Shown: positions 1 to 64,000 of the stretch, one piece after another
Position numbering within the stretch: position 1 is the first letter of the stretch
How the letters are laid out: the number at the start of each line of letters is the position of its first letter
IMG/VR virus record: IMGVR_UViG_2728369393_000007
Reading direction: 5' to 3' (one strand)
From: a virus
Lineage: Duplodnaviria > Heunggongvirae > Uroviricota > Caudoviricetes
Length of the DNA: 64,000 nt
Position numbers and translations under genes: made by a program
The notes under the pieces: model-generated
Database searches by the model: none
What the model was told of the DNA's origin: nothing
What the model saw: only the letters and a program-made list of their open reading frames with translations

Positions 1-303
1 TTAACGCGTATTTTTCAGCGACTCCTGTGCAAAATACGCTGTTGCTTTTTTTAATATATCTCGCTCAAGGCGAGCTTCATTTAACGCCTTACGCAGTTGC
101 AGAATTTCAGATTCCAGTTCAGCCACCGTGCGGGAACCAGGAGTACCGAGCCCTTTTCTGGCGGCGGTAACCCATTGTCCTAAAGTGCCTTCAGGAAGAG
201 ATAATCGGGAAGCGCCTTCACTGATCGAAAGTTGATTTTCAAGAACCGTTCTGACAGCTTCGGCTTTGAACTCTTTAGAGTAACGTTGGGTTTTTCTGCT
301 CAT
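1..303 (-). CDS. IS3-family transposase OrfA (HTH)
   Basis: 100-aa ORF MSRKTQRYSKEFKAEAVRTV...; window starts at its stop codon; identical to second copy. Confidence 0.85.
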   Translation of the reverse strand: MSRKTQRYSKEFKAEAVRTVLENQLSISEGASRLSLPEGTLGQWVTAARKGLGTPGSRTVAELESEILQLRKALNEARLERDILKKATAYFAQESLKNTR

Positions 304-367
304 TATTAGCTCCTTCTGATGCCATTCTATTTCAGGAAGGAGTGTCCGTTAAACTCAGGCTACCTCA
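1..367 (-). mobile_element. IS3-family insertion sequence, IS600-like, copy 1 (cut by window edge)
   Basis: Bases 304-367 are the reverse complement of 14863-14926 (terminal IR TGAGGTAGCCTGAG...); orfA identical to the copy at 14927-15229. Confidence 0.8.
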
Positions 368-618
368 TGTATTGTGAAATTACTGACGGAAAAAGCATTA
401 CGTACATGATCGCCGGGTTAAACAAAGAATATGGCGATGTGGTGGAGTCCGGGCTGCTTTTTGCGGATCCAGTTGTTGTGGAACGTGAGACTGACGAGCT
501 TATAGAAAAAGCTATTGCTTTCAAGCACGCGTATCGTCAGCAATACCAATATTACTTTGCAGATAAACAAATGTCTGCCAGGGGTTCGTATGAGTATCGA
601 TGCACTACGATGGGCTAA
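368..618 (+). pseudogene. 3' fragment of a phage early gene truncated by IS copy 1
   Basis: Reading frame continues out of the IS terminus (…YCEITDGKSITYMIAGLNKEYGD…); no independent start; family not recognised. Confidence 0.3.
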
Positions 619-1630
619 AAAGGTGAAAACCGGCAGTTCATCCAGTAAGTCAGTATTGACCTGGCTTGCTGATATGTGCGGTGCCGATTTGTGTGCATAC
701 CCGTCTGTATCTGCACTGGCAGAAGTAACGGAACTGAACAAAAAGACTGTGCAGGACAGCTTACGACACCTGATGGAGATTGGGTTAATTGTTGATACCG
801 GTGAGAGAAAAGGCAGAACAAAGCAAATTGTGGTGTACCGACTTATCGGTGTAGAAGAAAGTGTTGCCGAGCCTGAATACACCCAAAAACGGGAGTCTTT
901 AAAGGTGGGTAAAATTGGTGCTGTTAATAAAAACAGTACCGAAAATGGTTATGTTTCAGCACAAAACAGACCCAAAAACGGAACTCTTAGCTGCATGGAA
1001 AATAACCAAAGACACCCAAATTTTCCATCAAAGACACCCAAAAACGGATCACGGAACCCAAAGGAACCCAAAGATCTAAACCCCACACATAACGCACGCG
1101 AGAGTGCTCCGACCAGTGAGCAGGAAGTTTTGTCGTTACAGGCAGCCCCCCCTGTATTCCTGTATGGCCTGAGCGAACCCATCGGAAAATTCCCGATGAG
1201 CGATAGCTGGTATCCGTCACGGGATTTTCGACGACGGGCTGCGTTGTGGGGGATGGCTTTGCCGGAGACAGAATTTACACCTGCTGAACTTGCCGCCTTC
1301 CGGGACTACTGGGCAGCGGAGGGGAAAGTGTTTACGCAGATTCAGTGGGAGCAGAAATTCGCCCGTCACGTAAATCACGTCAGGGCGCAGGTTAAACCAG
1401 TCAGCAAAGGGGTAAACCATGCAGCAGCACCAGGTGGCACCGCATCACGGGCAGTTCAGGAAATTCGGGCAGCACGTGAGCAGTGGGAACGTGAAAACGG
1501 ATTTATCAGCGACGGAAACGGCCTGGAAGCTGTGGGAACTCATGGGGGAGGTTTATTCGAACCGCTGGACCCAGAAGAACGGGGCCGCACCTTCGAAGCT
1601 CTGGATTGCACAGATTGGCGCGATGACTGA
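590..1630 (+). CDS. phage replication initiation protein (N-terminal HTH, DnaT-like C-terminal region)
   Basis: ATG 590 with AGGGGT RBS; N-terminal HTH MSIDALRWAKK…LTWLADMCGADLCAYPSVSALAEVT; low-complexity linker; C-terminal SDSWYPSRDFRRRAALWG…FRDYWAAEG motif. Confidence 0.6.
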   Translation: MSIDALRWAKKVKTGSSSSKSVLTWLADMCGADLCAYPSVSALAEVTELNKKTVQDSLRHLMEIGLIVDTGERKGRTKQIVVYRLIGVEESVAEPEYTQKRESLKVGKIGAVNKNSTENGYVSAQNRPKNGTLSCMENNQRHPNFPSKTPKNGSRNPKEPKDLNPTHNARESAPTSEQEVLSLQAAPPVFLYGLSEPIGKFPMSDSWYPSRDFRRRAALWGMALPETEFTPAELAAFRDYWAAEGKVFTQIQWEQKFARHVNHVRAQVKPVSKGVNHAAAPGGTASRAVQEIRAAREQWERENGFISDGNGLEAVGTHGGGLFEPLDPEERGRTFEALDCTDWRDD

Positions 1631-2084
1631 GCAGCAAATCCGGCAGGTCTGCCGCCAGTGCATGGACCGCTGCCGGGCGGGTGAAACATGGCCTCCGGAC
1701 CTGGCTGAGTTTGTGGCACTGATTTCGAAAAGCGGAGCCAATCCATTCGGTCTGACGGTGGATGCTGTGATGGAGGAGTACCGCCGCTGGCGCAATGAGT
1801 CCTGGCGATACGACGGAAGTGATAAGTACCCGTGGTCTCAGCCTGTGCTGTATCACATTTGCCTCGAGATGCGTTCAAAGGGGATTGAGCGCCAGATGAC
1901 CGAAGGGGAATTAAAACGGCTTGCAGAACGGCAACTGACGAAATGGGCAAAGCATGTTAGTAACGGCCTGAGCGTTCCGCCAGTCCGGCGACAACTGGCG
2001 GCCCCCAAACGCCCGTCGGGGCCAACGCCAATTGAGTTGCTGAAACAGGAATATGAACGCCGGAAAGCGGCTGGTTTTGTTTGA
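1419..2084 (+). CDS. replication protein P-like (lambda P family helicase loader)
   Basis: 221 aa, AAAGGGG RBS before ATG 1419; C-terminal half aligns by eye to lambda P; overlaps upstream ORF by 211 nt in another frame, so true start/upstream stop uncertain. Confidence 0.5.
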   Translation: MQQHQVAPHHGQFRKFGQHVSSGNVKTDLSATETAWKLWELMGEVYSNRWTQKNGAAPSKLWIAQIGAMTEQQIRQVCRQCMDRCRAGETWPPDLAEFVALISKSGANPFGLTVDAVMEEYRRWRNESWRYDGSDKYPWSQPVLYHICLEMRSKGIERQMTEGELKRLAERQLTKWAKHVSNGLSVPPVRRQLAAPKRPSGPTPIELLKQEYERRKAAGFV

Positions 2085-2117
2085 GTTGAGAAGTGATTTT
2101 TTACCGGGAGGAAATTT

Positions 2118-2495
2118 ATGGAGACTGTTTTTGACGCACTGAAAGCGATGGGAAAAGCCACGTCGGTAGAGCTGGCTGCGCGACTTGATATCAGTCGTGA
2201 AGAAGTACTGAACGAGCTGTGGGAACTGAAAAAGGCTGGCTTCGTTGATAAAAGCGTATACACCTGGCGTGTGGCTGATAACAACGTTCAGCAGGAACAG
2301 CCAGCGCCAGAAGAAACCACCACGGCAACGCGAGTGCGTGTAACTTTTGATGTCATTCCCGTAGAAACACCGGACAAATTTTCGCTGACAGGTCATGCAG
2401 AAGGTATAAATCTGCAGATTATGGACAATTACGGATATCCGGCAAGAGCCGGAAAAAGCATGCCGCCTCTAATTCTCAGTGGAAGATGGACTTGA
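2118..2495 (+). CDS. hypothetical phage protein (small winged-helix-like)
   Basis: GGGAGG RBS 7 nt before ATG; [43 protein letters not shown]. Confidence 0.5.
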
Positions 2496-2746
2496 TTATA
2501 CTCATTGCATTGTCAGAAATAGTTATCCATTAAAGGCTGGCTATTCCAAACAGGATGTTGATTACAAAAATGTAATCAACATGTAAGGTTTATACTCTTC
2601 AATATGCGTATAATTTTCCTTATTTTGTTGACTTTAAATAACAAGCTATGCACGAGGTAAAGTCGGATAAGTTTATCTGGATGTAATATATATTATTTGT
2701 AGTGTTTATAACTTTATTTCATGATAACCAATAAAAGGAGTTTTTT

Positions 2747-3505
2747 ATGAGGAACATAATGGCAGGTTTTTTAATATTCCTGTCTTCTGCTGCTTATGCT
2801 GATATCAATCTGTATGGTCCTGGTGGCCCGCATACAGCCTTGCTTGATGCAGCCAAACTTTATGCCGAAAAAACAGGTATTATAGTGAACGTTCATTACG
2901 GCCCACAGAACAAATGGAATGAAGATGCCAAAAAAAATGCAGATATCTTGTTTGGCGCATCAGAACAATCTGCTCTGGCTATCATTCGGGACCATAAAGA
3001 CAGCTTCAGTGAAAAAGATATTCAGCCTCTTTATCTGCGAAAAAGTATTTTACTGGTAAAGAAAGGTAATCCTAAAAATATCCGGAGTATTGACGACCTG
3101 ACCAGACCTGGGATTGGCGTAATTGTTAATGATGGTGGTGGTACCAGTAATACATCAGGCACTGGCGTCTGGGAAGATATTGCCGGACGTAAAGGGAATA
3201 TAGAAACTGTCGCCGCAATCCGAAAAAATATTATTTTATATGCGCCCAATAGCGGAACTGCACGTAAGGCTCTTGAGAATCAGCCTGGAGCAGATGTCTG
3301 GATAACCTGGGCTGACTGGGCAGCCAGTAATCCAGAAATTGGTGATGTCGTGGAAATAGCGCCAGACTACGTGATATGGCGTGATATGAACATTACAGTA
3401 CGTCAGGATGCAAATGATGAAACCCGTCGATTTGCAGAATGGCTACAAACCGATGAAGCGGCGCCTGCATTCAAAAAATATGGCTGGACCAGGAAAGGCA
3501 CTTGA
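2747..3505 (+). CDS. secreted periplasmic substrate-binding protein (ModA/anion-binding PBP fold), orphan
   Basis: AAAGGAG RBS; signal peptide MRNIMAGFLIFLSSAAYA; PBP type-2 fold features; AT-rich codon usage unlike flanking phage genes; no linked permease/ATPase. Confidence 0.65.
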   Translation: MRNIMAGFLIFLSSAAYADINLYGPGGPHTALLDAAKLYAEKTGIIVNVHYGPQNKWNEDAKKNADILFGASEQSALAIIRDHKDSFSEKDIQPLYLRKSILLVKKGNPKNIRSIDDLTRPGIGVIVNDGGGTSNTSGTGVWEDIAGRKGNIETVAAIRKNIILYAPNSGTARKALENQPGADVWITWADWAASNPEIGDVVEIAPDYVIWRDMNITVRQDANDETRRFAEWLQTDEAAPAFKKYGWTRKGT

Positions 3506-3840
3506 CATCCTCGTCCTTCAGGACGTGGATTCTTTTTCCGGATGCCGCGCCAGCGGCATGTAGGGGCAGCTCACAAAACGGAAAAAATTGTACGCTAAGC
3601 CTCGCCAGGTGAACTGAATTCATTCCGATATGGGAATTCCCATATCGGGCGAAAACGGTTTGCTGTAACGGCAGAGTTAAGTAGGATTGCTGCGGGTGCT
3701 TGAGGCTATCTGCCTCGGGCATGAACACCAACGGCAGATAGATAAAAGCCCCACCCGACTATAAATCGAAGTGAGGCCCCTATATGCTCGTCACATATAG
3801 ATTGCCTCTTACGGACCGAAAGGTCAAGGAGAAGCAGGCT

Positions 3841-3996
3841 ATGAAGCAGCAAAAGGCGATGTTAATCGCCCTGATCGTCATCTGTTTAACCGTCATAGTG
3901 ACGGCACTGGTAACGAGGAAAGACCTCTGCGAGGTACGAATCCGAACCGGCCAGACGGAGGTCGCTGTCTTCACAGCTTACGAACCTGAGGAGTAA
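3841..3996 (+). CDS. hokD: Hok/Gef family type I toxin (HokD/RelF-like)
   Basis: 51 aa MKQQKAMLIALIVICLTVIVTALVTRKDLCEVRIRTGQTEVAVFTAYEPEE, AGGAG RBS; single TM helix. Confidence 0.8.
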   Translation: MKQQKAMLIALIVICLTVIVTALVTRKDLCEVRIRTGQTEVAVFTAYEPEE

Positions 3997-4061
3997 GAGA
4001 CCAGGCGGGGGAGAAATCCCTCGCCACCTCTGATGTGTCAGGCATCCTCAACGCACCCGCA

Positions 4062-4087
4062 CTTAACCCGCTTCGGCGGGTTTTTTG
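4062..4087 (+). terminator. rho-independent terminator after hokD
   Basis: CCCGC-TTCG-GCGGG stem-loop followed by T7. Confidence 0.55.
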
Positions 4088-4269
4088 TTGTTTATTTTTA
4101 GTGGGGTTGATCTTTTTGATTGCGTCATCACGTTTGCCTGTAAAGGCATCGCGGATGTATTGAACAGATAATGAGCCAACATAGAATCAAAAATTCTTAA
4201 GTAGCGCGCAGGGAGAAGATGGATGGACCCCAAACAGGGGAGTGCTATTTATCTGGAAGGATTCTGTTG

Positions 4270-4530
4270 ATGAAAATCGAAGAATTACGTGAAATTTTTA
4301 GTGAAGATGGCCTCTATACTGTGCGCGTTGAGAATGGCGCTATTGTCAGCCACTGCCGTATTAAATGTTTACAGTCTCAACAAAGGAAGAGTGGAGCTGC
4401 GTTAATTCATTTGGTGGATGGGCTTGTGACGGATGGTTTTATTTTGCGTGCAAATGAATTTGTCACATCGTTGTCGTCTCTGAAAGAAGCTGGGATTAAG
4501 GCTGGTTTTTTTGCTTTTGAAGATGAGTGA
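4270..4530 (+). CDS. hypothetical protein (Qin prophage rem-like position)
   Basis: 86-aa ORF MKIEELREIFSEDGLYTVRVENGAIV… directly downstream of hokD. Confidence 0.4.
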   Translation: MKIEELREIFSEDGLYTVRVENGAIVSHCRIKCLQSQQRKSGAALIHLVDGLVTDGFILRANEFVTSLSSLKEAGIKAGFFAFEDE

Positions 4531-4596
4531 ATTCATCTACAATTCAGCGCAGGGCTGAACCCCTGTTGAGTAACACTGTGCCACCGGAGAAAGCCG

Positions 4597-4875
4597 ATGG
4601 CGCAAAATTCCAGATCACACAATTCTGATAATCTCGCTGTCTTTGCCAGCAGGCACGGGCGGCATTCGCACGCATTCAAATCTGACTGGTTCCAGCATGA
4701 TCCATGCACTGAAGAACAGGCTGAATGGATAATTCAGTGTTACCGCAGGCGCGGATACGAGGTTAAGAAAGCCCTCAGCCTCGATTATCGTCACTGGATA
4801 ATCTCCGTCAGGCTTCCTTACTCCGAACGCCCACCGTGTCCGTCCCGCACATTCCAGCAACGAATCTGGAGGTAA
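4597..4875 (+). CDS. hypothetical protein
   Basis: 92-aa ORF ending 2 nt before DUF968 ORF; no recognisable motif. Confidence 0.3.
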   Translation: MAQNSRSHNSDNLAVFASRHGRHSHAFKSDWFQHDPCTEEQAEWIIQCYRRRGYEVKKALSLDYRHWIISVRLPYSERPPCPSRTFQQRIWR

Positions 4876-4948
4876 CGTGCGGGTATTACTTCGACCTGTT
4901 CTGGTACCGGAACTCGGGCTGGTGGTCCTTAAGCCAGGTCGTGAATCC

Positions 4949-5932
4949 ATGCAGGTATTTCACAATCCTCGAGTGCTGGTGGAGCCGGAACCAAAAAGCA
5001 TGCGTAATCTGCCGTCCGGGGTCGTTCCTGCCGTTCGCCAGCCGCTGGCGGAGGATAAATCATTACTGCCGTTTTTCAGTAACGAACGGGTGATTCGTGC
5101 TGCTGGTGGTGCTGGTGCATTGTCTGACTGGCTGTTGCGCCATATTAAATCCTGCCAGTGGCCACACGGCGATTATCATCACAGTGAAACCGTCATACAT
5201 CGTTACGGTACCGGCGCAATGGTGTTGTGCTGGCACTGCGACAACCAGTTGCGTGACCAGACATCCGAATCACTCGAGCAACTTGCTCATCAAAACCTGT
5301 CAGCATGGATGATTGACGTCATCGGTCACGCAATAAGCGGTACGCAGGAGCGTGAATTATCTCTGGCTGAATTATCCTGGTGGGCGGTCCGCAATCAGGT
5401 GGCGGACGCGCTACCGGAAGCGGTATTACGTCGTTCGCTGGGGTTGCGTGCGGAAAAAATCCGCTCAATGTACCGTGAAAGTGACATCGTACCGGGAGAG
5501 CAGACCGCCACCAGCATACTGAAGCAGCGCACAAAAAATCTTGCGCCGCTGCCTCACGCCCACCAGCAAAACCCGCCACAGGAAAAGACGGTGGTCAGCA
5601 TTGCCGTTGATCCGGAGTCACCGGCTCAGTATCTCCAGCGCCAGAAACCACAACGGGAAGAGATGCCTGTATACACGCGCTGGGTAAAAACGCAGAAATG
5701 CATGACGTGCGGTAATCAGGCAGATGATCCGCATCACATCATTGGTCATGGACTGGGAGGGATGGGAACAAAGGCTGATGATTTGTTTGTTATTCCGCTG
5801 TGCCGTAAATGTCATAACGAACTGCACGCCGGGGTAAAAGATTTTGAAGAAAAACACGGCAGCCAGCTGTTGTTGCTGATTCGTTTTTTAATGCACGCGA
5901 GAAATTCGGGTGTCCTGAAGTGGAAAGCATGA
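4949..5932 (+). CDS. DUF968 family protein (YdfU-like)
   Basis: C-terminal Cys/His cluster CMTCGNQADDPHHIIGHGLGGMGTKADDLFVIPLCRKCHNELH; paralog of 53247-54152. Confidence 0.65.
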   Translation: MQVFHNPRVLVEPEPKSMRNLPSGVVPAVRQPLAEDKSLLPFFSNERVIRAAGGAGALSDWLLRHIKSCQWPHGDYHHSETVIHRYGTGAMVLCWHCDNQLRDQTSESLEQLAHQNLSAWMIDVIGHAISGTQERELSLAELSWWAVRNQVADALPEAVLRRSLGLRAEKIRSMYRESDIVPGEQTATSILKQRTKNLAPLPHAHQQNPPQEKTVVSIAVDPESPAQYLQRQKPQREEMPVYTRWVKTQKCMTCGNQADDPHHIIGHGLGGMGTKADDLFVIPLCRKCHNELHAGVKDFEEKHGSQLLLLIRFLMHARNSGVLKWKA

Positions 5933-6298
5933 ATGACTGAACGGATAGAATTTGTTTTGCCTTACCCGCCGACGGTGAATACCTACTGGCGACGTCATGG
6001 CAATACGTATTTCATCTCGGAAGCCGGAAAGCGTTATCGCCGTGATGTGGCGCTAATTGTTCGCCAGCAGCGGCTGAAATTAAACCTGTCCGGAAGGCTG
6101 GTGATAAAGATTATTGCAGAGCCACCGGATAAGCGCCGTCGTGACCTGGACAATATCCTGAAAGCACCACTGGATGTGCTGACGCATGCCGGACTTCTCA
6201 TAGACGACGAGCAGTTTGATGAAATCAATATTGTGCGCGGTCAGCTCGTTCCTGGTGGGCGGCTGGGGATAAAAATCACAGAACTGGAGTGCGCATGA
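5933..6298 (+). CDS. rusA: RusA-family Holliday junction resolvase
   Basis: 121 aa; PYPPTVNTYW…RRDLDN…LIDDEQ motifs match RusA. Confidence 0.8.
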   Translation: MTERIEFVLPYPPTVNTYWRRHGNTYFISEAGKRYRRDVALIVRQQRLKLNLSGRLVIKIIAEPPDKRRRDLDNILKAPLDVLTHAGLLIDDEQFDEINIVRGQLVPGGRLGIKITELECA

Positions 6299-6984
6299 AT
6301 AACCACTATTTACAGTTTGTGCGTGAGCAGCTCATTATCGCCACCGCTGATTTGAGTGGGGCAACAAAAGGTCAGCTTGAAGCCTGGCAGGAGAATGCCA
6401 TGTTCGATACAGGGCGTTACAGGCGAAAAAAAATCCGGTACCGCGATGAAGTGACTGGAAAAATGATAACGCGGGATAATCCACCAATCCCGGGAAAGCA
6501 ATCGCTGGCGAAGGGGACGTCAATTCCTCTGGTCAGTCCGGTTGAGTTTTCGACATCATCGTGGCGGCGGGCTGTTCTGTCTCTTGAAGAACATCATAAA
6601 GCCTGGTTGTTGTGGTGTTACAGCGGGAGTATTTGTTGGGAATATCAGATCGCGATAACACAGTGGGCGTGGAATGAATTTAATACTCAATCCGGTACCA
6701 GAAAAATTGCTGGGAAAACGCAGGAACGCCTGAAAAAATTAATCTGGCTGGCGGCGCAGGCAGTAAAAGCAGAACTTTTTGGTGGGGAAGGTTATGAATA
6801 TCAGGAGCTGGCATTACTGGCGGGAGTGACAACTAAAAACTGGTCCAAAACATTTACTCGTCACTGGGTTGCAATGAAACACATTTTTCACCGACTGGAT
6901 AGTGAGGCTTTATTATTTGTAATGAGAACACGTTCAAAACAAAAGGCGGCATTTTCAAAGCAAAGTGTTGCAAAAGTAGATTGA
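6295..6984 (+). CDS. late antiterminator Q-like protein (Qin quuQ-like)
   Basis: ATGA overlap with rusA stop, GGAG RBS; position immediately upstream of a terminator and the tRNA/lysis region. Confidence 0.5.
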   Translation: MNNHYLQFVREQLIIATADLSGATKGQLEAWQENAMFDTGRYRRKKIRYRDEVTGKMITRDNPPIPGKQSLAKGTSIPLVSPVEFSTSSWRRAVLSLEEHHKAWLLWCYSGSICWEYQIAITQWAWNEFNTQSGTRKIAGKTQERLKKLIWLAAQAVKAELFGGEGYEYQELALLAGVTTKNWSKTFTRHWVAMKHIFHRLDSEALLFVMRTRSKQKAAFSKQSVAKVD

Positions 6985-7051
6985 AAGGCATATATTTCAT
7001 GCAAATCTGATATTTTGCCGATTTTGTACGTGATGGCAAAAGCAAACAAAA

Positions 7052-7075
7052 CCCGCCCACAAGCGGGTTTTTTTG
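7052..7075 (+). terminator. rho-independent terminator downstream of Q (tR'-like)
   Basis: CCCGC-CCACAA-GCGGG + T7. Confidence 0.55.
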
Positions 7076-7141
7076 TGCCACTTATCTCGGATAGACATGG
7101 TGAATGCGCTGGTGGAGGAGATAAGGGTGATTTTTGTATGC

Positions 7142-7170
7142 TTGCAACATTGATTTCGTAACGTTATTAT
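7142..7170 (+). promoter_or_regulatory. sigma70-like promoter for the tRNA cluster
   Basis: TTGCAA-17 bp-TATTAT followed by GC-rich discriminator, ~10 bp before tRNA 5' end. Confidence 0.45.
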
Positions 7171-7179
7171 CCTGCGCCC

Positions 7180-7255
7180 GGCCCTTTAGCTCAGTGGTGA
7201 GAGCGAGCGACTCATAATCGCCAGGTCGCTGGTTCAAATCCAGCAAGGGCCACCA
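7180..7255 (+). tRNA. ileZ: tRNA with CAU anticodon, Ile2 (lysidine)-type, phage ileZ-like
   Basis: Cloverleaf GGCCCTT/AAGGGCC acceptor, GCTC/GAGC D-stem, CTCATAA anticodon loop, TTCAAAT T-loop, encoded CCA. Confidence 0.8.
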
Positions 7256-7256
7256 A

Positions 7257-7332
7257 CCGCCACTAGCCATCAGGAAAGAGCGTCAACCCTTTAAGTTGAG
7301 TGTGCGAGGTTCGAGTCCCCGGTGGTGGTCCA
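7257..7332 (+). tRNA. tRNA-like sequence at the argN position, non-canonical
   Basis: 76 nt, good acceptor (one G-U), TTCGAGT T-loop and encoded CCA, but D-stem pairs only 2 bp and anticodon loop CCTTTAA has C33. Confidence 0.4.
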
Positions 7333-7345
7333 TTATCGGTATTCT

Positions 7346-7420
7346 GCGTTGTTAGCTCAGCAGGACAGAGCAATTGCCTTCTAAGCAATCGGTCACTGGT
7401 TCGACTCCAGTACAACGCGC
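7346..7420 (+). tRNA. argO: tRNA-Arg (UCU), phage argO-like
   Basis: GCGTTGT/ACAACGC acceptor, GCTC/GAGC D-stem, ATTGC-CTTCTAA-GCAAT anticodon arm, TTCGACT T-loop. Confidence 0.75.
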
Positions 7421-7435
7421 TACACTTATTTTCCC

Positions 7436-7459
7436 GGCTCGCTTTTGCGGGCCTTTTTT
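7436..7459 (+). terminator. rho-independent terminator after tRNA cluster
   Basis: 7-bp stem (one G-U) with TTTT loop followed by T6. Confidence 0.5.
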
Positions 7460-7592
7460 GTATCTGCGCCACGCCCGGCGCATACCAACCACAGAGCCTT
7501 TCGGGGGGGGAGCTTACGGAGTGGTCAGTGTGACTTTCTCTGTGGGCAGATCGCTCCCGGGCGTTGGCTCACCCACCCAAAGGAACGTCACG

Positions 7593-8025
7593 ATGTTTGG
7601 TATTTTTGGTAAAAAAAGCCCGCAGAGCGGCAACGGAAATTAAAAAGTTTGAAAAACGCGATCTGGCACAGGTGGTGATTAACGCCGCATACCTGGTGGC
7701 CTATGCAGATGGTGAATGTGAGGCTTCCTAGAAAGCGAAGATCGAACAGGTACTGCGTAATCAGCCTGCGCTGTACGCGTTTACGTCAGAAATTAATGCG
7801 ATTAGCGCAACCATTATCGGTCAGCTGGATACGAACTTTAAAACTGGTCGTCGTGCGGTGTTACGTGAGATCGAGGATGTGAAACACGATACGCGTGAAG
7901 CGGAAGATGTGCTGGATGTGGCGGTGGCCATTGCGGAGGCAGACGGCGAAATTGAGCCGGAAGAGCGCAAGGTGCTGGAAGAGATTGCCGGTGTTCTGGG
8001 TCTTCGTCTGGAGAATTACCTGTGA
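7593..8025 (+). pseudogene. TerB-like (tellurite-resistance TerB fold) gene, disrupted
   Basis: ATG 7593 with AAAGGA RBS gives MFGIFGKKSPQSGNGN*; +1 frame from 7636 continues …EIKKFEKRDLAQVVINAAYLVAYADGECEAS(TAG)KAKIEQVL…DGEIEPEERKVLEEIAGVLGL; frameshift in A7 run 7611-7617 plus in-frame TAG 7729-7731. Confidence 0.55.
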
Positions 8026-8189
8026 CGGTAAAACTGCGCCTGACTGTGGCTGCACTCCTGCTGTTTCTGGTGGTGATGGTGGATTTCACCAGCAGAATCA
8101 TGTCGGTGCTGGCGGATGGGGTGCTGGTCTGCGGCATTATGGTATTGCTGTGGCCGGTGATAAAAAGAAACAGCCTGCATAATGCTTGA
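8022..8189 (+). CDS. small membrane protein (two predicted TM helices)
   Basis: GTG start overlapping TerB stop; 55 aa; not in ORF track (<60 aa). Confidence 0.3.
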   Translation: MTVKLRLTVAALLLFLVVMVDFTSRIMSVLADGVLVCGIMVLLWPVIKRNSLHNA

Positions 8190-8390
8190 TTTTTTTGTTT
8201 GCTGTTTATTAAAAACACTTCTGCATGGTGAATCCCCCTGTGCGGTGGGGCAATCAGCAAGAAGGAATATGGGGTAATCGCGGATTCAGGTGCTGATACT
8301 GAATTCACCGGGAGGCACCCGGCACCATGCTTTGCCACAAAAGTGTTATTTCTGTTTTTCTCAAACTATCATCGTTATCCCTTTATTTTC

Positions 8391-8417
8391 GGCTGCGCAT
8401 GGCGCGGCCTTTTTTTT
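8391..8417 (+). terminator. rho-independent terminator upstream of nanS-p
   Basis: GGCTGCGC-ATG-GCGCGGCC stem-loop + T8. Confidence 0.5.
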
Positions 8418-8503
8418 ACGACCAGCCACTGGCAGATGGTCATCCTGTGATTTGATTCCGCTTCCGGCTTTTTAACTCTGTTCCTCTACACGGGAGAAAT
8501 TCG

Positions 8504-17293: not shown

Positions 17294-19231
17294 GTGACTC
17301 TTAAACGGGCCTGTTCCCTGCTGACGGTGAAATCCTTCAGTGAGGATGAACGGGTGATCACCGGGATTGCGTCAACGCCTTCTCCGGATCGGGATGGTGA
17401 CATCCTGGAGCCGGAGGGGGCGGAGTTTGGCAGTACGATCCCGTTTCTCTGGCAGCATGACCATTCCCGCCCTGTAGGCCAGTGTACGGTGCGTCGGGTC
17501 AGGGAAGGGCTGGAAATCACGGCAATGCTGGTGAAGCCGGAGCCGGGGATGCCCTCCCAGATGGCAGCCCGGCTGGATGAGGCCTGGGCTGCCATTAAGA
17601 CCGGGCTGGTCAGGGGGCTTTCTGTGGGCTTCCGGCCCCATGAATACACTTATCTGGACGGAGGCGGACTGCATTTTCTGCGCTGGGAGCTGATGGAGGT
17701 GTCTGCCGTCACCGTGCCCGCGAATGCGGAATGCACCATCCGGACCATTAAATCTTTCGACCGCCCGTTTTCTGCCGCGTCCGGCAACCGGAGACCGGTG
17801 GTGAAAATCGCATCTTCTGCCGGCGCTTCGGCACAGTCAATAACCTCTTTTCATAAGGAAAAGTCAGCAATGAATACTGGTGAACAGATTAAAAGTTTTG
17901 AAAACAAGCGTGCGGCGCTGGCAGCCTCCCTTGAGGAGATCATGAACAAAGCCGCAGAGGAAGGCCGCACACTGGATGTGGAAGAGGAAGAGCACTACGA
18001 CAACACCGCAGCGGAAATCCGTCAGGTGGATGCGCACCTGAAGCGTCTGTGTGAACTGGAAACCAGTAAGGCCGCCACGGCACAGCCGGTGAAACAGGCC
18101 GGTAACGGGAATGTGGCCACGGTGGCTTCAGCGCCGGTGATCCGTGTTGAGCAGAAACTGGATAAGGGGATTGGCTTTGCCCGCTTTGCCAAATCATTGG
18201 CTGCGGCTAAAGGTGTCCGCTCTGAGGCCCTGGAAGTGGCCCGTCGTCAGTATCCGGATGACAGCCGTCTGCACCATGTTCTGAAATCGGCGGTGGGGGC
18301 AGGGACCACCACGGACCCGCAGTGGGCAGGCAGCCTGTCTGAATATCAGGAATATGCGCAGGACTTTATTGATTACCTGCGTCCGCAGACCATTATCGGG
18401 CGATTTGGTCAGGGCGGGATCCCTGCACTTCGTCTGGTGCCGTTCAATATCCGCGTGCATGCCCAGGTGTCCGGCGGTGCTGCCGGCTGGGTGGGGGAGG
18501 GTAAGGCCAGACCCCTGACGAAGTTTGATTTTGAGTCCATCACCTTCAGTCATGCGAAGGTGTCGGCCATTGCGGTACTGACGGAAGAGCTGATCCGCTT
18601 TTCCAGTCCGGCAGCTGATGCACTGGTCCGTAATGCGCTGGCAGAAGCGGTGGTGGCGCGTCTGGACACAGACTTTGTGGACCCGAAAAAAGCTGCAGTG
18701 GCAGATGTCTCCCCGGCGTCCATCACCCATGATGTGAAGGGCACGGCATCAACCGGTAACCCGGATGCGGATGCCGAGGCCGCGTTTGGCCAGTTTGTGA
18801 CGGCAAGTCTGCAGCCCACTGGTGCTGTCTGGCTGATGTCCAGCACGAATGCCCTGGCGCTGTCCATGCGTAAAAATGCGCTGGGTCAGAAGGAATATCC
18901 GGACATGACCCTGCTGGGCGGGACCTTTCAGGGGCTTCCGGTGATTGTCTCCCAGTATGTGGGTGACCAGCTGGTACTGGTGAATGCACCGGATATTTAT
19001 CTGGCGGATGACGGCGGTGTGGCAGTGGATATGTCCCGTGAAGCGTCACTGGAAATGCAGTCTGAGCCGGGCGGCGACAGCACCACACCGTCGCCGGTGG
19101 AGCTGGTTTCCATGTTCCAGACCGGCAGCGTGGCCATCCGTGCGGAGCGCTGGATCAACTGGCGTCGTCGCCGTACTGCGGCGGTGGCGGTGATCACCGG
19201 TGTGAACTACGGCAGTGCGTCCGGCGGCTGA
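17294..19231 (+). CDS. prohead protease - major capsid protein fusion (HK97 family)
   Basis: GTG with AGGAGG RBS; N-terminal protease-like block (…GLSVGFRPHEY…EVSAVTVPAN) and C-terminal HK97-type capsid block. Confidence 0.75.
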   Translation: MTLKRACSLLTVKSFSEDERVITGIASTPSPDRDGDILEPEGAEFGSTIPFLWQHDHSRPVGQCTVRRVREGLEITAMLVKPEPGMPSQMAARLDEAWAAIKTGLVRGLSVGFRPHEYTYLDGGGLHFLRWELMEVSAVTVPANAECTIRTIKSFDRPFSAASGNRRPVVKIASSAGASAQSITSFHKEKSAMNTGEQIKSFENKRAALAASLEEIMNKAAEEGRTLDVEEEEHYDNTAAEIRQVDAHLKRLCELETSKAATAQPVKQAGNGNVATVASAPVIRVEQKLDKGIGFARFAKSLAAAKGVRSEALEVARRQYPDDSRLHHVLKSAVGAGTTTDPQWAGSLSEYQEYAQDFIDYLRPQTIIGRFGQGGIPALRLVPFNIRVHAQVSGGAAGWVGEGKARPLTKFDFESITFSHAKVSAIAVLTEELIRFSSPAADALVRNALAEAVVARLDTDFVDPKKAAVADVSPASITHDVKGTASTGNPDADAEAAFGQFVTASLQPTGAVWLMSSTNALALSMRKNALGQKEYPDMTLLGGTFQGLPVIVSQYVGDQLVLVNAPDIYLADDGGVAVDMSREASLEMQSEPGGDSTTPSPVELVSMFQTGSVAIRAERWINWRRRRTAAVAVITGVNYGSASGG

Positions 19232-19275
19232 GTCTGATGAGGAGGGCGGGAGGTGAGAGCGTCCCGCAGTAACTG

Positions 19276-19497
19276 ATGGCAAAAATCCGATATCTGCAGG
19301 GTACACATGATGCCCGGCCCGGGGATATCCGGGATGTCGCACAGCCGTGTGCGGAGGTGCTGGTTCGCCTGAGGAAGGCGGAGTACATCACAGCGCGACG
19401 TCCGGTGGGTCAGAAAAAGAAACATGATGCGGAGCATAGCGAATGTGGAACTTTTTGCGACGAACCCGAAAAAACCAGAAATCAGGACGTGATGTAA
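19276..19497 (+). CDS. hypothetical small phage protein
   Basis: 73-aa ORF between capsid and portal; weak RBS; overlaps portal start by 55 nt. Confidence 0.25.
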   Translation: MAKIRYLQGTHDARPGDIRDVAQPCAEVLVRLRKAEYITARRPVGQKKKHDAEHSECGTFCDEPEKTRNQDVM

Positions 19498-20885
19498 AAG
19501 AGGTGGGCTGGACCAGCCTGTTTCAGGCGGTGGCTGAGCCCTTTGCCGGCGCCTGGCAGCAGGGTGTGAAAGCCGATCCGGAAAGTGTCCTCTCCTTTCA
19601 TGCGGTGTTTTCTTGCATTTCGCTGATATCCCAGGATATCGCCAAAATGCGGCTGCGCCTGATGCAGACGGATACACAGGGGATCCGCCGTGAAAAACGG
19701 CAGGGGGATATTGCCCGTCTCTGTCGTCGTCCCAATGCACAGCAGAATCGTATCCAGTTTTTTGAACTGTGGCTGAACGCCAAACTGCGTCACGGCAATA
19801 CGGTGGTGCTGAAAATCCGTAACTCCCGGGGGCAGATCAAAGAACTGCGTATTCTGGACTGGAGCCGGGTTGAACCTCTGGTGGCGGATGACGGCGAGGT
19901 GTTCTATCGCATCACGCCGGACCGGAACTGCGGGATCACGGAGGCGGTGACGGTGCCTGCCCGGGAAGTGATCCACGACCGGTTTAACTGTTTTTTTCAT
20001 CCGCTTGTGGGGCTGCCGCCGGTGTATGCCGCCGGGCTGGCGGCCACGCAGGGGCATCATATTCAGGAAAATTCGACGTCTTTTTTCAGAAATGGCGGCA
20101 GGCCGTCCGGGGTGATTGAGATCCCCGGCAGTATTACGGAAGAAAATGCGAAAAAACTGAAGAGCAACTGGGACAGCGGGTATACCGGCGAAAATGCGGG
20201 GAAAACGGCCATTTTGAGCAACGGGGCAAAATACAACCCCACGACGTTTTCACCGGTGGATGCGCAGACGGTGGAACAACTGAAGATGACCGCTGAAATT
20301 GTCTGTTCGGTGTTCCGTGTCCCGGCCTACAAGATTGGCGTTGGCCAGCCACCTTCCAGTGACAACGTGGAGGCGCTGGAGCAGCAGTATTATTCCCAGT
20401 GCCTGCAGACGCTGATTGAGTCCATTGAACTGTTACTGGATGAGGCGCTGGAAACGGGGGAAAACGAGAGTACGGAGTTTGACGTCACCACGCTGCTGAG
20501 AATGGACAGCGAACGGCGCATGAAAACGCTGGGTGAGTCGGTGAAAAATACGCTTCTCACGCCCAATGAGGCCCGTAAACGTGAGAACCTGCCGCCCCTT
20601 GCCGGCGGTGATGCACTGTATCTTCAGCAGCAGAACTACAGTCTGGAGGCGCTGTCCCGTCGTGATGCCCGTGAAGATCCGTTTGCGTCGTCCGGGAAAA
20701 GAGTTTCAGCCCAACTGCCTGACGGCGCATCTGACGGTAATAAGGCAATCAGTGAAACAGAGCATGGTGCGGTGAAAGCGATGTTGAGGGGATACTGCGA
20801 AAATGACGGAACGGGAACTGTCCATTATTCGTGCACTGGGAGAAGAATTCGCCACGGTGCTGGCGGATTTACAGCGCACATTTGA
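19443..20885 (+). CDS. portal protein (HK97 family)
   Basis: Motifs …SFFRNGGRPSGVIEIPG…, …VFRVPAYKIGVG…, …TPNEARKRENLPPLAGGD; C-terminal 40 aa look atypical. Confidence 0.7.
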   Translation: MWNFLRRTRKNQKSGRDVKEVGWTSLFQAVAEPFAGAWQQGVKADPESVLSFHAVFSCISLISQDIAKMRLRLMQTDTQGIRREKRQGDIARLCRRPNAQQNRIQFFELWLNAKLRHGNTVVLKIRNSRGQIKELRILDWSRVEPLVADDGEVFYRITPDRNCGITEAVTVPAREVIHDRFNCFFHPLVGLPPVYAAGLAATQGHHIQENSTSFFRNGGRPSGVIEIPGSITEENAKKLKSNWDSGYTGENAGKTAILSNGAKYNPTTFSPVDAQTVEQLKMTAEIVCSVFRVPAYKIGVGQPPSSDNVEALEQQYYSQCLQTLIESIELLLDEALETGENESTEFDVTTLLRMDSERRMKTLGESVKNTLLTPNEARKRENLPPLAGGDALYLQQQNYSLEALSRRDAREDPFASSGKRVSAQLPDGASDGNKAISETEHGAVKAMLRGYCENDGTGTVHYSCTGRRIRHGAGGFTAHI

Positions 20886-23800
20886 GGAGAAGATGGCCGC
20901 GCAGGCACAAGCGTTTGAAGAGAAACTGGCTTCCCTGTCGGCGGTATTACAGAAGCATGTGACGGTGGATGAGGTACATCCGGTTCTGCAGGCGATGGTG
21001 GATGACGCTGCCACCGGACACCTGATTTCACTGGCTGATGAGTGGAGTTCCGTGAATGCCCGTCTGAAACAGGCGTCGCAGTCATCTGATGAATTTTCGT
21101 CATCACAGAAAGTGCTGATGGATATCAGCCAGCGGACAGGCACGGCATTTTCGGATAATGCGGCCCTGTTTGCCCGTTCGGCTGCCTCGATGCGTGAATA
21201 TGGTTACAGTGCCGGTGATGTACTGAAGGTGACGGAGGCCATTTCGACAGGGCTGAAAATATCCGGTGCCAGTACGGCAGAGGCGGGCTCGGTGATCACC
21301 CAGTTCAGCCAGGCGCTGGCACAGGGTGTGTTACGGGGTGAGGAATTTAATTCGGTCAATGAAAGCGGAGACCGGATCATACGTGCACTGGCTGCGGGTA
21401 TGGGCGTGGCCCGTAAAGACCTTAAGGCGATGGCGGACGACGGCAAACTGACGGCGGATAAAGTCGTTCCTGCGTTAATCAGCCAGCTGGGGGTATTGCG
21501 TGATGAATATGCCGCCATGCCGGAAACGGTCTCTGACGGGATCACAAAGGTGGAAAACGCCTTTATGGCCTGGGTGGGTGGCGCGAATGAAGCCAGCGGA
21601 GCGACGAAAACGCTCTCCGGCGTGCTGAACGGTGTTGCCGGTAATATTGATAATGTGGCAACAGCCGCGGGGGCGCTGGTTGCCGTCGGGGTGGCCCGGT
21701 ACTTTGGCAATATGGCCGCAGGCGTGGGAAAGGCCACCACAGAGCTGATCGCGGCGAAGTCCGGGACGGTTGCCCTTGCAGCCGCACAGGCAGATGCGGC
21801 TGTTCAGGTGCAGCGTAAGGCGGCAGCTGACGCGCTGGCGGCAGAACGTGCCTGGCAACTGGCACAGGCTGAACTTGCACTGGCCAGAAATAGCAGTGCG
21901 GAGGCGCTGCCCACACAGAATGCCGTCGCAAAACGCCGGGCCATGATTGTGGCCAATGCCGCACTGGTACAGTCGAATCAGGCGGTGGCGGCCTCGAGGA
22001 AGGCGCTGGAGAATGCCACGTCGGTTACGGGAATGCTGAAAAGTGGCGCGGCATCCCTGCTTTCGCTTGTCGGCGGGATACCCGGTTTACTGATGCTGGG
22101 AGCCGGTGCCTGGTACACGGTGTACCAGAATCAGGAACAGGCCAGGGAGTCCGCCCGTCAGTATGCATCGACGATTGATGAAATCCGGGCAAAGGTACCG
22201 GGAATGACCCTTCCGGAACTGGCTGATAATGAGGGTAAAACTCGCGAGGCACTGGAAGAGCAGAATCGTCTGATTGCTGAGCAGGAAAGTAAAGTCCGGG
22301 GACTGAAAACACAGATTGCTGACTATCAGCGCTGGCTGCAGGAAAATCCACAGGGTGGTTCAGGTGTGGAGATTATAACCCACGGCCTTGCGGAGGCAAC
22401 TGGCAAACTGGCGGTTGAACAGTCACGACTGACACAGATGCAGGAAAAGGCGAAGTCTGTACAGGAAGCTCTGGCGTCACTGGAATACAACCGTGTGGCG
22501 AGGATACGCGAGGAGGCAGCAGAGCAGAACAGAGCATACCAGGCATTGCTGCAGATGAATGTTCAGCATACGGAATTTAACCGTCTGCTGGGGCTGGGGA
22601 ATGAACTGCTTCAGCAGCGGCAGGGACTGGTGAATGTGCCGTTACGGCTGCCACAGGCCACCCTGGATGATAAACAGCAGAGTGCCCTGACAAAAACAGA
22701 GCGTGAGCTGGCCCTGTCCAGACTGAAAGGGGAAGAAAAAGAGCGTGTCCGGCTGGGGTATGCGGCGGATGACCTCGGTTTTGTGGGGGATCCGTATCAG
22801 GAGGCGAGACAGCGTTATATCAGTAATGCCCTGGAAGCCTGGCGCAATAACGAGGCGAATAAACCTAAATCCCGGGGTGGAAAATCAGAGCCGGAAAAAG
22901 CGGAAGACAGTTTTTCCCGGCTGCTTAAGCAGCAGAAGGCGCAACTGGCACTGGCCGGTCAGAACACGGAGCTGGCGAAGCTGAAGTACCAGACAGCGCT
23001 GGGTGAGCTGAAAACCCTGACGGAGATGCAGAAGCAGGAACTGCTGCGTAACGCGGCCCTGATTGACCAGCAAAAAATCCGGGAACAGTTGCGATCCCGG
23101 GAAGAGACCCTGAAGAATGATAATGTGGCTGCGCGTGCATCAAATGAAGCCGAACTGCTGGGGTACGGGCAGGGAGAACGAGCCAGGGAACGCATGCGGG
23201 AGTTGCAGCAGATCCGCGACAGCTTCCGCCAGAAGGATGCGGACCTTCAGTCTCAGTATCAGACCGGGGATATCAGTGAGGATTTTTACAGACAGGCACG
23301 GGCACAGAACGCGCAGTATCTGAGCGAACGCCTTAAGGACCAGGCAGCCTTTTATGCCGAATCGGATGTGCAGCGTGCGGACTGGCAGAAAGGGCTGCAG
23401 GAGGGATTCAGTAACTGGGTGGATAATGCGTCCGATTACGCCTCTCAGGCAGCACAGCTGGCGACTGAGGGGATTTCAGGACTGGTGAATAACATCACGG
23501 AGATGCTGAACGGAAACAAAGTGGAATGGCGCAACTGGGCCTCATCCGTACTGCAGGAAATCTCAAAAGTCCTTATGAATGCCGCGATTGTCAACGGGAT
23601 CAAGACGGCGGCAAACGGTATGTCCGGTGCAGGAGGATTTCTTGGCAGCATTGGTGACTGGCTGGGCGGTGCGGTGGTCAATGCAAAAGGCGGCGTGTAT
23701 ACCTCGGCAAACCTGAGCGCGTACAGCAACAGCATTGTGGATACGCCCACGTACTTTGCGTTTGCAAAAGGGGCCGGGCTGATGGGGGAAGCCGGACCTG

Positions 23801-24039
23801 AAGCCATTATGCCCCTGACCCGGGCGGCGGATGGCTCGCTGGGCGTACGCGCCGTGGGCAGTATGAACGGCAGTGCTGGTCTGGTGTATTCCCCGGTCTA
23901 CCACATCGCCATTCAGAATGACGGGGCTAACGGACAGATAGGGCCGGAGGCGGCAGGCAGTCTTGTGCAGCTGATTGACCAGCGGGTGCAGGCGGTGATG
24001 CTGTCCATGCGACGTGACGGAGGAATGCTGAGTGGCTGA
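20803..24039 (+). CDS. tail tape measure protein
   Basis: 1078 aa, Ala/Gln-rich coiled-coil centre, C-terminus …HIAIQNDGANGQIGPEAAGSL…RDGGMLSG resembling lambda H C-terminus. Confidence 0.75.
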   Translation: MTERELSIIRALGEEFATVLADLQRTFEEKMAAQAQAFEEKLASLSAVLQKHVTVDEVHPVLQAMVDDAATGHLISLADEWSSVNARLKQASQSSDEFSSSQKVLMDISQRTGTAFSDNAALFARSAASMREYGYSAGDVLKVTEAISTGLKISGASTAEAGSVITQFSQALAQGVLRGEEFNSVNESGDRIIRALAAGMGVARKDLKAMADDGKLTADKVVPALISQLGVLRDEYAAMPETVSDGITKVENAFMAWVGGANEASGATKTLSGVLNGVAGNIDNVATAAGALVAVGVARYFGNMAAGVGKATTELIAAKSGTVALAAAQADAAVQVQRKAAADALAAERAWQLAQAELALARNSSAEALPTQNAVAKRRAMIVANAALVQSNQAVAASRKALENATSVTGMLKSGAASLLSLVGGIPGLLMLGAGAWYTVYQNQEQARESARQYASTIDEIRAKVPGMTLPELADNEGKTREALEEQNRLIAEQESKVRGLKTQIADYQRWLQENPQGGSGVEIITHGLAEATGKLAVEQSRLTQMQEKAKSVQEALASLEYNRVARIREEAAEQNRAYQALLQMNVQHTEFNRLLGLGNELLQQRQGLVNVPLRLPQATLDDKQQSALTKTERELALSRLKGEEKERVRLGYAADDLGFVGDPYQEARQRYISNALEAWRNNEANKPKSRGGKSEPEKAEDSFSRLLKQQKAQLALAGQNTELAKLKYQTALGELKTLTEMQKQELLRNAALIDQQKIREQLRSREETLKNDNVAARASNEAELLGYGQGERARERMRELQQIRDSFRQKDADLQSQYQTGDISEDFYRQARAQNAQYLSERLKDQAAFYAESDVQRADWQKGLQEGFSNWVDNASDYASQAAQLATEGISGLVNNITEMLNGNKVEWRNWASSVLQEISKVLMNAAIVNGIKTAANGMSGAGGFLGSIGDWLGGAVVNAKGGVYTSANLSAYSNSIVDTPTYFAFAKGAGLMGEAGPEAIMPLTRAADGSLGVRAVGSMNGSAGLVYSPVYHIAIQNDGANGQIGPEAAGSLVQLIDQRVQAVMLSMRRDGGMLSG

Positions 24040-24373
24040 GATAAAAACGCTGCATCTGGTCCCGCGTGAAGGGATGCAGGTGAGTGAGAAGCCGTCGGTG
24101 GTGAGGGTGCGGTTTGGTGACGGTTATGAACAGCGCCGCCCCACAGGGCTGAATCCTCAACTGAAGACGTTTCAGGCGGTGTTCCGGGTGACGGATGAGT
24201 CAACCCGGTGCTGGCTGGATGAATTTTTATCCTGGCATGGTGGTTACCGTGCCTTTTTATGGCGACCGCCGAAACATAACCGGATGGTCAGGGTGGTATG
24301 CCGTGAGTGGAGCGTCACGGATAACGTCCGGTACAGTGATTTCAGTTGTACGATTGAGCAGGTGGTGAACTGA
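24032..24373 (+). CDS. minor tail protein M
   Basis: …VVRVRFGDGYEQRRPTGLNPQLKTFQAVF… resembles lambda M; GTG start overlapping tape-measure stop. Confidence 0.8.
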   Translation: MAEIKTLHLVPREGMQVSEKPSVVRVRFGDGYEQRRPTGLNPQLKTFQAVFRVTDESTRCWLDEFLSWHGGYRAFLWRPPKHNRMVRVVCREWSVTDNVRYSDFSCTIEQVVN

Positions 24374-25071
24374 TGCAGGACATTCATGAAGAAAGTCTGA
24401 ACGAGTCGGTTAAATCAGAGCAGTCACCGCGGGTGGTGCTCTGGGAAATTGACCTGACGGTGCAGGGTGGTGAGCGGTATTTTTTCTGCAATGAGCTGAA
24501 TGAAAAAGGGGAGCCGGTCACCTGGCAGGGGCGGAAGTACCAGGCATACCCGATTGACGGCAGTGGCTTTGAGATGAACGGGAAGGGCAGCAGTGCCAGA
24601 CCGTCGATGACGGTGTCCAATCTGTTCGGTCTGGTCACCGGGATGGCGGAAGACCTGCAGAGTCTGGTGGGGGCCACGGTGGTCCGCCGCCGGGTGTATG
24701 CCCGTTTTCTGGATGCGGTGAATTTCGTTGCGGGCAATCCGGAGGCAGACCCGGAGCAGGAGCTGAGTGACCGCTGGGTGGTGGAGCAGATGTCGCAGCT
24801 GACAGCCATGACGGCCTCGTTTGTGCTGGCCACACCGACCGAGACGGACGGAGCGCTGTTTCCCGGTCGCATCATGCTGGCGAACACCTGTATGTGGGAT
24901 TACCGGGGAGAGGAGTGCGGTTTCACCGGCGGGGCGGTGGCGGATGAGTTCGACAACCCCACCACGGATATCCGGAAGGACAGATGCAGTAAATGCATGC
25001 GCGGGTGTGAGATGCGCGGCATGGTGGCTAATTTCGGCGGTTTCCTTTCCATTAATAAACTTTCGCAGTAA
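24373..25071 (+). CDS. minor tail protein L
   Basis: 232 aa with C-terminal Cys cluster; ATG overlaps M stop. Confidence 0.8.
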   Translation: MQDIHEESLNESVKSEQSPRVVLWEIDLTVQGGERYFFCNELNEKGEPVTWQGRKYQAYPIDGSGFEMNGKGSSARPSMTVSNLFGLVTGMAEDLQSLVGATVVRRRVYARFLDAVNFVAGNPEADPEQELSDRWVVEQMSQLTAMTASFVLATPTETDGALFPGRIMLANTCMWDYRGEECGFTGGAVADEFDNPTTDIRKDRCSKCMRGCEMRGMVANFGGFLSINKLSQ

Positions 25072-25081
25072 ATCCCGTTTT

Positions 25082-25882
25082 ATGACACAGACTGAATCAG
25101 CGATTCTGGCGCATGCCCGGCGGTGTGCGCCAGCGGAGTCGTGCGGCTTCGTGATAAGCACCCCGGAGGGCGAACGGTACCAGCCCTGTGTGAATGTCTC
25201 CGCAGAGCCGGAGGCGTATTTTCGTATTGCACCGGAAGACTGGCTGCGGGCAGAGATGCAGGGGGAGATTGTGGCACTGGTCCACAGTCATCCCGGTGGT
25301 CTGCCCTGGCTGAGCGAGGCCGACCGGCGGCTGCAGATAAAAAGTGCACTGTCCTGGTGGCTGGTCTGCCCGGGGGACATTCATAAATTCCGCTGTGTGC
25401 CACATCTGACAGGACGGCTCTTTGAGCACGGGGTGACGGACTGTTACACGCTGTTCCGGGATGCCTACCATCTGGCGGGAATTGATATGCCGGATTTTGA
25501 GCGTGAGGATGACTGGTGGCGTAACGGTCAGAACCTTTACCTGGACAATATGGCGGTCACCGGCTTTTACCGGGTGCCCCTGTCCTCTGCACAGGCGGGC
25601 GATATCCTGCTGTGCTGCTTTGGCGCATCGGTGGCCAATCATGCCGCCATTTACTGCGGCAACGGTGAACTGCTTCACCATCTGCCTGAACAACTGAGTA
25701 AACGGGAGAGGTATTCCGAAAAATGGCAACGACGAACGCATTCAGCCTGGCGTCACCGCCACTGGCACGTATCTGCCTTCACGGGGATTTACAACGATTT
25801 GGCCGCCGCCTCAGCCTGTACCCGAACACGGCGATTGTGGGGCTGCAGGTGGATGCGGAGCAGTTTGGCGGTCAGCAGATGA
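25082..25882 (+). CDS. tail assembly protein K (JAB/MPN + NlpC/P60-like)
   Basis: …EIVALVHSHPGG… and …GVTDCYTLFRDAYHLAGI… motifs; 3' end altered by the I::J deletion. Confidence 0.75.
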   Translation: MTQTESAILAHARRCAPAESCGFVISTPEGERYQPCVNVSAEPEAYFRIAPEDWLRAEMQGEIVALVHSHPGGLPWLSEADRRLQIKSALSWWLVCPGDIHKFRCVPHLTGRLFEHGVTDCYTLFRDAYHLAGIDMPDFEREDDWWRNGQNLYLDNMAVTGFYRVPLSSAQAGDILLCCFGASVANHAAIYCGNGELLHHLPEQLSKRERYSEKWQRRTHSAWRHRHWHVSAFTGIYNDLAAASACTRTRRLWGCRWMRSSLAVSR

Positions 25883-28615
25883 CGGTGAACTACCATATCC
25901 GCGGTCGCATCATCCAGGTACCGTCAAACTATGACCCGGAAAAACGCACGTACAGCGGCATCTGGGACGGCAGCCTGAAACCGGCATACAGCAACAACCC
26001 GGCCTGGTGCCTGTGGGACATGCTGACTCACCCGCGCTACGGCATGGGAAAACGTCTGGTGGCGGCGGATGTTGACAAGTGGGCGCTGTATGCCATCGGG
26101 CAGTACTGCGACCAGACGGTCCCGGATGGTTTCAGGGGCACAGAGCCGCGGATGACCTTTAATGCGTACCTGTCACAACAGCGTAAGGCGTGGGACGTTC
26201 TCAGTGATTTCTGCTCGGCGATGCGCTGTATGCCGGTATGGAACGGCCAGACGCTGACGTTCGTTCAGGACCGCCCGTCGGATGTGGTGTGGCCGTACAC
26301 CAACTGCGATGTGGTGGTGGATGATAACGGCGTGGGGTTTCGCTACAGCTTCAGCGCCCTGAAGGACCGCCACACGGCGGTGGAGGTGAATTACACCGAC
26401 CCGCAGAACGGCTGGCAGACCTCCACTGAACTGGTGGAAGACCCGGAAGCCATACTGCGCTACGGACGCAATCTGCTGAAGATGGATGCGTTCGGCTGTA
26501 CCAGTCGCGGTCAGGCTCATCGTGCCGGACTGTGGGTGATAAAGACCGAACTGCTGGAAACGCAGACGGTGGATTTCACGCTCGGTCACAGGGGCTGCGT
26601 CACACACCCGGTGACATTATTGAAATCTGTGATAACGACTATGCCGGGACCATGACCGGCGGACGTATCCTGTCCATCGATGCCGCCAGCCGCACCCTGA
26701 CACTGGACCGTGAGGTGACCCTGCCGGAGACAGGTGCCGCCACGGTGAACCTGATTAACGGCAGCGGTAAGCCGGTGAGCGTGGCCATCACTGCACACCC
26801 CGCGCCGGACCGGATACAGGTCAGCACCCTGCCTGATGGTGTGGAGACATACGGTGTATGGGGACTCTCCCTGCCGTCACTGCGTCGTCGCCTGTTCCGC
26901 TGTGTCTCCATCCGGGAAAACACGGACGGCACCTTTGCCATCACGGCGGTGCAGCACGTACCGGAAAAGGAAGCCATCGTGGATAACGGGGCCAGCTTTG
27001 AGCCGCAGTCAGGCACCCTGAACAGCGTCATCCCTCCGGCAGTGCAGCACCTGACGGTGGAGGTGAGCGCAGCTGACGGTCAGTATCTGGCGCAGGCGAA
27101 ATGGGACACGCCGCGGGTGGTGAAGGGTGTGCGCTTCAGCCTGCGCCTGACCAGCGGAAGCGGAGAAGACAGCCGTCTGGTGACCACCGCCATCACCGCG
27201 GATACAGAGCACCGTTTCAGCGGTCTGCCGCCGGGGAATACACCCTGACGGTCAGGGCGATTAACAGTTATGGCCAGCAGGGCGAACCGGCCACCACCAC
27301 GTTCAGGATTTACGCACCTGCGGCACCCGCCTCGATTGAGCTGACGCCGGGTATTTTCAGATAACGGCGGTCCCGCGTCTTGCGGTGTATGACCCGACGG
27401 TACAGTTTGAATTCTGGTTCTCAGAAAAACGCATCACGAACACGGCACAGGTGGAAACCTCTGCCCGTTATCTGGGTAGCGGCAGTCAGTGGAGTGTATC
27501 CGGCCCGCACATTAAGCCCGGGAAGGATTTCTGGTTTTACGTGCGCAGCGTCAACCTGGTGGGGAAATCTGCGTTTGTGGAAGCCAGTGGCCGGGCCAGC
27601 AATGATGCAGAAGGGTATCTGGGGCTGTTTCGGGAAAAAATAGGAAAACTGCATCTGGCTCAGGGGCTGTGGGAGCTGATAGACAACAGCCAGCTTGCGG
27701 ATGAGATGGCGGAGATGAAGACCACCATCACCGAAACCCGCAATGAAATCACACAGACGGTCAGTAAAACGCTGGAAGACCAGAGCGCCACCATTCAGCA
27801 GATACAGCGCGTGCAGTCAGGCAGAAGAGAACGCTGCAAATGCTGACACTTCAGCAGGGGATGCATCGGAGTCAGCCCGGCAGGCGGCAGAAAGTGCAGC
27901 CTCAGCAAAGCAGTCAGAGGAGGCGTCCTCGTCCTCGGCCTCTGAGGCCGCTCAAAAAGCCAGTGAGTCATCACAAAGTGCAGCAGAAGCTGAATTGTCA
28001 AGAAAGACGGCAGAAAGTGCAGCCGGTAATGCAGCCAGGGATGCAACGACCGCAGCAGAAAAAGCCCGGGAGTCAGCAGAAAGCGCACAGTCAGCGGAAC
28101 AAAGCAGGATAGCGGCGGAAGAAGCCGTAAACAGAATCCCCACAGTGGTGGGGCCACCCGGGCCAAAGGGAGAACCGGGGCCCGCGGGTCCTCAGGGGCC
28201 GAAGGGAGATAAAGGAGAGCGGGGAGAGACCGGGCTGACAGGAAATGCAGGTCCACAGGGTCCAAAGGGAGATACCGGTGCGGCAGGCCCGGCAGGCCCA
28301 CAGGGACCGAAAGGAGAAACAGGTGCGGCTGGCCCGGTGGGGGCAACCGGACCTCAGGGGCCGAAAGGCGACCCGGGGGAGACACAAATACGGTTCCGTC
28401 TGGGGCCGGGAAACATTATTGAGACAAACAGCAATGGCTGGTTCCCGGATACAGATGGCGCACTCATCACCGGACTGACCTTTCTTGACCCCAAAGATGC
28501 CACACGGGTTCAGGGTTTTTTTCAGCATTTGCAGGTCAGGTTTGGTGACGGGCCGTGGCAGGATGTCAAGGGGCTGGATGAAGTGGGCAGTGATACAGGC
28601 AGAACAGGAGAATGA
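25723..28615 (+). pseudogene. I::J fusion and frameshifted host-specificity protein J / collagen-like tail fibre
   Basis: First 33 codons are gene I (MATTNAFSLASPPLARICLHGDLQRFGRRLSLY) fused in frame to J interior (PNTAIVGLQVDAEQFGG…); frameshifts near 26586, 27237, 27349 and ~27830; 3' part carries Gly-X-Y collagen-like repeats. Confidence 0.65.
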
Positions 28616-28616
28616 C

Positions 28617-28886
28617 ATGAATATTTTGAGAAAGCTTATGGAGCGTCTGTGTGGTTGCGAAAAGCATGATGACCGTGAAAACGGGGAGTTACTTACAGCA
28701 CAACTGCGACTGGGACCGGCAGACATTCTGGAGTCCGATGAGAATGGCATTATCCCGGAGCAGGACAGGGTAATCACGCAGGTGGTGATACTGGATGCGG
28801 ATAAAAAGCAGATACAGTGCGTGGTAAGACCGCTGCAAATCCTGCGTGCTGACGGGAGGTGGGAAAATATTGGCGGAATGAAATAG
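28617..28886 (+). CDS. hypothetical tail-fibre-associated protein
   Basis: 89 aa MNILRKLMERLCGCEKHDD…; 3' end and downstream terminator recur at 29593 and 33095. Confidence 0.4.
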   Translation: MNILRKLMERLCGCEKHDDRENGELLTAQLRLGPADILESDENGIIPEQDRVITQVVILDADKKQIQCVVRPLQILRADGRWENIGGMK

Positions 28887-28945
28887 CCGACAGCTTCACA
28901 AAACCGGAGTCCGGCTCCGGTTTTTGTTGTCATGTATAGGGGATA
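28749..28945 (+). repeat. junction repeat R1, copy a (gene 3' end plus terminator hairpin)
   Basis: Related to 29593-29700 and 33095-33228; contains CCGGAG-TCCGG-CTCCGG hairpin + T5. Confidence 0.7.
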
Positions 28946-29105
28946 TTTGTTATTAGAGTGTGAAGTAATAAACATGTTAATACGATGGAGTGAAGGATGC
29001 CTTTAAGGAGCAGTGATATGTCCATCTTGTTCCCTGGAGGGGGAATCATAAATTCTGATTGCGACCGAGGCATGGAACACTACTGTAGTTCAGGGAAGTT
29101 CGGCG

Positions 29106-29648
29106 ATGAAGCTCATTCTTGCGACGCGTAATTATTATCTGGAATATGGTTTGCGTTTGTTACTGAAAGGATGCCGTGTAATTCTGGCTCAAGAATTTTT
29201 TATGCCGGAGAATCGCAGGGTTATTCTGGATAGTAAAGAATCCTGGTTAATAATCTGTGATAGTCAGTTGGGCCATTTAATGCGCAGCATGTTTCAGGGA
29301 CGCCGTTTTATTCAGCTGGATCTGGAAGCGTTGAAAGGGGGACATGATATACATAATGCTGTGCGTAACAGATTGTGGACCTGGAACAAAAAAGCACGGG
29401 CACTGACGATGTCAGAGATGGTGGTGATGTTTGGATATATCTACCGTCAGTTGCGTCCGTTCCATCTCGCCAGTGAGATGAGGGTAAACATAAAAACAGT
29501 TAACACTTTCCTGTATTCAGGGCTGGCGAAAAATGGGCTCAAAAGAAGTAGTGTAAGGTTGCTGGCAATTTCTGAGAACAAGCGAATAGGGCATTATTCC
29601 GGAGCAGGACAGGGTAATCACGCAGGTGGTGATACTGGATGCGGATAA
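29106..29648 (+). CDS. LuxR-type HTH regulator-like protein, 3' end replaced by repeat R1
   Basis: C-terminal region LTMSEMVVMFGYIYRQLRPFHLASEMRVNIKTVNTFLYSGLAKNGL resembles GerE/LuxR HTH; last ~18 codons read through repeat R1 copy b. Confidence 0.35.
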   Translation: MKLILATRNYYLEYGLRLLLKGCRVILAQEFFMPENRRVILDSKESWLIICDSQLGHLMRSMFQGRRFIQLDLEALKGGHDIHNAVRNRLWTWNKKARALTMSEMVVMFGYIYRQLRPFHLASEMRVNIKTVNTFLYSGLAKNGLKRSSVRLLAISENKRIGHYSGAGQGNHAGGDTGCG

Positions 29649-29700
29649 AAAGCCGATACAGTGCGTGGTGAGGCCGCTGCAAATTCGGTGTGCTGATGGG
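29593..29700 (+). repeat. junction repeat R1, copy b (partial)
   Basis: Near-identical to 28749-28850. Confidence 0.65.
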
Positions 29701-29776
29701 ACGAGGGAAAAATTTGTGGATGACATTTGTTGTGGACCTTTAAGTCTGGAGTTCAAATTAAAACAGGGAGCTTTAT

Positions 29777-29899
29777 TATGCCATTAACCTCAGATATTAA
29801 TTCATCTTCGTTCCATCTTGGAATGGAATTTGTAAAAAAACGCCACAGGCATCAGGAATATAAGAAGGTGTCTGTGGTTGACAGGTTTCAGATGACTTG
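29777..29899 (+). pseudogene. possible N-terminal stub of an NleG-like effector gene
   Basis: AGGGAG RBS, 40 codons MPLTSDINSSSFHLGMEFVKK… resembling the MP…SS N-termini of the two nleG genes here, then stop. Confidence 0.3.
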
Positions 29900-30129
29900 A
29901 GGGCGTCTTTATGTAACTGAATTTTTCTGTGGAGATGCTGTCTGAAAATATTTGATTAAAAACGGAAGCTAAGTTAAATAGTAAGTTTATTTTTTGAGCT
30001 TAGGTGTATGTGTTTAGAATTTTTCTGGTGTGTTTGTTTTGTGGGGGATTTTAGGAAAAATATATTAATCCTTATTAATAATAGCCGTCATCCATTTCAG
30101 CTATTATTTTAAAATAAACAAGTTAAAGC

Positions 30130-31452
30130 TTAGACTCTTGTTTCTTGGATTATATCAACGGTATCAACATAATTTGATGGGTTATGATGTGGTGAGTTAT
30201 TGCTTTCGATATTGATGACCACATCCTCTGGATTTGGATGCCGTTGTCCAACAGATACACCTTCTTCCATTGCGCGTATATCAGCCCCTGTGGCATGTTC
30301 AATATCTGCTTTATTTGGGAAAATGGCACCTTCTCTTGCATGCCACCATATACGAGGATAGTCAGTGAATCTGGCCTCTCCAAACTCGGCCTTGTTTAAA
30401 TCAGCCAGTCCAAGAGTAGTACCTGCCCACCATAAAATAGTGTCTGGCTTTAATCCGGGGGTATTATACTGTATGGCATGCCCCGCTGCTTGCCCAACCA
30501 TTGCACCGATATGAGGACTTAACATTGGATCTGTACCAGTAAATCTGGATACTGCAAATCCCCCTACAGCACCAAGCGCATTTGCGGCAGCATTGGTAAG
30601 AACGGCATATTTAGTATTAGGGTTATCTAAATCCCACTTGAAATGTGCGCCAAACTCCAGCCCTAGAGTTGCCTGTAGTGGAGATGCACCATATTTAAAA
30701 TCTGCTTCTCCCGGTCTGATCACCCACTCTTCAGTATAATTTGCTTTGGGGCCATCAGGAGTAAGAGGAGTTTCTCCAACAAGCTTCCATCCATTTTCAG
30801 TTTTGACTATAGGAAGTTCCACACCATGATTACGAACTACTTGAGCTGTTAATCCAAACCATGGTATTGGGTCTTTTGACGCGGTGGTTACCGTCGAAGT
30901 AGTGGCTGATGCAATAGTGGATGCAGCAGTCGATACAGTGGTTGGTATATTGCTGTTGCTTAATGCATTTTTTAATGGACCAGGAAGGTCTTTAAAATTA
31001 ATACCTATTTCATCATGCAAAGGGAATATCTGTAAAAAATAATTACCTGATGTAGGATGAATATCTGGTTTTACAATGTTTAGCTGGACACCATATTTAC
31101 CAGAGATACCCGGAACGGTGCTGGGTATTTCTAATGCCATCTGAGAGACATTGAATAAACCAAACATATCCAATGCTTTTTTTCCTGCAGAGCCTTCTTC
31201 AAGATGAGGTGCAAGATATTTATCCAGCCCAGAGAGCAGACCTTCATCTTTTATCAAGCTCAGTAGAGCTGTTGTTTCACCGCATTCCGGTGCATGTCGC
31301 TGCATATCCTCTGGGATATGAACAACAAATCCCGTTTCGCATCCATTAGGTAATTCGGATTGCGGTATTTGTGTAGGGGACGTTTGTTCTGCGTGATGAT
31401 GTCGATTGTTTTGTGTGGTGATTCCGGATGTTACGATCGGTTGAATGTTCAT
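30130..31452 (-). CDS. nleA: type III secreted effector NleA/EspI
   Basis: 440 aa MNIQPIVTSGITTQNN… with C-terminal PDZ-binding ETRV. Confidence 0.9.
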   Translation of the reverse strand: MNIQPIVTSGITTQNNRHHHAEQTSPTQIPQSELPNGCETGFVVHIPEDMQRHAPECGETTALLSLIKDEGLLSGLDKYLAPHLEEGSAGKKALDMFGLFNVSQMALEIPSTVPGISGKYGVQLNIVKPDIHPTSGNYFLQIFPLHDEIGINFKDLPGPLKNALSNSNIPTTVSTAASTIASATTSTVTTASKDPIPWFGLTAQVVRNHGVELPIVKTENGWKLVGETPLTPDGPKANYTEEWVIRPGEADFKYGASPLQATLGLEFGAHFKWDLDNPNTKYAVLTNAAANALGAVGGFAVSRFTGTDPMLSPHIGAMVGQAAGHAIQYNTPGLKPDTILWWAGTTLGLADLNKAEFGEARFTDYPRIWWHAREGAIFPNKADIEHATGADIRAMEEGVSVGQRHPNPEDVVINIESNNSPHHNPSNYVDTVDIIQETRV

Positions 31453-31835
31453 GATAAATCCTTATTGCATGTTTATATCCATTAATAATATCAATCCATT
31501 GATATTATTAGTGTCACATATCCGATGTGGACAGCTTTAATATATAGCTGTTTGAATGCTTGATTGATGTGACTTAGATCTCAAAATTAAGTTGTTAAAT
31601 TTACCAGTTTATCGCTTGAACACTTAAAATAAATTATAAATCCTTCTGTTATTGTTTTTATAATTCAAATTATTGTTGGTTGTATAACTTGATTACATCT
31701 TTACTCTAAGTGTTATAAATATTTTATACTGATATTAGTTTTATTATATATATTCTTAATGAAAATGAGCATAAAACTAAGACATATAATGCTTGGCAGC
31801 TTTATGCTCTTCTGATTGGCTGTATGTTTGATGAC

Positions 31836-32040
31836 AAAAAATTAGCGCAAGAAGAAAAAATCACCTTGCGCTAATGCTCTGTCTCAGGTCACTAATCACA
31901 CCTAACTCATTGATTAATTGTGACTCTAAATGTAGTGTTTTGTCGCGTTTTGCAGTATGTTATTTAATCTATTATATGAATAACATAATGATTTTTAATG
32001 TATTTTTGTAATTTACTCTCCTTCTGACATGGAAGTTGTT
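31836..32040 (+). repeat. junction repeat R2, copy a
   Basis: TGATGACAAAAAATTAGCGCAAGAAG…GCGCTAATGCTCTG…AGGTCACTAAT recurs at 35503-35700. Confidence 0.5.
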
Positions 32041-32107
32041 CGTTCAAAATCTTATTAAATATCAAGTTGTTAAATCTGGTAAGTCATTATTGGTCAAAAT
32101 AAAATCA

Positions 32108-33094
32108 TTATCCGATTTCAATTTTGTCCCACTCCCGCTCGCGACTGTCCCTATAATGCGCCGCCATTGAATCAGATTTATGTCCAAGAAGACGTTGTGC
32201 AAACTTGTAGCCAATCTGGTTCCGATATAGCCTCGCGGACAGACTACGTAGTTCATGAAATGTCGGTGGGTCTCCATCAAACGAGATCCCGGATGCATTT
32301 CGCGCCTTTGTTAAATACCGTGATACTGTGGCTGGAGAAAGTGGTTCGTGATAGGTTGATGCGATTATTGTTTCACTGCTGCTGGCCTCCCTGCATTTCT
32401 GTAGTGTATCAACCAGTGAGATGTCGAGTGCGTCAATGGTTAGAGCCAGCGGAATGGCAATTTTGGCTCCTGTTTTACTCTGTCCAATGTGAAGATGACC
32501 ATCGTTTATGTCTGACCACTTCATTCTGCACAAATCGCCCACTCTCTGCCCTGTAACGACAGCTAAATCCATTGACAGCCTCAGCCAGATGGGGAGGTGC
32601 TCAGCAGCATGGTAAATAGCGACATACTCATTAGCTGTCAGCCTTGAGCGCCTTACTTCTGACTTTGCTGCACGGGTTGTTGTTACTGGATTCGTTGCCA
32701 CATGCCCCTCGGCTATTGCCCCTCGAAAAACGTCAACAAGGGTTGACCTGATTACTCTTGCGGAAACCGCTTTACCTTCTGCGACGTAGGTGTTTAGCAT
32801 TGCTGCCACCTCTTTCGTTGATATGTCAGTGAGCGGTTTGTCCGGCAATTTTCTTCGAATTGCCCTGATTTTGCTGGCGTAGTCGAGTAATGTTTTCGGC
32901 TTGCTCCCCCTCTAGCTGAGGATTGTTTCATATCGATCAAGCCACGTATGAAGAGTGATTGAGTCAGTGCCTTTAACCCTGTCCAGCAATGATTCGTGCC
33001 CACTTTCGCTGAAAAGCTCAATGTTGGTGTGAATGCTTCTGAAATTGCTACTCTTCTGTCTCTTCCCAGCCCGAACTCTTTTTTCGTCCTCGGG
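32108..33094 (-). pseudogene. int: lambda-type tyrosine integrase, decayed
   Basis: C-terminal catalytic half intact (…HELRSLSARLY…LLGHKSDSMAAHYRD…); upstream part has a 1-bp frameshift and in-frame TAG (plus 32912-32914); N-terminus replaced at ~33095 by repeat R1. Confidence 0.75.
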
Positions 33095-33228
33095 TCAGTG
33101 TGTAGTAAGACCGCTGCAAATCCTGCGTGCTGACGGGAAGTGGGAAAATATTGGCGAAATGAAGTAACCCGATAGCTTCACAAAAACCGGAGTCCGGCTC
33201 CGGTTTTTGTTGTCATGTACGGGGGATG
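33095..33228 (+). repeat. junction repeat R1, copy c
   Basis: Matches 28812-28945 including terminator hairpin. Confidence 0.7.
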
Positions 33229-33273
33229 TCTGTTAGGAATAATTAGATAGGTTTATTTTGAAGGTTGAAATGT

Positions 33274-34185
33274 ATGTTATCGCCCTCTTCTATAAATTTG
33301 AGATGTTCATGGAATTCTTTAACCAGAAACCTGACTTCGCCTGATAATCGTGTTTTATCCTCTGTAAGGGATGCTGCTGTTCACTCTGATAGCGGGACGC
33401 AAGTAACGGTTGGCAACAGAACATATCGTGTTGTGGTCACTGATAATAAGTTTTGCGTTACAAGAGAAAGTTATAGTGGTTGTTTTACTAATCTGTTGCA
33501 CAGGTTGGGATGGCCTAAGGGAGAGATTAGCAGAAAAATTGAGGCTATGCTGAATACATCGCCAGTGAGCACGACTATAGAAAGAGGCTCTGTTCATTCG
33601 AACAGACCTGATTTACCTCCAGTGGATTATGCGCAGCCGGAGTTACCTCCAGCGGATTATACTCAGTCAGAGTTGCCGAGGGTTAGCAACAATAAATCAC
33701 CCGTGCCAGGTAATGTTATTGGTAAAGGTGGTAATGCTGTCGTGTATGAAGATATGGAAGATACAACAAAAGTGTTGAAGATGTTTACTATATCTCAAAG
33801 CCATGAAGAGGTGACAAGCGAAGTTCGTTGTTTCAATCAGTATTATGGTTCCGGGAGTGCAGAGAAAATATATAATGATAATGGAAATGTTATTGGTATT
33901 AGAATGAATAAAATAAATGGGGAATCTCTTTTGGATATTCCATCATTACCAGCACAAGCTGAACAGGCTATTTACGATATGTTTGACAGACTGGAGAAAA
34001 AAGGAATTCTTTTTGTTGATACAACAGAAACAAATGTTTTATATGATCGTATGAGAAATGAATTTAATCCAATAGATATATCATCTTATAATGTTTCTGA
34101 TATTTCATGGAGTGAACATCAAGTCATGCAATCTTATCACGGAGGAAAGCTGGATCTTATTAGTGTAGTATTAAGTAAGATATAA
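33274..34185 (+). CDS. nleH: type III secreted effector NleH (OspG-like kinase)
   Basis: MLSPSSINLRCSWNSLTRNLTSPDNRVLSS… kinase core, C-terminal SKI. Confidence 0.9.
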   Translation: MLSPSSINLRCSWNSLTRNLTSPDNRVLSSVRDAAVHSDSGTQVTVGNRTYRVVVTDNKFCVTRESYSGCFTNLLHRLGWPKGEISRKIEAMLNTSPVSTTIERGSVHSNRPDLPPVDYAQPELPPADYTQSELPRVSNNKSPVPGNVIGKGGNAVVYEDMEDTTKVLKMFTISQSHEEVTSEVRCFNQYYGSGSAEKIYNDNGNVIGIRMNKINGESLLDIPSLPAQAEQAIYDMFDRLEKKGILFVDTTETNVLYDRMRNEFNPIDISSYNVSDISWSEHQVMQSYHGGKLDLISVVLSKI

Positions 34186-34250
34186 TATTTTTATCCAGAT
34201 ATATTAGTTGCAATAATGTTTATGGATTTATTTGTTAAGGGGGTTTTGAT

Positions 34251-34820
34251 ATGTTACCAACAAGTGGTTCTTCAGCAAATCTTTATTCATGGATGTATGT
34301 ATCAGGAAGAGGTAACCCTTCGACTCCGGAATCAGTAAGTGAGCTTAATCATAATCACTTTCTTTCTCCTGAATTACAAGATAAACTTGATGTTATGGTC
34401 TCTATATATTCATGTGCCAGAAATAATAATGAGCTTGAGGAAATTTTTCAAGAGCTAAGTGCTTTTGTAAGTGGGCTGATGGATAAGAGAAATAGTGTAT
34501 TTGAGGTGAGAAATGAAAATACTGATGAGGTTGTCGGAGCGCTGAGGGCGGGAATGACGATAGAGGATAGGGATAGTTATATCAGGGATCTTTTTTTTCT
34601 GCATTCATTGAAAGTAAAAATTGAGGAAAGTAGACAAGGCAAAGAAGATTCGAAATGTAAAGTTTATAATCTGCTATGTCCGCATCACTCTTCAGAGCTA
34701 TATGGTGATCTACGAGCAATGAAATGCCTCGTGGAAGGATGCAGTGATGATTTTAATCCTTTTGATATTATTAGGGTACCAGATCTTACTTACAACAAAG
34801 GATCTTTACAATGTGGATGA
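34251..34820 (+). CDS. nleF: type III secreted effector NleF
   Basis: 189 aa MLPTSGSSANLYSWMYVSGRG… ending LQCG. Confidence 0.9.
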   Translation: MLPTSGSSANLYSWMYVSGRGNPSTPESVSELNHNHFLSPELQDKLDVMVSIYSCARNNNELEEIFQELSAFVSGLMDKRNSVFEVRNENTDEVVGALRAGMTIEDRDSYIRDLFFLHSLKVKIEESRQGKEDSKCKVYNLLCPHHSSELYGDLRAMKCLVEGCSDDFNPFDIIRVPDLTYNKGSLQCG

Positions 34821-34866
34821 TTAGAGGCCTGTGAGCCTGTTTAGGATTCTGTGTAAATGCCTTTTC

Positions 34867-35501
34867 TTAAAAGTGACCGTCAAGACGGTCATCAAACTCG
34901 ATAATAAAGCGGCTCATTGCCATTCGCCAGTCCCTTAACGGCATTGTCCATTTCTGTGACGCGGCCTGGATTGCCAGCCACACCACTTTTTTTACTGACT
35001 CGTCCGTCGGGAACACCTTGCGTTTCCTGATGGCATGCCGGATCACACTGTTCAGCGACTCGATGGCGTTCGTTGTGTAGATCACTTTGCGGATATCTGC
35101 CGGATAAGCGAAAAACGTCGCCAAGTTAGTCCAGTTTGACAGCTAGCACCGGCTTATCTGCGGATAGCGGCAGTCCCAGGCCGCAGCAAACGCTTCCAGT
35201 GCCTGCTGGCCTGCCTCTTCTGTGGGAGGCTAATCGCTTTCAGGTCGCGAGTGACGGCTTTGTATTCCTTCCATGACACGAAGCGCATGCTGTTGCGCAC
35301 CATATGCACGATGCATAACTGGATGCGGGCCTCTGGGAATTCTTTCAGGCCATCCACACAGGCGATGAGGATATCGTTCAGACCGCGGTTTTTCAGTTCA
35401 GTCAGCACATTGAACCAGAAATTCGCCCCTTCATTTTCGGCCAGCCGCATCCCCAGGAGCTCTTTCTGACCTGCGATATTGATGCCCAGTGCTAGGAACA
35501 T
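34867..35501 (-). mobile_element. IS256-family transposase remnant (N-terminally truncated, internally disrupted)
   Basis: Two ORF pieces (…GINIAGQKELLGMRLAENEGANFW… and …YTTNAIESLNSVIRHAIRKRKVFPTD…); truncated where repeat R2 copy b begins. Confidence 0.65.
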
Positions 35502-35502
35502 T

Positions 35503-35700
35503 TTTATGACAAAAAATTAGTGCAAGAAGACAAAGAATCGCCTTGCGCTAATGCTCTGAAACAGGTCACTAATATCATCTAAATAGTTGACTCATAGTGA
35601 CAGCATGTGTTGTGTCTTGCAGTATTATATAGCCTATTATTTAGATTGAAGCCATCATAATCTATTGATGTTAATGGTTTTTTATTGTTTGTTGTTCGGC
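35503..35700 (+). repeat. junction repeat R2, copy b
   Basis: See 31836-32040. Confidence 0.5.
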
Positions 35701-36976
35701 TTTTTATACTAATTTGAGCGAAACAAAAAGATAAAAAGTTGTTTTTCGTGTCTTTAAGTGATACCAGATGGTATTGCGCTAAATGTACCAATGGGTATAC
35801 CAAGAGCACTAAAAACAAAGGGGCAACCACTTTGTAACCCCTTGATTATTTGCAGAAGCGCAGAAAATCGAACTCTGGAACCCTTTCGGGGCATCCTTTT
35901 TCAAGAATGAAGAAAAAAATAACTAAAAAATCAAGTTGTTAGGAAGTTATTCATGGCTAGTGTACCAACTCTTTTCTGGGCTAATAGCTATGATTTGTTT
36001 GTATTATTTGTCTCTGTCTCTATTATTTTTGACATCCATGCGACTTCTGATATTGATAATCTCAGTTGTGGAGTTCTGTCTGCGCTTCCGGGAGGACGCA
36101 TATCAAAACTACAGGATCTTCTGTTAAACACTGTAAAGCCATCTACATTGCATGTTGTTGAGTCTAAGATACAATTTTTAGTAGATGATTTATCTGCTAT
36201 AGGCCTAGATATTTCAGGTTGATGCCAAGTGTGTCCTGAAAAAATACTTTTTATTGAAAATGGCATTTTTATCCTCACATTATGTCTTTCTCTTATAGTG
36301 CAATTTAATGTATTTAGAAACATTAAACTATGAATCTAAAAAGGCTACGCAGAGTACTGTTACACTTTAACAAATCATATTTACCACTCTGGAAATGGGA
36401 TGGCTGGTTCATAAAATAATGAGTCTTTTTCAACGGTTGTTACATTGGTGTACTGATGATTATGCCTTGTCGCTAAGAGCTACCATAACCGTACAGCGTG
36501 ATTCATCCATGGCGAATAAATCGACTGATAAATCCCCCTGAGTTTCAGCTCTTGCTGTTGGACCTTGCCCGTTTCGCTATGGAACGCGTACCAGCTAGAG
36601 AATATTATTCGTTCTCCTCCAATGTTACGCAAGTTTTGTAAACGGTAACCAATCGTGATTAGTCCTGCATGTAACGGACATCAAGCTGTCTGGTTGATTT
36701 TTATTGCCAGCAGTTCGAGAGAGCAGACAACTGCGTCCGATGGAAAAATGGGCACGACAGGGTATTCAGGCAACCTCGCTGAGGAGGCTTATGGTACAGA
36801 TTGTAATGTGAAGTATAAAACGTTAAAAATTCCATTTTAGAAACTAAATAGCTGTAATATAAGTTCGATCTAATCTACTATTTTGACAGACAGATTGTAT
36901 CAAGAATTAGGGAGTATGAAATAGATGGCAATAACTAGTAAAATTAATTTTGCAACATTTAAATCGAACCATACAG

Positions 36977-46810: not shown

Positions 46811-47530
46811 CTAACCAAATCTGTTGATATTGAATGGTACAGATGAGATTACTTTTGACTGGATATAGAGCAGCGCCATTCCCTCTTTTTCGATGCTCCA
46901 TGGCTGATAGTTGGGATTGTCTGATAAGACCATGATCTTGCTTCCAATTTTTTGAAGTCGTTTGACGTAACATTCGCCATCAAAGCAAAATGCATAAATG
47001 CCATCGCCGTCAAAGTAAGTTACTGTTTTATCTAAAAACAGTAAGTCTCCCGGGGAGATTGTTGGGGCCATGCTGTCCCCTCTGGCGTTACCGATTTCTA
47101 TGTTCTTGAATGCTCTGTTACCGACCAGGCGGCGGGCATATTCAGGATCAAGTTCTATTGAGCGTACTACATCAATTAGATCTCCCCGTACATGAGTTCC
47201 GTCGCCGCAACTGAATTCAACATCCAGTACATTGAACACAACGCTGTCTTCTCTTGTATGGTGTTTTTCAGCTGAAGAGAATGTCGATGAGGCATCTTCA
47301 CCCAAAAACCAGGATTGTGGATAACCACTAATTACTGATAGCTGTGCAAGTTTATCGCTTCTGGGAAACGTCTTTCCTGTAGTCCAGTATTGTACTGATT
47401 GCGCGCTTACACCCAGCTTACGGGCTAGTTCAGCCTGACTCCAGCCTTTCGTTTTCAGCATCATTGCTATCCGATTTTCTGTGCTTTTTATATTCTTCAT
47501 GGTGAGTTCCTGTCGAAGCTTTATACACAT
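46811..47530 (-). CDS. cI: CI-type repressor (HTH_XRE + S24 LexA-like peptidase domain)
   Basis: …GWSQAELARKLGVSAQSVQYW… HTH and …GDSMAPTISPGD…VKRL… Ser/Lys dyad; start may be the internal ATG at 47500. Confidence 0.8.
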   Translation of the reverse strand: MCIKLRQELTMKNIKSTENRIAMMLKTKGWSQAELARKLGVSAQSVQYWTTGKTFPRSDKLAQLSVISGYPQSWFLGEDASSTFSSAEKHHTREDSVVFNVLDVEFSCGDGTHVRGDLIDVVRSIELDPEYARRLVGNRAFKNIEIGNARGDSMAPTISPGDLLFLDKTVTYFDGDGIYAFCFDGECYVKRLQKIGSKIMVLSDNPNYQPWSIEKEGMALLYIQSKVISSVPFNINRFG

Positions 47531-47632
47531 AAATATTAACTTGATTTTAGTGTATTCGATCCTTTTGAAACTTGCATGTTAATTTATTCTTGATGTATTC
47601 TTGATTTGTAAAGTTAATGTTGGAGCTGCGCT
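47531..47632. promoter_or_regulatory. divergent cI/cro promoter-operator region
   Basis: AT-rich intergenic with repeated TTCTTGAT / ACTTGATTTT motifs. Confidence 0.45.
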
Positions 47633-47890
47633 GTGATAAAACTGAATGATTACGACATGTTGCGTAAATTGATCCCTCAAAACGCCATAGCGAGATACAT
47701 CGGTGTTACGCCACAAGCGGTGAATCTGTGGTTTTCTAAAAACTCCGTTCCTTCTCGTTTTGTTTTACGGGTGTGTGAATTGGTTGAATGGAAGGTTACT
47801 CCGCATGGGTTAAGACCTGATCTATACCCTTATCCCGAAGATGGAATTCCTGATTCGTTACGAAAATCAAACGGTATTACCAGAGATTAA
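47633..47890 (+). CDS. Cro-like / YdaS-family DNA-binding protein
   Basis: GTG with GGAG RBS; …AIARYIGVTPQAVNLWFSKNSVP… HTH. Confidence 0.55.
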   Translation: MIKLNDYDMLRKLIPQNAIARYIGVTPQAVNLWFSKNSVPSRFVLRVCELVEWKVTPHGLRPDLYPYPEDGIPDSLRKSNGITRD

Positions 47891-47971
47891 AGACTGACTG
47901 TCACAAGCAGTAATTCACGATGAATACGTTTTGGCGTGAGTTCTGAAATGTCATCCTCAAGGAGCAATCAG

Positions 47972-48679
47972 ATGAACACCGCAATTTTTAACGATAAAGC
48001 ATCCATGACCAGCGTTGAGATTGCAGAGCTGGTGGGCAGCCAACACAAAGATGTTAAACGCAGCATTGAAAGACTCATGGGGAAGGGAGTTATCCGAAGT
48101 GCGCCAATGGCGAATTTCGAAATAATCAACAACTTAGGATTGAAAAGAAATGTAGCTGCTTACGTATTCGAAGGTGAACAAGGCAAACGCGACAGTATCA
48201 TTGTTGTCGCGCAGATTTGCCCTGAATTCACCGCCCGCCTGGTAGACCGCTGGCGTGAACTGGAAGAACAGATCCGTAAGCCAATGAGCGAAATCGAAAT
48301 GGTTGCCGCGATGGCTCTTGAAGCCGTTCGCCAACAGAAACGGATCACTCAGGTGGAAGAAAAAGTCATCCACGTTGCTGAAACAGTTGAGCAAATTAAA
48401 AAGGGCACTATTCGTGAGGGCTATGCCGGATATCGCCAACTGAAAGCAAAAACCGGTTTGTCAGATGATAAATGCTGCAATCTGGTGAACGCCTATCAAA
48501 TTCCTACAGACACACATGAGTTCATGACGCCGGACGGATTGTTGTCACGTCGCGCAATTGTTGCTGTGGAACCGTTTATGGCTGCTTTTTATCGGGTTAT
48601 GGAGGAAGCAGAACCGCGAGGGACTCGCTGGTATCACCCGAAAATGGGGTTATTTCAGGTTATTGGTTGGCAGCGGTGA
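47972..48679 (+). CDS. phage regulatory protein, Rha/antirepressor-like N-terminal domain
   Basis: AAGGAG RBS; …MTSVEIAELVGSQHKDVKRSIERLM…. Confidence 0.5.
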   Translation: MNTAIFNDKASMTSVEIAELVGSQHKDVKRSIERLMGKGVIRSAPMANFEIINNLGLKRNVAAYVFEGEQGKRDSIIVVAQICPEFTARLVDRWRELEEQIRKPMSEIEMVAAMALEAVRQQKRITQVEEKVIHVAETVEQIKKGTIREGYAGYRQLKAKTGLSDDKCCNLVNAYQIPTDTHEFMTPDGLLSRRAIVAVEPFMAAFYRVMEEAEPRGTRWYHPKMGLFQVIGWQR

Positions 48680-49086
48680 AAAAAAGCCGGGAGTAACCCG
48701 GCTCACTCAACATCAATAACGGGGAGCTGTTTCGCATAAAACGGCTCCGAAACATCCAAGAACAGTTCTAAAGATATCAGCAGCTATATGATCATTTCAA
48801 GACCAAATATTGATTCTGCAATTTCGGGACGTTACACTGTCTCCGCACCTTATAAAGCGGGTGCCGGGGTCGCAGCCCGGAATTGCTCGAGGCGATATAC
48901 GACGCGCCAGCGTCTTTTTTATCGTCCATGCTCGCGCACGCCAGAATTATGGTGGGCTGGGCAGGGGAGCCGAAAGGCTCGCCGGTTTCCTTGAGCGCCG
49001 GTACTGCGAACCCTGTTCAGTTCACCACCCATGAGTTTCGCAGCTCCGGTGGTGGAAGTTTTTCACTGCTCAAGGAGGCTGCCATC

Positions 49087-49449
49087 ATGGCTACAGTCCC
49101 AACTTCCCCATACCTGAAAATTGAAGTTGTCAACGGCAAGGCCGTTATTTTCTCCCTGCATGTTGCCTGCCACTTTAAGCGCATGCACCAGAACATCGTC
49201 GACAAAATCGAGTATCTGAACTGCTCACGCGAGTTTTTTACCCGCAATTTCATACCGGGTACTTATCACATCTACGGTGACTCCCTGCGTGGTTATTACA
49301 TCACCCTTGATGGTCTGATGATGCTTCAGCTTGGGTTAAGTCTACGCACAATGCGGTACTACGAGAGCTGCATTGAAGCATTCCATGAGGCAGAAATCAG
49401 CCTCAGTCACACCGCTTTCCGCCGTAATCAATGGGAGGTGCGCCCATGA
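49087..49449 (+). CDS. Rha-family phage regulatory protein
   Basis: AAGGAGG RBS; …FSLHVACHFKRMHQNIVDKIEYL…YITLDGLMMLQLGLS… resembles Phage_pRha domain. Confidence 0.55.
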   Translation: MATVPTSPYLKIEVVNGKAVIFSLHVACHFKRMHQNIVDKIEYLNCSREFFTRNFIPGTYHIYGDSLRGYYITLDGLMMLQLGLSLRTMRYYESCIEAFHEAEISLSHTAFRRNQWEVRP

Positions 49450-49679
49450 TTCGCCGCGTCGTTAATTCCCTGTATCACCGATACAACCGTTGCCCCCGTG
49501 TGGGGCAGTGGTTCACCACCAGCAACGGCCACGTTCTGCGGGTTTGCCTGGTCAATACAGAAAGCCAGATGGTTGTCTGCCAGGTTCAGGGACGTACTCA
49601 TACCCTGAGTTATCCGCTGGTGGCTTTTCAGTCCGGGAAAATGTTTAAGCGTCTGGGAGGTGGCTATGCGTCCGTCTGA
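49446..49679 (+). CDS. hypothetical small protein
   Basis: ATGA overlap with upstream stop; 77 aa. Confidence 0.35.
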   Translation: MIRRVVNSLYHRYNRCPRVGQWFTTSNGHVLRVCLVNTESQMVVCQVQGRTHTLSYPLVAFQSGKMFKRLGGGYASV

Positions 49680-50574
49680 TCTTCTGCTCGATTTTGGGCA
49701 TCCGGTTGCTTATTACCCTGGGCTCGTTAAATACATGGGAAGTCCGCACGCTGTTATTTTCTTTGGTCAGATTTTTTACTGGCAGGATAAAGCACATGCA
49801 GCGGAAGGCGTACATAAAACGCGTGAAGAGATACAACACGAAACTGGACTTACATTTGAACAACAGGCTGTAGCGCGTAAGCATCTTGTGTCCAGAGGCA
49901 TTTTGGTTGAAACCAACAAGCGTCTTGAGCACAAAATGTTCTACCGTATAGATTGTGAGCGCCTTAATGAAATTATCAATGAAAACAATCAGTTTTCCCG
50001 AAATGGGGAAACCCGTTTTCGGGAAACTGTAAAACCCAATTTCGCGGAGGAGGGAAAGCCTTCACCGCGGACACGGGAAACCACTCGCCGCGGAGAAGGG
50101 AAAACCAATTTCGATCTTACAGAGAATACAACAGAGATTACTTCAGAGAATACTACAGAGAGTAAAAACACTATTGGCGCATCCGCTGACGCGTCTGCAC
50201 CAGCGCGTTCTGCCCGACAGGAATATTCACCGGAATTTGAACAGGCCTGGCAGGAATATCCCAAACGTGCTGGTGGTAATTCCAAGTCAGCAGCCTTCAA
50301 AGCCTGGAAAGCCCGAATCAGGGAAGGTGTGACACCAGAAACCATGCTCAACGGTGTGAAACGCTATGCTGCCTGGGTGCGTGTCTCAGGAAATACCGGC
50401 ACCCAGTTCGTGAAGCAGGCGTCGACGTTCTTTGGACCCGATCGTCACTTCGAAGATTTCTGGCAACAGCCAGCAGCTCCCGGAGGTGGGCGACAGCGAC
50501 AGGTCGATGTCCTGGCTGGCCTGGGAGCCATGTCTGACAAATTCGGTAAATCCAGTGACAAATTGACATTCTGA
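49666..50574 (+). CDS. phage replication initiation / replisome organiser protein
   Basis: GGGAGG RBS; N-terminal winged-helix-like block and C-terminal …EFEQAWQEYPKR…FKAWKARI… block. Confidence 0.55.
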   Translation: MRPSDLLLDFGHPVAYYPGLVKYMGSPHAVIFFGQIFYWQDKAHAAEGVHKTREEIQHETGLTFEQQAVARKHLVSRGILVETNKRLEHKMFYRIDCERLNEIINENNQFSRNGETRFRETVKPNFAEEGKPSPRTRETTRRGEGKTNFDLTENTTEITSENTTESKNTIGASADASAPARSARQEYSPEFEQAWQEYPKRAGGNSKSAAFKAWKARIREGVTPETMLNGVKRYAAWVRVSGNTGTQFVKQASTFFGPDRHFEDFWQQPAAPGGGRQRQVDVLAGLGAMSDKFGKSSDKLTF

Positions 50575-50584
50575 GGTGACAGCG

Positions 50585-51463
50585 ATGATGACGTTTAACC
50601 TGCGTGAACAACAAACAAGACTACAGGCGCGGATGGATGAGTTACGGGCAGAGATTGCATTTGCTCAGAAGGGCGAAAAACCATGGCCTTATCGTTCCTG
50701 CTGGATGCGTGAAGGGCGCGGGTGTTGCGAAAAACATGGCGAATACCACACACATATTCTGGTGTGGAGCGATCGTAATGGCGAGGACAGAGAAAAAATT
50801 TCATGCTGCCCTGACTGCTTGATAGCTGAGGCCAACGATTTGACCATGGAGCTGTCGTCCCTCAAGGCGGAAGAACTGACTGATAACGCCGGAATTGCTC
50901 TGCGTTTTCGGGACTGCGAGTTTGATAATTATCTGGAGGTTAATCCTGACGCAGCCAGAAATCTTGCGGCCTGTCGCCGCTATGCGGAGAACTGGCCAGA
51001 TATGCTGGAGAACGGTACCAGTCTTGTTATGACCGGCAGTTGCGGTACCGGGAAAAATCATCTGGCGGTATCAATGGCAAAACACATCATCCGTAACTAT
51101 CTGGCCAGTGTGGAGATCACCGACGTGATGCGCCTTACCCGTGCTGTGAAAAACTGCTGGCGGAATGACAGTGAAAAAACAGCGGATGACGTCATTGAGC
51201 ATTATGCGTCACTGGATTTGCTGATCATCGACGAAGTCGGCGTTCAGTTTGGCAGTGCGGCTGAAATGGCCATTTTGCAGGAAATTATCAATGCCCGGTA
51301 TGAGGGTATTTTGCCAACTATCTTGATCAGCAACCTTTCACCGGAAGAATTGTGGGCGTTCATCAGTCCCCGGATTGCCGACAGGATCACCAATGGCGGG
51401 CGCAACTGGTTGTCGTTTAACTGGCCCAGCTACCGTTCTCGTATCGGAGGTGTTGCCGCATGA
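50585..51463 (+). CDS. DnaC-like helicase loader (AAA+ ATPase)
   Basis: Walker A GSCGTGKNHLA and Walker B LLIIDEVG. Confidence 0.8.
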   Translation: MMTFNLREQQTRLQARMDELRAEIAFAQKGEKPWPYRSCWMREGRGCCEKHGEYHTHILVWSDRNGEDREKISCCPDCLIAEANDLTMELSSLKAEELTDNAGIALRFRDCEFDNYLEVNPDAARNLAACRRYAENWPDMLENGTSLVMTGSCGTGKNHLAVSMAKHIIRNYLASVEITDVMRLTRAVKNCWRNDSEKTADDVIEHYASLDLLIIDEVGVQFGSAAEMAILQEIINARYEGILPTILISNLSPEELWAFISPRIADRITNGGRNWLSFNWPSYRSRIGGVAA

Positions 51464-52860
51464 CCAGCCAGAACACCCCGGCATGGCGTAACGATGACCT
51501 GGAAGGCGCTGTCATTGGCGCGTTTTTTCTGCGTGGGGCTGATCCGGAAGTGATGGATATTCTGGCCACATTGTCGGCGGACGTTTTTTCTGCACGACAG
51601 TACCGGGATATTTACGCGGGAATTTGCAGACAGGCACGTGTATCCGGCGTCATTGACCCCGTACTGCTGTGCAATGAGATGCCGGAACTTGCCCCGGTGA
51701 TTACCGACACCGGACGCAAAACCTGGGTGAAGTCTTCACTGGAGCACTATGTCGCAGCGTTGCGGCGTAATGCCGCACTGCGCGATGCAGAAAAAACACT
51801 GACTGAAGCATTACAGAATTTACGGGATGCGCATACCTGTGAAGCAGCCGAGGATGCCCTGAAGGATGCGCAGAACATGATGGCCTCACTGTCGACCGGA
51901 AAGGGCGTCATTCAGCCGGTTCACATTGATGATGTCCTTCCGGAAGTGGTCGACCGTGTTGAATGCCGCAATCAGGGACTGGAGAAATCCAGGGCGCTGA
52001 TGACCGGTATTGATGAACTGGACGCAAAAACGGGCGGTATGGAGCCAGGCGACCTGGTATTCATTGCGGCCCGTCCTTCGATGGGGAAAACCGAACTTGC
52101 GCTGGATATCATCGACAAGGTGACTGAGCAGGGGCATGGCGTGCTTCTGTTCACCATGGAGATGGCGAACATTCAGATTGGTGAACGTATGGTGTCTGCT
52201 GCCGGGGGAATGCCGGTATCCCGTCTTAAGTCTGTTGCCCGTTTTGAAGATGAAGACTGGGCGCGTTTCTCACAGGGCGTGGGACGAATGACGGGGCGTA
52301 ATATCTGGATGGTGGACCAGGCAAACCTGACCATTGATGAGATATGTGCAACCACGAGGCACCACCGGATGAAACACCCGGAAACGGCGCTGGTGGTGGT
52401 CGATTACCTCGGCCTGATTAAAACCCGCAGCACGGGGCGTCACGACCTTGCTGTGGGGGAAATCTCAAAGGGACTTAAAAGCCTGGCAAAATCCGGCGGT
52501 TTTCCGCTGATTGCTCTGAGCCAGCTCTCCCGTGGCGTGGAATCCAGACCCAATAAACGCCCCATGAACTCGGACCTGAAAAACTCAGGGGAAATAGAGG
52601 CGGATGCAGACATCATTCTGATGCTTTACAGGGATGAGGTGTACAACCCGGAGACACAGGCGAGAGGCATAGCTGAAATCAACATCACGAAACAGCGTAA
52701 TGGCACGCTGGGTACCATTTACCGGCGTTTTCATAACGGGCATTTTCTGCCTGTGGACCAGGAGAGTGCCCGGGTTCTTTCCACTCCCATGACGCCGGGC
52801 AATCCGCGCAGATACAGCAATAACCGCATGTCGGGTAGTAAAACGGAGCGTTTATTTTGA
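51460..52860 (+). CDS. replicative DNA helicase, DnaB family
   Basis: Walker A ARPSMGKTELAL, …LIALSQLSRGVESR… helicase motifs. Confidence 0.85.
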   Translation: MTSQNTPAWRNDDLEGAVIGAFFLRGADPEVMDILATLSADVFSARQYRDIYAGICRQARVSGVIDPVLLCNEMPELAPVITDTGRKTWVKSSLEHYVAALRRNAALRDAEKTLTEALQNLRDAHTCEAAEDALKDAQNMMASLSTGKGVIQPVHIDDVLPEVVDRVECRNQGLEKSRALMTGIDELDAKTGGMEPGDLVFIAARPSMGKTELALDIIDKVTEQGHGVLLFTMEMANIQIGERMVSAAGGMPVSRLKSVARFEDEDWARFSQGVGRMTGRNIWMVDQANLTIDEICATTRHHRMKHPETALVVVDYLGLIKTRSTGRHDLAVGEISKGLKSLAKSGGFPLIALSQLSRGVESRPNKRPMNSDLKNSGEIEADADIILMLYRDEVYNPETQARGIAEINITKQRNGTLGTIYRRFHNGHFLPVDQESARVLSTPMTPGNPRRYSNNRMSGSKTERLF

Positions 52861-53114
52861 ACAACAGAACCACCACTGTTTCACCGGAACAACTTCGTCG
52901 GCAGGCGCAGGAGATGCTTCGTTGTGCTGAACAGATGGAAAAAACGAGCGTGGCAAAAGATACGCTCCGCAAGCAGCTTACTCCGGCGCTTCGTGATCTG
53001 CTGCAGGCAAAACATCGCACACAAAAGGCGGTGGATGAGCTGGTGGATTGCGTGGCGGAACTGGAAGGCCAGGTAAGCCAGTTTGAAACGCTGGTGAAAG
53101 AGTTTACTGCGTGA
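52857..53114 (+). CDS. hypothetical small coiled-coil protein
   Basis: 85-aa ORF overlapping dnaB stop. Confidence 0.4.
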   Translation: MNNRTTTVSPEQLRRQAQEMLRCAEQMEKTSVAKDTLRKQLTPALRDLLQAKHRTQKAVDELVDCVAELEGQVSQFETLVKEFTA

Positions 53115-53246
53115 TGGCTGAATTTTTTCTCCTGCGTTCATGCAATACGTTCGCTGAGGTGACCGTGAGAGCACTGCTGACCCCTGAAATTGCCCGCGTA
53201 TGGGGATCGTCTTGTTCAGACCCGGTTCAGAGCTGATGCCCTGTTT

Positions 53247-54152
53247 TCAGGACAGCACACCAATCGCCAGTGCGCGATCGATAAAACGAAATATCAGCTC
53301 CAGTTGGGAACCATACTTCTCTTCAAATGCCACGGTATCCGCATGCAGTTCGTCATGGTGTTTTCTGCACAAAGGCAACACAAAAAGGTCATGCGCTTTT
53401 GTACCCATTCCACCCTGACCATGGCCAATCAGGTGATGTGGATCGTCGGCTGGCTTACCACAACACGCGCAAGGCTGTGTCTTAACCCAGCGCGTGTACT
53501 TTTCATTAACCCAGCGACGACGTTTGGGGCGTAACATAAAAGACTCCGGCGACTCCGGATCCACTTTCAGCGCCAGCACCTTTTTCGCTTTATCCTGGAT
53601 AATGCTGGTGGCAGGAACCGAAGGCACAAGGTCACTCTCCCGGGTGACAGACGGCAAAACAGGCTTCGGTAATCTCAGGGCCTTACGGGCTGCACTTTCC
53701 GGTAAGGCATCCGCCAGGTCATTACGAACCAGCCACCAGCACAGTTCAGGCATTGTCACAACGTGACTGTCATCAAAACCGAGATCACGACGGACTACGG
53801 ACAACACCCAGCGGGCACAGTTATCCGTTGCCATTGACTCCAGACGTTCCGTGAACTGATCGCGAAGCAGGTTATCGCAGTGCCAGCACAGACGGATTGC
53901 GCCCGGCGCGTGTCGCATTGTGGTCATGTTCTCGCTGTGCCATCCGGAATGAGGCCACTGGCAGCCTTTTTCACGAAGTAACCAGCTCTCAAGGCATTCC
54001 ACGCCACCAGCACGACGGATCACCGCCTCATGGCGGAACACGGCCCGAACGGCAGGATCATCCGCCAGCGGTTGTGATGCTGCCGGAACGGCACCACTGG
54101 CAAAAGATGAATAACGTTCCGGCTCAGGCTCCAGCAGGACACGCCCCTGCAT
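53247..54152 (-). CDS. DUF968 family protein (YdfU-like), inverted relative to neighbours
   Basis: …CACCGKPADDPHHLIGHGQGGMGTKAHDLFVLPLCRKHHDELH; paralog of 4949-5932. Confidence 0.7.
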   Translation of the reverse strand: MQGRVLLEPEPERYSSFASGAVPAASQPLADDPAVRAVFRHEAVIRRAGGVECLESWLLREKGCQWPHSGWHSENMTTMRHAPGAIRLCWHCDNLLRDQFTERLESMATDNCARWVLSVVRRDLGFDDSHVVTMPELCWWLVRNDLADALPESAARKALRLPKPVLPSVTRESDLVPSVPATSIIQDKAKKVLALKVDPESPESFMLRPKRRRWVNEKYTRWVKTQPCACCGKPADDPHHLIGHGQGGMGTKAHDLFVLPLCRKHHDELHADTVAFEEKYGSQLELIFRFIDRALAIGVLS

Positions 54153-54171
54153 TTTTTTGTGGAGAAAGTTG

Positions 54172-54540
54172 ATGCGTGATATTCAGATGGTTCTTGAACG
54201 CTGGGGGCATGGGCGGCAAGTGGTAACACCGGGGTGGACTATTCTCCGATCGCTGCCGGATTCAAAGGCCTTTTACCATCTACCACTAAACCACGTCCAG
54301 CCTGCTGCGATGATGACGGACTTATCATTGAAAACTGTCTTGCACGTCTGAAGCAGAAAAAACCTGAGGAGTATTCGCTTCTCATTGCTCATTATTTGTT
54401 GCGAATATCAAAAAGACAGATAGCCAGGACGAAAGAAAAGCGAAAAAGCAATACGAATTGAGATGCAGATAGCCGAAGGGTTTATTGACGGATGTTTGTC
54501 TGTGCTGGGGGTAGACTGGAGATGGACGACTGGCTGCTAA
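54172..54540 (+). pseudogene. phage 82-type antiterminator Q, frameshifted
   Basis: GGAGAAAG RBS, MRDIQMVLERWG… then frame changes (…IAAGFKGLL…CCDDDGLIIENCLARLK…, …GFIDGCLSVLG…). Confidence 0.5.
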
Positions 54541-54621
54541 AAAAAGTAAAAAATGATTAGTGCGGTCCGCAAAAAGTATGTCAGTATGTTAAGAGTGGTT
54601 ACTTTGCCACACAGCTTAAAT

Positions 54622-54642
54622 CCGCCGTCAGGCGGGTTTTTT
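54622..54642 (+). terminator. rho-independent terminator downstream of decayed Q
   Basis: CCGCC-GTCA-GGCGG + T6. Confidence 0.55.
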
Positions 54643-54764
54643 ATGCCTGAAATCGGACCAGTACGTTAAACGCGCTGGTGGCGGTGAATACCGGTCTTTC
54701 AGCTTGCTGGCTTTTTCGACAAGAGTTATTGGTGTGTCACGTTAACCGGAAAAGGGAAAAAGAC

Positions 54765-54962
54765 ATGCTGAAACAGCAGGATATGACAGAAACCGCCAGA
54801 GTGGTGTTTAATGAATTAAGTGCCACCGCACCGGCGACAGTCGGGGAGATTGCACAGAATACGTACCTTTCACGCGAACGCTGCCAGCTAATACTGACCC
54901 AGCTTGTTATGGCGGGTCTGGCAGACTATCAGTTTGGTTGTTACAGACGCCTTCAGTCCTGA
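54765..54962 (+). CDS. hypothetical small winged-helix-like protein
   Basis: 65 aa MLKQQDMTETARVVFNELSATAPATVGEIAQ…; architecture similar to 2118-2495. Confidence 0.4.
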   Translation: MLKQQDMTETARVVFNELSATAPATVGEIAQNTYLSRERCQLILTQLVMAGLADYQFGCYRRLQS

Positions 54963-55114
54963 AGGCTTTTTTATTTGTGGTAAATGGGCGGCTGGTGGGT
55001 GTTAGGGGCACTCACCAGCCATCTGCTCATGCGTTGGGGTCACAAGCAAAACCTCAGGCCCATCTGCTTTGCGCAAAAGCGGTATGAGCCTATCAGAGAC
55101 AGGCTTAATGATCC

Positions 55115-55768
55115 ATGTTTAATACTGTAAAAATATCCAGTTGTGAGTTAATCAACGCCGACTGCCTGGAATTTATCCGGTCGTTACCCGAAAATTCTGT
55201 TGACCTGATAGTCACGGACCCGCCGTACTTTAAAGTGAAGCCTGAGGGCTGGGATAACCAGTGGACGGGTGATGAGGATTACCTGAAATGGCTGGACCAG
55301 TGTCTGGCGCAGTTCTGGCGGGTGCTGAAACCTGCCGGAAGTCTTTACCTGTTCTGTGGCCATCGCCTGGCATCTGACATTGAAATCATGATGCGTGAAC
55401 GCTTCAGTGTGCTGAACCATATTATCTGGGCGAAGCCGTCCGGACGCTGGAACGGGTGCAACAAGGAAAGCCTGAGGGCGTATTTCCCCGCCACAGAGCG
55501 CATTCTGTTCGCGGAACATTATCAGGGGCCGTATCGTCCGAAAGATGCCGGGTATGAGGCGAAGGGCAGGGCACTGAAACAGCATGTGATGGCTCCGCTG
55601 ATTGCTTACTTTCGTGATGCGCGTGCTGCCCTGGGGATAACGGCAAAACAGATAGTGGATGCCACAGGAAAGAAAAACATGGTGTCGCACTGGTTCAGTG
55701 CCAGTCAGTGGCAGCTACCGAACGAAAGCGATGAAGTCACCGTTACTGAAGCGGGCGCTGCAGGGTAA
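55115..55768 (+). pseudogene. DNA methyltransferase (DPPY motif), C-terminally truncated
   Basis: …DLIVTDPPYF… catalytic motif present but no C-terminal SAM-binding FxGxG block; ORF ends 13 nt before tail-gene remnant. Confidence 0.55.
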
Positions 55769-55781
55769 ACGGAGGTAATAC

Positions 55782-56460
55782 ATGTTTCTGAAAACAGAAC
55801 AATTTGAATATAACGTGTCCGTCACTTTCCGAATTGTCTGCGCTGCAGCGGTTTGATTATATAAAGTTTTTTTCAGACGCAAAACAACAGGAGACAACGA
55901 AGCATGATGTCGTGCACATTAACAGCGATATCTGGAAACGGCATCCCTGCTTGTGGCGATGTCGCTATGGCATTCCCATTCCCTCAAAGGCACTCTGGCC
56001 TCTCCGGAGACAGAGATGCAGCAGATCCGCCGTGAAGTGATGCTGGGATGGCCTGCTGATGCACTGAATCAGGCAACGAACGGGTTTTATCTTTCAGGTA
56101 TGGATAAACCGGCACGATGCCGATCCTGAACCAACCGGGAAAACAGAAGCGACTGAGCCGGTAACATCAAAAAAGCATTCGAAGGCGAGCTGAACTTTGT
56201 CCTGAAACTGGCGCGTGAGATGGGGAGAGCCGACTGGCGCGCCATGCTTGCCGGGATGACATCCACCGAATATGCCGACTGGCGACGTTTTTACTGCACG
56301 CATTATTTTCAGGATACCCAGCTGGATATGCATTTTTCCGGGCTGACGTACGCCGTACTCAGCCTGTTTTTTTGCGATCCGGATATGCATCGGCGGATTT
56401 CAGCCTGTTCGCTCCGGAGGCAGAGGAAGGGCAGGCGGAGACGCCGACGAAAATGATGTA
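55782..56460 (+). pseudogene. tail assembly chaperone G/T remnant
   Basis: GGAGG RBS, MFLKTEQFEYN… then frameshifts; T-frame segment …MLAGMTSTEYADWRRFYCTHYFQD… at 56220-56456. Confidence 0.5.
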
Positions 56461-56569
56461 CTTGATGCAGAGGCGGCGGGCCTCGCCGGTGGAGTCCGTT
56501 TCGGGGAGGAGGGAAGGAGGTTGTGACAGTTATTGATGGTATCAGAGGACATTTCAGGAGGTGACCACG

Positions 56570-64000: not shown

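Follow-up and report, generated by a model that had tools for sequence, protein, structure and literature searches.

In the literature, adfO (z2053) of EDL933 has been equated with paa and placed in O-island 57 (OI-57), within prophage CP-933O, beside ckf, together with which it is reported always to occur. The gene is already known as a virulence-associated gene of Shiga-toxin-producing and attaching-effacing (A/E) Escherichia coli, and PCR assays use it as a virulence marker, one linked to eae-positive and HUS-associated STEC. Its transcription was reported in EDL933, and its induction in bovine rumen and rectal contents. The phenotypes published for Paa/AdfO concern adherence and colonisation; an adfO mutant showed lower adherence to HeLa cells and less secretion of several proteins. 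A/E lesions are reportedly reduced by antibodies against Paa; if so, the protein would be exposed at the surface to some degree. We know of no published ligand of Paa.

Two homologs of solved structure have been described. Vibrio cholerae AcfC (VC_0841; PDB 4jb7) is located in the periplasm; in ELISA it binds heparin, chondroitin sulfate and mucin, and it is needed for mucin chemotaxis but dispensable for adhesion. Like paa, its gene stands alone on horizontally acquired DNA, in this case the TCP island, downstream of toxT/tcpJ, where paa sits in a lambdoid prophage. Campylobacter jejuni PEB3 (Cj0289c; PDB 2hxw, 3fir, 3fjg, 3fjm, 3fj7) is an N-glycoprotein that was first described as an adhesin, and its gene is chromosomal and core-like, beside surE (beside cdtABC in one species). 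PEP and 3-phosphoglycerate (3-PG) are given as PEB3 ligands in a review table. Residues T138 and S139 of PEB3 reportedly take part in ligand binding, and 3-PG reportedly raised the growth of wild-type but not of PEB3-mutant C. jejuni. The K135E mutation of PEB3 is reported to affect ligand stabilisation. The transporter proteins Sbp, CysP and ModA (PDB 1sbp) belong to the same Pfam clan and have the fold and anion-binding architecture of Paa, although their similarity to it is marginal (E 1e-4 to 1e-3 vs. PDB) and paa, unlike them, has no linked permease or ATPase. Phage morons (Juhala/Hendrix; lambda bor and lom, and T3SS effector genes at prophage ends) are single genes of deviant composition carried as phage cargo.

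In the present study, a stretch of 64,000 nucleotides of prophage-rich DNA (hereafter the window) was analyzed, in which an original prediction had pointed to a secreted orphan binding protein at 2500–3540. These coordinates match an AT-rich upstream region, a gene and a hairpin at 3512–3525. The coding sequence (2747–3505, + strand, 252 aa, ATG start) is preceded by a Shine-Dalgarno sequence, AAGGAG (2735–2740, +), read from the sequence, and encodes a periplasmic binding protein of the AcfC/PEB3 family. The product was 100% identical to WP_001449026.1, annotated as ‘AcfC family adhesin Paa’. Both DNA and protein were 100% identical to annotated paa in O157:H7, O26, O103, O111 and O145 genomes, as well as in prophage records of the PPompW type. 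The gene is therefore paa (adfO, z2053, of OI-57 of EDL933, prophage CP-933O), and the copy in the window is intact and identical to the canonical allele. Of 5426 complete E. coli genomes, 623 carry paa. As the prediction had it, this is a stand-alone gene for an exported binding protein; the implication that it was uncharacterised did not hold, since paa/adfO is named and has been studied experimentally. The observation was thus confirmed as correct but ordinary, a known gene in a one-gene cassette found on prophages and plasmids. We consider the account as a whole, from the identity of paa and its AcfC/PEB3 fold to the stand-alone cassette or moron and anion binding acting through a host partner, very probably right; its functional parts are graded separately below.

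The N-terminus of Paa (MRNIMAGFLIFLSSAAYA followed by DINLYGPGG) was judged by inspection a typical Sec/SPase-I signal, with residues 1–18 (2747–2800, +) as the signal peptide and a predicted cleavage between AYA and D19; no lipobox Cys was found in the signal region. The crystallised mature PEB3 chains (2hxw, 3fj7) start exactly at the residue aligned to D19, in agreement with the signal peptide originally claimed. Across the family the mature protein begins with D-[IV]-N-L-Y-G-P-G-G-P-H, as it does in PEB3, a full-length homolog, and G24–H29 were invariant in 20 diverse members. A search with Pfam SBP_bac_11 (PF13531) bore out the binding-protein fold (E = 5.5e-34, 118.3 bits vs. a cut-off of 25), matching residues 20–247 to profile positions 1–226 of 227. 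The ModA family, which had also been suggested, fell away together with CysP and Sbp: their NCBIfam models gave only 12–23 bits vs. cut-offs of 62–470, the best being 22.6 bits vs. 288 for a sulfate-binding protein, and modA (TIGR01256) scored 18.3 vs. 62.5. Matches in the PDB were to PEB3 (E = 1.2e-81) and AcfC (E = 3.5e-81), spanning residues 11/16–248; these two homologs of solved structure are family members of 52–59% identity in the alignment described below, and identity to AcfC was otherwise put at about 50–55%. Paa thus has the sequence features of a Sec-exported, roughly 26-kDa protein with the two-lobed periplasmic-binding-protein fold. An alignment of 20 family sequences contained 64 invariant columns, among them the motifs GPGGPH, ADI-x-x-G-x-S-x-QSA, GNP, SNTSGTG-x-WED, PNSG and W-x-TW-x-DW, and AcfC shares with Paa the fold, the signal peptide and the invariant pocket motifs. 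Within the loop G-x-S-N-T-S-G-T-G-x-W-E-D, residues S134–G140, W142, E143 and D144 of Paa were invariant, and T136/S137 align with T138/S139 of PEB3, from which we infer that the ligand pocket is intact. The position of PEB3 K135 varies: Paa has Thr there and AcfC has Val, so specificity may differ between family members. The PEB3 segment DFNVS aligns with DSFSEK in Paa, which consequently has no N-glycosylation sequon.

No ABC permease or ATPase was annotated inside the prophage, as originally claimed, and the nearest ABC gene is the chromosomal oppF, which belongs to oppABCDF and lies beyond the prophage at a distance of about 12 kb. ABC ATPases and permeases were sought by motif and phmmer around homologs from 80 species, and none was found within 2 kb in 78 of them. 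Likewise, in nine sampled contexts (from Edwardsiella, Enterobacter, Francisella, Campylobacter, Vibrio (TCP island), Aeromonas and Raoultella) no ABC gene lay in an operon with the family member. Standing alone is the norm for the AcfC/PEB3/Paa family; as its members almost never adjoin ABC genes, Paa is read as a stand-alone binding protein and not as part of a truncated transporter. Most members are chromosomal and in non-phage contexts (Campylobacter, Helicobacter, Francisella, the Vibrio TCP island), and diverged homologs are carried by P2-like prophages of Aeromonas and Providencia. Lambdoid and P2-like prophages have captured family members independently.

The gene resides in a cassette of roughly 1.0 kb (2543–3565, +) that comprises the AT-rich upstream region, paa and two 3′ hairpins, as delimited by blastn against plasmids. 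The cassette was 85.9% identical to an ETEC IncF plasmid that carries an IS1-flanked STa, and positions 2553–3565 of the window were 88.7% identical to another IncF plasmid; the flanks of the plasmid and prophage cassettes were unrelated. The paa cassette is thus a unit common to prophages and IncF plasmids. Homology of the phage backbone stops at about 2315–2329 in the mapping of the cassette, and at about 2277–2329 when phages without paa are compared; it resumes at 3652–3682, and in those phages about 2.9 kb of unrelated genes occupy the slot. The AT-rich upstream region of the original prediction was evident: GC content was 27% over the 200 bp before the ATG, 44% in the gene, 41% in the cassette and 50% in the whole window, and 300-bp windows over 2401–2850 gave 0.33–0.34 vs. 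0.50–0.59 in the upstream replication genes. The composition stands out without being extreme, as about 15% of 1-kb windows were at least as AT-rich, a comparison made within the same prophage-rich window. Immediately to the left lies the remnant of a papH-like fimbrial minor-subunit gene (2322–2547, +), truncated at both ends and frameshifted, and 89.5% identical over 229 bp to a fimbrial gene of the IncF plasmid pSCU-115-1. In the PGAP annotation, the positions equivalent to 2319–2586 form a pseudogene of a ‘fimbrial protein’. At this point O157 PPompW prophages have about 956 bp extra, and the deletion in the window has a 9-bp overlap at 2321–2329; it left a chimeric ORF (2118–2495) in which the N-terminus of the phage DUF1627 gene is fused upstream of the fimbrial remnant. 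The occurrence of the cassette on plasmids, together with the fimbrial scar, indicates that it came from a plasmid or an island and entered through illegitimate recombination.

The host element is a degraded, defective lambdoid prophage of the PPompW type, integrated at ompW, and its gene content upheld the prophage setting that had been predicted. The early region runs from a partial integrase through IS600 and a partial ydaT to the O-like and P-like replication genes upstream of paa; hok/sok, DUF968, rusA, Q, tRNAs and lysis genes follow downstream. The slot of paa is a variable cargo position flanked by the replication genes and the hok/nin region. A hok/sok-type type I toxin-antitoxin module (3694–3996, +; Rfam sok, 103.9 bits) lies outside the cassette, on a stretch of phage backbone shared with phages without paa, and includes hokD (3841–3996, +; hokD in PGAP, MokW-like host killing in PHROG), the ‘ckf’ of the OI-57 literature. 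The locus therefore shares with canonical Paa/AdfO the protein, the DNA, the prophage type and the downstream hok-type ‘ckf’; only the flank differs, as the copy in the window has the roughly 956-bp deletion and the DUF1627-fimbrial fusion, and its early-left region, with immunity and PR, is replaced by an IS3-family element. As the PR region was replaced, any expression of paa must use the cassette's own promoter, which fits the moron model. The window was collinear with E. coli CFSAN004176 only to about 53.2 kb. A split stx2A at 56.5–57.8 kb, as in CFSAN004176, was considered and rejected, as neither the ORF listing nor blastn showed stx2 there.

Taken together, the slot that varies among related phages, the deviant GC and the predicted 3′ hairpin terminator support the cassette as self-contained AT-rich cargo (a ‘moron’) in the prophage. 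This part of the original prediction stood; a promoter of the cassette's own is represented by a candidate TATAAT. The cassette resembles known morons further in that its benefit would be to the host and not the phage, and differs from typical ones in being demonstrably carried on plasmids too and in its fimbrial-gene scar. Set in this context, with a stand-alone state across 80 species, a cassette with conserved edges and independent captures of diverged members by lambdoid and P2-like prophages, paa stays classed as a known gene.

The function of Paa was weighed from the fold, the pocket and the published phenotypes. The database name ‘adhesin’ is at odds with a conserved small-anion pocket, the lack of an anchor or transporter partner, and a best-studied relative, AcfC, that acts in chemotaxis, not adhesion. 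Since the pocket loop is invariant and the pocket apparently intact, the most likely periplasmic ligand of Paa is a small anion with a phosphate or sulfate group, or such a group on a mucin-type glycan. We tentatively prefer the reading that it would act through a host-encoded partner (a chemoreceptor or sensor), the effects on adherence and A/E lesions being largely indirect; this draws on the AcfC precedent of mucin chemotaxis without an adhesin role. That Paa is, as the name means, a genuine adhesin, exposed on the surface and directly binding glycans of host cells or mucus, appears rather less probable. The literature describes defective A/E lesion formation in paa mutants and defective HeLa adherence in adfO mutants, and both the ELISA binding of sulfated glycans and mucin by AcfC and the first description of PEB3 speak for it. 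Paa itself, however, combines a plain SPase-I signal with a soluble binding-protein fold, and no anchoring, autotransporter or fimbrial features were found in it; on cell fractionation both AcfC and PEB3 are periplasmic, and deletion of AcfC leaves adhesion unchanged. The adfO mutant is also altered in its secretion of other proteins, and such pleiotropy suggests an indirect effect. Pathogens and free-living or marine bacteria, moreover, share one invariant small-molecule pocket.

It is unlikely, on balance, that Paa is a nutrient scavenger, a role also raised in the original prediction, passing 3-PG, PEP or another anion to an unlinked chromosomal transporter. Conservation of the pocket residues in Paa is consistent with such a role, as are the two PEB3 ligands in the review table and the reported dependence of growth on 3-PG upon PEB3; against it, 78 of 80 species lack a linked permease or ATPase, E. 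coli has no transporter known to accept Paa, and the phenotypes reported are adherence and chemotaxis, not growth. Truncation of an ABC-transporter operon, named beforehand as the outcome that would overturn the orphan reading, was not found and is effectively refuted as the origin of paa. The substrate-binding fold would suit it, one of the 80 species has an ABC ATPase 282 bp upstream of the homolog on the same strand, and complete ABC operons lie 0.7–2 kb from the homolog in Enterobacter and Edwardsiella. Those operons, however, already have binding-protein genes of their own, an opposite-strand gene intervenes in Edwardsiella, and a second Enterobacter contig, which extends roughly 1.1 kb upstream of the gene, has no ABC operon there; the lack of ABC genes within 2 kb in 78 of 80 species and the conservation of cassette edges across unrelated plasmid and prophage contexts point the same way. 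A service to the phage, such as the receptor masking originally suggested or superinfection exclusion, is very improbable. The prophage cargo slot and the independent captures by lambdoid and P2-like prophages would accord with it, but most members of the family are chromosomal and have no relation to phages, a distribution that speaks against a phage-directed function, the cassette also occurs on plasmids, no exclusion phenotype has been reported, and paa is perfectly conserved in a prophage that is itself defective.

The left edge of the cassette carries a perfect inverted repeat with 12-bp arms, ATGTTGATTACA-AAAA-TGTAATCAACAT (2555–2582), a candidate operator that offers a handle on the regulation of paa. 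It is overlapped by direct repeats, TGTAAT-N5-TGTAAG (2571–2587). The fold of the palindrome had a z-score of -3.9, none of 200 shuffles folding as well, and GATTACA-N4-TGTAATC matched the 64-kb window once with ≤2 mismatches allowed vs. 0.14 expected. The core TTACAAAAATGTAA also precedes the plasmid copies, as well as a Providencia prophage homolog of 67% identity. Among the 80 species, the palindrome was found upstream of the homolog in Providencia alcalifaciens and was absent in the other 79, which indicates that it belongs to the mobile enterobacterial cassettes and not to the family. When the repeat block was compared by eye with consensus sequences for FNR, CRP, Pho-box, ArcA, CpxR and TyrR, no good fit was seen. 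A speculative and rather doubtful proposal is that the block at 2555–2587 (TTACA-AAAA-TGTAA, then TGTAA-N6-TGTAA) could be a portable operator for a conserved enterobacterial regulator, with the same gut signal inducing Paa as a periplasmic phospho-/sulfo-anion co-sensor and not as an adhesin. The 11-bp repeat period suggests a response regulator of the OmpR/PhoB/ArcA type as an example. If so, Paa would be switched on alike in the lambdoid prophage, the IncF plasmid and the P2-like Providencia prophage.

A perfect TATAAT hexamer (2609–2614, +), read from the sequence, is a candidate -10 element; it was present in three of four aligned cassettes, with TACAAT in the fourth. A strict two-hexamer sigma-70 scan of 2503–2746 gave no match, for want of a good -35 element, so the promoter autonomy of the cassette is putative. 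At the 3′ end, a terminator scan predicted a terminator-like hairpin, CGTCC-TTCA-GGACG (3512–3525), which begins 7 nt past the stop codon, is followed by a T-rich tail (whole element 3512–3538, +) and is kept in the plasmid cassettes. RNA folding of 3500–3570 gave -29.7 kcal/mol (z = -3.0). The right edge of the cassette is formed by a second, G+C-rich hairpin found by folding, ATGCCGC-GCCA-GCGGCAT (3542–3559, +), which is kept in both IncF plasmid cassettes and after which the similarity stops.

The sole clear gene of the region flagged by the original prediction (2500-3540) was a coding sequence at 2747-3505 on the + strand, with an ATG start, a product of 252 aa and a well-matched ribosome-binding site (AAGGAG, 2735-2740). 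At 2400-3600 the DNA showed 100% identity to a locus whose annotation reads 'paa: AcfC family adhesin Paa' (WP_001449026.1); carriers of this locus include O157:H7, O26, O103, O111, O145 and further genomes. The locus was present in 623 of 5426 complete E. coli genomes, and 563 records were at least 99% identical. In GenBank phage records the product is named 'porcine attaching-effacing associated protein Paa / adherence factor AdfO', within 'PPompW' prophages. Paa and adfO (z2053, OI-57) are treated as one in a review of EHEC O-islands, which describes poor HeLa adherence and reduced secretion of several proteins in an adfO mutant, and states that adfO is invariably accompanied by ckf (z2054). 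adfO serves as a standard PCR marker and is linked to eae-positive, HUS-associated STEC; paa is used routinely for typing porcine ETEC and EPEC. The gene is already known as a named, widely surveyed virulence marker; the original prediction describes it accurately and at the right coordinates, and its labels 'orphan' and 'moron' are fair, but the gene is not new. What is added here (the family-wide orphan state, cassette boundaries, a fimbrial scar, repeated phage capture and a conserved upstream palindrome) amounts to five small additions that leave this known-gene status unchanged.

Paa residues 1-18 (MRNIMAGFLIFLSSAAYA) have the make-up of a typical Sec signal, cleavable at an AXA site and without a lipobox cysteine, and the residue aligned to D19 is the exact first residue of the crystallised mature PEB3 chains. 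Near the entire mature length was covered by Pfam SBP_bac_11 (E = 5.5e-34, 118 bits, cut-off 25), so the predicted signal-peptide-bearing PBP-fold protein was borne out. The suggested ModA assignment was not: NCBIfam models of sulfate, thiosulfate and molybdate transporter binding proteins gave 12-23 bits against cut-offs of 62-470, and the corresponding structures matched only marginally (PDB E 1e-4 to 1e-3). Across residues 11/16-248 Paa matched crystal structures of PEB3 from C. jejuni (E = 1.2e-81) and of AcfC from V. cholerae (E = 3.5e-81). A 20-member family alignment (Escherichia, Salmonella, Yersinia, Raoultella, Citrobacter, Edwardsiella, Enterobacter, Aeromonas, Francisella, Vibrio, Helicobacter, Campylobacter) contained 64 invariant columns, clustered in seven motifs: GPGGPH; GPQ; ADI-x-x-G-x-S-x-QSA; GNP; G-x-S-N-T-S-G-T-G-x-W-E-D; PNSG; and W-x-TW-x-DW. 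Paa T136/S137 are invariant and correspond, in the numbering of the structure-match alignment, to PEB3 T138/S139; the PEB3 T138A/S139A double mutant is reportedly not stabilised by 3-phosphoglycerate and PEP. PEP and 3-PG are the PEB3 ligands given in a review table. Unlike PEB3, Paa has DSFSEK in place of the glycosylation sequon segment DFNVS, and Thr in place of K135. Paa is an intact, exported PEB3/AcfC-family member with a conserved pocket, and residue conservation suggests that this pocket is intact.

Gene neighbourhoods were inspected for nine homologs. The Vibrio homolog lies in the TCP island 3' of toxT/tcpJ, that of Campylobacter is flanked by surE and DUF817/cdtABC, and that of Aeromonas, with gpA on one side and ogr/portal on the other, is in a P2-like prophage. 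No transporter was seen near the Francisella and Raoultella homologs. In Edwardsiella and Enterobacter a complete ABC operon was located 0.7-2 kb off, equipped with its own binding-protein gene; a second Enterobacter contig had no ABC operon in the ~1.1 kb that it covers upstream of the homolog. A one-genome-per-species scan covered 80 loci with homologs at 42-87% identity, around which ABC ATPases and permeases were sought by motif and phmmer detection. None was detected within 2 kb in 78 of the 80; the exceptions were a convergent ORF 42 bp away and, in a Thermodesulfobacteriota MAG, a same-strand ATPase 282 bp upstream. Members of the AcfC/PEB3/Paa family therefore normally stand alone, and origin of paa from a truncated ABC operon was rejected; the absence of a permease or ATPase partner noted in the original prediction is shared by nearly all the homolog loci scanned.

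A distant subfamily (44-49% identity) has a secreted CxGDCAVKWPP-repeat protein encoded 48 bp downstream in 10 loci, a neighbour seen in Vibrio, Endozoicomonas, Citrobacter and Sulfurospirillum. ECF sigma and anti-sigma-like genes are often nearby, and hybrid histidine kinases and LysR regulators recur at other loci of the subfamily. Because of these neighbours, there is a hint that its binding proteins are paired with signalling, not transport. Two gut-MAG homologs, assigned to Mucispirillaceae (Deferribacterota) and Desulfovibrio (Desulfobacterota), were 70-73% identical to E. coli Paa and nearer to it than the Vibrio or Aeromonas homologs, which suggests a transfer between gut bacteria of different phyla, or contaminated bins.

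Cassette junctions were mapped by blastn. The backbone common to paa-less phages stops at ~2277-2329 and restarts at 3652-3682, and those phages hold ~2.9 kb of unrelated genes in the paa slot. A fragment of a papH-like fimbrial subunit gene occupies 2322-2547 (89.5% identical to a gene of an IncF plasmid chaperone-usher operon), with ~12 last codons missing and a 5-bp deletion. O157:H7 PPompW prophages retain ~956 bp upstream of paa beyond the copy in the window, where a deletion (9-bp overlap) joins the DUF1627 gene to the fimbrial fragment; the resulting chimeric ORF (2118-2495) combines the phage DUF1627 N-terminus with the C-terminal part of the papH-like subunit. Positions 2543/2553-3565 are common to the prophage and to paa-like IncF plasmid cassettes (86-89% identity) with otherwise unrelated flanks, which defines a mobile unit of ~1.0 kb comprising a ~200-bp upstream region, paa and two hairpins. 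One plasmid cassette neighbours an IS1-flanked STa enterotoxin, another repA and yacAB. A hairpin with a T-tract (3512-3538) starts 7 nt past the paa stop codon.

GC content was 33-34% in 300-bp windows across 2401-2850, against 50-59% in the replication genes immediately upstream. The AT-rich upstream region of the original prediction was confirmed (27% GC over the 200 bp 5' of the paa ATG, 44% in the gene, 50% in the entire window). Since ~15% of the 1-kb windows in this cargo-rich window match the cassette in AT-richness, its composition is deviant, not exceptional. 'Moron' is an apt term for an AT-rich cassette with its own 3' hairpins in a slot that holds other genes in paa-less phages. 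The IMG/VR viral collection contained 45 Paa-encoding loci, mostly the identical E. coli cassette. An 86% homolog follows tail gene L in a lambdoid prophage, and a 67% homolog is in a P2-like prophage matching Providencia alcalifaciens, with the integrase on one side and tail-fibre and baseplate genes on the other. From the lambdoid, Providencia P2-like and Aeromonas P2-like placements together, AcfC-family genes look to have been captured by phages several times, independently and in differing slots.

The left cassette edge carries a perfect 12-bp inverted repeat (2555-2582, ATGTTGATTACA-AAAA-TGTAATCAACAT; fold z-score -3.9, with 0 of 200 shuffles folding equally well), overlapped by direct repeats TGTAAT-N5-TGTAAG (11-bp period, block 2555-2587). 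Its core TTACAAAAATGTAA is conserved 5' of the IncF plasmid copies and, together with TGTAA-N6-TGTAA, 5' of the 67%-identical Providencia prophage homolog, the remainder of whose upstream region could not be aligned with the cassette; it was not found upstream of homologs in the other 79 species. With up to 2 mismatches allowed, GATTACA-N4-TGTAATC matched once across the 64-kb window (0.14 expected). No match of the element to a known regulator was found, and it may represent either an operator or the scar of a recombination event. A perfect TATAAT (2609-2614) is kept in three of four cassettes, and a scan of the upstream region found no acceptable -35 element for it.

The prophage, bereft of its own early promoters, carries paa as an autonomous cassette, whose promoter would likewise be autonomous; transcription in EDL933, with induction in rumen and rectal contents, has been described. 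In the periplasm, Paa would bind a small anion, phosphorylated or sulfated, or mucin-borne groups of that type. Signalling via a host-encoded partner, e.g. a chemoreceptor or sensor, is tentatively favoured because of the precedent of AcfC, which is periplasmic, required for mucin chemotaxis and without a role in adhesion; the pleiotropic adfO mutant also fits, and its adherence defects would then be an indirect outcome. A direct adhesin, as the locus annotation has it, is a somewhat unlikely alternative, and a scavenger supplying an unlinked transporter is less probable again. A phage-directed function is very improbable, and a truncated-operon remnant scarcely credible given the 78 homolog loci free of ABC components within 2 kb.

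Over its first 12 kb the window is identical to E. coli strain CFSAN004176, whose annotation has a degraded lambdoid prophage at ompW in the order partial integrase, IS600, partial ydaT, O-like and P-like replication genes, partial DUF1627 gene, fimbrial pseudogene, paa, hokD, DUF968, rusA, Q, tRNAs, SASA esterase, lysis genes, disrupted structural genes and nleA, nleH1-2, nleF, nleG and espM1. Collinearity at 99.9-100% extends only to ~53.2 kb, with divergence thereafter (~53250-64000); stx ORFs were not found at 56.4-57.9 kb, and in CFSAN004176 the segment that follows carries Stx2a genes. The DNA of the window derives from a different, though related, strain. Its prophage is evidently defective, as IS3-family elements stand in place of the immunity and early-left region and interrupt the terminase gene. 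It keeps paa and the T3SS effector block nleA, nleH1-2, nleF, nleG and espM1 (~30-38.4 kb). Directly downstream of paa is a hok/sok-type type I toxin-antitoxin module (3694-3996, Rfam sok 104 bits), which belongs to the phage backbone, outside the cassette; its hokD (3841-3996) is the 'ckf' of the OI-57 literature.

The IS3-family elements (IS600/IS1203-like) lie at 1-370 and about 14900-16100. After Q (7180-7420), ARAGORN called three tRNA genes (CAT anticodon, TTT Lys, TCT Arg), whereas Rfam gave only two, as did the RefSeq annotation for the matching genome, under the labels Ile and Arg; the Lys-like gene in the middle (7257-7332) is without annotation. An STnc100 sRNA match (Rfam, 100.8 bits) was located at 8194-8366, just 5' of the SASA/NanS-like esterase gene (8504-10354). 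The GC minimum of the window is at ~30950-33900 (1-kb windows as low as 33%), its left end overlapping the 3' part of nleA (~30124-31446, - strand). The DNA of 'Actinobacillus phage vB_Apl-pPE4' (PP818812.1) was 89-94% identical to the E. coli lambdoid backbone (replication genes, hok region), and its Actinobacillus host assignment looks doubtful.

What the first reader, a model, noticed from the sequence alone, without database searches (positions are those of the whole stretch)
3600..4090. hokD-type toxin gene preceded by a perfect 24-bp palindrome
The Hok family toxin (51 aa) has an in-frame upstream extension and its own terminator, but I cannot identify the sok antisense partner by eye. 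A perfect palindrome CCGATATGGGAATTCCCATATCGG (3625-3648) lies ~190 bp upstream and could be a protein-binding site or RNA hairpin of the locus.
Basis: partly seen in the sequence, partly recalled or inferred. Interest (0 to 1): 0.4.

Follow-up and report, generated by a model that had tools for sequence, protein, structure and literature searches.

The report
Intact hok/sok toxin locus; stray palindrome
This is an ordinary, complete hok/mok/sok toxin-antitoxin cassette in an E. coli prophage, and the 24-bp palindrome in front of it is not part of that cassette but a stray copy of a palindrome otherwise kept inside BstA-like phage-defence genes.

Summary
Window 3625-3648 is a perfect, single-copy 24-bp palindrome. 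A 51-aa Hok/Gef toxin identical to K-12 HokD lies at 3841-3996, and an intrinsic terminator at 4065-4082.

The in-frame extension is mok (3784-3996). Rfam's hok-leader model matches 3694-3843 at 103.9 bits. The 5' tac element (3694-3705) pairs with a 3' fbi element (4046-4058).

The missing sok partner maps to about 3792-3738 on the minus strand. Its promoter, TTGACC-17-CAATCT, has the same layout as annotated K-12 sokC. So this is the full-length version of the hokD allele, not the 5'-truncated K-12 Qin relic. It is a known, already annotated kind of locus.

The palindrome lies outside the hok mRNA, 11 bp upstream of the hok -35. Most hok loci lack it; about 20% of sampled phage hok loci carry it. 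It sits exactly at a junction between two modules.

The same sequence occurs inside KilA-N-type BstA-like abortive-infection genes, where it encodes DMGIPIS. Across 78 homologues from many phyla the palindrome is kept through compensatory changes, including silent sites. I found no description of this in the searchable literature.

The window copy is an orphan of that element. It is most likely a recombination scar. A portable DNA function such as an immunity decoy is not excluded.

The parts
3625..3648 (.). Perfect 24-bp palindrome CCGATATGGGAATTCCCATATCGG. It is an orphan, non-coding copy of the palindrome conserved inside KilA-N-type BstA-like genes, and it sits at the junction between the upstream module and the hok module.
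   Evidence: presence, single copy; junction; origin and covariation in BstA-like genes
3660..3687 (+). Inferred hok promoter: -35 TTGCTG (3660-3665), 16-nt spacer, -10 TAGGAT (3682-3687). The transcript start would be about G3694.
   Evidence: The -10 aligns with the TATAAT of K-12 hokC and the Rfam model starts at 3694. The consensus scan did not flag it, so this part is inferred.
3694..4089 (+). Full-length hok mRNA: leader, mok/hok coding region and 3' UTR with terminator.
   Evidence: Rfam RF01794 matches 3694-3843 at 103.9 bits against a gathering score of 59. The minimum-energy fold is -167.2 kcal/mol with z = -7.3.
3694..3705 (+). tac (translational activator) element at the mRNA 5' end.
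   Evidence: It pairs with 4046-4058 in the minimum-energy fold. Repeat I13 is the perfect 9-nt core of that pairing.
4046..4058 (+). fbi (fold-back inhibition) element.
3780..3800 (+). Sok-target hairpin: stem CUAUAUG/CAUAUAG, loop CUCGUCA. The mok AUG lies within the stem.
   Evidence: fold; comparison of alleles
3784..3996 (+). mok (70 codons, in frame with hok). A GAGG Shine-Dalgarno sequence lies at 3773-3776.
   Evidence: (aligned with K-12 mokC and 933W mokW)
3841..3996 (+). hok toxin gene (51 aa, identical to K-12 HokD). An AAGGAG Shine-Dalgarno sequence lies at 3826-3831.
   Evidence: (RefSeq annotation hokD, WP_000813254.1)
3799..3827 (-). Predicted sok promoter: -35 TTGACC (3827-3822), 17-nt spacer, -10 CAATCT (3804-3799).
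   Evidence: The architecture matches that upstream of annotated K-12 sokC, TTGACC-17-CACTCT-6-+1. The consensus scan did not flag it.
3738..3792 (-). Predicted Sok antisense RNA (about 55 nt): a single-stranded 5' tail, a terminator hairpin at 3783-3742 in the minimum-energy fold, and a UUUUAUCUAU tail.
   Evidence: Mapped from sokW and sokC. Fold energy is -21.4 kcal/mol with z = -4.7, and the shape matches SokC.
4065..4089 (+). Intrinsic terminator of hok mRNA: a 7-bp stem, a 4-nt loop and a T-run.

Best explanation
Window 3660-4089 is a complete, canonical hok/mok/sok type I toxin-antitoxin cassette in a lambdoid prophage of the paa-carrying 'PPompW' type.

A stable hok mRNA starts near 3694. 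It is kept translationally silent by pairing of its 5' tac element with its 3' fbi element. Slow 3' trimming would free the 5' end and allow mok translation, to which hok translation is coupled. The short-lived antisense Sok RNA (about 3792-3738, minus strand) pairs with the mok start region and blocks this. These mechanistic steps are inferred from the R1, hokC and hokW systems. What is shown here is that every sequence element is present.

The 24-bp palindrome is not a working part of this cassette. It is an orphan copy of a palindrome normally embedded in KilA-N-type BstA-like abortive-infection genes. It sits precisely at the seam between the upstream module and the hok module. The most likely reading is that it was left there by recombination at or next to the palindrome and has since spread together with hok.
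For: hok/sok identity:
- Pfam HOK_GEF hit at E=1.2e-23.
- Rfam RF01794 at 103.9 bits over the full model.
- tac/fbi pairing of 12 bp in the minimum-energy fold, z = -7.3.
- mok is in frame, as in K-12 mokC.
- The sok promoter, start and terminator are collinear with annotated sokC and sokW.
- Identical DNA is annotated hokD in RefSeq and 'gef, phage maintenance protein' in PPompW phage records.
- hokW-sokW, the annotated hok/sok locus of phage 933W (86% DNA identity here), has been shown experimentally in the Sakai Sp5 prophage to be a type I TA system (PMC8621323).
- K-12 Qin hokD matches only from window 3827 onward. The window therefore holds the untruncated form.

Palindrome is not part of the cassette:
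- Homology to 933W hokW begins just after it, at about 3652.
- It is absent from hokC and from 96 of 120 IMG/VR hok loci sampled by their leader sequence.
- Alignment of junction types shows it inserted between the end of a small upstream ORF and the hok -35 region.
- There is no U-run after it, so it is not a terminator.
- No Rfam family covers it.

Origin of the palindrome:
- The same 20-24 nt encode DMGIPIS inside KilA-N/BstA-like genes.
- In one prophage type that gene lies divergently upstream of hok.
- One hok-linked class keeps about 24 nt more of the BstA-like coding sequence.
Against: - No expression data exist. The hok and sok promoters are weak matches to consensus and were not flagged by the consensus scan.
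- A preprint's introduction, citing earlier work, states that chromosomal hok loci were unable to mediate post-segregational killing (10.1101/2025.08.07.668861). Activity here is therefore unproven.
- For the palindrome, 24 of the 28 sampled hok-linked copies keep the exact 20-nt core and 4 carry a 1-nt deletion.
- Identical orphan copies occur in at least 8 other unrelated intergenic contexts.
- The element is under clear nucleotide-level constraint in its home gene.
- These last three points fit a portable function as well as they fit a passive scar.
- The flank similarity to the BstA-like gene in the window's own class is weak (12 of 18 nt). It is better explained by homology to the small upstream ORF.
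Confidence: 0.7

Rival explanations
1. The orphan palindrome is a functional, portable DNA element. It would be a cognate 'self' or decoy site for KilA-N-type BstA-like abortive-infection proteins, analogous in logic to the aba element of bstA-BTP1. When amplified on replicating phage DNA it would protect this prophage from BstA-like defence encoded by other prophages.
For: - The palindrome is kept by compensatory changes in 78 BstA-like genes from many phyla, including silent third positions.
- Arm sequences differ between homologues: 17 distinct arm sequences form perfect stems. This would suit cognate specificity.
- Published aba is DNA-based, lies within the bstA locus, acts only at high copy and is cognate-specific (PMC8585504).
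- Exact orphan copies occur in many unrelated intergenic contexts of phages that lack the gene.
- Related gut-phage contigs carry one or two different arm types in the same non-coding region.
- In E. coli the palindrome occurs in 877 genomes, against 137 genomes that hold the gene.
Against: - The mapped aba of BTP1 is a different sequence in a different place: the 5' end of the gene, with CCCGCC direct repeats and no palindrome.
- The experimentally studied BstA proteins have a different N-domain and no such palindrome.
- The palindrome also occurs in KilA-N genes on contigs labelled as giant-virus MAGs, where BstA-type immunity is not expected.
- Four of 28 sampled hok-linked orphans carry a 1-nt deletion in one arm.
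- One of the 'array' palindromes looks like a plain bidirectional terminator.
Confidence: 0.2
2. The palindrome is a cis-regulatory element of hok. It would be either a binding site for a dimeric regulator centred about 57 bp upstream of the hok start, or a hairpin that insulates hok from read-through transcription coming from paa and the early operon.
For: - Its spacing to the hok promoter is fixed in two independent left-hand contexts, the paa type and the small-ORF type.
- It would form a stable hairpin on either strand, at -18 to -19 kcal/mol with z about -4.
Against: - About 80% of related hok loci lack it, including the experimentally validated hokW and K-12 hokC.
- A third class has it 18 bp further away.
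- There is no U-tract on either strand.
- The same sequence occurs in contexts unrelated to hok.
Confidence: 0.07
3. The hok cassette is sequence-intact but functionally silent, a decaying chromosomal copy as has been argued for the K-12 chromosomal hok loci.
For: - The -10 of the sok promoter (CAATCT) and the hok -35/-10 are poor consensus matches.
- A preprint's introduction, citing earlier work, states that chromosomal hok loci could not mediate post-segregational killing.
- In the identical reference genome the host prophage is truncated on its left by IS600, with only a partial integrase.
Against: - No IS insertion, frameshift or truncation is present.
- All known elements are present and collinear with annotated sokC and validated hokW-sokW.
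- This allele was the commonest single one in the pooled phage-contig sample, at 22 of 152. That sample over-represents palindrome-bearing loci, because it includes the scan made with the palindrome itself.
- The 701-base query spanning the locus (3500-4200) has a best match of at least 99% identity in 544 E. coli records.
Confidence: 0.15
4. This rival concerns the side observation. The palindrome inside BstA-like genes would have no function. It would be a self-perpetuating quasi-palindrome kept symmetric by intrastrand template-switch mutation, and it would be recombination-prone, which would scatter orphan copies.
For: - Almost only Watson-Crick pairs are seen, with no excess of G-T (8 G-T/T-G against 25 A-C/C-A among 780 cells). 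This is as expected for a DNA-level copying process.
- The palindrome occurs in hosts as different as proteobacteria, Chloroflexi and contigs labelled as giant-virus MAGs.
- Orphans sit at module junctions.
- That template-switch correction of quasi-palindromes exists in E. coli is established knowledge recalled from memory, not checked here.
Against: - In enterobacterial homologues with about 72% gene-wide DNA identity, the 24 nt are 92-100% identical.
- 59 of 78 sequences have at most one mismatch in 10 pairs, across very deep divergence.
- Such persistence without selection would need a very high template-switch rate.
Confidence: 0.3

Closest known systems
hokW-mokW-sokW of Stx phages 933W and Sakai Sp5
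   Same: - It is a lambdoid-prophage hok cassette with 86% DNA identity over about 440 nt.
- The order of promoter, tac, sok, mok, hok and fbi is the same.
- It has been validated experimentally as a type I TA system that aids phage release (PMC8621323).
   Different: - The window's Sok hairpin region is 21 nt shorter.
- The mok frame follows the hokC pattern, through a -1/+1 indel pair.
- The sok promoter is TTGACC/CAATCT rather than TTGCCT/TAACCT.
- 933W has no palindrome upstream. An ORF ends directly at the hok module.
hokC (gef)/mokC/sokC of E. coli K-12
   Same: - It has the same short Sok hairpin type.
- The sok promoter architecture is the same, TTGACC-17-CA(C/A)TCT-6-G.
- The mok reading frame is the same (LPLTDRKVKEK).
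   Different: - It is a different toxin allele.
- K-12 hokC has IS186 immediately downstream.
- It has no palindrome upstream.
hokD (relF) of the K-12 Qin prophage
   Same: The hok coding sequence is identical, and identity is 98.5% from window 3827 through the terminator.
   Different: K-12 hokD lacks the whole leader (promoter, tac, sok, mok) because relBE abuts it. The window has all of these, so it is the intact form of this allele.
hok/sok of plasmid R1 (the archetype)
   Same: The element set and presumed folding pathway are the same. This is known from the literature and is represented here by the Rfam RF01794 match.
   Different: R1 hok/sok is plasmid-borne. Its sequence was not compared directly here.
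aba (anti-BstA) element of bstA in prophage BTP1 (Owen et al. 2021, PMC8585504)
   Same: It is a short DNA element physically embedded in an abortive-infection gene of the BstA family.
   Different: - aba is 63 bp at the 5' end of the gene, with terminal CCCGCC direct repeats.
- BTP1-type and Ec-type bstA genes have no such palindrome.
- The palindrome marks the KilA-N-type subfamily and lies at about codons 58-66.
- No function of the palindrome has been tested.

Membership tests
[quoted passage not shown] | Small (about 50 aa) Hok/Gef membrane toxin ORF | tested here: met
   PF01848 hit at 82.9 bits, E=1.2e-23. The sequence is identical to K-12 HokD.
[quoted passage not shown] | mok reading frame starting upstream and overlapping hok, with its own Shine-Dalgarno sequence | tested here: met
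   A 70-codon ORF at 3784-3996, with GAGG at 3773-3776. It is collinear with mokC and mokW.
[quoted passage not shown] | Conserved hok mRNA leader structure | tested here: met
   Rfam RF01794 matches at 103.9 bits against a gathering score of 59, covering model positions 1-157 on the hok strand. The Rfam family is named 'sok', but the match here lies on the hok (+) strand and ends at the hok AUG.
[quoted passage not shown] | Long-range 5' tac to 3' fbi pairing that closes the full-length mRNA | tested here: met
   3694-3705 pairs with 4046-4058 in the minimum-energy fold, and the whole-mRNA z-score is -7.3.
[quoted passage not shown] | Antisense Sok gene with its own promoter and terminator, overlapping the mok start | tested here: met
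   Met at the sequence level by collinearity with annotated sokC and sokW, and by a SokC-like fold. The promoter is below the consensus-scan threshold.
[quoted passage not shown] | Sok RNA is expressed and Hok is toxic and regulated | not testable with these tools
   This needs RNA-seq or Northern blots and toxicity assays.
Internal palindrome of KilA-N-type BstA-like genes | Palindromic sequence centred on GGAATTCC with 10-12 bp complementary arms, identical to the gene-borne version | tested here: met
   All 24 nt match several homologues (L301, L304, L305 and others). 23 of 24 match the E. coli gene in L124.
Internal palindrome of KilA-N-type BstA-like genes | Lies in frame inside a KilA-N/BstA-C coding sequence | tested here: not met
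   No BstA-like ORF exists in the window. The best tblastn hit has E=0.09 and is unrelated. Stop codons flank the palindrome in both orientations. It is therefore an orphan copy, not a member gene.
aba anti-BstA element (Owen et al. 2021) | 63-bp element spanning the bstA start codon, with terminal CCCGCC direct repeats | tested here: not met
   The published aba sequence is unrelated to 3625-3648. BTP1-type and Ec-type bstA genes lack the palindrome.
Rho-independent terminator | G+C-rich hairpin followed by a U-run | tested here: not met
   The palindrome was not reported by the terminator scan. It is followed by GCGAAAACGG on the + strand and AAUGAAUUCA on the - strand.

The most novel reading that the evidence does not exclude
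The 24-bp palindrome belongs to an undescribed class of DNA element that co-evolves with KilA-N-type BstA-like abortive-infection genes. The very nucleotides that encode part of the KilA-N DNA-binding domain (x-G-I-P-x') would form a hairpin or cruciform that the protein recognises as 'self'. Phages such as this hok-carrying prophage would carry orphan copies as decoys to escape that defence.
Probability: 0.15. Interest if true: 0.75.

Novelty: already known. Interest (0 to 1): 0.3.

Why it matters
The hok/mok/sok cassette itself is textbook and already annotated. Its only added value is in showing what the intact ancestor of the truncated K-12 hokD (relF) locus looks like.

The palindrome is more interesting for what it points to. 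A perfectly symmetric 20-28 bp sequence sits inside a phage-defence gene family and is preserved across phyla by compensatory substitutions that even override amino-acid identity. Stray copies are scattered through phage genomes.

If that element turns out to be functional, it would give a handle on how BstA-like systems tell self from non-self DNA. It would also describe a new kind of DNA-level counter-defence. If it is not functional, it is a clean natural example of a self-maintaining, recombination-prone palindrome that marks mosaic joints in phage genomes.

Tried and rejected
1. Terminator. There is no U-run and the scan gave no call.

2. Repeat family within the window, such as REP-like elements. 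The palindrome is single-copy with up to 3 mismatches allowed.

3. The '2-6 places per genome' reported. This is largely an artefact, because a palindrome matches on both strands.

4. My recollection that the published aba element is an inverted repeat inside bstA. It was wrong. aba is a 63-bp 5' element with direct repeats, and the paper does not contain the words 'palindrome' or 'inverted repeat'.

5. A simple gene relic with BstA-derived flanks. tblastn finds nothing beyond the palindrome in the window's class. The left flank is homologous to the end of a small upstream ORF instead. Only the rarer class, with the palindrome 85 nt upstream of the hok leader start, keeps about 8 more BstA-like codons.

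6. A recombination breakpoint inside BstA-like genes at the palindrome. There is no jump in identity across it.

7. An array of decoys in L005-like phages. This is weakened because the AAAAACGGGAATTCCCGTTTTT member looks like a bidirectional terminator, and only 1 of the 17 loci newly fetched with this arm type (20 hits in all) lies in a KilA-N gene.

8. Pfam on the ORFs next to the L005 non-coding region gave no KilA-N hit.

9. Sub-threshold Rfam hits to isrK and rsmX at 4000-4086. Both fall below their gathering scores and overlap the hok terminator hairpin region.

10. Literature searches for KilA-N together with 'palindrome' or 'inverted repeat' returned nothing.
Full report
CONTEXT. The 701-base stretch spanning the locus (window 3500-4200) is 100% identical to E. 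coli CFSAN004176. It is 99.7% identical over its first 599 bases to the paa-carrying 'PPompW' prophages of STEC. The local gene order is: replication genes, paa (2747-3505, an AcfC/SBP_bac_11 adhesin moron), the hok locus, two small ORFs, DUF968/HNH (4877-5932), rusA, then Q. In the reference genome the prophage is truncated on its left by IS600.

OBSERVATION. The palindrome CCGATATGGGAATTCCCATATCGG is at 3625-3648. It is perfect, has no spacer and is unique in the window. By arithmetic, chance would give about 0.004 such palindromes in 64 kb. The 51-aa ORF at 3841-3996 is a Hok/Gef toxin (PF01848, E=1.2e-23). Its coding sequence is identical to K-12 hokD. RefSeq annotates the identical DNA as hokD, and phage records annotate it as 'gef, phage maintenance protein'. 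The in-frame extension (ATG 3784, 70 codons) and the terminator (4065-4082 plus a T-run) are present as described.

THE HOK/SOK CASSETTE IS COMPLETE.
- Rfam RF01794 matches 3694-3843 on the plus strand. The score is 103.9 bits against a gathering score of 59, covering all 157 model positions and ending at the hok AUG. Despite the family name 'sok', the match lies on the hok (+) strand.
- The transcript 3694-4090 folds with z = -7.3. In the minimum-energy structure its first 12 nt (tac, 3694-3705) pair with 4046-4058 (fbi), just upstream of the terminator.
- The in-frame extension is mok. It aligns with K-12 mokC and 933W mokW, and shares the mokC reading frame ..PLTDRKVKEK...
- The antisense partner can be placed by homology. 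933W sokW and K-12 sokC both start 8 nt inside mok. In K-12 the annotated sokC start is preceded by TTGACC-17 nt-CACTCT-6 nt.
- The window has TTGACC (3827-3822), 17 nt, CAATCT (3804-3799), 6 nt, then G3792. This is followed by a hairpin and UUUUAUCUAU, ending near 3738.
- The 55-nt RNA folds like SokC: a free 5' tail plus a terminator hairpin, at -21.4 kcal/mol with z = -4.7.
- The Sok target, the mok start region at 3780-3800, forms a hairpin with the AUG in its stem. This segment is the most variable part of the leader among the commonest alleles in the 152-locus sample.
- The hok promoter (TTGCTG at 3660-3665, 16 nt, TAGGAT at 3682-3687) is inferred from alignment with the hokC TATAAT and from the Rfam start.
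- Neither the hok nor the sok promoter passes the simple consensus scan. Expression therefore remains untested.

RELATION TO K-12 hokD. K-12 Qin hokD matches only from window 3827 onward, at 98.5% identity. relE abuts it, so it lacks the promoter, tac, sok and mok. The closest validated relative is hokW-sokW, annotated in phage 933W (86% DNA identity) and validated in the Sakai Sp5 prophage. That system acts as a type I TA that depends partly on RNase III and Hfq, and it promotes phage release after induction (PMC8621323). [quoted passage not shown]

THE PALINDROME IS NOT PART OF THE CASSETTE.
- It ends 11 bp upstream of the hok -35 and is outside the hok mRNA.
- Homology to 933W hokW starts right after it, at about 3652.
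- hokC has nothing similar.
- I sampled IMG/VR hok loci by a leader pattern that is independent of the palindrome. 24 of 120 carry the exact 20-nt core upstream.
- Four further loci in the pooled sample carry a copy with a 1-nt deletion.
- The core is found 67 nt upstream of the leader start in two different left-hand contexts. One is the paa moron, as in the window. The other is a 34-aa membrane-peptide ORF, as in LZHX12 and OkiPb01704. In a third context it lies 85 nt upstream.
- An alignment of junction types shows that the palindrome fills the gap between the end of the small-ORF module (..CTGAATTCAT) and the hok module (AAAACGGTTTGC..). A sister type joins these two modules without it.
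- It has no U-run and no Rfam match.

WHERE THE PALINDROME COMES FROM. The exact core occurs in more than 120 IMG/VR contigs. About two thirds of these are the hok-linked copies. Thirty lie inside ORFs of at least 100 codons, and 26 of those were confirmed as KilA-N-domain genes, where the core encodes ..S(R/S)DMGIPISE... The E. coli gene product is WP_000200358.1, and it is found in 137 of 5,426 complete genomes. It matches Pfam KilA-N over its N-terminal half (residues 14-112), PHROG 6287 'BstA abortive infection system' over its full length (2.7e-89), and the PADLOC BstA model in the C-terminal half. It shares only the C-domain with BstA of BTP1, at 31.7% identity. In one E. coli prophage type this gene lies divergently upstream of hok, with the palindrome about 706 bp before the hok ATG. 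That arrangement gives a plausible source for the hok-linked orphan. The class at 85 nt keeps about 8 further BstA-like codons (DMGIPISRLTQSVK). In the window's own class the extra flank similarity is weak, at 12 of 18 nt. It is better attributed to the small-ORF module. The window contains no BstA-like gene.

AN UNEXPECTED PROPERTY OF THE HOME ELEMENT. I sampled BstA-like genes from one genome per species, using the unrelated peptide pattern QGTWVHP..A. This gave 80 loci from Alpha-, Beta- and Gammaproteobacteria, Verrucomicrobia, Chloroflexi, Firmicutes, Bacteroides, Planctomycetes and others. 76 of the 80 have the BstA-C domain.
- At the motif site, 46 of 80 have a palindrome of at least 20 bp, tolerating the central 4 nt. 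Elsewhere in about 2.7 kb of each locus, only 23 of 80 have one.
- The analysis used an ungapped 40-column alignment of 78 distinct sequences, anchored by a protein alignment rather than by the palindrome.
- All 12 proposed pairs show changes on both sides.
- There are 101 doubly changed cells against 31.9 +/- 4.1 in shuffles.
- The covariation score is 0.313 against 0.109, with 0 of 500 shuffles reaching it. Slid controls reach at most 0.085.
- Examples are CCGAAACGGGAATTCCCGTTTCGG (ETGIPVS), CCGATATCGGAATTCCGATATCGG (DIGIPIS), GGTCTATGGGAATTCCCATAGACC (SMGIPID) and CCGATGCGGGAATTCCCGCATCGG (DAGIPAS).
- The silent third base of the Pro codon switches C to G exactly when its partner switches G to C (GC 57, CG 18). 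The constraint is therefore on nucleic acid, not on protein.
- The central 4 nt (AATT, GATT, AATC, TATT) vary without compensation, as a loop would.
- 90% of cells in the inner 10 pairs are Watson-Crick, with almost no G-T. This points to DNA, or to both strands, rather than to a one-strand RNA.
- In enterobacterial homologues that are about 72% identical in DNA, the 24 nt are 92-100% identical.
- BstA of BTP1 and the E. coli BstA-Ec type have a different N-domain and no such palindrome.
- The published aba self-immunity element is a different 63-bp sequence at the 5' end of the gene.
- Full-text searches found no paper linking KilA-N with a palindrome or an inverted repeat.

ORPHAN COPIES ELSEWHERE. 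Exact copies of the E. coli-type core also lie in non-coding DNA with unrelated flanks.
- One lies between cro-like and cII-like genes (L022).
- One lies next to a primase-size (754-aa) gene, between iteron-like direct repeats (L014).
- One lies beside an integrase gene, next to a stretch that looks like the 3' end of a tRNA gene (L117).
- Others lie in nin-like and recombination regions (L037, L095).
- Two lie in tandem in L067.
- A second arm type gave 14 hits. Ten are KilA-N-type genes, including four on giant-virus-like contigs (two of them labelled GVMAG). One is a pseudogene and three are orphans.
- A group of gut-phage contigs carries one or two different arm types in the same non-coding region. 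One of those sequences looks like a simple terminator.
- Two KilA-N genes contain tandem in-frame copies.

INTERPRETATION.
- Shown: the locus has every sequence element of a hok/mok/sok system.
- Shown: the palindrome is real, lies outside the cassette at a module seam, and is identical to a constrained palindrome of BstA-like genes.
- Inferred: the cassette works as in R1, hokC and hokW.
- Inferred: the orphan arrived by recombination at or next to the palindrome and has no role in hok control (my estimate about 0.6).
- Not excluded: the orphan keeps whatever DNA-level activity the element has in its home gene, for example acting as a cognate decoy against BstA-like defence (about 0.15-0.2).
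- Not excluded: it modulates hok transcription (below 0.1).
- Whether the conservation inside BstA-like genes reflects function or self-correcting template switching cannot be decided computationally here.

VERDICT. The hok/sok locus is already known and ordinary. Its link to BstA-like genes is a side finding worth an experiment.

Noticed in passing
L297-L376 (genome-contig loci), at about codons 58-66 of each KilA-N/BstA-like gene; also L292-L296: A 20-28 bp perfect or near-perfect palindrome centred on GGAATTCC is conserved inside KilA-N-type BstA-like genes across many phyla. It shows extensive compensatory substitutions, including at silent sites, with 17 distinct arm sequences forming perfect 10-bp stems. 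I found no description of it in the searchable literature.
   Followed up: yes
L005 5700-6250 and related loci L028, L094, L397-L409: Related gut-phage contigs have a non-coding region with one or two palindromes of this family. The arms differ (GTGGTCGG type, ATATGGG type), and there is also a terminator-like AAAAACGGGAATTCCCGTTTTT. The second palindrome differs between otherwise similar phages.
   Followed up: partly
L391 about 1950-2025; L098 3238-3303: KilA-N genes on large AT-rich or giant-virus-like contigs carry two or three tandem in-frame copies of the palindrome unit, for example ..KKGIPVF..GMGIPID..ETGIPVS... The unit seems able to duplicate within a coding sequence.
   Followed up: no
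window 2747-3600: paa (an AcfC-family adhesin, SBP_bac_11) forms a typical moron. It is followed by a weak terminator-like hairpin (3512-3525) and a second hairpin (about 3543-3560). Compared with paa-less prophages, it has replaced all but about the last 20 nt of a 34-aa membrane-peptide ORF. Homology resumes at about 3602.
   Followed up: partly
window 3780-3800 compared with 152 hok loci: Among the commonest hok alleles in the 152-locus sample (46 alleles in all), the first few mok codons, which form the Sok 5'-tail target loop, vary most within the leader, while the flanking stems and the sok promoter are conserved. This would fit avoidance of cross-talk between co-resident hok/sok pairs.
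   Followed up: no
window 4005-4086: Sub-threshold Rfam matches to isrK (30.5 bits, gathering score 50) and rsmX (23.3 bits, gathering score 56) overlap the hok 3' UTR and terminator. They probably reflect generic hairpin-plus-terminator similarity.
   Followed up: no
window about 1-620 (mapped from L001): In the identical reference genome the prophage's left part is disrupted. An IS600 copy abuts a partial integrase and a partial ydaT-family gene, so the hok cassette sits in what is probably a defective prophage next to ompW.
   Followed up: no
L127 2000-2400 (K-12 Qin) compared with window 3827-4098: K-12 hokD (relF) is the 5'-truncated derivative of exactly this allele. Identity of 98.5% begins just before the hok Shine-Dalgarno sequence, and relE occupies the place of the leader.
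   Followed up: yes

Follow-up and report, generated by a model that had tools for sequence, protein, structure and literature searches.

The middle gene of the three-tRNA cluster in the window (the whole 64,000-nt stretch analysed, from virus record IMGVR_UViG_2728369393_000007) is best explained as a decaying copy of the tRNA gene that occupies the second position, or slot 2, of the arrays found in the late regions of lambdoid prophages, and not as a working decoder. We place the probability of this reading at roughly 0.65. The gene, at 7257-7332, is homologous over its full length to hundreds of prophage tRNA genes and is not a chance match. In the scheme that we favor, the ancestral slot-2 gene would have been a tRNA-Arg, with the anticodon UCG (argN) or UCU. 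In one lineage the anticodon loop would have changed from CUUCUAA or UUUCUAA to CCUUUAA, producing a UUU anticodon and an unusual C33, and the copy in the window would afterwards have lost T12, so that its D stem collapsed.

Results

Structure and annotation of the middle tRNA gene

The features of the tRNA unit are collected in Table 1.

Table 1. Features of the three-gene tRNA unit (window coordinates)
Feature	Position	Strand	Basis
Sigma-70-like promoter, TTGCAA-17-TATTAT, 9 nt upstream of the first tRNA	7142..7170	+	consensus scan only
ileZ-type tRNA, anticodon CAU	7180..7255	+	ARAGORN; Rfam 72.5 bits; RefSeq tRNA-Ile
Slot-2 Lys-type tRNA gene, 76 nt, D-stem deletion	7257..7332	+	ARAGORN tRNA-Lys(ttt)
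D arm: pairs G10-C25 and C11-G24 only; T12 absent between 7267 and 7268	7266..7281	+	alignments
Anticodon arm: stem TCAAC/GTTGA, loop CCTTTAA (C32 C33 U34 U35 U36 A37 A38), 3' strand G39 U40 U41	7283..7299	+	
T arm: stem CGAGG/CCCCG with A51·C63 mismatch, canonical loop TTCGAGT	7305..7321	+	
3' acceptor strand GTGGTGG, discriminator U73, encoded CCA	7322..7332	+	
argO-type tRNA-Arg(UCU)	7346..7420	+	ARAGORN tct; Rfam 68.1 bits; RefSeq tRNA-Arg 7346-7419
Terminator-like hairpin GGCTCGCTTTTGCGGGCC followed by a T run	7436..7462	+	consensus scan only

A first-pass annotation of this DNA, made from the letters alone, had described the middle gene as a structurally aberrant tRNA, and most of its details hold. 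ARAGORN placed a 76-nt tRNA at the same position. The acceptor stem, CCGCCAC/GTGGTGG, is paired at 7/7 positions (six Watson-Crick pairs and one G·U) and the CCA is encoded. The D stem has two Watson-Crick pairs, as had been stated, and so falls short of the 3-4 bp of a cloverleaf, and the anticodon stem is paired at 5/5 positions. The loop at 7288-7294 is indeed CCTTTAA, with C33 at 7289 and UUU at 7290-7292. The T arm had been called good; this is true of its loop but not of its stem, which is paired at only 4/5 positions because of the A51·C63 mismatch (7307/7319). A 3-bp D stem can also be drawn for this sequence, in which G10-C25, C11-G24 and C12-G22 pair and A23 is bulged. The anticodon loop has the expected 7 nt but lacks the conserved U33, the residue that enforces the U-turn; it is replaced by C in the window copy and in all the Lys-type alleles described below. 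Folding by minimum free energy was discarded as evidence for structure, since the high-scoring ileZ gene also gave no cloverleaf by this method and the z-scores were weak for all slot-2 alleles.

The Rfam tRNA covariance model (RF00005) has a curated gathering threshold of 29 bits, and at this threshold it finds no match at 7257-7332. In a permissive search (E<=10) of positions 7100-7500, all that the middle tRNA leaves after clan competition is a match to tRNA-Sec, with 15.7 bits and E = 2.1, and its score as an ordinary tRNA is below 15.7 bits. This may be compared with 44.4 bits for the commonest intact Lys-type allele (a000), 37.0 for the intact allele of phage Evi, 43.0 for argN(UCG) of phage 2851, 68-70 for argO and 72.5 for ileZ. 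The spacer nucleotide at 7256, A(-1), can pair with U73 (7329) and lengthen the acceptor helix to 8 bp, which probably explains why the weak match is to tRNA-Sec and why it begins at 7256; in other alleles position -1 is G. The ARAGORN call is also marginal. It is lost once the threshold exceeds 102% of the default, compared with 112% for intact Lys-type genes and 116-122% for canonical tRNAs. RefSeq carries no annotation at 7257-7332 in the source genome, nor at the corresponding gene in O26 RM10386 or E2348/69, while the flanking tRNA-Ile and tRNA-Arg are annotated. The GenBank depositors of the PPompW prophages, on the other hand, annotated the trio as tRNA-Met, tRNA-Lys and tRNA-Arg.

Slot-2 genes and the origin of the Lys-type lineage

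Two scans of IMG/VR, anchored on ileZ and the tRNA next to slot 2, yielded 248 arrays. The 89 complete trios among them contain 51 alleles of slot 2, compared with 12 of argO and two of ileZ. Across 49 distinct slot-2 alleles of 77 nt, 96.3% of the cells of the cloverleaf are paired and five pairs show compensatory double changes; no shuffle matched the observed covariation score, and slid controls paired in only 29-53% of the cells. Since the cloverleaf has been kept across these alleles, the slot-2 family evolved as a tRNA. The alleles fall into Arg(UCG), Arg(UCU), Lys-type and several broken forms.

The argN genes of Stx-converting lambdoid phages (phage 2851, Stx2a_WGPS6 and the 933W type) have in common with the window copy the slot between ileZ and argO, the flanking genes and the scaffold, including C1-G72, U73, the encoded CCA and A20; the argN of phage 2851 has the CGAGG/CCCCG T stem as well. 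The alignment with Stx-phage argN that the first-pass annotation had suggested as a check bears out the homology, with about 85% identity to argN(UCG), and locates the differences. These are in the loop (CUUCGAA in argN, CCUUUAA here), in the anticodon stem (C/TCAGC/GCTGG in argN, TCAAC/GTTGA here) and at T12, which the window copy lacks. The first-pass annotation was mistaken in one respect, having expected Arg(CCU) as the anticodon of argN. In fact argN reads UCG: the record for phage 2851 states 'codon recognized: CGA', and the argN of Stx2a_WGPS6 is Arg(tcg). In the window copy positions 34-36 are UUU, so that the Arg anticodon is missing together with C35, the main identity element for ArgRS, although A20 is kept.

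It is hardly credible, for the following reasons, that the gene is a canonical tRNA-Arg (argN) made to look aberrant only by the fold chosen or by a sequencing error. Its place between ileZ and argO and its identity to argN(UCG) are what such a gene would show, but there is no Arg anticodon at 34-36, the sole CCT lies at 32-34, and neither the Rfam tRNA model nor the RefSeq pipeline makes an Arg call. Sequencing or assembly error is contradicted by the recurrence of the sequence in 221 complete genomes, 11 PPompW records and IMG/VR contigs. A high-scoring canonical tRNA-Arg, the one outcome that the first-pass annotation had said would overturn its view, was therefore not obtained. Nor is there support for reading the loop in another frame, whether as CCU at 32-34 or as an ochre-suppressing UUA at 35-37; the stem offers no other register.

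The nearest canonical relative of the Lys-type genes is an Arg(UCU) allele, a070, from the IMG/VR locus L237. It occurs in Ile-X-Thr-Gly arrays and is identical to the Lys-type in the D loop, the variable loop, the anticodon stem and the 5' strand of the T arm. Seven of 77 positions distinguish it from a000, namely a compensatory 4:69 pair, position 26, U32C, U33C, C35U and U63C. Thus a070 possesses U33, C35 and an A51-U63 pair, all three of which are altered in the Lys-type, and to these changes the window copy adds the T12 deletion. On this alignment, the Lys-type can be identified as an Arg(UCU)-type gene that has switched its anticodon identity and has gained C33 and A51·C63. The A51·C63 mismatch is shared by most Lys-type alleles and by the argN of phage 2851.

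Two other interpretations of the anticodon arm were considered and set aside. Compared with the argN of phage 2851, the window copy has A30-U40 in place of G30-C40 and U27-A43 in place of U27·G43, which might be taken as compensatory change under selection on this copy; the stem, however, is inherited from Arg(UCU)-type alleles such as a010 and a070 and is thus uninformative about the Lys-type lineage. Host lysT was dismissed as a donor of the arm by recombination, since the anticodon stem of E. coli tRNA-Lys is different and that of slot 2 agrees with the slot-2 Arg(UCU) alleles. In the searchable papers ileZ, argN and argO were not found together, and the comparative paper on pR' makes no mention of tRNAs.

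A shared loop and a private deletion

The CCTTTAA loop and the TCAAC/GTTGA stem are common to alleles with an intact GCTC/GAGC D stem, including those of phage Evi, E. coli RM14723 and many prophages. In many prophages the intact Lys-type gene sits downstream of Q in an Ile(CAU)-Lys(UUU)-Thr(UGU)-Gly(UCC) array, and this array is carried by the isolated inducible temperate phages vB_EcoM-606R7, vB_EcoS-689R5 and PhiR47_1; we found no description of it in the searchable literature. About 300 complete E. coli genomes contain intact alleles that RefSeq annotates as tRNA-Lys. A scan of species-representative genomes for the anticodon arm gave tRNA matches in E. coli and Shigella only. Matches in Bacteroidota, Planctomycetes and Melioribacteraceae were rejected as due to chance, there being no tRNA at those places.

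The window allele differs from a000 in two respects only, the loss of T12 and C70T. It is one position away from a second allele, a030, which in turn differs from a000 by the T12 deletion alone. The weak D stem of the window copy is therefore due to a one-nucleotide deletion relative to otherwise identical alleles, and this deletion costs more than 20 Rfam bits. The deletion is found both with T70, where argO lies downstream, and with C70, where a Thr gene does. The UUU/C33 loop is unchanged in about 20 sampled alleles, with the exception of one C32T variant, a near-invariance that is not significant with so few events.

These comparisons place the change of the loop before the loss of T12. 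They also bear on the alternative left by the first-pass annotation, which had proposed either a decaying tRNA or one with altered decoding. Decay suits the window copy, given its deletion, its loss of score and the absence of a RefSeq call. Altered decoding has some basis too, but as a trait of the whole lineage and not as a peculiarity of this copy. By its U34 U35 U36 the copy would be a tRNA-Lys(UUU), but it has U in place of A at position 73, and its body shares its homology with the slot-2 tRNA-Arg genes; and it has the structure-breaking lesion, absent from intact homologues, that is expected of a tRNA pseudogene.

Intact and broken alleles in E. coli

Exact alleles were counted over 5,426 complete E. 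coli genomes. Among the intact forms, a000 was found in 119 genomes with an A spacer and in 159 with a G spacer, the C32T variant in 12 and the Evi allele in 9. Three broken forms were counted: the window allele in 221 genomes, an allele with T8C, C4T and C11T in 160, and an allele with a deletion in the anticodon arm, mainly from O157, in 390. Broken copies of the Lys lineage thus outnumber intact ones by about 2.5 to 1, and RefSeq annotates none of the three broken forms as a tRNA; the lineage has decayed more than once. The window allele is present in EPEC E2348/69, as part of the exact trio, and in serotypes O26, O103, O111, O145, O55:H7 and O127:H6.

Several observations weigh against decay. 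The exact window allele is common and is spread across many serotypes, from which it follows that it is at least well tolerated. In addition, no damage is seen in the acceptor stem, T loop, CCA or anticodon arm, and the gene is still recognized by ARAGORN. The occurrence of the T12 deletion on two backgrounds and the 3-bp D stem that can be drawn with a bulged A23 count on the same side. On the other hand, a hand tally of the Lys-type alleles shows that about 8/13 stem substitutions keep pairing, a figure roughly equalled by transitions alone, so that this tally gives no positive sign of purifying selection on the Lys-type as a tRNA.

Two severely damaged classes of slot 2 were seen among the IMG/VR loci. 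One, of 80 nt and with a rearranged body (L012, L017, L019 and others), is the allele most often met in the sampled Ile-X-argO arrays. The other, a 66-nt class that has lost 12 nt of the anticodon arm (L004, L013, L051, L057 and about 390 E. coli genomes), occurs in O157 and Stx2c phages. ARAGORN detects neither class at thresholds down to 60%. In one array (L197) the first, ileZ-like tRNA has the anticodon TAT instead of CAT.

The tRNA unit and its prophage

A consensus scan found 3 promoter-like sites, compared with 0.4 expected in shuffles. The site at 7142-7170 is probably the start of the three-gene unit and the hairpin at 7436-7462 probably its end, judged by their sequences. The middle RNA would then probably still be co-transcribed with ileZ and argO, from the first site to the second. 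The argO copy in the window, like that of phage Evi, ends in CTA (7420-7422) rather than the CCA of the remaining argO alleles; it departs from them in the D and T loops as well and scores 68.1 bits on Rfam, compared with 70.1, from which it appears that the third tRNA has also drifted slightly.

Over its first 55.7 kb the window is 99.6-100% identical to E. coli CFSAN004176 (NZ_CP014583). The trio matches PPompW prophage records with 100% identity, and 11 of these records carry the sequence. The lambdoid prophage that houses it is damaged: IS600 interrupts the terminase gene, the capsid and portal genes are frameshifted, and TerB is represented by a pseudogene. PPompW prophages have been reported to be universally defective (PMC8112680).

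Several other features of the window were recorded. A sok antitoxin RNA (103.9 bits) lies beside hokD at 3694-3996, the TerB-family gene with an internal stop occupies 7597-8025, and just downstream of the tRNA unit there is a match to the STnc100 sRNA (100.8 bits, 8194-8366). The type III secretion effector genes nleA, nleH1-2, nleF, nleG and espM1 are found at about 30.1-38.4 kb, and are followed by a second integrase and excisionase (41.4-42.7 kb) and an early region with matches to isrK and C4 RNA (48845-49032). A prophage has inserted into a prophage here, as described for PPompW. Past about 55.7 kb the window diverges from NZ_CP014583; that record has a second Ile-Arg-Arg trio and stx2a, both of which are absent from the window.

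Predicted processing and decoding of the window copy

Bacterial RNase P needs only an acceptor/T-arm minihelix and a CCA. Because the acceptor stem, T arm and CCA have been kept, RNase P would probably still excise the window copy from the transcript. The product, however, is expected to decode little or nothing, given its broken D arm, C33, A51·C63 and U73. It would probably also be without t6A37. C33 (U33C) prevents formation of t6A by E. coli TsaBCDE on tRNA-fMet (PMC8887486), and TsaD contacts the pairs 10:25, 11:24 and 12:23 (PMC13276492), the region disrupted here, although this argument is extrapolated from tRNA-fMet and tRNA-Thr. The initiator tRNA-Met of multicellular eukaryotes also has C33, a described exception to the general U33 among ANN-decoding tRNAs (PMC8887486), but it is unrelated to the window copy in sequence, domain of life and role.

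It was of interest to consider whether a copy that no longer decodes might be kept as a tRNA-shaped punctuation element, at which cleavage by RNase P frees the 3' end of ileZ and separates the members of the array. Selection would then act only on the acceptor stem, the T arm and the CCA. The distribution of damage in the window copy is of this kind, in that changes affect the D arm and position 33 but spare the acceptor stem, T loop and CCA, and the minimal requirements of RNase P are compatible with it. The spacing is also very tight, with 1 nt (A7256) after the CCA of ileZ and 13 nt before the next gene. A further point is provided by a group of slot-2 genes in Ile-X-Thr-Gly arrays, sub-family B (L132, L148, L155, L176, L189, L205, L208, L244 and others; 5 complete E. 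coli genomes), which have A73 and an 8-nt D loop. All of them share one 68-nt scaffold, set between flanks that are diverged or mosaic, by a crude global alignment on mosaic flanks that shows only that the flanks differ and the scaffold does not. Their loops, in contrast, are 5-6 nt long and hypervariable (TAAAT, TTAAT, TTTAT, ATGAT, GTGAT, CCAGGT, CCAGAT, CATAGT, CTTGGT, CTTGGG and CACGGT). In a decoding tRNA one would expect the opposite of a loop that varies freely on a constant scaffold, and the pattern shows that a slot-2 scaffold can be conserved without a decoding loop. The ARAGORN calls for these genes are Phe, Leu, Stop, Ser or '???', RefSeq leaves them unannotated, and the Rfam tRNA model gives no match at E<=1 in L189.

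Against punctuation, the 11 lesions in decayed Lys-type alleles comprise one in the acceptor stem, two in the T arm, five in the D arm and three in the anticodon arm, with no clear avoidance of the parts that RNase P requires; this is a hand tally and not significant, and such region-wise counts neither support nor exclude the idea. A common UCG allele class has A6·A67 and A52·C62 mismatches, and arrays in which slot 2 has lost its anticodon arm or has a rearranged body show that severe damage at this position is tolerated. On balance we regard punctuation as unlikely.

A working or counter-defense tRNA-Lys?

A different possibility is that the window copy is a working Lys(UUU)-reading tRNA on an Arg-derived body, which supplies tRNA-Lys(UUU), or acts as a decoy for it, when host anticodon nucleases are active. 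PrrC cuts 5' of the wobble base, between positions 33 and 34, and C33 adjoins this site. The AriB nuclease of PARIS cuts between positions 40 and 41 and needs U36AAUC/A41 (the slash marks the cut), and U39A alone abolishes cleavage (PMC12409363); the window RNA would have U36AAGUU41 instead. Thus a UUU anticodon, that of an isoacceptor targeted by these nucleases, is combined with substitutions at the sites where they recognize or cut. Phage tRNA-Lys genes rescue infection from PARIS and PrrC170 (PMC12409363, PMC11555353), and T5's own tRNAs rescue infection from PARIS (PMC12409363). The tRNA-Lys(UUU) of T5, which evades AriB (PMC11464382, PMC12409363), resembles the window copy in being a phage-borne UUU tRNA. 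At positions 39-41 the window copy has G39 U40 U41, T5 has A39 and C41, and the host has U39 C40 A41. The T5 gene, however, is a true tRNA-Lys homologue with a demonstrated function, while that of the window has an Arg-derived body, C33 and U73 and is damaged.

The genomic setting offers further points in favor of this possibility. Intact alleles adjoin a gene for Thr(UGU), the second main target of AriB, and this arrangement is present in the three inducible phages named above. The loop is constant across the sampled alleles apart from the C32T variant. Finally, UUU has arisen a second time and independently, by G35U in a thrU-like tRNA in slot 3 (CTGACTTTTAATCAG), at seven IMG/VR loci (L164, L184, L204, L206, L216, L233 and L261); in the first four of these, slot 2 holds the degenerate Lys-type allele with T8C.

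Several facts argue against it. The window copy has its D-stem deletion and falls below the Rfam threshold, and the body of the Lys-type gene is of the Arg type. It has U73, whereas A73 is an identity element for LysRS. C33 and the lost 12:23 pair disfavor both t6A37 and a normal U-turn. About two thirds of the genomes that bear the lineage hold broken copies. Lastly, in L126 (1587-1740) and other Ile-Lys-Thr-Gly arrays, the genes for Thr(UGU) and Gly(UCC) appear to be the same as thrU and glyT of the host, which would mean capture from the thrU-tyrU-glyT-thrT operon without tyrU; a Thr tRNA identical to that of the host would be sensitive to AriB. We consider it improbable that the window copy works in this way.

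The same idea can be stated for the slot as a whole. Slot 2 may be an Arg-derived scaffold on which the anticodon loop is repeatedly rewritten (UCG, UCU, UUU with C33, and the hypervariable loops of 5-6 nt), the form with UUU, C33 and G39 U40 U41 being an adaptive, nuclease-resistant tRNA-Lys or decoy against PrrC and PARIS, and the window allele being partly active or very recently inactivated. This broader proposal seems to us improbable. As for the intact relatives considered by themselves, the points in favor make a counter-defense role plausible, though with a low probability.

Discussion

As a whole, the homology of the slot, the order of the changes and the damaged state of the prophage are most simply accounted for if the middle tRNA gene is decaying. 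It resembles other prophage tRNA pseudogenes in having a disabling indel, in residing in a defective prophage and in being omitted by an annotation pipeline. It is unlike ordinary tRNA pseudogenes in that its parent lineage had already switched its anticodon identity and is still called as a tRNA.

This has consequences for annotation. The gene is tRNA-Lys in the GenBank entries for PPompW and is omitted by RefSeq; the best course is to regard it as a probable tRNA pseudogene belonging to the argN family, and it should not be counted toward a supply of rare-codon Arg tRNA in the prophages of EHEC and EPEC. A tRNA on an Arg scaffold that has acquired UUU and C33, a lineage for which we found no description in the searchable literature, is present in about 1,000 complete E. 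coli genomes. Its intact relatives, which lie beside Thr(UGU), are candidates for counter-defense tRNAs of temperate phages.

Follow-up and report, generated by a model that had tools for sequence, protein, structure and literature searches.

The ter operons confer resistance to tellurite, to pore-forming colicins and to phages. The genes tciA, tciB and tciC of phage P1 are non-essential and have been named by homology only. Our search of the literature found no experimental work on phage TciA-type proteins, including work on a tellurite, colicin or phage resistance phenotype. In Stx2 phages, an STnc100 sequence is reported to lie 75 nt downstream of stx2 (PMC12370729). According to a preprint of 2026, STnc100 is related to the PasD sRNAs, which are found upstream of the esterase gene, and TerB is one of the genes that are conserved near PasA and PasC (10.64898/2026.05.13.724894).

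Here, we describe positions 7593–8189 of a 64,000-nt stretch of DNA from a Caudoviricetes record (IMGVR_UViG_2728369393_000007). This whole stretch is referred to as the window. With a probability of about 0.87, we read the locus as the decayed remnant of a P1 TciA/TciB-type accessory cassette, located in the slot for cargo genes at the head of a lambdoid late operon. TciA has been lost, tciB is still open, and the decay fits the defective state of the surrounding prophage.

Results and Discussion

The first gene of the cassette, tciA, opens with an ATG at 7593–7595 that is preceded at a distance of 8 nt by a well-placed AAGGA sequence. The segment TAAAAAAAG contains seven A at positions 7611–7617, and the frame from the ATG closes after 16 codons (MFGIFGKKSPQSGNGN, followed by a stop). 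The +1 frame carries ARRAATEIKKFEKRDLAQ and reads through ARRAATEIKKFEKRD to a TAG at 7729–7731, after which it is open until the TGA at 8023–8025. Deletion of one A in silico affords a 143-codon reading of tciA with a single internal stop. We aligned this reading with intact homologues, including WP_001299632.1 (strain 88_1577), WP_001304604.1 (ABU 83972) and the copies in phage JLK-2012 and PPyecE_EH1910. These genes contain six A (A6, coding for Lys7-Lys8) and GAG (Glu46) at exactly the two lesion sites. The first-pass annotation had claimed a frameshift in the A7 run and an in-frame TAG, and had proposed a comparison with intact homologues as a check; both lesions are indeed read in the sequence and both are absent from the intact genes. 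With GAG changed to TAG at Glu46, and with the additional A shifting the frame of the ATG in the Lys7-Lys8 run, the gene at 7593–8025 (plus strand) cannot yield a TerB domain.

The two lesions differ in weight. The TAG is the decisive and unambiguous null lesion. Glu46 is invariant among 30 aligned TciA homologues with identities down to 51%, and the position of codon 46 on the AlphaFold2 model of an intact homologue implies truncation after the first of seven helices. The A7 run is damaging, but not provably null. We regard it as damaging because the native N-terminus, M-(F/L)-G-x-(F/L)-K-K, is kept as far as P1 and Erwinia phages, and because ATG 7593 has a better-placed Shine-Dalgarno sequence than TTG 7597, which follows 4 nt downstream. 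On the other hand, the insertion may be tolerated, since A7 is the one length of the run that puts TTG 7597 into the frame of the tciA body, and since A7 alleles with an intact GAG are annotated by RefSeq/PGAP as 142-aa proteins that start from this TTG with MVFLVKK (P0130, P0131, P0135 and the partial P0177, the last with 847 members). The choice of TTG 7597 by PGAP hides the A-run insertion, so that A7 alleles without the TAG pass as intact proteins with a non-native N-terminus.

On identical DNA from E. coli CFSAN004176, PGAP starts at TTG 7597 and reports a [quoted passage not shown], followed by the DUF3927 protein WP_000216649.1. The gene has no intact reading frame that could encode the TerB domain, given the TAG at codon 46 and the additional base in the A-run. 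Because of these two lesions and the PGAP call, we file tciA of the window as a TerB-family pseudogene and not as a functional member of the family. Programmed frameshifting or transcriptional slippage at the A-run was considered and rejected, because intact alleles have A6 and no shift, the TAG still lies 3' of the run, and selection on the gene is relaxed. A long antisense ORF at 7838–8338 and other overlapping ORFs gave no family matches and were taken as chance ORFs.

The product of the repaired gene is clearly related to TerB. The search with the TerB profile that had been suggested for this purpose bears out the claim of a TerB-fold gene: the repaired 143-aa TciA matches Pfam PF05099 over residues 31–138 with 47 bits, compared with a cut-off of 24.4 (E 3.6e-12). 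PHROG 632 ("tellurite resistance") covers the full length of the protein (1–143 of 143; 229.9 bits). A profile built from TciA homologues finds the solved Klebsiella protein KP-TerB in the PDB (2JXU, E 2.8e-9, residues 15–137) and also 2OU3 (E 1e-3). The AlphaFold2 model of an intact TciA homologue is all-helical with seven helices (pLDDT 87.9). Its best Foldseek match is 2H5N (PG1108), a member of the TerB-like superfamily, with a probability of 1.00 and a TM score of 0.56–0.60 at an E-value of only 0.02. Searches with the PADLOC defence models returned at best PDC-S48 for TciA, with E 0.0088 and only 13 bits, and no match for TciB. Finally, tblastn searches of phage genomes led to Escherichia phage JLK-2012, where the two genes bear the names tciA and tciB, and to tciA of P1 at approximately 40–50% identity.

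Homopolymer indels are a known class of error, and this raises the question as to whether the A7 run stems from sequencing or assembly, or whether the ORFs are chance products without TerB homology. The window and the CFSAN004176 genome are identical over the first 12 kb and differ solely by indels (12 in all, no substitutions), and a poly-G tract close to the cassette varies in length among assemblies. However, A7 together with TAG can be read directly in ten independent assemblies (L001–L004, L094 and L103–L107, where L numbers denote loci related to the cassette). A search for related loci with the TciA alignment yielded close E. coli relatives only, which served the comparison of alleles. 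The window shares its A7 run with many independent assemblies that were made in different laboratories and at different times, among them NC_013008 (TW14359) and several CDC and Japanese genomes, and the homology to PF05099, PHROG 632 and 2JXU is strong. Hundreds of complete E. coli genomes that are independent of one another contain the combination of A7 and TAG, which excludes a sequencing artefact. The doubts that the first-pass annotation had itself raised, about the length of the homopolymer and about TerB homology, are thereby answered, and we give the artefact or chance reading next to no weight.

The same lesions are widespread. With a 57-nt probe that has the TAG at its centre, exact matches were obtained in 577 E. 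coli records (5,426 complete genomes searched). The cassette is present in 816 records, and in about two thirds of these the best copy has the A7 length at ≥99% identity; the frequency of A7 was estimated here from the alignment lengths of best copies. Serotypes with best copies of A7 length include O157:H7, O55:H7, O26, O111 and O103. The allele states that we observed are A6/GAG, A7/GAG, A6/TAG (L005 and L071), A7/TAG, A7/TGG, replacement of the 5' end, and a 1-nt deletion near the start of tciA that arose independently (L046, L056 and L073). Alleles with TGG (Trp46) are rare and resemble revertants (P0124 and P0133). The larger number of backgrounds with the TAG had at first suggested that this lesion is the older one, but the idea was dropped, since A7 with GAG and A6 with TAG both exist. 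For the same reason, recombination or recurrent slippage is needed whichever lesion came first.

An identical TAG occurs in at least five mosaic backgrounds that differ in the N-terminal variant of TciA, the type of Q (PF06323 or PF03589), the variant of tciB (55 aa; a 434-like form of 52 aa; a form of 58 aa with a 9-nt duplication) and the downstream gene (nanS-p or holin). This breadth speaks for the idea that the loss of TciA is adaptive. According to this idea, a null allele would be favoured in hosts with many prophages, such as EHEC and EPEC, and would spread by recombination; interference of TciA with resident prophages or with the chromosomal ter island could be one reason. The presence of the TAG in approximately 10% of complete E. 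coli genomes, across the serotypes listed above and usually in genomes with several copies, points in the same direction, as do the independent lesions, namely the 1-nt deletion and A7 on GAG backgrounds. Nevertheless, hitch-hiking with the conserved leader, tciB, STnc100 and nanS-p in a freely recombining pool of prophages explains this spread without selection. Furthermore, many EHEC genomes hold intact copies only, as in strain 88_1577, where they are found in six places; most tciA copies sampled from IMG/VR are intact, and the revertant-like change from TAG to TGG has been found. Adaptive loss of TciA is possible but not needed, and we consider it unlikely compared with simple decay of the cassette.

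Next to their distribution, the alleles differ in the selection they have experienced. Among intact tciA alleles, dN/dS ranges from 0.02 to 0.10 with dS up to 0.68, which argues that intact tciA is a real and constrained gene. The corresponding values for TAG alleles are 0.35–0.86 over the whole gene, as expected if selection on them is relaxed. These alleles also carry further damage: the 5' end of tciA is replaced in L108–112, and conserved residues are altered in L005 and L103.

These numbers also bear on the possibility that parts of TciA have kept a function. In A7 alleles, TTG 7597 shares the frame of the remaining gene and is the start used by PGAP; an N-terminal peptide of 44 aa would be made from it. 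A C-terminal fragment of 55 aa, which contains the second ADGE motif, would result from re-initiation at GTG 7858, and either product could act with TciB. The fragment encoded by 7858–8025 alone scores 32.9 bits on PF05099 and ends at the GTGA overlap with tciB, and PHROG 3920 is made up of similar C-terminal fragments. Yet, GTG 7858 is not preceded by a Shine-Dalgarno sequence, the better-placed Shine-Dalgarno sequence near TTG 7597 serves the ATG upstream of it, and the TAG alleles have diverged and deteriorated as described above. The relaxed dN/dS and the missing ribosome-binding site at GTG 7858 make residual function of a fragment improbable, and we hold this reading to be somewhat weaker than that of adaptive loss.

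The second gene, tciB, extends from 8022 to 8189 on the plus strand. Its GTG start overlaps the stop of tciA (GTGA, 8022–8025) and is preceded at a distance of 8 nt by GGAG. The first-pass annotation had described a 55-codon ORF with two membrane helices and an overlapping GTG start. This description is confirmed, and the product can now be named as DUF3927/TciB. The 55-aa protein (WP_000216649.1) matches PF13064 (DUF3927) with 60.4 bits (cut-off 25) and PHROG 1470 ("TciB-like") with 102 bits over residues 1–54 of 54. Its hydrophobic segments comprise approximately residues 7–20 and 30–44, with hydropathy maxima at 10–18 and 34–42, and both ends contain Lys and Arg residues. The conserved pattern DF(T/S)S...LADG...WP.IK is present as well. 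In every TAG allele that we examined, and in nearly all of 89 loci, tciB is open. Comparison with the nearest alleles assigns two nonsynonymous and no synonymous changes to the window lineage.

To place the cassette in its genomic context we consider the features on either side, which lie on the plus strand. The late antiterminator Q at 6289–6984 marks the start of the late operon (PF06323, Phage_antiter_Q, 306.8 bits); in L102, which is 100% identical, PGAP annotates an intact CDS at 6295–6984. The terminator scan finds a G+C-rich hairpin at 7048–7080, with T/A runs on both sides and no strand assigned, which is likely a tR'-type terminator after a short pR' leader. Weak, sub-threshold matches to isrK- and isrJ-like Rfam families occur at 7000–7073. 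ARAGORN then places a tRNA cluster at 7180–7420. The first member (7180–7255) is a tRNA-Ile of the ileZ type with a CAU anticodon, supported by Rfam (72.5 bits) and PGAP, and the last (7346–7420) is a tRNA-Arg(UCU) of the argO type (Rfam 68.1 bits).

Between these two lies a diverged, argN-like tRNA of doubtful function (7257–7332), which ARAGORN reads as tRNA-Lys(UUU). It has no Rfam tRNA match at E ≤ 1 and no PGAP annotation. Compared with the tRNA-Arg(UCG) of L006 it contains 15 substitutions and one deletion, and several of these changes are compensatory in stems. We considered amber suppression of the TAG in tciA by this odd tRNA and rejected it, because the anticodon loop, CCUUUAA, offers UUU, or UUA if shifted, instead of CUA, and because the gene is not recognized by the tRNA model of Rfam.

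The tRNA cluster and the cassette are separated by a terminator-like hairpin with a T-run at 7436–7459, found in the terminator scan. An equivalent hairpin of other sequence is found 5' of the tciA leader in every upstream context. The leader itself, approximately 130 nt at 7466–7592, is conserved and travels with tciA whatever lies upstream. It contains the variable poly-G tract (7503–7510), the length of which ranges from 6 to 12 among near-identical genomes. RNAalifold predicts for the leader a long hairpin in which 98.5% of cells are paired; only one pair covaries, and z = -1.72. A promoter scan found no sigma-70-like promoter on the plus strand between the upstream terminator and the ATG (7454–7592), which fits Q-dependent late transcription of the cassette. 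Expression of such cargo on induction, as stated in the first-pass annotation, may follow from this arrangement, although the prophage in question is defective and has lost its left arm. On the downstream side, a second terminator-like hairpin with T8 at 8391–8419 closes the unit of cassette and sRNA, so that terminators bracket it on both sides.

The sRNA gene at 8194–8366 is of the STnc100/PasD type known from prophages. It matches Rfam RF02076 (STnc100) with 100.8 bits (gathering score 47, E 2.6e-22), and this match begins five bases past the tciB stop (8187–8189). The 3' hairpin of the STnc100 model is absent, and a different, terminator-like hairpin comes after it at 8391–8419. The window contains exact matches to published qPCR primers for STnc_100, located at 8224 and 8297 (PMC12370729). 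This sRNA gene had been overlooked in the earlier annotation.

The downstream flank of the slot is a nanS-p-type sialate O-acetylesterase gene at 8504–10354 (DUF1737, SASA and DUF6645 domains), which is 96% identical to the yjhS of Stx1a phages. In the Stx1a phage Stx1_14040, stx1A and stx1B lie directly 5' of yjhS/nanS-p, and in Shigella phage 75/02 the STnc100-type sequence of the window comes after stx1B. In phage 434 the slot lacks tciA, and tciB is preceded there by a different membrane protein, of 247 aa. The slot thus consists of Q, tR', tRNAs and a terminator, either stxAB or leader-tciA-tciB, and then STnc100, a terminator and nanS-p. The cassette lies between the Q/tRNA cluster and STnc100 with nanS-p, and the earlier proposal that it occupies the position of stx, between the tRNA cluster and nanS-p, is correct and in agreement with both Stx phages.

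The close spacing of tciB and STnc100 suggests one further explanation for the survival of tciB, namely that its 3' end is kept as the carrier of the STnc100 promoter and not for the TciB protein. The end of tciB at 8189 and the start of the Rfam model at 8194, a CATAAT hexamer inside tciB (8178–8183) and the open tciB frame in all TAG alleles are consistent with this idea. Nevertheless, dN/dS values of 0.12–0.40 across alleles indicate constraint on the protein, TciB is conserved together with TciA in phages that lack STnc100 (P1, SP-058 and ZY21), and the promoter scan called no plus-strand promoter at the 3' end of tciB. The persistence of the frame may also be due to chance: only two extra disruptive events have occurred in tciA, from which we calculate that the shorter tciB would have escaped such events about half of the time. 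An intact 168-nt ORF is, in other words, also what chance would give. A promoter as the reason for the survival of tciB therefore seems doubtful to us.

The prophage that contains the cassette is damaged in many places. IS600 truncates its left end, with loss of the left arm, and splits terL. In the reference assembly, frameshifts affect the capsid and portal genes, and truncations the tail genes. Some of these frameshifts could be homopolymer errors, since the window and CFSAN004176 differ solely by indels. The prophage carries paa, nleA, nleH1-2, nleF, nleG and espM1. It is a defective, effector-carrying prophage for which a lytic cycle is no longer possible.

Taken together, these observations suggest how the intact cassette may work and what has become of it here. 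The head of the late operon would read Q, tR', tRNA cluster, cargo, STnc100 sRNA, nanS-p and lysis genes. Intact TciA is predicted to be a 143-aa, all-helical cytoplasmic protein of the TerB fold with two acidic ADGE motifs. Intact TciB would be a translationally coupled inner-membrane hairpin of 55 aa, the K/R-rich ends of which are probably both cytoplasmic. By analogy with TerB and its membrane partners in Ter systems, we surmise that TciA and TciB act together at the inner membrane. Two apparent fusions, P0128 and P0183, were examined as evidence for an interaction of TciA with TciB and rejected, because a few out-of-frame codons at the junction suggest indels or errors as their origin.

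Strictly virulent phages (N4-like and jumbo) carry the pair as well, which suggests that it may benefit the phage during lytic growth, and not only in lysogenic conversion. The most likely roles, again by analogy, would be protection or control of the envelope or of ion balance under stress, or exclusion of other phages or colicins. In the window, tciB remains open and has its own Shine-Dalgarno sequence. Since TciA is not made, the unit would at best provide TciB alone. The decay of tciA fits the state of its host prophage, for which lytic growth is no longer an option.

The tciA gene of the window is thus an already annotated pseudogene (RefSeq/PGAP, "internal stop") of a known phage cassette, which makes the finding real but ordinary. 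What occupies the stx-type slot is a dead TerB-like gene, together with the gene for a small membrane protein and a known sRNA, and this content should not be taken for a new cargo or a virulence factor. The series of tciA alleles is a possible marker for tracing recombination among EHEC prophages. A bolder view holds that TciA-TciB is a widespread phage module, present in temperate lambdoids, P1-like phage-plasmids, N4-like and jumbo phages, of which the TerB subunit has been disarmed repeatedly and selectively in E. coli with many prophages, while tciB and STnc100 were kept. If this were true, TciA would be a factor in conflict between phages, acting by exclusion or in control of lysis or the envelope, and its loss would be favoured once many prophages share a cell. 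We regard this view as speculative and improbable.

Comparison with Known Systems

The intact TciA-TciB pair is strongly conserved, with a dN/dS of about 0.05, and occurs in very different phages. In P1, Fostie, Klebsiella phage 1 LV-2017, Erwinia phage ChrisDB, Pseudomonas phage ZY21 and Salmonella phage SP-058, tciA is followed by an abutting or overlapping tciB, and identities of TciA to the window protein among these paired phages go down to 33%. The genomic surroundings of the pair vary. Genes for tRNAs lie within approximately 2 kb of the cassette in the lambdoid/JLK, P1, Erwinia jumbo, Vibrio K481 and Pseudomonas ZY21 lineages, and no tRNA genes were found near it in Pseudomonas AF, Fostie, Klebsiella LV-2017, Zuri, SP-058, PPyecE and 434. 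Linkage to tRNA genes as a general rule was consequently discarded, as it holds for only about half of the lineages examined.

The closest relatives are the tciA-tciB(-tciC) genes of P1 and the copies in JLK-2012, 434 and PPyecE_EH1910. They share families and order with the window, with a TerB-like protein of 141–143 aa followed by a DUF3927 membrane protein of approximately 54 aa. In the window, tciB directly follows tciA on the same strand with the GTGA overlap; in the P1-type arrangement, the stop codon of the first gene and the start codon of the second likewise overlap or abut. TciA of the window is approximately 40–50% identical to that of P1 and 93–96% identical to the lambdoid copies. 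In contrast to the P1-type module, tciA is a pseudogene here, and the STnc100 sRNA instead of tciC follows tciB. A tblastn search with TciC of P1 against positions 7001–11000 gave no meaningful match, and tciC appears to be specific to P1.

TerB of the terZABCDEF system (KP-TerB, 2JXU) belongs to the same Pfam family. The alignment over residues 15–137 includes the C-terminal A-x-ADG-x-x-x-x-x-E motif, and the predicted fold of TciA is likewise helical. The sequence similarity is distant, however, and TciA stands alone with a 55-aa membrane partner, whereas KP-TerB is encoded in a seven-gene operon with TerC- and TerD-type proteins. A looser resemblance is to the N-terminal region of DjlA, which also combines a membrane segment with a TerB-like domain; in TciA/TciB these two elements are split over two polypeptides. 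The NCBIfam model of DjlA matches TciA over residues 87–140 with E 2.7e-7, a match far below the cut-off of the model. Because TciA/TciB lack a J domain and present the elements in reversed order, this is an analogy only and not membership. Finally, stxAB of the Stx-converting lambdoid phages occupies the same slot, 3' of Q, tR' and tRNAs and 5' of STnc100 and nanS-p, and probably follows the same transcriptional logic. Unlike stxAB, the cassette in the window encodes unrelated proteins without toxin function, and it resides in a defective prophage.

The prophage and its cargo

Features of the prophage at 1-42000 of the window were taken from the annotation of E. coli CFSAN004176 (NZ_CP014583.1, locus L102), which is identical to the window over the first 12 kb. 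By this account the prophage is defective yet cargo-rich. The left end carries IS600, which also interrupts terL (about 14927-16083), the capsid and portal genes are frameshifted, and tail genes are truncated. Among the cargo genes are paa (2747-3505), a PerC-family regulator (12434-12748), nleA (30130-31452), nleH1-2 (33265-34185), nleF (34251-34820), nleG (36977-37624), and espM1 (37808-38398). The window also contains a hok/sok type I toxin-antitoxin locus at 3694-3996 (+ strand), with sok RNA at 3694-3843 (RF01794, 103.9 bits) and hokD at 3841-3996. A second mobile element, which takes in the interval 48845-49032 (+), lies 3' of the prophage. It encodes a tyrosine integrase (41434-42720, - strand), an excisionase, and Rha- and Ash-family proteins, together with a C4 antisense RNA (84.4 bits) and an isrK-like RNA that scores at the gathering score (50.2 bits).

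Assembly differences and other tciA alleles

Across all 49.5 kb that the window shares with CFSAN004176, alignment shows 12 gap openings but no substitutions. This is the pattern expected of homopolymer-length errors in one of the two assemblies, and frameshift calls elsewhere in the window should therefore be treated with caution. The TerB-family gene tciA, a pseudogene in the window, occurs in several other allelic states. Alleles that combine the A7 run with GAG at codon 46 are annotated as intact 142-residue proteins with a TTG start (P0130, P0131, P0135, and P0177). On two different backgrounds (P0124 and P0133), codon 46 reads TGG (Trp), a single substitution away from TAG, and two-codon insertions occur 3' of this position in P0129 and P0135.

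Sequences upstream of the cassette

Between Q and the tRNA genes lies a short leader (6993-7080, +) that ends in a strong, tR'-like hairpin with a T-run. This leader gives weak, sub-threshold matches to isrK- and isrJ-like Rfam models and may correspond to the short pR' transcript of Stx phages, which the literature treats as an sRNA. The middle "tRNA" of the cluster (7257-7332, +) has diverged from the phage tRNA-Arg(UCG) gene argN, of which it is a copy, by 15 substitutions, several of them compensatory changes in stems, and one deletion in the D-arm. Its anticodon loop reads CCUUUAA, with UUU as the anticodon and C at position 33. ARAGORN assigns it to tRNA-Lys; neither the Rfam tRNA model nor PGAP calls it.

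The tciA leader of about 130 nt (7466-7592, +) is conserved together with the gene irrespective of the upstream sequence, and a terminator hairpin precedes it in every case. A long hairpin is predicted within it, with weak covariation. In the allele family of the window, a T-to-G change gave rise to a poly-G tract (7503-7510, +), the length of which ranges from 6 to 12 among near-identical genomes. This variation could reflect slippage or homopolymer sequencing error.

Comparison with other phages

We compared tRNA proximity at L008, L013, L015, L098, and L100 with that at L014, L096, L097, L099, and L101. In about half of the inspected phage lineages (lambdoid, JLK-2012, P1, Erwinia jumbo phage, Vibrio K481, and Pseudomonas ZY21), phage tRNA genes lie within approximately 2 kb of tciA and the membrane ORF tciB; the remaining lineages contain none within this distance. 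This proximity may merely reflect common hot spots for accessory genes. The equivalent slot of phage 434 (L012, 1332-2564) encodes, in this order, a 247-residue membrane protein with no Pfam match, tciB, and a 62-residue membrane ORF, followed by the esterase. As tciA is absent from this slot, tciB can occur without a TerB partner.

Five nucleotides 3' of the tciB stop codon begins a gene for an STnc100 (RF02076)/PasD-type prophage sRNA (8194-8366, +), a strong match that is absent from the first-pass annotation of the locus. The 3' hairpin of the STnc100 model is missing in the window, where a different, terminator-like hairpin follows the gene (8391-8419, +). In Stx phages, the STnc100 element likewise lies 3' of stxB.

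Follow-up and report, generated by a model that had tools for sequence, protein, structure and literature searches.

The PPompW prophages of E. coli (Nakamura et al. 2021, PLoS Pathog, PMC8112680) lie next to ompW, have a lambda-like layout, carry an exchangeable effector locus at their right end (nleA, nleH, nleF, nleG, espM) and are followed by a further prophage integrated downstream. All of those analysed there seem to be defective, through IS insertion and deletions, and packaged PPompW DNA was undetected in the strains tested. The same kind of decay, by IS elements and deletions in morphogenesis genes, has been described for the pool of defective, effector-carrying lambdoid prophages of O157 Sakai (Asadulghani et al. 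2009, PMC2669165), of which Sp6, Sp9, Sp10 and Sp12 have a head-gene organisation slightly unlike that of lambda. Further relatives are the long-tailed Stx phages BP-4795, Lys8385Vzw, phage 2851 and Stx2 phage 1717. These BP-4795-type phages have intact terL, I and J genes and keep a nine-gene interval from portal to tape-measure protein (TMP), made up of ORF2, connector, head completion, gp10-like, tail completion, major tail, G, T and the full TMP start. An NleA-like effector has been reported for BP-4795.

The region described here is spanned by the late operon of a defective PPompW-type lambdoid prophage (prophage A), carried by an O145:H25-like clone of E. coli; by the window we mean the whole stretch of 64,000 nucleotides that was analysed. 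In a sister record, ompW is directly upstream of a truncated integrase gene and an IS600, both of which precede window position 1, and PGAP annotates the integrase of prophage A as partial. The layout is lambda-like (O/P-like replication genes, Q, lysis, terminase, head, tail), as judged from the PGAP annotation of a near-identical record and from Pfam and PHROG matches to the window ORFs. Downstream of tail-fibre remnants nleA, nleH1-2, nleF, nleG and espM1 are annotated, the prophage also carries paa, and a second prophage with integrase and excisionase begins directly after the effector locus. O145:H25 CFSAN004176 is listed among the strains with a Stx2a phage integrated into PPompW (PMC8112680). 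The late module is 95–98% identical in DNA to that of the BP-4795-type phages, with nleA as a further likeness, but their nine-gene interval, terL, I and J are here deleted or disrupted.

We consider it very probable that this is a PPompW late operon with a native capsid-portal order, which lost about 4.2–4.4 kb, later received an IS600, carries a second deletion and shows a private G-run difference. Prophage decay of this ordinary kind is already described for the PPompW family. Specific to the present clone is the 4.4-kb junction between ORF2 and TMP; O145:H28 PPompW records in the phage collection, in contrast, keep the full portal-to-TMP interval.

Gene order of the late operon

The features of the operon are collected in Table 1. 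The protease-capsid fusion lies upstream of the portal gene, and the order terS, terL, fusion, 73-aa ORF, portal is that of BP-4795 and Lys8385Vzw; ORF2 follows there as here, and then TMP, M, L, K, I and J. The original prediction had taken capsid before portal as a reversal of the usual order and a sign of defect. However, about 90 deposited phages, Stx phages and their relatives, share this order, as do places in about 1,250 E. coli genomes; among the phages is Lys8385Vzw, which was inducible, had siphovirus morphology when imaged and could lysogenise new hosts (PMC6986202). As judged from these comparisons, capsid before portal is the native order of this phage family and no sign of defect or rearrangement. 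Of the two features that the original prediction had asked for together in an intact, inducible phage, the gene order is found in one, but portal-TMP adjacency is not.

Table 1. Late-operon features of prophage A in the window, with the evidence for each
Feature	Position	Strand	Evidence
terS (terminase small subunit), intact	13742..14305	+	tblastn 90% identity over 187 aa to L001 terS; PGAP in sister record
terL 5' fragment, aa 1-187	14302..14862	+	tblastn 100% identity to L001 TerL residues 1-187
IS600 (IS3 family) within terL, 3-bp GAA target duplication	14863..16126	+	rve/HTH_21 domains; PGAP
terL 3' fragment, aa 187-553	16127..17230	+	tblastn 98.9% identity; TerL_nuclease domain
Prohead protease-major capsid fusion, 645 aa, intact	17294..19231	+	Peptidase_S78 and Phage_capsid; phrog_617; 98.8% identity to L001
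Small conserved ORF, 73 aa, between capsid and portal	19276..19497	+	phrog_829, E=7e-36; in all relatives examined
Portal ORF, 480 aa	19443..20885	+	Pfam Phage_portal, E=4.8e-81
G-run, 4 G in window, 5 G in all comparators	20784..20787	+	sequence comparison
ORF2 remnant, codons 1-69	20803..21009	+	BLASTP 64/69 identical to L001 ORF2 residues 1-69
Deletion junction, 2-nt TG microhomology	21009..21011	.	blastn breakpoints; three-way alignments with parental sequences
Tape-measure gene without first ~80 codons, in frame with ORF2 stub	21010..24039	+	BLASTP; Pfam TMP domains
Minor tail M, intact	24032..24373	+	Phage_min_tail; 95% identity to L001
Minor tail L, intact	24373..25071	+	Phage_tail_L; 95% identity to L001
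K-like (JAB/NlpC-P60) tail gene	25082..25819	+	tblastn covers K residues 1-246 of 247
J internal fragment, N- and C-termini missing	25820..27810 (end approximate)	+	Phage-tail_3, Ig_J; PGAP

A deletion joins ORF2 to the tape-measure gene

The portal ORF and the tape-measure ORF (20803-24039, 1078 aa, with TMP_3, Phage_HK97_TLTM and Tape_meas_lam_C domains) overlap by 83 nt, and no connector, tail-tube or chaperone gene lies between them in the window. The original prediction had given this portal end (20885) and tape-measure start (20803) correctly, although the stop at 20885 is private to the window, and its claim that head-completion and tail-tube genes are missing from the interval is borne out. 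The comparison with intact relatives that it had proposed for finding the deletion endpoints located one junction. Alignment to an intact Stx1a phage and to the closest left and right parental sequences revealed a single clean deletion of 4.2–4.4 kb at 21009/21010. In the coordinates of the relative L001, position 7885 is joined to 12284-12286 with about 4.4 kb lost; relative to L005 the loss is 4.23 kb, the exact length depending on the ancestor's number of 162-bp ORF2 repeats.

The deletion removed most of ORF2 (codon 70 to the end), seven whole genes and the first ~80 TMP codons, so that of the full portal-TMP gene set only ORF2 codons 1-69 are left ahead of the truncated TMP gene. The identity of the lost genes was read from Pfam matches in the intact relative. 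When the proteins of that relative were used in tblastn searches, no homologue of the gp6-like connector, head-completion, HK97 gp10-like, tail-completion gp17 or major tail proteins, or of chaperones G and T, was found across the window, which rules out relocation of the missing genes within it. The lambda-type G/T/H genes of the second prophage, at ~55.7–59.5 kb, are part of a different module. The structural difference is resolved at nucleotide level against more than 1,200 genomes and is not a statistical pattern; nothing contradicting a deletion was found.

At the junction, ORF2 codons 1-69 are joined in frame to TMP codon 80/81, with ORF2 supplying the start codon; the encoded peptide across the joint reads ...VLQAMVDDA-ATGHLISL.... 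By BLASTP, residues 1-69 of the chimera match the start of the ORF2 product, encoded next to portal in intact phages, at 93% identity, residues 71-1078 align to L001 TMP residues 81-1080, and there is no homology to the L001 TMP before residue 71. That the tape-measure N-terminus is junction-derived, as had been suggested, is therefore essentially right. The PHROG matches at the N-terminus of the chimera are phrog_8767, at residues 1-71, and positions 455-525 of phrog_2271. ORF2 itself gave only sub-threshold Pfam matches and an empty PDB sequence search; its 'portal protein' label, having no Pfam portal-domain or PDB support, may be a propagated annotation.

An IS-mediated deletion was rejected since IS sequence is absent from the junction, and a homologous or repeat-mediated one since the shared microhomology is only 2 nt. 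The 162-bp ORF2 repeat array begins 8 nt after the left breakpoint, and the right side has no similarity to the array. One illegitimate-recombination event at the TG microhomology, with no IS at the junction, would account for the loss of ~4.2–4.4 kb. The fusion would then be in frame by chance (1 in 3), giving a 1078-aa ORF read from the ORF2 ATG, the product of which is probably without function.

The portal C-terminus

Portal residues 1-450 are native (by BLASTP, 447 of the 450 are identical in the L001 portal, which has 454 aa), while at residues 451-480 the reading continues out of frame beyond the native TGA (20804-20806). In six other assemblies of the element 20787 has GGGGG and the portal is of 454 aa, its TGA overlapping the next ATG as ATGA; the 83-nt overlap is, like the late stop, found only in this window. 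Both the aberrant last 30 residues and the overlap thus result from a 1-nt difference in the G-run. The four-G form is probably a long-read assembly error, although a genuine mutation private to the window is also conceivable. Early PacBio chemistry was used for CFSAN004176 and its sister genome CFSAN004177 (PMC5567499). The suggestion that the portal C-terminus is junction-derived does not hold, as the portal ORF ends 124 nt before the junction.

These observations bear on the account first proposed, in which a rearranged head module has brought capsid in front of portal, and the deletion begins within the portal C-terminus and ends within the tape-measure N-terminus. It draws on the 30 non-homologous C-terminal residues of the portal ORF in the window and on the non-TMP N-terminus of the tape-measure ORF. 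However, the capsid-portal order is universal in the family, induced infectious phages included (PMC6986202), up to residue 450 the portal lines up with intact ones and what follows is explained by the G-run, and the left endpoint is in ORF2, outside portal. We regard this account as extremely unlikely, and retain a single deletion from ORF2 into TMP within a native gene order. Two misreadings are thereby corrected, namely capsid before portal as a rearrangement, and the long portal C-terminus as biology where a homopolymer miscall is likelier.

PGAP at times calls portal and ORF2 one frameshifted gene, and phrog_2271 is an 859-position 'portal' profile that spans both, which raised the idea of a programmed −1 frameshift. 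No sign of one was seen: the zero-frame codons read AGG GGG ATA and do not form an X XXY YYZ slippery heptamer. In L001 and L005 the portal/ORF2 stop-start overlap is a normal ATGA. In the sister record PGAP labels the portal-to-TMP span as a single 'frameshifted portal' pseudogene, which mislabels a portal that is intact in that record together with the ORF2::TMP deletion chimera.

Distribution of the junction and order of events

Each half of the junction alone matches about 1,250 genomes, yet among 5,426 complete E. coli genomes just one, O145:H25 CFSAN004176, has the junction itself, and it is absent from all 50,697 phage records. It is also present, free of substitutions relative to the window, in five further NCBI assemblies, and its 28-mer GGTGGATGACGCTGCCACCGGACACCTG was found in six other assemblies. 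The exact chimeric ORF occurs in at least eight further contigs; of five inspected, all encode a 454-aa portal and two an intact 550-aa TerL.

It could be argued that the adjacency is an assembly artefact, with collapsed or mis-joined long reads concealing a genome that retains the missing 4.4 kb, and the window does have several homopolymer indels of its own, along with other irregularities of the sort seen when long-read assemblies are left unpolished. The probability of this appears negligible given that the identical 28-mer recurs in six other assemblies, some of them short draft contigs resembling independent short-read assemblies, and that the junction has no repeat able to cause a collapse. 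We thus treat the deletion as real.

The IS600 in terL, which the original prediction had rightly described as splitting that gene, is absent from L007 and L009, both of which have the same deletion. Since these two junction-bearing assemblies have intact terL, the deletion predates the IS600 insertion, and the IS600 split terL later, in a sublineage. The exact breakpoint of this clone-specific deletion could serve as a lineage marker for the O145:H25-like clone; beyond annotation hygiene its significance is otherwise little.

Predicted particle-forming capacity

A second deletion of 1.4 kb has its junction, into which the K-like gene runs, at ~25819/25820, where L001 17083 is joined to 18525 (blastn); I and the N-terminus of J are gone. 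According to PGAP the C-termini of J and of the K-like gene are also missing. Three G-run indels found only in the window (26583, 27232 and 27348) break the J fragment further, and the terL 3' fragment contains a 9-bp duplication (16461-16469), again private to the window. Prophage A thus has neither an intact large terminase nor a complete tail tip (I, J) and integrase. Because terL is split, head and tail genes are lost, TMP is truncated and I/J are deleted, the prophage is predicted to be unable to package DNA or build tails alone. This agrees with the original prediction that it forms no particles, a conclusion which applies to the element on its own.

Defective lambdoid prophages are sometimes packaged with the help of co-resident prophages, and some Sakai prophages are packaged through complementation (PMC2669165). 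An alternative is that the compaction is adaptive; prophage A would then be a streamlined, satellite-like element that relies on a related helper prophage for connector and tail-tube proteins. Such an element would keep capsid, portal and distal tail genes. In line with it, capsid, portal, M and L are still intact and the fusion preserves the reading frame, these strains have several related BP-4795-type modules per genome (a sister genome has four places matching the portal region), and complementation among defective O157 prophages is documented (PMC2669165). Yet the deletion cuts through two genes and is not a module excision; TMP has lost its N-terminus and J both of its ends, I is missing altogether, only a truncated integrase is left, and an IS600 later landed in terL. 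Moreover, no packaged PPompW DNA was seen in experimentally tested strains (PMC8112680), and confinement of the junction to one clone, in assemblies without substitutions relative to the window, offers no argument for selection. We judge a satellite role very unlikely and favour ordinary decay.

The chimera might nevertheless be expressed, as the ORF2 start codon is kept and a Q antiterminator gene lies upstream in the late operon. There is a very small chance that an expressed ORF2(1-69)::TMP(81-1080) protein, having neither the native N-terminus nor the cognate G/GT chaperones, would act as a dominant-negative tape measure and poison tail assembly of closely related phages, the targets being those of BP-4795 type that share these strains as prophages or superinfect them. 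If so, a product of decay would be acting as an anti-phage or prophage-interference factor.

An in-frame fusion of ORF2 to the tape-measure gene

Pfam and PHROGs searches identified the features listed in the table, together with lambda-like M, L, K and J fragments downstream of the tape-measure ORF and, upstream, a terL broken by an IS3-family transposase. The portal and tape-measure coordinates of the original prediction were borne out by the ORF list. Tape-measure profiles from PHROGs align only beyond the N-terminal part of the 1078-aa ORF, and its residues 1–71 match both positions 455–525 of phrog_2271 (a long 'portal' profile) and positions 1–71 of phrog_8767. These N-terminal matches were the first clue to the true structure of this ORF.

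Features of the prophage by window position
Feature	Position	Length	Matches and remarks
Prohead protease–major capsid fusion	17294–19231	645 aa	Peptidase_S78 and Phage_capsid; upstream of portal
Portal ORF	19443–20885	480 aa	Phage_portal, E=4.8e-81 (Pfam; PHROGs)
ORF2 remnant	20803–21009		ORF2 at 7678–9063 in Stx1_14040
Tape-measure ORF	20803–24039	1078 aa	TMP_3, Phage_HK97_TLTM, Tape_meas_lam_C (Pfam; PHROGs)
Effector cargo, prophage right end	~30130–41000		nleA, nleH1-2, nleF, nleG, espM1, DUF1076 protein; IS remnants between

We mapped the deletion against the intact Stx1a phage Stx1_14040 (LC567819). Its late genes run terS, terL, protease-capsid fusion, portal (454 aa), ORF2 (461 aa), gp6-like connector, head-completion protein, HK97 gp10-like protein, tail-completion gp17, Ig-bearing major tail protein, chaperones G and T, tape measure (1080 aa), M, L, K, I and J, and the ATG of ORF2 overlaps the TGA of portal as ATGA. 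Window positions 16127–21010 align to 3001–7885 of this phage, and 21009–21717 to 12284–12992. A three-way alignment of the window, its nearest relative on the left side and that on the right gives the junction as GATGACGCTG followed directly by CCACCGGAC, the parental sequences having just TG in common at the breakpoint. The length lost is ~4.40 kb relative to Stx1_14040 and 4.23 kb relative to L005, another relative, a difference that corresponds to one 162-bp repeat of ORF2. ORF2 and the tape-measure gene are thereby fused in frame: residues 1–69 of the chimera are residues 1–69 of ORF2 (64/69 identical) and residues 71–1078 are residues 81–1080 of the tape measure, so that the tape-measure N-terminus is junction-derived, as had been proposed. 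Using tblastn with all late proteins of Stx1_14040, no match to the seven fully deleted genes was found anywhere in the window. Since microhomology is limited to 2 nt and no IS or repeat lies at the junction, we suggest that a single deletion by illegitimate recombination or replication slippage is the most likely mechanism.

ORF2 holds a 162-bp (54-aa) tandem repeat, in 4.3 copies in Stx1_14040, and its length differs among phages (245 aa in Lys8385Vzw; one repeat shorter than Stx1_14040 in L005). Neither Pfam nor PDB gave a match for it, and its annotation varies between 'portal protein', 'hypothetical protein' and, where PGAP joins it with portal, one 'frameshifted' gene. Its product may serve as a head fibre or in decoration.

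Carriers of the junction and prophage identity

The prophage region is ~100% identical to that of E. coli O145:H25 strain CFSAN004176 (NZ_CP014583.1, the sister record). With ompW adjoining it and a second prophage sitting after its right-end effector locus, it is a member of the 'PPompW' family (Nakamura et al. 2021, PMC8112680). Its effector cargo genes are annotated intact while the phage machinery decays, and paa (AcfC-family adhesin) is found where the early and late regions meet.

A 301-nt probe with the junction at its centre was covered end to end in 1 of 5,426 complete E. coli genomes, that of CFSAN004176; about 1,250 genomes match its left half only or its right half only, and no phage record spans the junction. 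By exact-sequence look-up the 1078-aa chimera occurs on at least eight further contigs of NCBI assemblies, several chimera-bearing contigs being common to multiple samples. The junction 28-mer was present in all five places fetched, with zero substitutions relative to the window. The junction is real and not an assembly collapse. In two of these five places (assemblies L007 and L009) TerL is uninterrupted at 550 aa, so the deletion is older than the IS600 insertion, which took place in a sublineage. There is no sign that the chimera is under selection, given that the prior for an in-frame fusion is 1 in 3 and that carriers show no substitutions. PGAP flags the portal-to-tape-measure span as a pseudogene, mislabelled as one 'frameshifted portal'.

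The portal C-terminus and private indels

The C-terminal 40 aa of portal had also been tentatively attributed to the junction. This was wrong in cause, the junction being 124 nt past the end of the portal ORF and a G-run change being responsible. Residues 1–450 match the intact 454-aa portal at 99% identity, and the divergence thereafter arises because GGGG replaces GGGGG at 20787, 16 nt before the ORF2 ATG. In all six comparator assemblies of this element the run is GGGGG and portal has 454 aa and the ATGA overlap, so only the window shows the stop at 20885, the 83-nt overlap and the 30 odd residues. In view of its further private indels in G/C runs, an assembly error at 20787 is most likely.

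These indels (1–2 nt, nearly all in short G/C runs) lie at 20787, 26583, 27232 and 27348, and in the second prophage at 38697–55048. Those at 16–28 kb are absent from every comparator that spans them (the RefSeq record of the sister and at most five other assemblies), and those at 38.7–55 kb were compared with the sister record only. They break J up into multiple ORFs and make the portal ORF longer. A 9-bp duplication at 16461–16469 is also private; at 17416 the deviation is instead in the RefSeq record, where one G fewer gives a 'frameshifted' capsid. The indels resemble consensus errors of early, unpolished PacBio assemblies, and CFSAN004176 and CFSAN004177, its sister strain, were both assembled from PacBio RS II P4/C2 reads (PMC5567499).

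Gene order, decay and the second prophage

The capsid-before-portal order, which the original prediction had counted towards defectiveness, is universal in this phage family. The capsid-to-tape-measure interval is complete, capsid first, in ~90 deposited phages, including BP-4795, 2851, 1717, YYZ-2008 and many Stx1a, Stx2a and Stx2c phages. Lys8385Vzw, which has the gene order of the window plus the full portal-to-tape-measure interval, has been induced, purified and imaged as a long-tailed siphovirus, and lysogenises E. coli strains (PMC6986202). An inducible phage with this order thus exists; none was found in which portal adjoins the tape measure.

The prophage is defective on several independent counts, as predicted. 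IS600 splits terL with a GAA target duplication, the 4.4-kb deletion took out head-completion and tail genes, and a second deletion of ~1.4 kb at ~25819/25820 joins the end of the K-like gene to internal J, with I and the J N-terminus gone. The second breakpoint has short microhomology and lies beside a shared GAACACGGC motif. The C-terminus of J is missing as well, and both the HNH endonuclease and the integrase are partial. Every PPompW analysed appears defective, and packaged PPompW DNA was undetected in tested strains (PMC8112680); the present case is ordinary prophage decay in a family published as defective. Help from co-resident prophages (cf. PMC2669165) is possible in principle. Expression of the chimeric tape measure with interference against related phages is highly improbable.

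A second IS600 copy at 1–368, inside which the window starts, truncates the early region where this adjoins the partial integrase. It is inverted relative to the terL copy (14863–16126), and since the pair brackets the whole early and lysis region, a ~14.5-kb inversion could occur by recombination.

The window is not byte-identical to the CFSAN004176 record, and up to 55732 the differences are of a few kinds only: the 1–2-nt indels, the 9-bp duplication, one substitution and one inverted 906-bp segment. This segment (53247–54152) is exactly inverted at 100% identity; its ends fall precisely on the TGA stop of a DUF968 gene and on an in-frame ATG within that gene, and it reads as a 301-aa minus-strand ORF. 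Start-codon and stop-codon boundaries are odd for a natural inversion.

At ~55732, inside a DNA methyltransferase gene, the second prophage leaves the record and continues straight into tail genes of lambda type (G, T, tape measure, M, L); in the window its stx, lysis, terminase and head genes are absent. In CFSAN004176 the second prophage, integrated after the PPompW effector locus, is Stx2a-type. The stx-less version in the window fits the published stx-less P01 prophage of CFSAN004177 (PMC5567499).

Follow-up and report, generated by a model that had tools for sequence, protein, structure and literature searches.

In the tail region of a lambda-like prophage, a deletion of about 1.45 kb has fused codons 1-33 of gene I, in frame, with an internal part of gene J. 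The window analysed here is a 64,000-nucleotide stretch of viral DNA (IMG/VR record IMGVR_UViG_2728369393_000007). It contains two lambda-like tail modules: copy 1, which carries the fusion, and copy 2, which belongs to a second, Stx2-type prophage. The endpoints of the deletion lie in a 14-bp imperfect direct repeat, the junction occurs in only one of the complete E. coli genomes searched, and the same prophage carries further inactivating lesions. The event is very probably a spontaneous and lineage-specific deletion in the late operon of a defective lambda-like prophage, likely by slipped mispairing, and the remnant that it left is most probably non-functional.

Position and size of the I-J deletion

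The two tail modules were compared by BLASTN (15-32 kb against 50-64 kb of the window), and two collinear homology blocks were found. Positions 24354-25832 match 59483-60947 with 93.0% identity, and positions 25819-27425 match 62380-63989 with 94.3% identity. From one block to the other, the offset changes by 1446 bp. The stretch missing from copy 1 is 1463 bp when strain War is used for comparison and 1477 bp with phage 2851; the original prediction of about 1.2 kb was too small. On both sides of the join the gene order and orientation, M-L-K-I'...'J-fibre, are collinear with the intact relatives. Identity to strain War is 95.0% in the left flank and 96.9% in the right flank, and over 25819-27816 the DNA is 94-97% identical to the J genes of phage 2851 and strain War.

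The open reading frame (ORF) at 25723-26655, which encodes 310 aa in the window, begins with MATTNAFSLASPPLARICLHGDLQRFGRRLSLY and, after the I part, runs on as PNTAIVGLQVDAEQ... / PNTAIVGLQVDAEQFGG..., which is J sequence. Its first 33 amino acids are identical to gene I of phage 2851 (33/33), differ in 2 residues from I of copy 2 at 60838, and are identical to lambda I at about 20 of 33 positions. I codon 33 is joined in frame to J codon ~213, and positions 25723 and 25822 share the same phase. The in-frame fusion that had been predicted from the sequence was therefore confirmed by the BLASTN blocks together with the shared phase. The J entry residue, placed about 230 codons into J by that prediction, is residue 213 by the strain War and lambda numbering, though it is 233 in the longer annotation of phage 2851.

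No insertion sequence was found at 25819-25832 when the sequence at the join was read. The region has the properties of a deletion pseudogene, namely flanks collinear with an intact relative, a missing internal segment and no mobile element at the join. These results support the conclusion that the ORF at 25723 is an I-J chimera made by deletion and not a full-length member of an I-like family. The junction can be recognized by the marker sequence CGCCTCAGCCTGTACCCGAACACGG, and the evidence for it comes from long-read assemblies produced by one laboratory.

Effects on the K, I and J reading frames

Gene K (25082-25882, plus strand) encodes a tail protein with the JAB and NlpC/P60 'C40 peptidase' domains, as identified from the translation and by Pfam (Prok-JAB and NLPC_P60). 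All 245 native residues of K are kept. The native TGA stop would sit at 25823-25825, where CGA is now found, and the join lies exactly at this stop. As a result, K is extended by 21 codons read out of frame from J and ends at 25882 with 266 aa. The K proteins of copy 2 and phage 2851 end with ...SAC(M/T)*. In the RefSeq equivalent, PGAP marks K as an incomplete C40 peptidase.

The gene I fragment (25723-25821, plus strand) consists of the ATG start and 33 codons, and it overlaps the 3' end of K in another frame. The sequence GGGAGAGG, located 11-14 nt upstream of the I ATG, is a plausible Shine-Dalgarno sequence. In the lambda reference annotation, I overlaps K by 103 nt, and the I start likewise lies inside K here. 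The K/I overlap and the gene order K, I, J are the same as in lambda (NC_001416).

Two forms of gene I are in use in the annotations. PGAP starts I at a GTG that overlaps the K stop, which gives 193 aa (RefSeq records L003, 4523-5104, and L005, 3376-3957). The lambda and phage 2851 annotations start it at the upstream ATG inside K, which gives 223 and 226 aa, respectively. The junction falls 2-3 nt before the GTG start, so that under the PGAP model all of I would be missing and the 33 I codons would count as sequence without annotation. The reading that these 33 codons are not I was rejected, with the lambda annotation using the long form; the short form is also disfavoured by the Pfam I domain, which starts at residue 15 of the long form.

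The internal J fragment (25822-27816, plus strand) covers approximately residues 213-878 of the 1158 in J, as determined by BLASTN to strain War and phage 2851 and by Pfam. In RefSeq, the ORF from the I ATG is 708 aa long and contains I 1-33, J ~213-878 and a few out-of-frame residues. PGAP annotates J in NZ_CP014583.1 as 'missing N-terminus and C-terminus', and its K and J meet at the junction coordinate.

Junction patch and proposed mechanism

The deletion junction patch TACCCGAACACGGC (25819-25832, plus strand) was defined by three-way alignments against copy 2, strain War and phage 2851. The left parental-type site in the second, Stx2-like prophage is TATGTGAACACGGC (60934-60947, plus strand), which contains the K stop and I codons 33-37. 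The right parental-type site in the same prophage is TACCCGAACACGGC (62380-62393, plus strand), at J codons ~212-216 (..CYPNTA..). The left parent agrees with the junction up to TA, or up to TAC with the I of the phage 2851 type, and the right parent agrees from TACCCGAACACGGC onward. The crossover falls within TA(C) at 25819-25821; next come CC of J origin and the 9-mer GAACACGGC. In the I frame, copy 2 reads ...CTG TAT GTG AAC ACG GCA..., with the K stop TGA inside, and copy 1 reads ...CTG TAC CCG AAC ACG GCG..., with TGA changed to CGA.

The parental sites, written as TA(C/T)GTGAACACGGC and TACCCGAACACGGC, form an imperfect direct repeat of 14 bp, whose left copy is TAYGTGAACACGGC and whose right copy is TACCCGAACACGGC. 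The repeat has 11-12 matches in 14 positions, a count derived from relatives that are 93-97% identical rather than from the true parental sequence. The perfect 9-mer GAACACGGC within it is common to both parental sites. The original prediction of 2 bp of microhomology holds for the crossover in the strict sense, which is TA (TAC against the I of the phage 2851 type), but these bases sit in the longer patch. In the K-J region of strain War, a match of 12/14 or better is reached by only 134 of 12.7 million position pairs, approximately 1 in 100,000. Because such patches are so rare in this region, the coincidence of the endpoints with the patch is unlikely to be due to chance.

Slipped mispairing, or another RecA-independent event at short homology, is the most likely origin of the deletion as judged from its scar. 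In the proposed mechanism, the imperfect 14-bp direct repeats at I codons 33-37 (the K stop) and at J codons ~212-216 would mispair. The nascent strand would be copied leftward through the J copy TACCCGAACACGGC, would re-anneal on the I copy TACGTGAACACGGC, and would then be extended. The predicted product contains the left flank, TAC, CC of J origin, GAACACGGC and the right flank, which is exactly what is observed. Against slippage, the crossover itself used only 2-3 bp, the other two deletions of the prophage lack an extended patch, and the 9-mer could in principle be coincidental.

Spontaneous deletions in E. coli by slipped mispairing at short homologies are classically described for lacI. 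Similarly, the endpoints of the I-J deletion lie in a short imperfect direct repeat of which one copy is kept, and the join carries no signature of an insertion sequence or of site-specific recombination. Unlike the lacI-type deletions, the I-J crossover was resolved in the first 2-3 bp and not in the perfect 9-mer, and its mechanism is deduced from the scar.

Two other mechanisms were considered and rejected. Deletion mediated by an insertion sequence or by IEE does not agree with the absence of an insertion sequence at the join, and iee is reported to be disrupted in this lineage (PMC5567499). Homologous recombination between the two prophage copies does not agree with endpoints at non-homologous positions.

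Domains retained in the fusion

The Lambda_tail_I domain (PF06805) covers residues ~15-97 of the 226-aa I protein, and the intact I of phage 2851 scores 60.2 bits against a Pfam gathering score of 23.8. No PF06805 hit was found by Pfam in the 310-aa ORF of the window or in the 708-aa RefSeq version, and the fusion is not assigned to this family. In the lambda tail tip, gpI is resolved from residue 101 and comprises two hydrophobic helices, a plug (159-175) and beta-strands that thread the gpJ hub (PMC11101478). This C-terminal part, including the helices, the plug and the strands, is absent from the fusion, in which only I residues 1-33 remain.

Pfam identified FNIII-A_GpJ, Phage-tail_3, Ig_J, Ig_J_second, Phage_Tail_Tip and Ig_GpJ_C (the receptor-binding domain) in the intact J of strain War. 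The fusion keeps only Phage-tail_3, Ig_J and Ig_J_second rather than the full gpJ series; FNIII-A_GpJ, Phage_Tail_Tip and Ig_GpJ_C were not found in it by Pfam. The receptor-binding domain of gpJ is C-terminal in the lambda tail tip (PMC11101478). In a comparison with lambda, the fusion spans residues 1-33 of I and 212-850 of J; the 639-column alignment contains 444 identities and verifies the homology to gpJ. Full-length relatives match the solved gpJ chains (structures 8IYK and 8XCG). Unlike lambda, the fusion is without 193 of the 226 I residues and without the N-terminal ~212 and the C-terminal ~280 residues of J. The domain content suggests that the fusion is a non-functional remnant.

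Distribution of the junction

A 301-bp query spanning the I-J junction was searched at a coverage of at least 80%. Among 5,426 complete E. coli genomes, the junction was found in one, CFSAN004176 (O145:H25), and one or the other half of the query was present in 3,317 genomes of the same set. The same query found no junction in 50,697 phage records. Similarly, exact 25-28-mers of the junction were absent from the GTDB representative genomes, the JGI metagenomes and IMG/VR. The possibility that the ORF is a natural member of an I-like family, which had been raised against the chimera, is contradicted by this restricted distribution and by the missing PF06805 hit.

A 100-aa junction peptide was also compared with a collection of 5.8 billion proteins and gave no hit above 68% coverage; this is a weak negative, with only proteins of 175 aa or less returned. 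Tail assembly proteins that covered 60% of the peptide were examined and rejected as an extension of I, being run-ons of the local alignment through the shared NTA. Look-ups of the exact 310-aa ORF product and of the exact 266-aa extended K found nothing on record.

The junctions at 27814-27816 and 21009-21010, which belong to the two other deletions described below, were likewise found in CFSAN004176 only among the 5,426 genomes. From the restricted distribution of the junctions, it follows that all three deletions are recent and lineage-specific.

Sequence quality of the window

The window was compared with RefSeq record NZ_CP014583.1 of CFSAN004176. Positions 4291-47495 contain 0 mismatches and 19 one-nucleotide gaps in 43 kb, and positions 57578-64000 contain no substitutions and 40 one-nucleotide gaps in 6.4 kb. 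Almost all of the gaps are a missing G or C in a short run, a pattern of long-read consensus error. Because of these gaps, many apparent frameshifts are seen in the tape measure, L, K, I and J genes of copy 2.

The frame of the J fragment is broken three times in the window, where one G is missing from the G runs at 26584, 27233 and 27349. The extra G is present at each of these positions in RefSeq, strain War and phage 2851. The stop at 26655 comes after the one-nucleotide loss in the G run at 26584, and the end of the 310-aa ORF at this stop is probably a homopolymer error, because RefSeq of the same lineage reads 708 aa. Similarly, the 182-aa ORF at 60838, previously described as an I remnant, is matched in RefSeq by an intact I of 226 aa. 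One C is missing from the window at 61307, and the remnant state is probably a one-nucleotide assembly error. The frameshifts at 26584, 27233, 27349 and 61307, and many others, should not be taken for biology, because the second assembly of the same lineage is without them. Statements about the window that are based on frameshifts are unreliable.

The I-J junction is base-identical in the window and in the RefSeq record of CFSAN004176. CFSAN004176 and CFSAN004177 were both sequenced on the PacBio RS II and assembled with HGAP3/Quiver, and the published assemblies were checked with optical maps.

Second prophage and origin of the window

The second prophage of the window has no stx2. At 55732/55733, the interior of a DNA methyltransferase gene runs straight into tail genes (tail protein, G, T and tape measure; through 57577), and this join replaces the region from stx2 to the head genes. 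At the same point, RefSeq CFSAN004176 contains tRNAs, a broken stx2A, stx2B and a holin before the record ends. The sister strain CFSAN004177 carries a P01 prophage without stx2A/B, as described in PMC5567499. Because the neighbouring prophage differs structurally from that of RefSeq CFSAN004176 and is without stx2, the window is probably the separately sequenced sister strain CFSAN004177.

A 906-bp segment at 53247-54152 is inverted relative to RefSeq CFSAN004176. The segment is an exact ATG...TGA frame, from Met29 to the stop of a DUF968 gene. Its ends carry no inverted repeats, and the flanks are ...CTGTTT| and |TTTTTTGTGG. It is odd that an inversion matches the ORF boundaries at both ends, and mis-assembly, editing or a genuine event could each account for it.

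Other lesions and identity of the prophage

The fusion lies in 'PPompW', a defective effector prophage of E. coli O145:H25. Its tail genes are followed downstream by the effector genes nleA (30130-31452, minus strand), nleH1-2, nleF, nleG and espM1, and these by the integrase (~41400-42700) and excisionase of the Stx2-type prophage. The element published in PMC8112680, with O145:H25 genomes in PMC5567499, is the same one and from the same strain lineage: it is lambda-like, with nleA/nleH/nleF/nleG/espM1 downstream of the tail and a Stx2 or Stx2-like prophage adjoining. A 'prophage in prophage' arrangement, with attB inside PPompW, is described in PMC8112680, where CFSAN004176 is named explicitly. 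The same source (Nakamura et al. 2021) found every PPompW prophage that it examined to be defective, the causes being IS insertions, inactivated genes and deletions. In the passages of PMC8112680 and of Lorenz et al. 2017 (PMC5567499) that were reached by keyword, the I-J junction, its repeat and the loss of the K stop are not mentioned.

The diagnosis of a deletion pseudogene is supported by the other inactivating lesions of this prophage, which are an IS600 in terL, two further deletions and the pseudogene flags of PGAP. The IS600 (14863-16126, plus strand, 1264 bp) lies in terL, the large terminase gene, and is flanked by a 3-bp target duplication, as determined by alignment to phage 2851 and by PGAP, which places it between two terminase fragments. 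More than 50 copies of IS600 have been reported for the lineage. Window positions 1-368 are identical to part of the terL IS600 in the opposite orientation.

The portal-to-tape-measure deletion has its junction at 21009-21010 (plus strand), with TG microhomology, and about 4.2 kb was lost as determined by alignment to phage 2851. It joins approximately codon 523 of the portal gene to approximately codon 79 of the tape-measure gene and removed the genes for the head-tail adaptors, the tail terminator, the tail tube and the chaperone. PGAP annotates the merged ORF as a frameshifted portal protein. The J-to-tail-fibre deletion has its junction at 27814-27816 (plus strand), with CAG microhomology, and about 2.0 kb was lost. 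It joins J codon ~878 out of frame to approximately codon 138 of the tail-fibre gene, and it removed the J tip and receptor-binding end as well as lom. Both junctions have 2-3 bp of microhomology and no extended patch. The prophage can make neither heads nor tail tubes.

Several fragments of ~135-140 bp (28746-28952, 29590-29723 and 33096-33235), with a mutual identity of about 90%, lie dispersed between the effector genes. They match the coding sequence of the tail-fibre C-terminus, and PGAP annotates them as partial tail-fibre pseudogenes.

Discussion

The join between I and J could in principle have been produced by the assembly, since PacBio RS II reads can be misassembled across near-identical lambdoid tail regions, of which this genome, with 14 prophages, has many. 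The many one-nucleotide G/C indels against RefSeq (19 in 43 kb and 40 in 6.4 kb) show that the consensus is imperfect, and a single laboratory produced the assemblies with a single pipeline, HGAP3/Quiver. However, when repeats collapse, it is homologous positions that become joined, which does not fit a link between I codon 33 and J codon 213. In addition, two structurally different assemblies, the window without stx2 (probably CFSAN004177) and CFSAN004176, share the junction base for base, and the published assemblies were checked with optical maps. An artefact of this kind is very improbable. The same low probability is given to illegitimate recombination between two resident lambdoid prophages, in which I would come from one and J from another, together with a larger rearrangement. 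Lambdoid prophages are numerous, their tail modules are 90-97% identical (in 7 places of the genome record), and the identity to strain War is slightly unequal, 95.0% on the left and 96.9% on the right. The flank identities to the three references are nevertheless similar, order and orientation are collinear with the intact relatives on both sides, and a simple deletion accounts for the join in a single step, with no other rearrangement.

It is extremely unlikely that the fusion is a functional new gene, either as a natural I-J tail-tip variant or as a J-like fragment that interferes with co-resident or incoming lambdoid phages. In favour of a function, the in-frame join preserves the I start, the RefSeq product has 708 aa with three intact J domains, and the J of the co-resident Stx2-like prophage is 94% identical. 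Nevertheless, an in-frame join occurs by luck in one of three cases, and the fusion is found in a single lineage, in a prophage that has lost its terminase integrity, its head-tail joining genes and its tail tube gene. The fusion is without the portions of J and I that assembly and receptor binding require, and the sequence of the window itself contains three frame breaks. The truncated I'-'J product may be expressed after induction. That the 708-aa product is expressed on induction and, as a J fragment with hub and Ig-like domains but no receptor-binding end, could poison tail-tip assembly of the co-resident Stx2a phage is a highly improbable proposal; if true, the yield of infectious Stx phage would be lower in this lineage.

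The I-J fusion is a case of routine pseudogenisation in the ordinary decay of a prophage, not a new gene. The type of event is textbook knowledge, the element has been published as defective, and RefSeq already flags K and J at this position. The present analysis adds a precise description of the scar with its 14-bp repeat and shows that the K stop was lost; it also adds the two companion deletions and a caution about homopolymer errors. In annotations, the ORF at 25723 should be treated as a pseudogene remnant, and the importance of the finding beyond annotation is small. At least three such deletions are present in one prophage, and the I-J deletion alone damages K, I and J at once, three tail genes that overlap or adjoin one another. 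The prophage provides a clean and datable example of how an effector prophage is fixed in the EHEC chromosome by successive short-homology deletions.

Follow-up and report, generated by a model that had tools for sequence, protein, structure and literature searches.

Related systems

The J protein of phage lambda (TipJ) is the host-specificity protein, found in the central tail fibre. The window, by which we mean the whole stretch of 64,000 nucleotides that was analysed, contains two homologous J copies, and the tail-gene synteny M-L-K-I-J-lom-tail fibre is recognised. The motif of interest aligns with LGNYRLTVRA in lambda, but the J copies read LP(P/L)GEYTLTVRA. Copy 1 is a partial member only, as it lacks the first ~211 codons and the last ~280, including the receptor-binding end. 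In the independent assembly PVZZ01, the product of this remnant has Pfam matches to Phage-tail_3, Ig_J and Ig_J_second.

The single-base frameshifts seen in both copies also resemble a technical system, the homopolymer errors of assemblies built only from PacBio RS II or early ONT long reads, which are most severe in repeats and at the ends of contigs. They share the bias towards the loss of one base, the restriction to G/C runs away from the record origin and the dependence on run length. They are likewise clustered at joined contig ends, missing from independent assemblies and prone to break open frames. Nothing essential differs from this known artefact, and the present case is unusual only in that two paralogous runs are hit in one assembly.

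In terms of prophage organisation, a Stx2a phage integrated in PPompW of O145:H25 has already been described (Nakamura et al. 2021, PMC8112680). The window matches this description, with an effector-rich PPompW (nleA, nleH1-2, nleF, nleG, espM1) that holds the second Stx2a phage copy inside. A “defective P01 prophage” was reported in PMC5567499 and repeated in PMC8112680, the latter with a “large deletion” in the second copy and a stx2A “inactivated by multiple indels” in sister strain 176.

Source of the window

The window derives from CP014670.1 (E. coli O145:H25 strain CFSAN004177), reverse-complemented and spanning the origin of the record. Positions 27359-35700 of CP014670.1, reversed, are an exact substring match in the window from 20032, and window 43247-55731 is the exact reverse complement of CP014670.1 1-12485. 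Window position 55731 is position 1 of the record, placing the circularisation join at 55731..55732 (no strand), and the remaining 8.3 kb, beyond 55732, should therefore come from the opposite end of the circular record. Exact look-ups with two ORF fragments from this part matched no entry, presumably owing to their annotation as pseudogenes. In record coordinates, window 27233-27236 corresponds to ~28496-28499 and window 63798-63800 to ~5183263-5183265, the latter reckoned across the origin.

CFSAN004176 and CFSAN004177 are separate isolates (2003 and 2004, respectively), both sequenced on PacBio RS II (P4/C2) and assembled with HGAP3/Quiver, with contig closure by dot plot; that paper gives no description of short-read polishing for either of them (PMC5567499). 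CP014670.1 is missing from the RefSeq complete-genome collection, which does include the sister record NZ_CP014583.1. In a megablast search of all complete RefSeq E. coli genomes, NZ_CP014583.1 (O145:H25 CFSAN004176, hereafter the sister) was the sole near-perfect match, though with a few gaps.

The two J copies

Copy 1 (25819..27816, plus strand) is a remnant covering J codons ~212-879, located in the effector-carrying prophage PPompW. In-frame fusions connect it with K on its upstream side and with a tail-fibre gene on its downstream side. The upstream deletion, of 1.44 kb, removed I and the start of J and created the junction to K. The downstream deletion, of 2.0 kb, took away the C-terminal part of J, the lom gene and the beginning of the fibre gene, with a junction to the tail-fibre gene. 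Thus the I gene and both termini of J are deleted. Both large deletions are common to the sister strain, and PVZZ01 equals the window across the first one and as far as the beginning of the second. The degradation of copy 1 is real and is due to these two large deletions.

Copy 2 starts with the ATG at 61749 and leaves the end of the window (61749..64000, plus strand), within the Stx2a-like prophage that is integrated in PPompW. In the sister assembly, both copies of this prophage encode an intact J protein (1159 aa), annotated as gpJ. The tail genes 5' of it (55733..61748, plus strand), identified by alignment to the sister, comprise the V 3' end, G/T, tape measure, M, L, K and I. This segment lacks ~70 bases when compared to the sister, with a density peak that adjoins the record origin.

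Regarding the surroundings, a type III secretion effector island occupies ~30100-41400 at the end of prophage 1 (nleA, nleH1-2, nleF, nleG, espM1 and a DUF1076/NleG-like gene), with IS remnants in between, and is followed by the integrase of the Stx2a-like phage at 41434-42720. IS600 copies were found at ~14860-16130 and 1-368. In prophage 1, one IS600 interrupts the large terminase gene and is another genuine inactivating lesion of this prophage.

The shared site

The window contains exactly two occurrences of the 12-mer GGGAATACACCC (27234-27245 and 63798-63809), where 0.01 would be expected by chance. Its duplication carries no independent information, because the stretches that host it are 93-95% identical paralogues from lambdoid tail-gene clusters. 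The original prediction placed this 12-mer in both J copies, each reading GNTP*, and both search and translation bear this out. The shifted frames terminate as ...FSGLPPGNTP* in copy 1, at the TGA in 27246..27248 (plus strand), and as ...FSGLPLGNTP* in copy 2, where the 12-mer and the TGA span 63798..63812 (plus strand).

The frame taken as intact, on the contrary, does not hold. It had been given as GNYTLTVRA, while intact relatives read GEYTL and lambda J reads LGNYRLTVRA, so that the expected sequence is a mix of two. At the homologous site the lambda J sequence is LALGNYRLTVRA. Intact relatives have either CCG CCG GGG GAA TAC ACC CTG (PPGEYTL) or CCG CTC GGG GAA TAC ACC CTG (PLGEYTL). The sister reads CTG CCG CCG GGG GAA TAC ACC CTG (LPPGEYTL) at the copy-1 site and CTG CCG CTC GGG GAA TAC ACC CTG (LPLGEYTL) at the copy-2 site. 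The window is one G shorter than the first of these. The true frameshift site of copy 1 is the G4 run at 27233..27236 (plus strand), which is G5 in the RefSeq sister and in PVZZ01000002.1. That of copy 2 is the G3 run (GGG) at 63798..63800 (plus strand), which is G4 in both copies of the prophage in the sister. The 12-mer itself (27234..27245 in copy 1, plus strand) is native and undamaged, (G)GG GAA TAC ACC C, encoding G-E-Y-T. The one-base-longer version of the site is present in more than 600 complete genomes.

The true coding at the shared site is G-E-Y-T-L in both copies. Of the “same lesion” proposed for them, the matching GNTP* ends stand, but the change behind these is not one mutation. 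It consists of two separate homopolymer contractions, in copy 1 from G5 to G4 and in copy 2 from G4 to G3, at homologous runs of unequal length, and these belong to the same class as the private single-base lesions.

Two other origins of the site were considered and rejected. The loss of a T from AAT-TAC is ruled out, as relatives read GEYTL, lambda reads GNYRL and the corresponding GGGAATTACACC allele has no exact match. A synthetic version of the GGGAATTACACC allele, set in the sequence context of copy 2, had no exact match among 5,426 complete E. coli genomes; it came closest to records that bear the lesion, with one gap, and after these to the GEYTL allele. A chimeric G3A2T1 consensus, formed from mixed G4A2T1 and G3A2T2 paralogue reads, is ruled out by the same search.

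Private lesions

The private single-base lesions are present where they had been reported, namely at 26584-26585 and 27349-27351 in copy 1 and at 59561, 59570, 63958-63959 and many other places in copy 2. When compared to the sister and PVZZ01 assemblies, copy 1 has GG instead of GGG at 26584..26585 and GGG instead of GGGG at 27349..27351 (both plus strand). At 63958-63959, copy 2 has CC where the sister has CCC. Within J, the single-base deletions of copy 2 follow positions 61896, 62095, 63359, 63797 and 63957. Restoring these five bases gives 752 uninterrupted codons, and restoring the three Gs of copy 1 gives 667 open codons.

Comparison with other assemblies

Overall, the window and the sister differ by ~2 substitutions in ~61 kb, with ~96 bases missing from the window and 14 extra, nine of which are one 9-bp block. 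In window 1-53246 there is 1 substitution and 15 indel events, of which 13 are single-base deletions in the window, one is a single-base insertion and one is a 9-bp insertion. There are 5 indel events in window 54154-55732. In 55733-64000, there is 1 substitution and the gaps total 76 bases, of which the window lacks 73.

Alignment to an intact J had been put forward as a check on the lesions, and in the sister J the runs are full-length at every site of both copies. At the shared site, full-length runs are found in copy 1 of the sister, in the copy at the start of its own record and in the identical phage at yecE. A second comparison was made with PVZZ01000002.1, an independent assembly of the same prophage. 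Over 8.3 kb the two are identical except for four G-runs, with 0 substitutions, and the window is the shorter one in all four. Three of these four are the copy-1 J sites; for the fourth, two further assemblies agree with PVZZ01000002.1.

The errors run in both directions, given that a capsid G-run at 17416 is short in the sister and not in the window. At 17412-17416 the window has G5 and the 645-codon capsid/protease ORF (17294-19231) is open, while the sister has G4 and is annotated as frameshifted in NZ_CP014583.1. Here the window looks closer to the truth than the RefSeq sister.

Two more differences were observed in this part of the window. The G-run at 20787, at the 3' end of the portal gene, is G4 in the window and G5 in four other assemblies. 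The shortfall shifts the last few codons, and the ORF continues to 20885, past the start of the tape-measure gene. At 16461-16469, within a terminase fragment, the window has 9 extra bases, GGGAAGCCG, which form a near-tandem duplication.

Dependence on base type, run length and proximity to the origin

Across window 1-53246, the fraction of G/C runs that are shortened grows from 0.4% at length 3 to 3.2% at length 4 and 6.7% at length 5. None of the 666 A/T runs of at least 4 bases is shortened in the same region, and all deletions away from the origin fall in G/C runs. The rate for G/C runs of length 4 reaches 23% in 60-64 kb and 42% in 58-60 kb. The density of indels rises from ~0.3 to ~20 per kb approaching 55731|55732, and multi-base deletions of non-repeat sequence are seen only within ~1 kb of the origin. 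The point at which a circular record is linearised has no biological meaning.

The sister shows this behaviour as well, at its own origin. Its phage copy equals the yecE copy over 15 kb and then accumulates ~50 indels in the last 5 kb of the record. After its origin, when compared to its own second phage copy, there are 13 indels and 0 substitutions in 12 kb, with 12 of the 13 within the first 3 kb. Several of these indels fall on runs that are also affected in the window.

The record join and the second Stx2a-like prophage

Around the join at 55731|55732 (53100-58000), the second Stx2a-like prophage has a DNA-methyltransferase gene directly joined to the tail gene V. Approximately 16.5 kb of phage is skipped at this point, including tRNAs, stx2AB, lysis, packaging and head genes. 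In sister strain 176 the “deletion” is ~12.9 kb, has a different extent and coincides exactly with the origin of its own record. Furthermore, the stx2A “nonsense mutations” of the sister lie in its indel-ridden last 5 kb. When compared to the account in PMC8112680, then, the large deletion and the stx2A indels coincide with record origins and with the error gradient. From the sequence evidence, the “defective P01 prophage” of the literature appears to be an artefact of a contig end or of closure.

A real inversion by recombination between prophages at 55731|55732 is not supported, as the joined genes come from non-equivalent parts of the phage and the junction is exactly position 1 of the record.

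A separate rearrangement was noted at 53247-54152, where 906 bp have the opposite orientation to that in the sister and in the yecE Stx2a phage, with 100% identity and 0 indels. It is present in the deposited record, at CP014670.1 1580-2485. The inverted span begins exactly at an in-frame ATG inside a DUF968 gene (Met29) and ends with the stop codon of that gene. Its 301-aa product was found on no other contig, and its ends carry no inverted repeats. Despite its codon-exact boundaries, this inversion probably reflects an error of assembly close to the end of the contig.

The shared run in other genomes

Four other, unrelated public assemblies also lack one base of the shared G-run, with the lesion 61-mers found in 2 + 2 other records. 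In 2014C-3061 (NZ_CP027548.1) both J types have the short run, with no other frameshift in either of them. Exact lesion-bearing 61-mers are also present in O157:H7 F8492 and O121:H19 16-9255. The assembly of 16-9255 was made with Unicycler from ONT and Illumina reads, and its J is broken by several frameshifts. In total, ~4 of ~3,400 J places are affected.

For comparison, a C4 run (after window 63359) was one base short in 0 of 1,353 genomes, a contrast with the shared run that is not statistically significant. The other comparator, the 27349 site, has almost no comparable places and hence no power. These counts are suggestive, not significant, of a shared G-run that is hotter than average. 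It may be a systematic technical hot spot; a biological one is much less likely.

Explanations for the frameshifts

All single-base frameshifts in both copies, the shared one included, are very probably consensus-calling errors, that is, undercalled G/C homopolymers in an assembly with no short-read polishing. This judgement is drawn from sequence comparison, and we infer read-consensus error, not mutation in the isolate, as the cause. The original prediction left the private indels as either true decay or assembly errors. Assembly error is now strongly supported for them and extends to the shared site, whereas true point decay is not borne out.

The proposed mechanism is that a consensus made only from long reads (HGAP3/Quiver) would undercall a single G or C in homopolymers. 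Copy 2 lies 6-8 kb from the contig-end join, which sits inside a 45-kb prophage duplicated in the genome, and consensus quality is expected to collapse near the join because of this duplication. Copy 1 is 28 kb from the join and would be affected as part of a gene family with many genomic members. Among the G/C runs of the stretch common to both copies, the homologous G-run is the longest (G5 in copy 1, G4 in copy 2), and for this reason would be the one likeliest to be undercalled in both, mimicking a shared lesion.

The common stretch has 42 homologous G/C runs of at least 3 bases. With the global rates, 0.07 coincident hits are expected (P ~7%), and several-fold more with the locally raised rate of copy 1. 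The shared site is the sole G5 run of the copy-1 remnant, and hence the likeliest place for a coincidence. Copy 1 has 3 deletions in 770 bp, against 0.52 expected (Poisson P = 0.016). We tentatively attribute this local excess to polishing trouble in a many-copy gene.

The first reading of the shared site, a single frameshift that arose once and became common to both J copies through an origin before their divergence or through gene conversion, is next to impossible, even though both copies have the same GNTP* end and the same 12-mer. Both lesions are missing from the near-identical genome of CFSAN004176, and the copy-1 lesion is also absent from PVZZ01000002.1, which contradicts the claim that the lesion predates the divergence of the copies. 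The lesions must be far younger than the copies, because the sister, 2 substitutions away in ~61 kb, does not have them, while the J copies are ~6% apart. As for its spread by gene conversion, the contracted runs are unlike in length and immediate flank (CCGCC-GGGG against CCGCTC-GGG). Paralogue-specific bases adjoin the run, within 3 nt upstream (CCG vs CTC) and at +15 and +24 downstream (ACGGTC vs ACAGTC), and a conversion tract between those 3 nt upstream and 15 nt downstream would need to be shorter than ~17 nt. Around the lesion, no tract of identity above the background identity of the copies was found. These adjoining bases rule out gene conversion. Nor did GNYTL, the supposed ancestral state, match any of the 5,426 genomes exactly when set in the context of copy 2.

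If the lesions are separate, they could still be genuine. G/C runs are true slippage hot spots, and CFSAN004177 could have gained real slipped-strand losses of one base in its prophage tail genes after the split from CFSAN004176, for example under a transient mismatch-repair defect, with the same run hit independently in both J copies. The two are indeed different isolates, copy 1 was already non-functional and so free to decay, the affected runs are of the slippage-prone G/C type and a few other assemblies also have a shortened run at this site. We nevertheless consider such recent decay unlikely, since it would have to yield ~96 missing bases next to 2 substitutions, no A/T-run events away from the origin, a gradient centred exactly on the linearisation point of the record with multi-base non-repeat deletions adjoining it, and the same pattern in the sister assembly at its own, different, origin. 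The occurrences in other genomes allow for a broader version, in which the CCG/CTC-GGGG-GAA run is a real and recurrent slippage hot spot, the host-range protein J is switched off by it in several E. coli lineages and the lesions of the window are genuine; this is very unlikely. It is also highly improbable that the G-run at J codon ~684 is a recurrent slippage site acting as a contingency-like switch that inactivates prophage J across E. coli lineages. The exact lesion 61-mers in 2014C-3061 (both J types), F8492 and 16-9255 would fit such a switch, as would the comparator C4 run at 0 of 1,353 genomes. Phase-variable tracts, however, are long, typically 7 or more, and this run has only 4-5 G, far below the known ones. 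The shifted frame stops after 4 codons (GNTP*) with no alternative product, and the run thus has neither the long tract nor the meaningful alternative product of phase variation or programmed frameshifting. Only ~4 of ~3,400 J places are affected, and one of these, the J of 16-9255, is shredded by several frameshifts.

Implications

With undercalled homopolymers as the preferred explanation, there is no shared ancient lesion, gene conversion or ongoing point decay left to explain in the biology of these J copies. Two cautions follow from the case. Independent undercalls at the longest homologous homopolymer can mimic a frameshift common to paralogues, and the lesion itself had been misplaced through a comparison with lambda. 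Frameshift claims near the origins of CP014670.1 and of the sister record merit distrust. This extends to the published “defective second Stx2a prophage” and to the “stx2A nonsense mutations”. If those defects are artefacts, both of these HUS isolates may carry two complete stx2a phages.

What the first reader, a model, noticed from the sequence alone, without database searches (positions are those of the whole stretch)
55115..55800. Deletion junction in prophage B joining a truncated methyltransferase to the tail cluster
After decayed Q there are no lysis or head genes; a DPPY methyltransferase lacking its SAM-binding half ends 13 nt before the RBS of a G/T chaperone remnant. A single large deletion appears to have removed lysis, packaging, head and tail-tube genes.
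Basis: partly seen in the sequence, partly recalled or inferred. Interest (0 to 1): 0.4.

Follow-up and report, generated by a model that had tools for sequence, protein, structure and literature searches.

The report
Contig-end join mimicking a prophage deletion
The apparent 16.5-kb deletion that fuses a half methyltransferase gene to the tail genes of a Shiga-toxin-type prophage falls exactly where the two error-rich ends of a long-read genome assembly meet, so it is most likely an assembly artefact and not a biological deletion.

Summary
ORF 55115-55768 holds codons 1-206 of a 352-aa phage DNA methyltransferase: the DPPY motif is kept and the FxGxG AdoMet motif is lost. The true breakpoint is 55732, inside the ORF. 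The last 11 codons and the stop belong to major tail gene V.

An otherwise near-identical intact Stx2a prophage (E. coli O145:H25 CFSAN004176, yecE locus) has 16,505 bp more at this one point: the methyltransferase 3' end, three tRNAs, stx2AB, lysis, terminase, portal, head genes and most of V.

The join is probably not biological, for four reasons.
- The window differs from the intact copy almost only by 1-bp losses in G/C runs (85 deleted, 6 inserted, 4 substituted bases).
- The density of these differences rises towards 55732 and steps up there.
- Published prophage coordinates for sister strain CFSAN004177 (P01 = 1-14298 plus 5177474-5191331) match the two arms to the base, so 55732|55733 is the origin of that linear PacBio record.
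- The sister assembly has a different "deletion", also at its record ends.

The contig ends most likely stopped inside a duplicated ~45-kb Stx2a prophage. "Decayed Q" and the "G/T remnant" are probably consensus errors too. If the deletion is real after all, it was already described in 2017. Interest is low.

The parts
41374..41394 (+). attL of prophage B. This is the 21-bp attB-in-prophage site inside the ompW prophage, and marks the left limit of the Stx2a-type prophage copy.
   Evidence: It matches the published 21-bp attB GTCATGCAGTTAAAGTGGCGG with 2 mismatches and is the only hit in the window. The site is defined in Nakamura et al. 2021.
41434..42720 (-). Integrase of prophage B. Its outer boundary is the published limit of CFSAN004177_P01.
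   Evidence: Coordinates were mapped from the NZ_CP014583.1 annotation. The span 41435-55732 is exactly 14,298 bp, which equals P01 piece 1 in Table S2.
53247..54152 (-). 906-bp block, 100% identical to the 3' part of the DUF968 gene but inverted. It runs exactly from ATG to TGA.
   Evidence: The inversion joint is absent from all 3,689 E. coli genomes that carry this sequence.
54172..54549 (+). Antiterminator Q gene, broken by four short indel events and no substitution.
   Evidence: Pfam Phage_antitermQ on the 75-aa fragment. Indels lie at 54208, 54433, 54514 and 54545.
55115..55732 (+). 5' 618 nt (codons 1-206) of the beta-class DNA methyltransferase gene. Motif IV (DPPY) is present; motif I is absent.
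   Evidence: It matches WP_000483505.1 up to the junction, with no difference from the intact copy between 55052 and 55732. PF01555 profile positions 1-106 of 221 are matched.
55732..55733 (.). The junction. It is the abutment of base 1 and base 5,191,331 of the linear record inferred to be CP014670.1 (CFSAN004177), and 16,505 bp are absent here relative to the intact copy.
   Evidence: Searches give the breakpoint and the 1-nt microhomology. Searches give the coordinate match: 14,298 bp on one side and 13,858 bp on the other. Searches show the step in error density.
55733..55768 (+). Last 11 codons plus the stop of major tail gene V, in frame with the methyltransferase fragment.
   Evidence: EVTVTEAGAAG* is identical to the C-terminus of WP_000235101.1.
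55782..56193 (+). Tail assembly chaperone gene G, broken by about 8 events (7 indels of 1-3 nt and one substitution).
   Evidence: The gene is intact (141 aa) in the comparator.
56220..56520 (+). T part of the G-T frameshift chaperone, with indels.
56570..59177 (+). Tape measure gene H, split into many ORFs by about 45 one-base homopolymer losses.
   Evidence: The gene is an intact 2,646 bp in the comparator.
59174..64000 (+). Tail genes M, L, K, I and the 5' part of J. The error density falls with distance from the junction.

Best explanation
The junction at 55732|55733 is where the two ends of a linear PacBio chromosome contig meet when the record is read as a circle. The record is inferred to be E. 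coli O145:H25 CFSAN004177, GenBank CP014670.1, with the window being its reverse complement taken across the origin.

The strain carries a ~45-kb Stx2a prophage at yecE and a second copy integrated into the 21-bp attB inside the ompW prophage. That exact repeat is longer than the P4/C2 10-kb-library reads. The contig could therefore extend only about 14 kb into the second copy from each unique flank, with coverage and consensus quality falling off, and it stopped there. Declaring the contig circular abutted codon 206 of the methyltransferase gene to the last 11 codons of tail gene V.

Shown here: the breakpoint, the content of the missing block, the error signature and its spatial profile, the coordinate identity with the record origin, and the same pattern in the sister assembly.

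Inferred: the real genome holds the missing 16.5 kb, that is a complete second stx2a prophage; and the frameshifts in Q, G, T, H, L, K and J are consensus errors and not pseudogenisation.
For: (1) Window 1-11992 is 100% identical to CFSAN004176 and 11492-53246 is 99.94% identical. Lorenz et al. 2017 describe CFSAN004177_P01 at yciE as lacking stx2AB and packaging, tail and lysis genes.

(2) Their Table S2 gives P01 as 1-14298 plus 5177474-5191331. In the window, the integrase boundary to 55732 is exactly 14,298 bp. The right arm is 13,928 bp in the intact copy minus a net 70 bp of homopolymer losses, which is 13,858 bp, exactly the length of piece 2.

(3) Differences from the intact yecE copy are 85 deleted, 6 inserted and 4 substituted bases, mostly G or C in runs. 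The density rises from 0-1 per kb to 3-5 per kb on the left arm. It jumps to about 25 per kb immediately right of 55732 and then decays. Within 1 kb of the junction there is 1 event on the left and 17 on the right, p = 1.5e-4; within 2 kb, 6 versus 36, p = 3e-6. Density grows with distance from the unique flanks on both arms.

(4) In the sister assembly NZ_CP014583.1, the same prophage copy is cut by the record end (just past the holin gene) and the record start (mid tape measure gene). The last 6 kb and the first 1 kb are error-rich. Its missing block is not nested with this one.

(5) Methods were PacBio RS II P4/C2, a 10-kb library, HGAP3/Quiver, and manual contig merging.

(6) The junction is absent from 5,426 complete E. 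coli genomes and from the GTDB representative genomes. The hybrid protein is not on record in 153 billion gene positions.

(7) Intact Stx2a prophages occupy this same attB in other strains.
Against: The authors state that the assemblies were confirmed by BamHI optical maps and that reads were mapped back. A missing 16.5 kb might have been noticed that way. They, and Nakamura et al. 2021 for the sister strain CFSAN004176, treat these second prophage copies as truly deleted. I could not fetch CP014670.1 itself, so the identification rests on coordinate arithmetic and on near-identity to the sister strain. No raw reads were available. A clean join with 1 nt of microhomology is also what illegitimate recombination would leave.
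Confidence: 0.88

Rival explanations
1. A real 16.5-kb internal deletion by illegitimate (microhomology, RecA-independent) recombination in the second, ompW-prophage-integrated copy of the Stx2a prophage. It would have removed the tRNAs, stx2AB, lysis, packaging and head genes and most of V. It would leave a locked-in remnant and an in-frame methyltransferase(1-206)::V(11 aa) fusion that cannot bind AdoMet.
For: There is a single clean breakpoint with 1 nt of microhomology and no inserted DNA. Internal deletions are common in EHEC lambdoid prophages (general knowledge). The publication reports the prophage as defective and the assembly as checked against an optical map.
Against: The breakpoint coincides to the base with the arbitrary origin of the linear record. 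Reads crossing a real junction would be uniquely placeable and would give a high-quality consensus there, yet error density is highest and discontinuous at the junction. A sister isolate with an almost identical chromosome would need a second, independent, non-nested deletion that also falls exactly at its record ends. No other assembly supports the junction.
Confidence: 0.1
2. The 217-aa protein is a complete member of a naturally short methyltransferase family, and no junction exists.
For: None beyond the ORF being open and having a start codon and a stop codon.
Against: Residues 1-206 are identical to the N-terminus of a 352-aa enzyme and residues 207-217 are identical to the C-terminus of tail protein V. 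The Pfam profile is covered only over positions 1-106 of 221, against 1-219 in the intact protein. Motif I is absent.
Confidence: 0.01
3. The block was lost through IS-mediated or site-specific or homologous recombination, for example IS600-adjacent deletion or recombination between prophage repeats.
For: The strain carries more than 50 IS600 copies, and IS600 interrupts the neighbouring prophage A.
Against: Both sides are collinear with the parental sequence up to the same base, and no IS end, att site or repeat lies at the join. The two parental sequences share only 1 nt at the breakpoint.
Confidence: 0.01

Closest known systems
CFSAN004177_P01 and CFSAN004176_P01, the 'Stx2-like' defective prophages at yciE in E. 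coli O145:H25 (Lorenz et al. 2017, BMC Microbiol 17:183, PMC5567499)
   Same: This is the same locus and, by coordinate arithmetic, the same sequence. The total is 28,156 bp in pieces of 14,298 and 13,858 bp, with no stx2AB and no packaging or lysis genes.
   Different: The paper reads the gap as a biological defect. The error profile and the coincidence with the record ends shown here argue that it is an unresolved repeat at the contig ends.
Duplicated Stx2 prophages created by integration into attB-in-prophage of the ompW prophage (Nakamura et al. 2021, PLoS Pathog 17:e1009073, PMC8112680)
   Same: The architecture is the same: an ompW prophage with a T3SS-effector exchangeable locus (nleA, nleH1-2, nleF, nleG, espM1), a 21-bp att site, the same integrase, and an early region that matches the yecE Stx2a prophage apart from homopolymer indels (99.9% overall).
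   Different: In strains 112648, 12E129, PV15-279 and 28RC1 the second copy is full length. Here the middle 16.5 kb is absent from the record.
Contig ends falling in unresolved repeats, a long-read assembly artefact at repeats longer than the reads (general knowledge of HGAP/Quiver behaviour)
   Same: Homopolymer-deletion errors rise towards the contig ends. The contig extends into the repeat by roughly one long-read length (14.3 and 13.9 kb here; 19.8 and 12.1 kb in the sister assembly). The two ends do not overlap.
   Different: Read-level evidence could not be examined here.
Beta-class N6-adenine/N4-cytosine DNA methyltransferases (Pfam PF01555) encoded between Q and stx in Stx phages
   Same: The N-terminal 206 residues, including DPPY, are identical to WP_000483505.1, which is found 99.9% identical at the DNA level in many O157, O111, O26, O103 and O145 Stx prophages.
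   Different: It lacks part of the middle region and the AdoMet-binding motif I, so as written it cannot be an active enzyme.

Membership tests
PF01555 N6_N4_Mtase (beta-class amino-methyltransferase) | Catalytic motif IV (D/S)PP(Y/F) | tested here: met
   DPPY is at residues 35-38 of ORF 55115-55768. The Pfam hit scores 64.1 bits.
PF01555 N6_N4_Mtase (beta-class amino-methyltransferase) | C-terminal AdoMet-binding motif I (FxGxG) | tested here: not met
   FMGSGST near residue 311 of the intact 352-aa protein lies beyond the breakpoint at residue 206.
PF01555 N6_N4_Mtase (beta-class amino-methyltransferase) | Full-length coverage of the domain profile | tested here: not met
   Profile positions 1-106 of 221 are matched, against 1-219 of 221 for the intact relative.
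Biological deletion by illegitimate recombination | A block is absent at a single point relative to an otherwise collinear intact relative, with at most short microhomology and no mobile-element scar | tested here: met
   16,505 bp are absent, 1 nt is shared, and there is no IS or repeat.
Biological deletion by illegitimate recombination | The junction is supported by contiguous sequence (reads or independent assemblies) crossing it | tested here: not met
   The junction equals record base 1 abutted to base 5,191,331. It is absent from 5,426 complete E. coli genomes, from the GTDB representatives, and from the gene-position index. Raw reads could not be tested.
Assembly artefact: contig ends inside an unresolved long repeat | The discontinuity coincides with the ends of the deposited contig | tested here: met
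   Arm lengths of 14,298 and 13,858 bp equal the published P01 pieces 1-14298 and 5177474-5191331.
Assembly artefact: contig ends inside an unresolved long repeat | Consensus-error signature (homopolymer indels far outnumbering substitutions) increasing towards the ends | tested here: met
   85 deleted, 6 inserted and 4 substituted bases. The rate reaches about 25 per kb next to the junction against 0-1 per kb 10 kb away, and the step at the junction has p = 1e-4 to 3e-6.
Assembly artefact: contig ends inside an unresolved long repeat | A second, near-identical copy of the region, longer than the reads, exists in the same genome | tested here: inconclusive
   This is shown directly for the sister strain: a 45-kb yecE Stx2a prophage that matches the window apart from homopolymer indels and 4 substitutions. 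For the window's own genome it rests on the publication, which reports a 44.7-kb Stx2a prophage at yecE in CFSAN004177.
Assembly artefact: contig ends inside an unresolved long repeat | No reads span the join, and read depth over the 'deleted' block is twice single-copy depth | not testable with these tools

The most novel reading that the evidence does not exclude
The deletion is real. Two sister HUS isolates (2003 and 2004) would then each have independently lost a different internal segment of a freshly duplicated Stx2a prophage. That would capture stx2 copy-number reduction in progress. It would also leave an in-frame fusion of a methyltransferase N-terminal half (DPPY, no AdoMet site) to a tail-protein tail, which could act as a DNA-binding but catalytically dead protein.
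Probability: 0.08. Interest if true: 0.3.

Novelty: not a real feature. Interest (0 to 1): 0.1.

Why it matters
As a biological finding it does not matter. The junction is the origin of a linear record, and even if it were real it was described in 2017.

The practical value is cautionary, in three ways.
1. Windows cut across the origin of 'circular' long-read assemblies can create convincing pseudo-deletions, gene fusions and 'decayed' genes.
2. The two published 'defective Stx2-like prophages' of O145:H25 strains CFSAN004176 and CFSAN004177 are probably unresolved second copies of an intact Stx2a prophage. The 'stx2A inactivated by multiple indels' in CFSAN004176, cited again in 2021, would be part of the same artefact. 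Both HUS isolates may therefore carry two functional stx2a copies, which bears on virulence interpretation.
3. Homopolymer-only frameshifts should not be read as pseudogenisation.

Tried and rejected
- I searched a 41-nt junction string in the GTDB representative genomes and got 0 hits. That collection holds one genome per species, so the result says little.
- I searched the junction region and the inversion joint in 5,426 complete E. coli genomes. No record covers either joint.
- An exact look-up of the 217-aa hybrid protein in the gene-position collection found nothing on record.
- Fetching CP014670 directly failed because it is not in the collections. The identification had to come from Table S2 arithmetic.
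- I considered true pseudogenisation of Q, G, T and H. I rejected it because indels outnumber substitutions about 20 to 1, sit in G/C runs, and are graded with distance from the contig ends.
- I considered IS-mediated, att-mediated or homologous recombination at the junction. There is no IS end or repeat, and only 1 nt of shared sequence.
- I considered a short complete methyltransferase family and rejected it.
- I considered a Quiver repeat-masking model with a real deletion. That model predicts good quality at the junction and the worst quality in mid-arm, which is the opposite of what is seen.
- I considered a missed-adapter chimeric read as the cause of the 906-bp inversion. Such a read gives A-B-B'-A' palindromes, not the A-B'-C arrangement seen here, so the inversion is left unexplained.

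Full report
**What is in the sequence.**
ORF 55115-55768 (217 aa) begins with a DNA methyltransferase N-terminus containing DPPY. Pfam N6_N4_Mtase (PF01555) matches only profile positions 1-106 of 221. A megablast of 54600-56600 against 5,426 complete E. coli genomes found thousands of matches, but none covering 80% or more of the query. Matches to Stx prophages stop at window 55732, and matches to lambdoid tail clusters start at 55732.

The best comparator is the intact Stx2a prophage at yecE of E. coli O145:H25 strain CFSAN004176 (NZ_CP014583.1). Its gene order is Q, a 65-aa ORF, the 352-aa methyltransferase, tRNA-Ile, two tRNA-Arg, stx2A, stx2B, DUF6645, holin, lysozyme, Rz, terminase, portal, ClpP-capsid fusion, head-tail genes, U, V, G, T, H, M, L, K, I and J.

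Window 45334-64000 is collinear with this prophage apart from one 906-bp inversion and one discontinuity at 55732, where 16,505 bp are absent. At base level the window reads ...GAAAGCGAT|GAAGTCACC.... The left parent continues TATCTG, the right parent is preceded by GTGGCT, and only one T is shared.

The hybrid ORF is methyltransferase residues 1-206 followed by the last 11 residues and the stop of major tail protein V, in frame. The AdoMet motif FMGSGST (about residue 311) is beyond the break. The intact protein covers PF01555 positions 1-219 of 221. The 13 nt after the stop are the native V-G spacer, including GGAGG. Prophage B has no tRNA gene, and no IS or repeat lies at the join.

**The differences from the intact copy are not evolutionary.**
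From attL to 64000 the window differs from the intact yecE copy by 85 deleted, 6 inserted and only 4 substituted bases. The missing bases are 43 G, 33 C, 7 A and 2 T, almost all in homopolymer runs.

Per-kb counts are 0-1 between 44 and 53 kb (1-3 just inside attL) and 3-5 between 53 and 55 kb. There are none in the last 680 bp before the junction. Then there are about 25 per kb for the 2 kb after it, about 10 per kb to 60 kb, and 1-6 per kb to 64 kb.

The step at 55732 is significant. Within 1 kb there is 1 event on the left and 17 on the right (p = 1.5e-4). Within 2 kb there are 6 and 36 (p = 2.8e-6). On both arms the density grows with distance from the unique flanks. The first indels right of the junction are 2-3 nt long, as in sequence supported by one or two reads.

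By contrast, window 1-11992 is 100% identical to CFSAN004176. This is the signature of low-coverage long-read consensus, not of pseudogene decay. The breaks in Q (4 indel events), G, T, H, L, K and J are therefore most likely errors.

**Where the window comes from.**
Lorenz et al. 2017 (PMC5567499) sequenced CFSAN004176 and its sister strain CFSAN004177 (CP014670). They used PacBio RS II P4/C2, a 10-kb library and HGAP3/Quiver, with optical-map-guided manual merging of contigs. They report that both strains carry a 45-kb Stx2a prophage at yecE plus a second 'Stx2-like' prophage P01 at yciE. In CFSAN004176 that copy has nonsense mutations in stx2A. In CFSAN004177 it lacks stx2AB. Both lack packaging, tail and lysis genes.

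Their Table S2 lists CFSAN004177_P01 as 1-14298 plus 5177474-5191331, that is, spanning the record origin. In the window, the distance from the integrase boundary (41435) to 55732 is exactly 14,298 bp. The right arm is 13,928 bp in the intact copy, and subtracting the net 70 bp of homopolymer losses seen up to 64000 gives 13,858 bp, exactly the length of the second piece. The next prophage in that table (26084-57048, ompW) also maps correctly, to window 29649 and leftwards.

Hence the window is the reverse complement of that record read across its origin. Window 55732 is record base 1, and window 55733 is record base 5,191,331. I could not fetch CP014670.1 to confirm this directly.

**The sister assembly shows the same thing.**
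In NZ_CP014583.1 the same prophage copy runs off the record end just past the holin gene and resumes at record base 1 in the middle of the tape measure gene. Relative to its own yecE copy it has no differences for 13 kb beyond the first 1 kb at attL. The last 6 kb then carry 52 differences, mostly indels, including the 'broken' stx2A. The first 1 kb of the record has 9, and almost none follow.

Its missing block (holin to mid tape measure gene) and the window's (methyltransferase to the end of V) overlap but are not nested. Two independent real deletions would therefore be required in two almost identical isolates, each landing exactly on an arbitrary record origin.

**Mechanism.**
Nakamura et al. 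2021 (PMC8112680) showed that Stx2 phages integrate into a 21-bp attB inside the ompW prophage, creating duplicated, near-identical Stx2 prophages at yecE and ompW. The window has that att site at 41374-41394. It also has the T3SS-effector locus to its left (nleA, nleH1-2, nleF, nleG, espM1). Other strains carry full-length Stx2a prophages at this site.

A 45-kb exact repeat cannot be spanned by P4/C2 reads. The contig extended about 14 kb into the repeat from each unique flank and ended there. Treating the record as circular abuts the ends. A real junction would be unique sequence, richly covered by reads and well polished, which is the opposite of what is seen.

I put the artefact explanation at about 0.88 and a real illegitimate deletion at about 0.10. 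The main counter-argument is the authors' statement that optical maps confirmed the assemblies.

**Comparison with what is known, and verdict.**
As written, the ORF fails membership of functional PF01555 enzymes because it lacks motif I and covers only half the profile. The locus is the already published CFSAN004177_P01. The architecture is the known prophage-in-prophage duplication. Nothing here is new biology.

The useful outcome is a warning that the published 'defective' second Stx2 prophages in both O145:H25 genomes are probably assembly gaps, so both HUS strains may carry two intact stx2a copies. Read mapping, depth over the stx2-to-V block, or a simple junction PCR would settle it.

**Unexplained.**
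Block 53247-54152 is an exact reverse complement (0 differences in 906 bp) of the 3' part of the DUF968 gene and runs precisely from an ATG to the TGA. In the error-free parent, other in-frame ATGs lie upstream. In the window, a 1-bp homopolymer loss at 53242 removes them from the frame. The block therefore equals a CDS that is callable only on the error-bearing consensus. None of 3,689 genomes carrying this sequence has the inversion. That points to an in-silico, annotation-aware event, for example reverse-complementing a selected CDS during manual editing, within 2.5 kb of the contig end. I could not prove this.

Noticed in passing
window 53247-54152 (about record bases 1581-2486): A 906-bp block is inverted relative to every relative. 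It is 100% identical to them and bounded exactly by the ATG and TGA of a CDS that exists only on the error-bearing consensus, because a 1-bp loss at 53242 removes the upstream in-frame ATGs. The inversion is absent from all 3,689 E. coli genomes that carry this sequence. It looks like an in-silico, annotation-aware inversion and not biology.
   Followed up: partly
window 42847-64000: There are about 84 indel or substitution events relative to the intact yecE prophage copy, almost all 1-bp losses in G/C homopolymers and graded with distance from the unique flanks. The broken Q, G, T, tape measure, L, K and J genes are probably consensus errors and not pseudogenes.
   Followed up: yes
L003 44873-49735 and L006 1-1000 (NZ_CP014583.1 record end and start): The sister assembly CFSAN004176 has its own 'large deletion' and 'stx2A inactivated by multiple indels' exactly at its record ends, within error-rich sequence. 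The published interpretation (Lorenz 2017; cited by Nakamura 2021) may therefore be an artefact, and the strain may hold two intact stx2a copies.
   Followed up: partly
window 41374-41394, with 30130-40554 to its left: Prophage-in-prophage architecture. A 21-bp attB-like site (2 mismatches to the published sequence) lies next to a T3SS-effector exchangeable locus of the ompW prophage. That locus holds nleA 30130-31452, nleH1-2 33274-34185, nleF 34251-34820, nleG 36977-37624, espM1 37808-38398, an IS630 pseudogene, and a DUF1076 gene 39904-40554.
   Followed up: partly
window 1-368 and about 14862-16126: There are IS600 copies in prophage A. One splits the terminase large-subunit gene, as in CFSAN004176. 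This fits the reported count of more than 50 IS600 copies in O145:H25.
   Followed up: no
window 16461-16469: A 9-bp insertion (GGGAAGCCG) relative to CFSAN004176 lies in prophage A near the IS600-disrupted terminase and capsid region. It is the only multi-base difference outside prophage B.
   Followed up: no
window 7180-7420: Prophage A carries a three-tRNA cluster (ARAGORN calls them Met-CAT, Lys-TTT and Arg-TCT). The RefSeq annotation of the sister strain lists only tRNA-Ile and tRNA-Arg at the same place, so the middle tRNA call differs between the tools.
   Followed up: no
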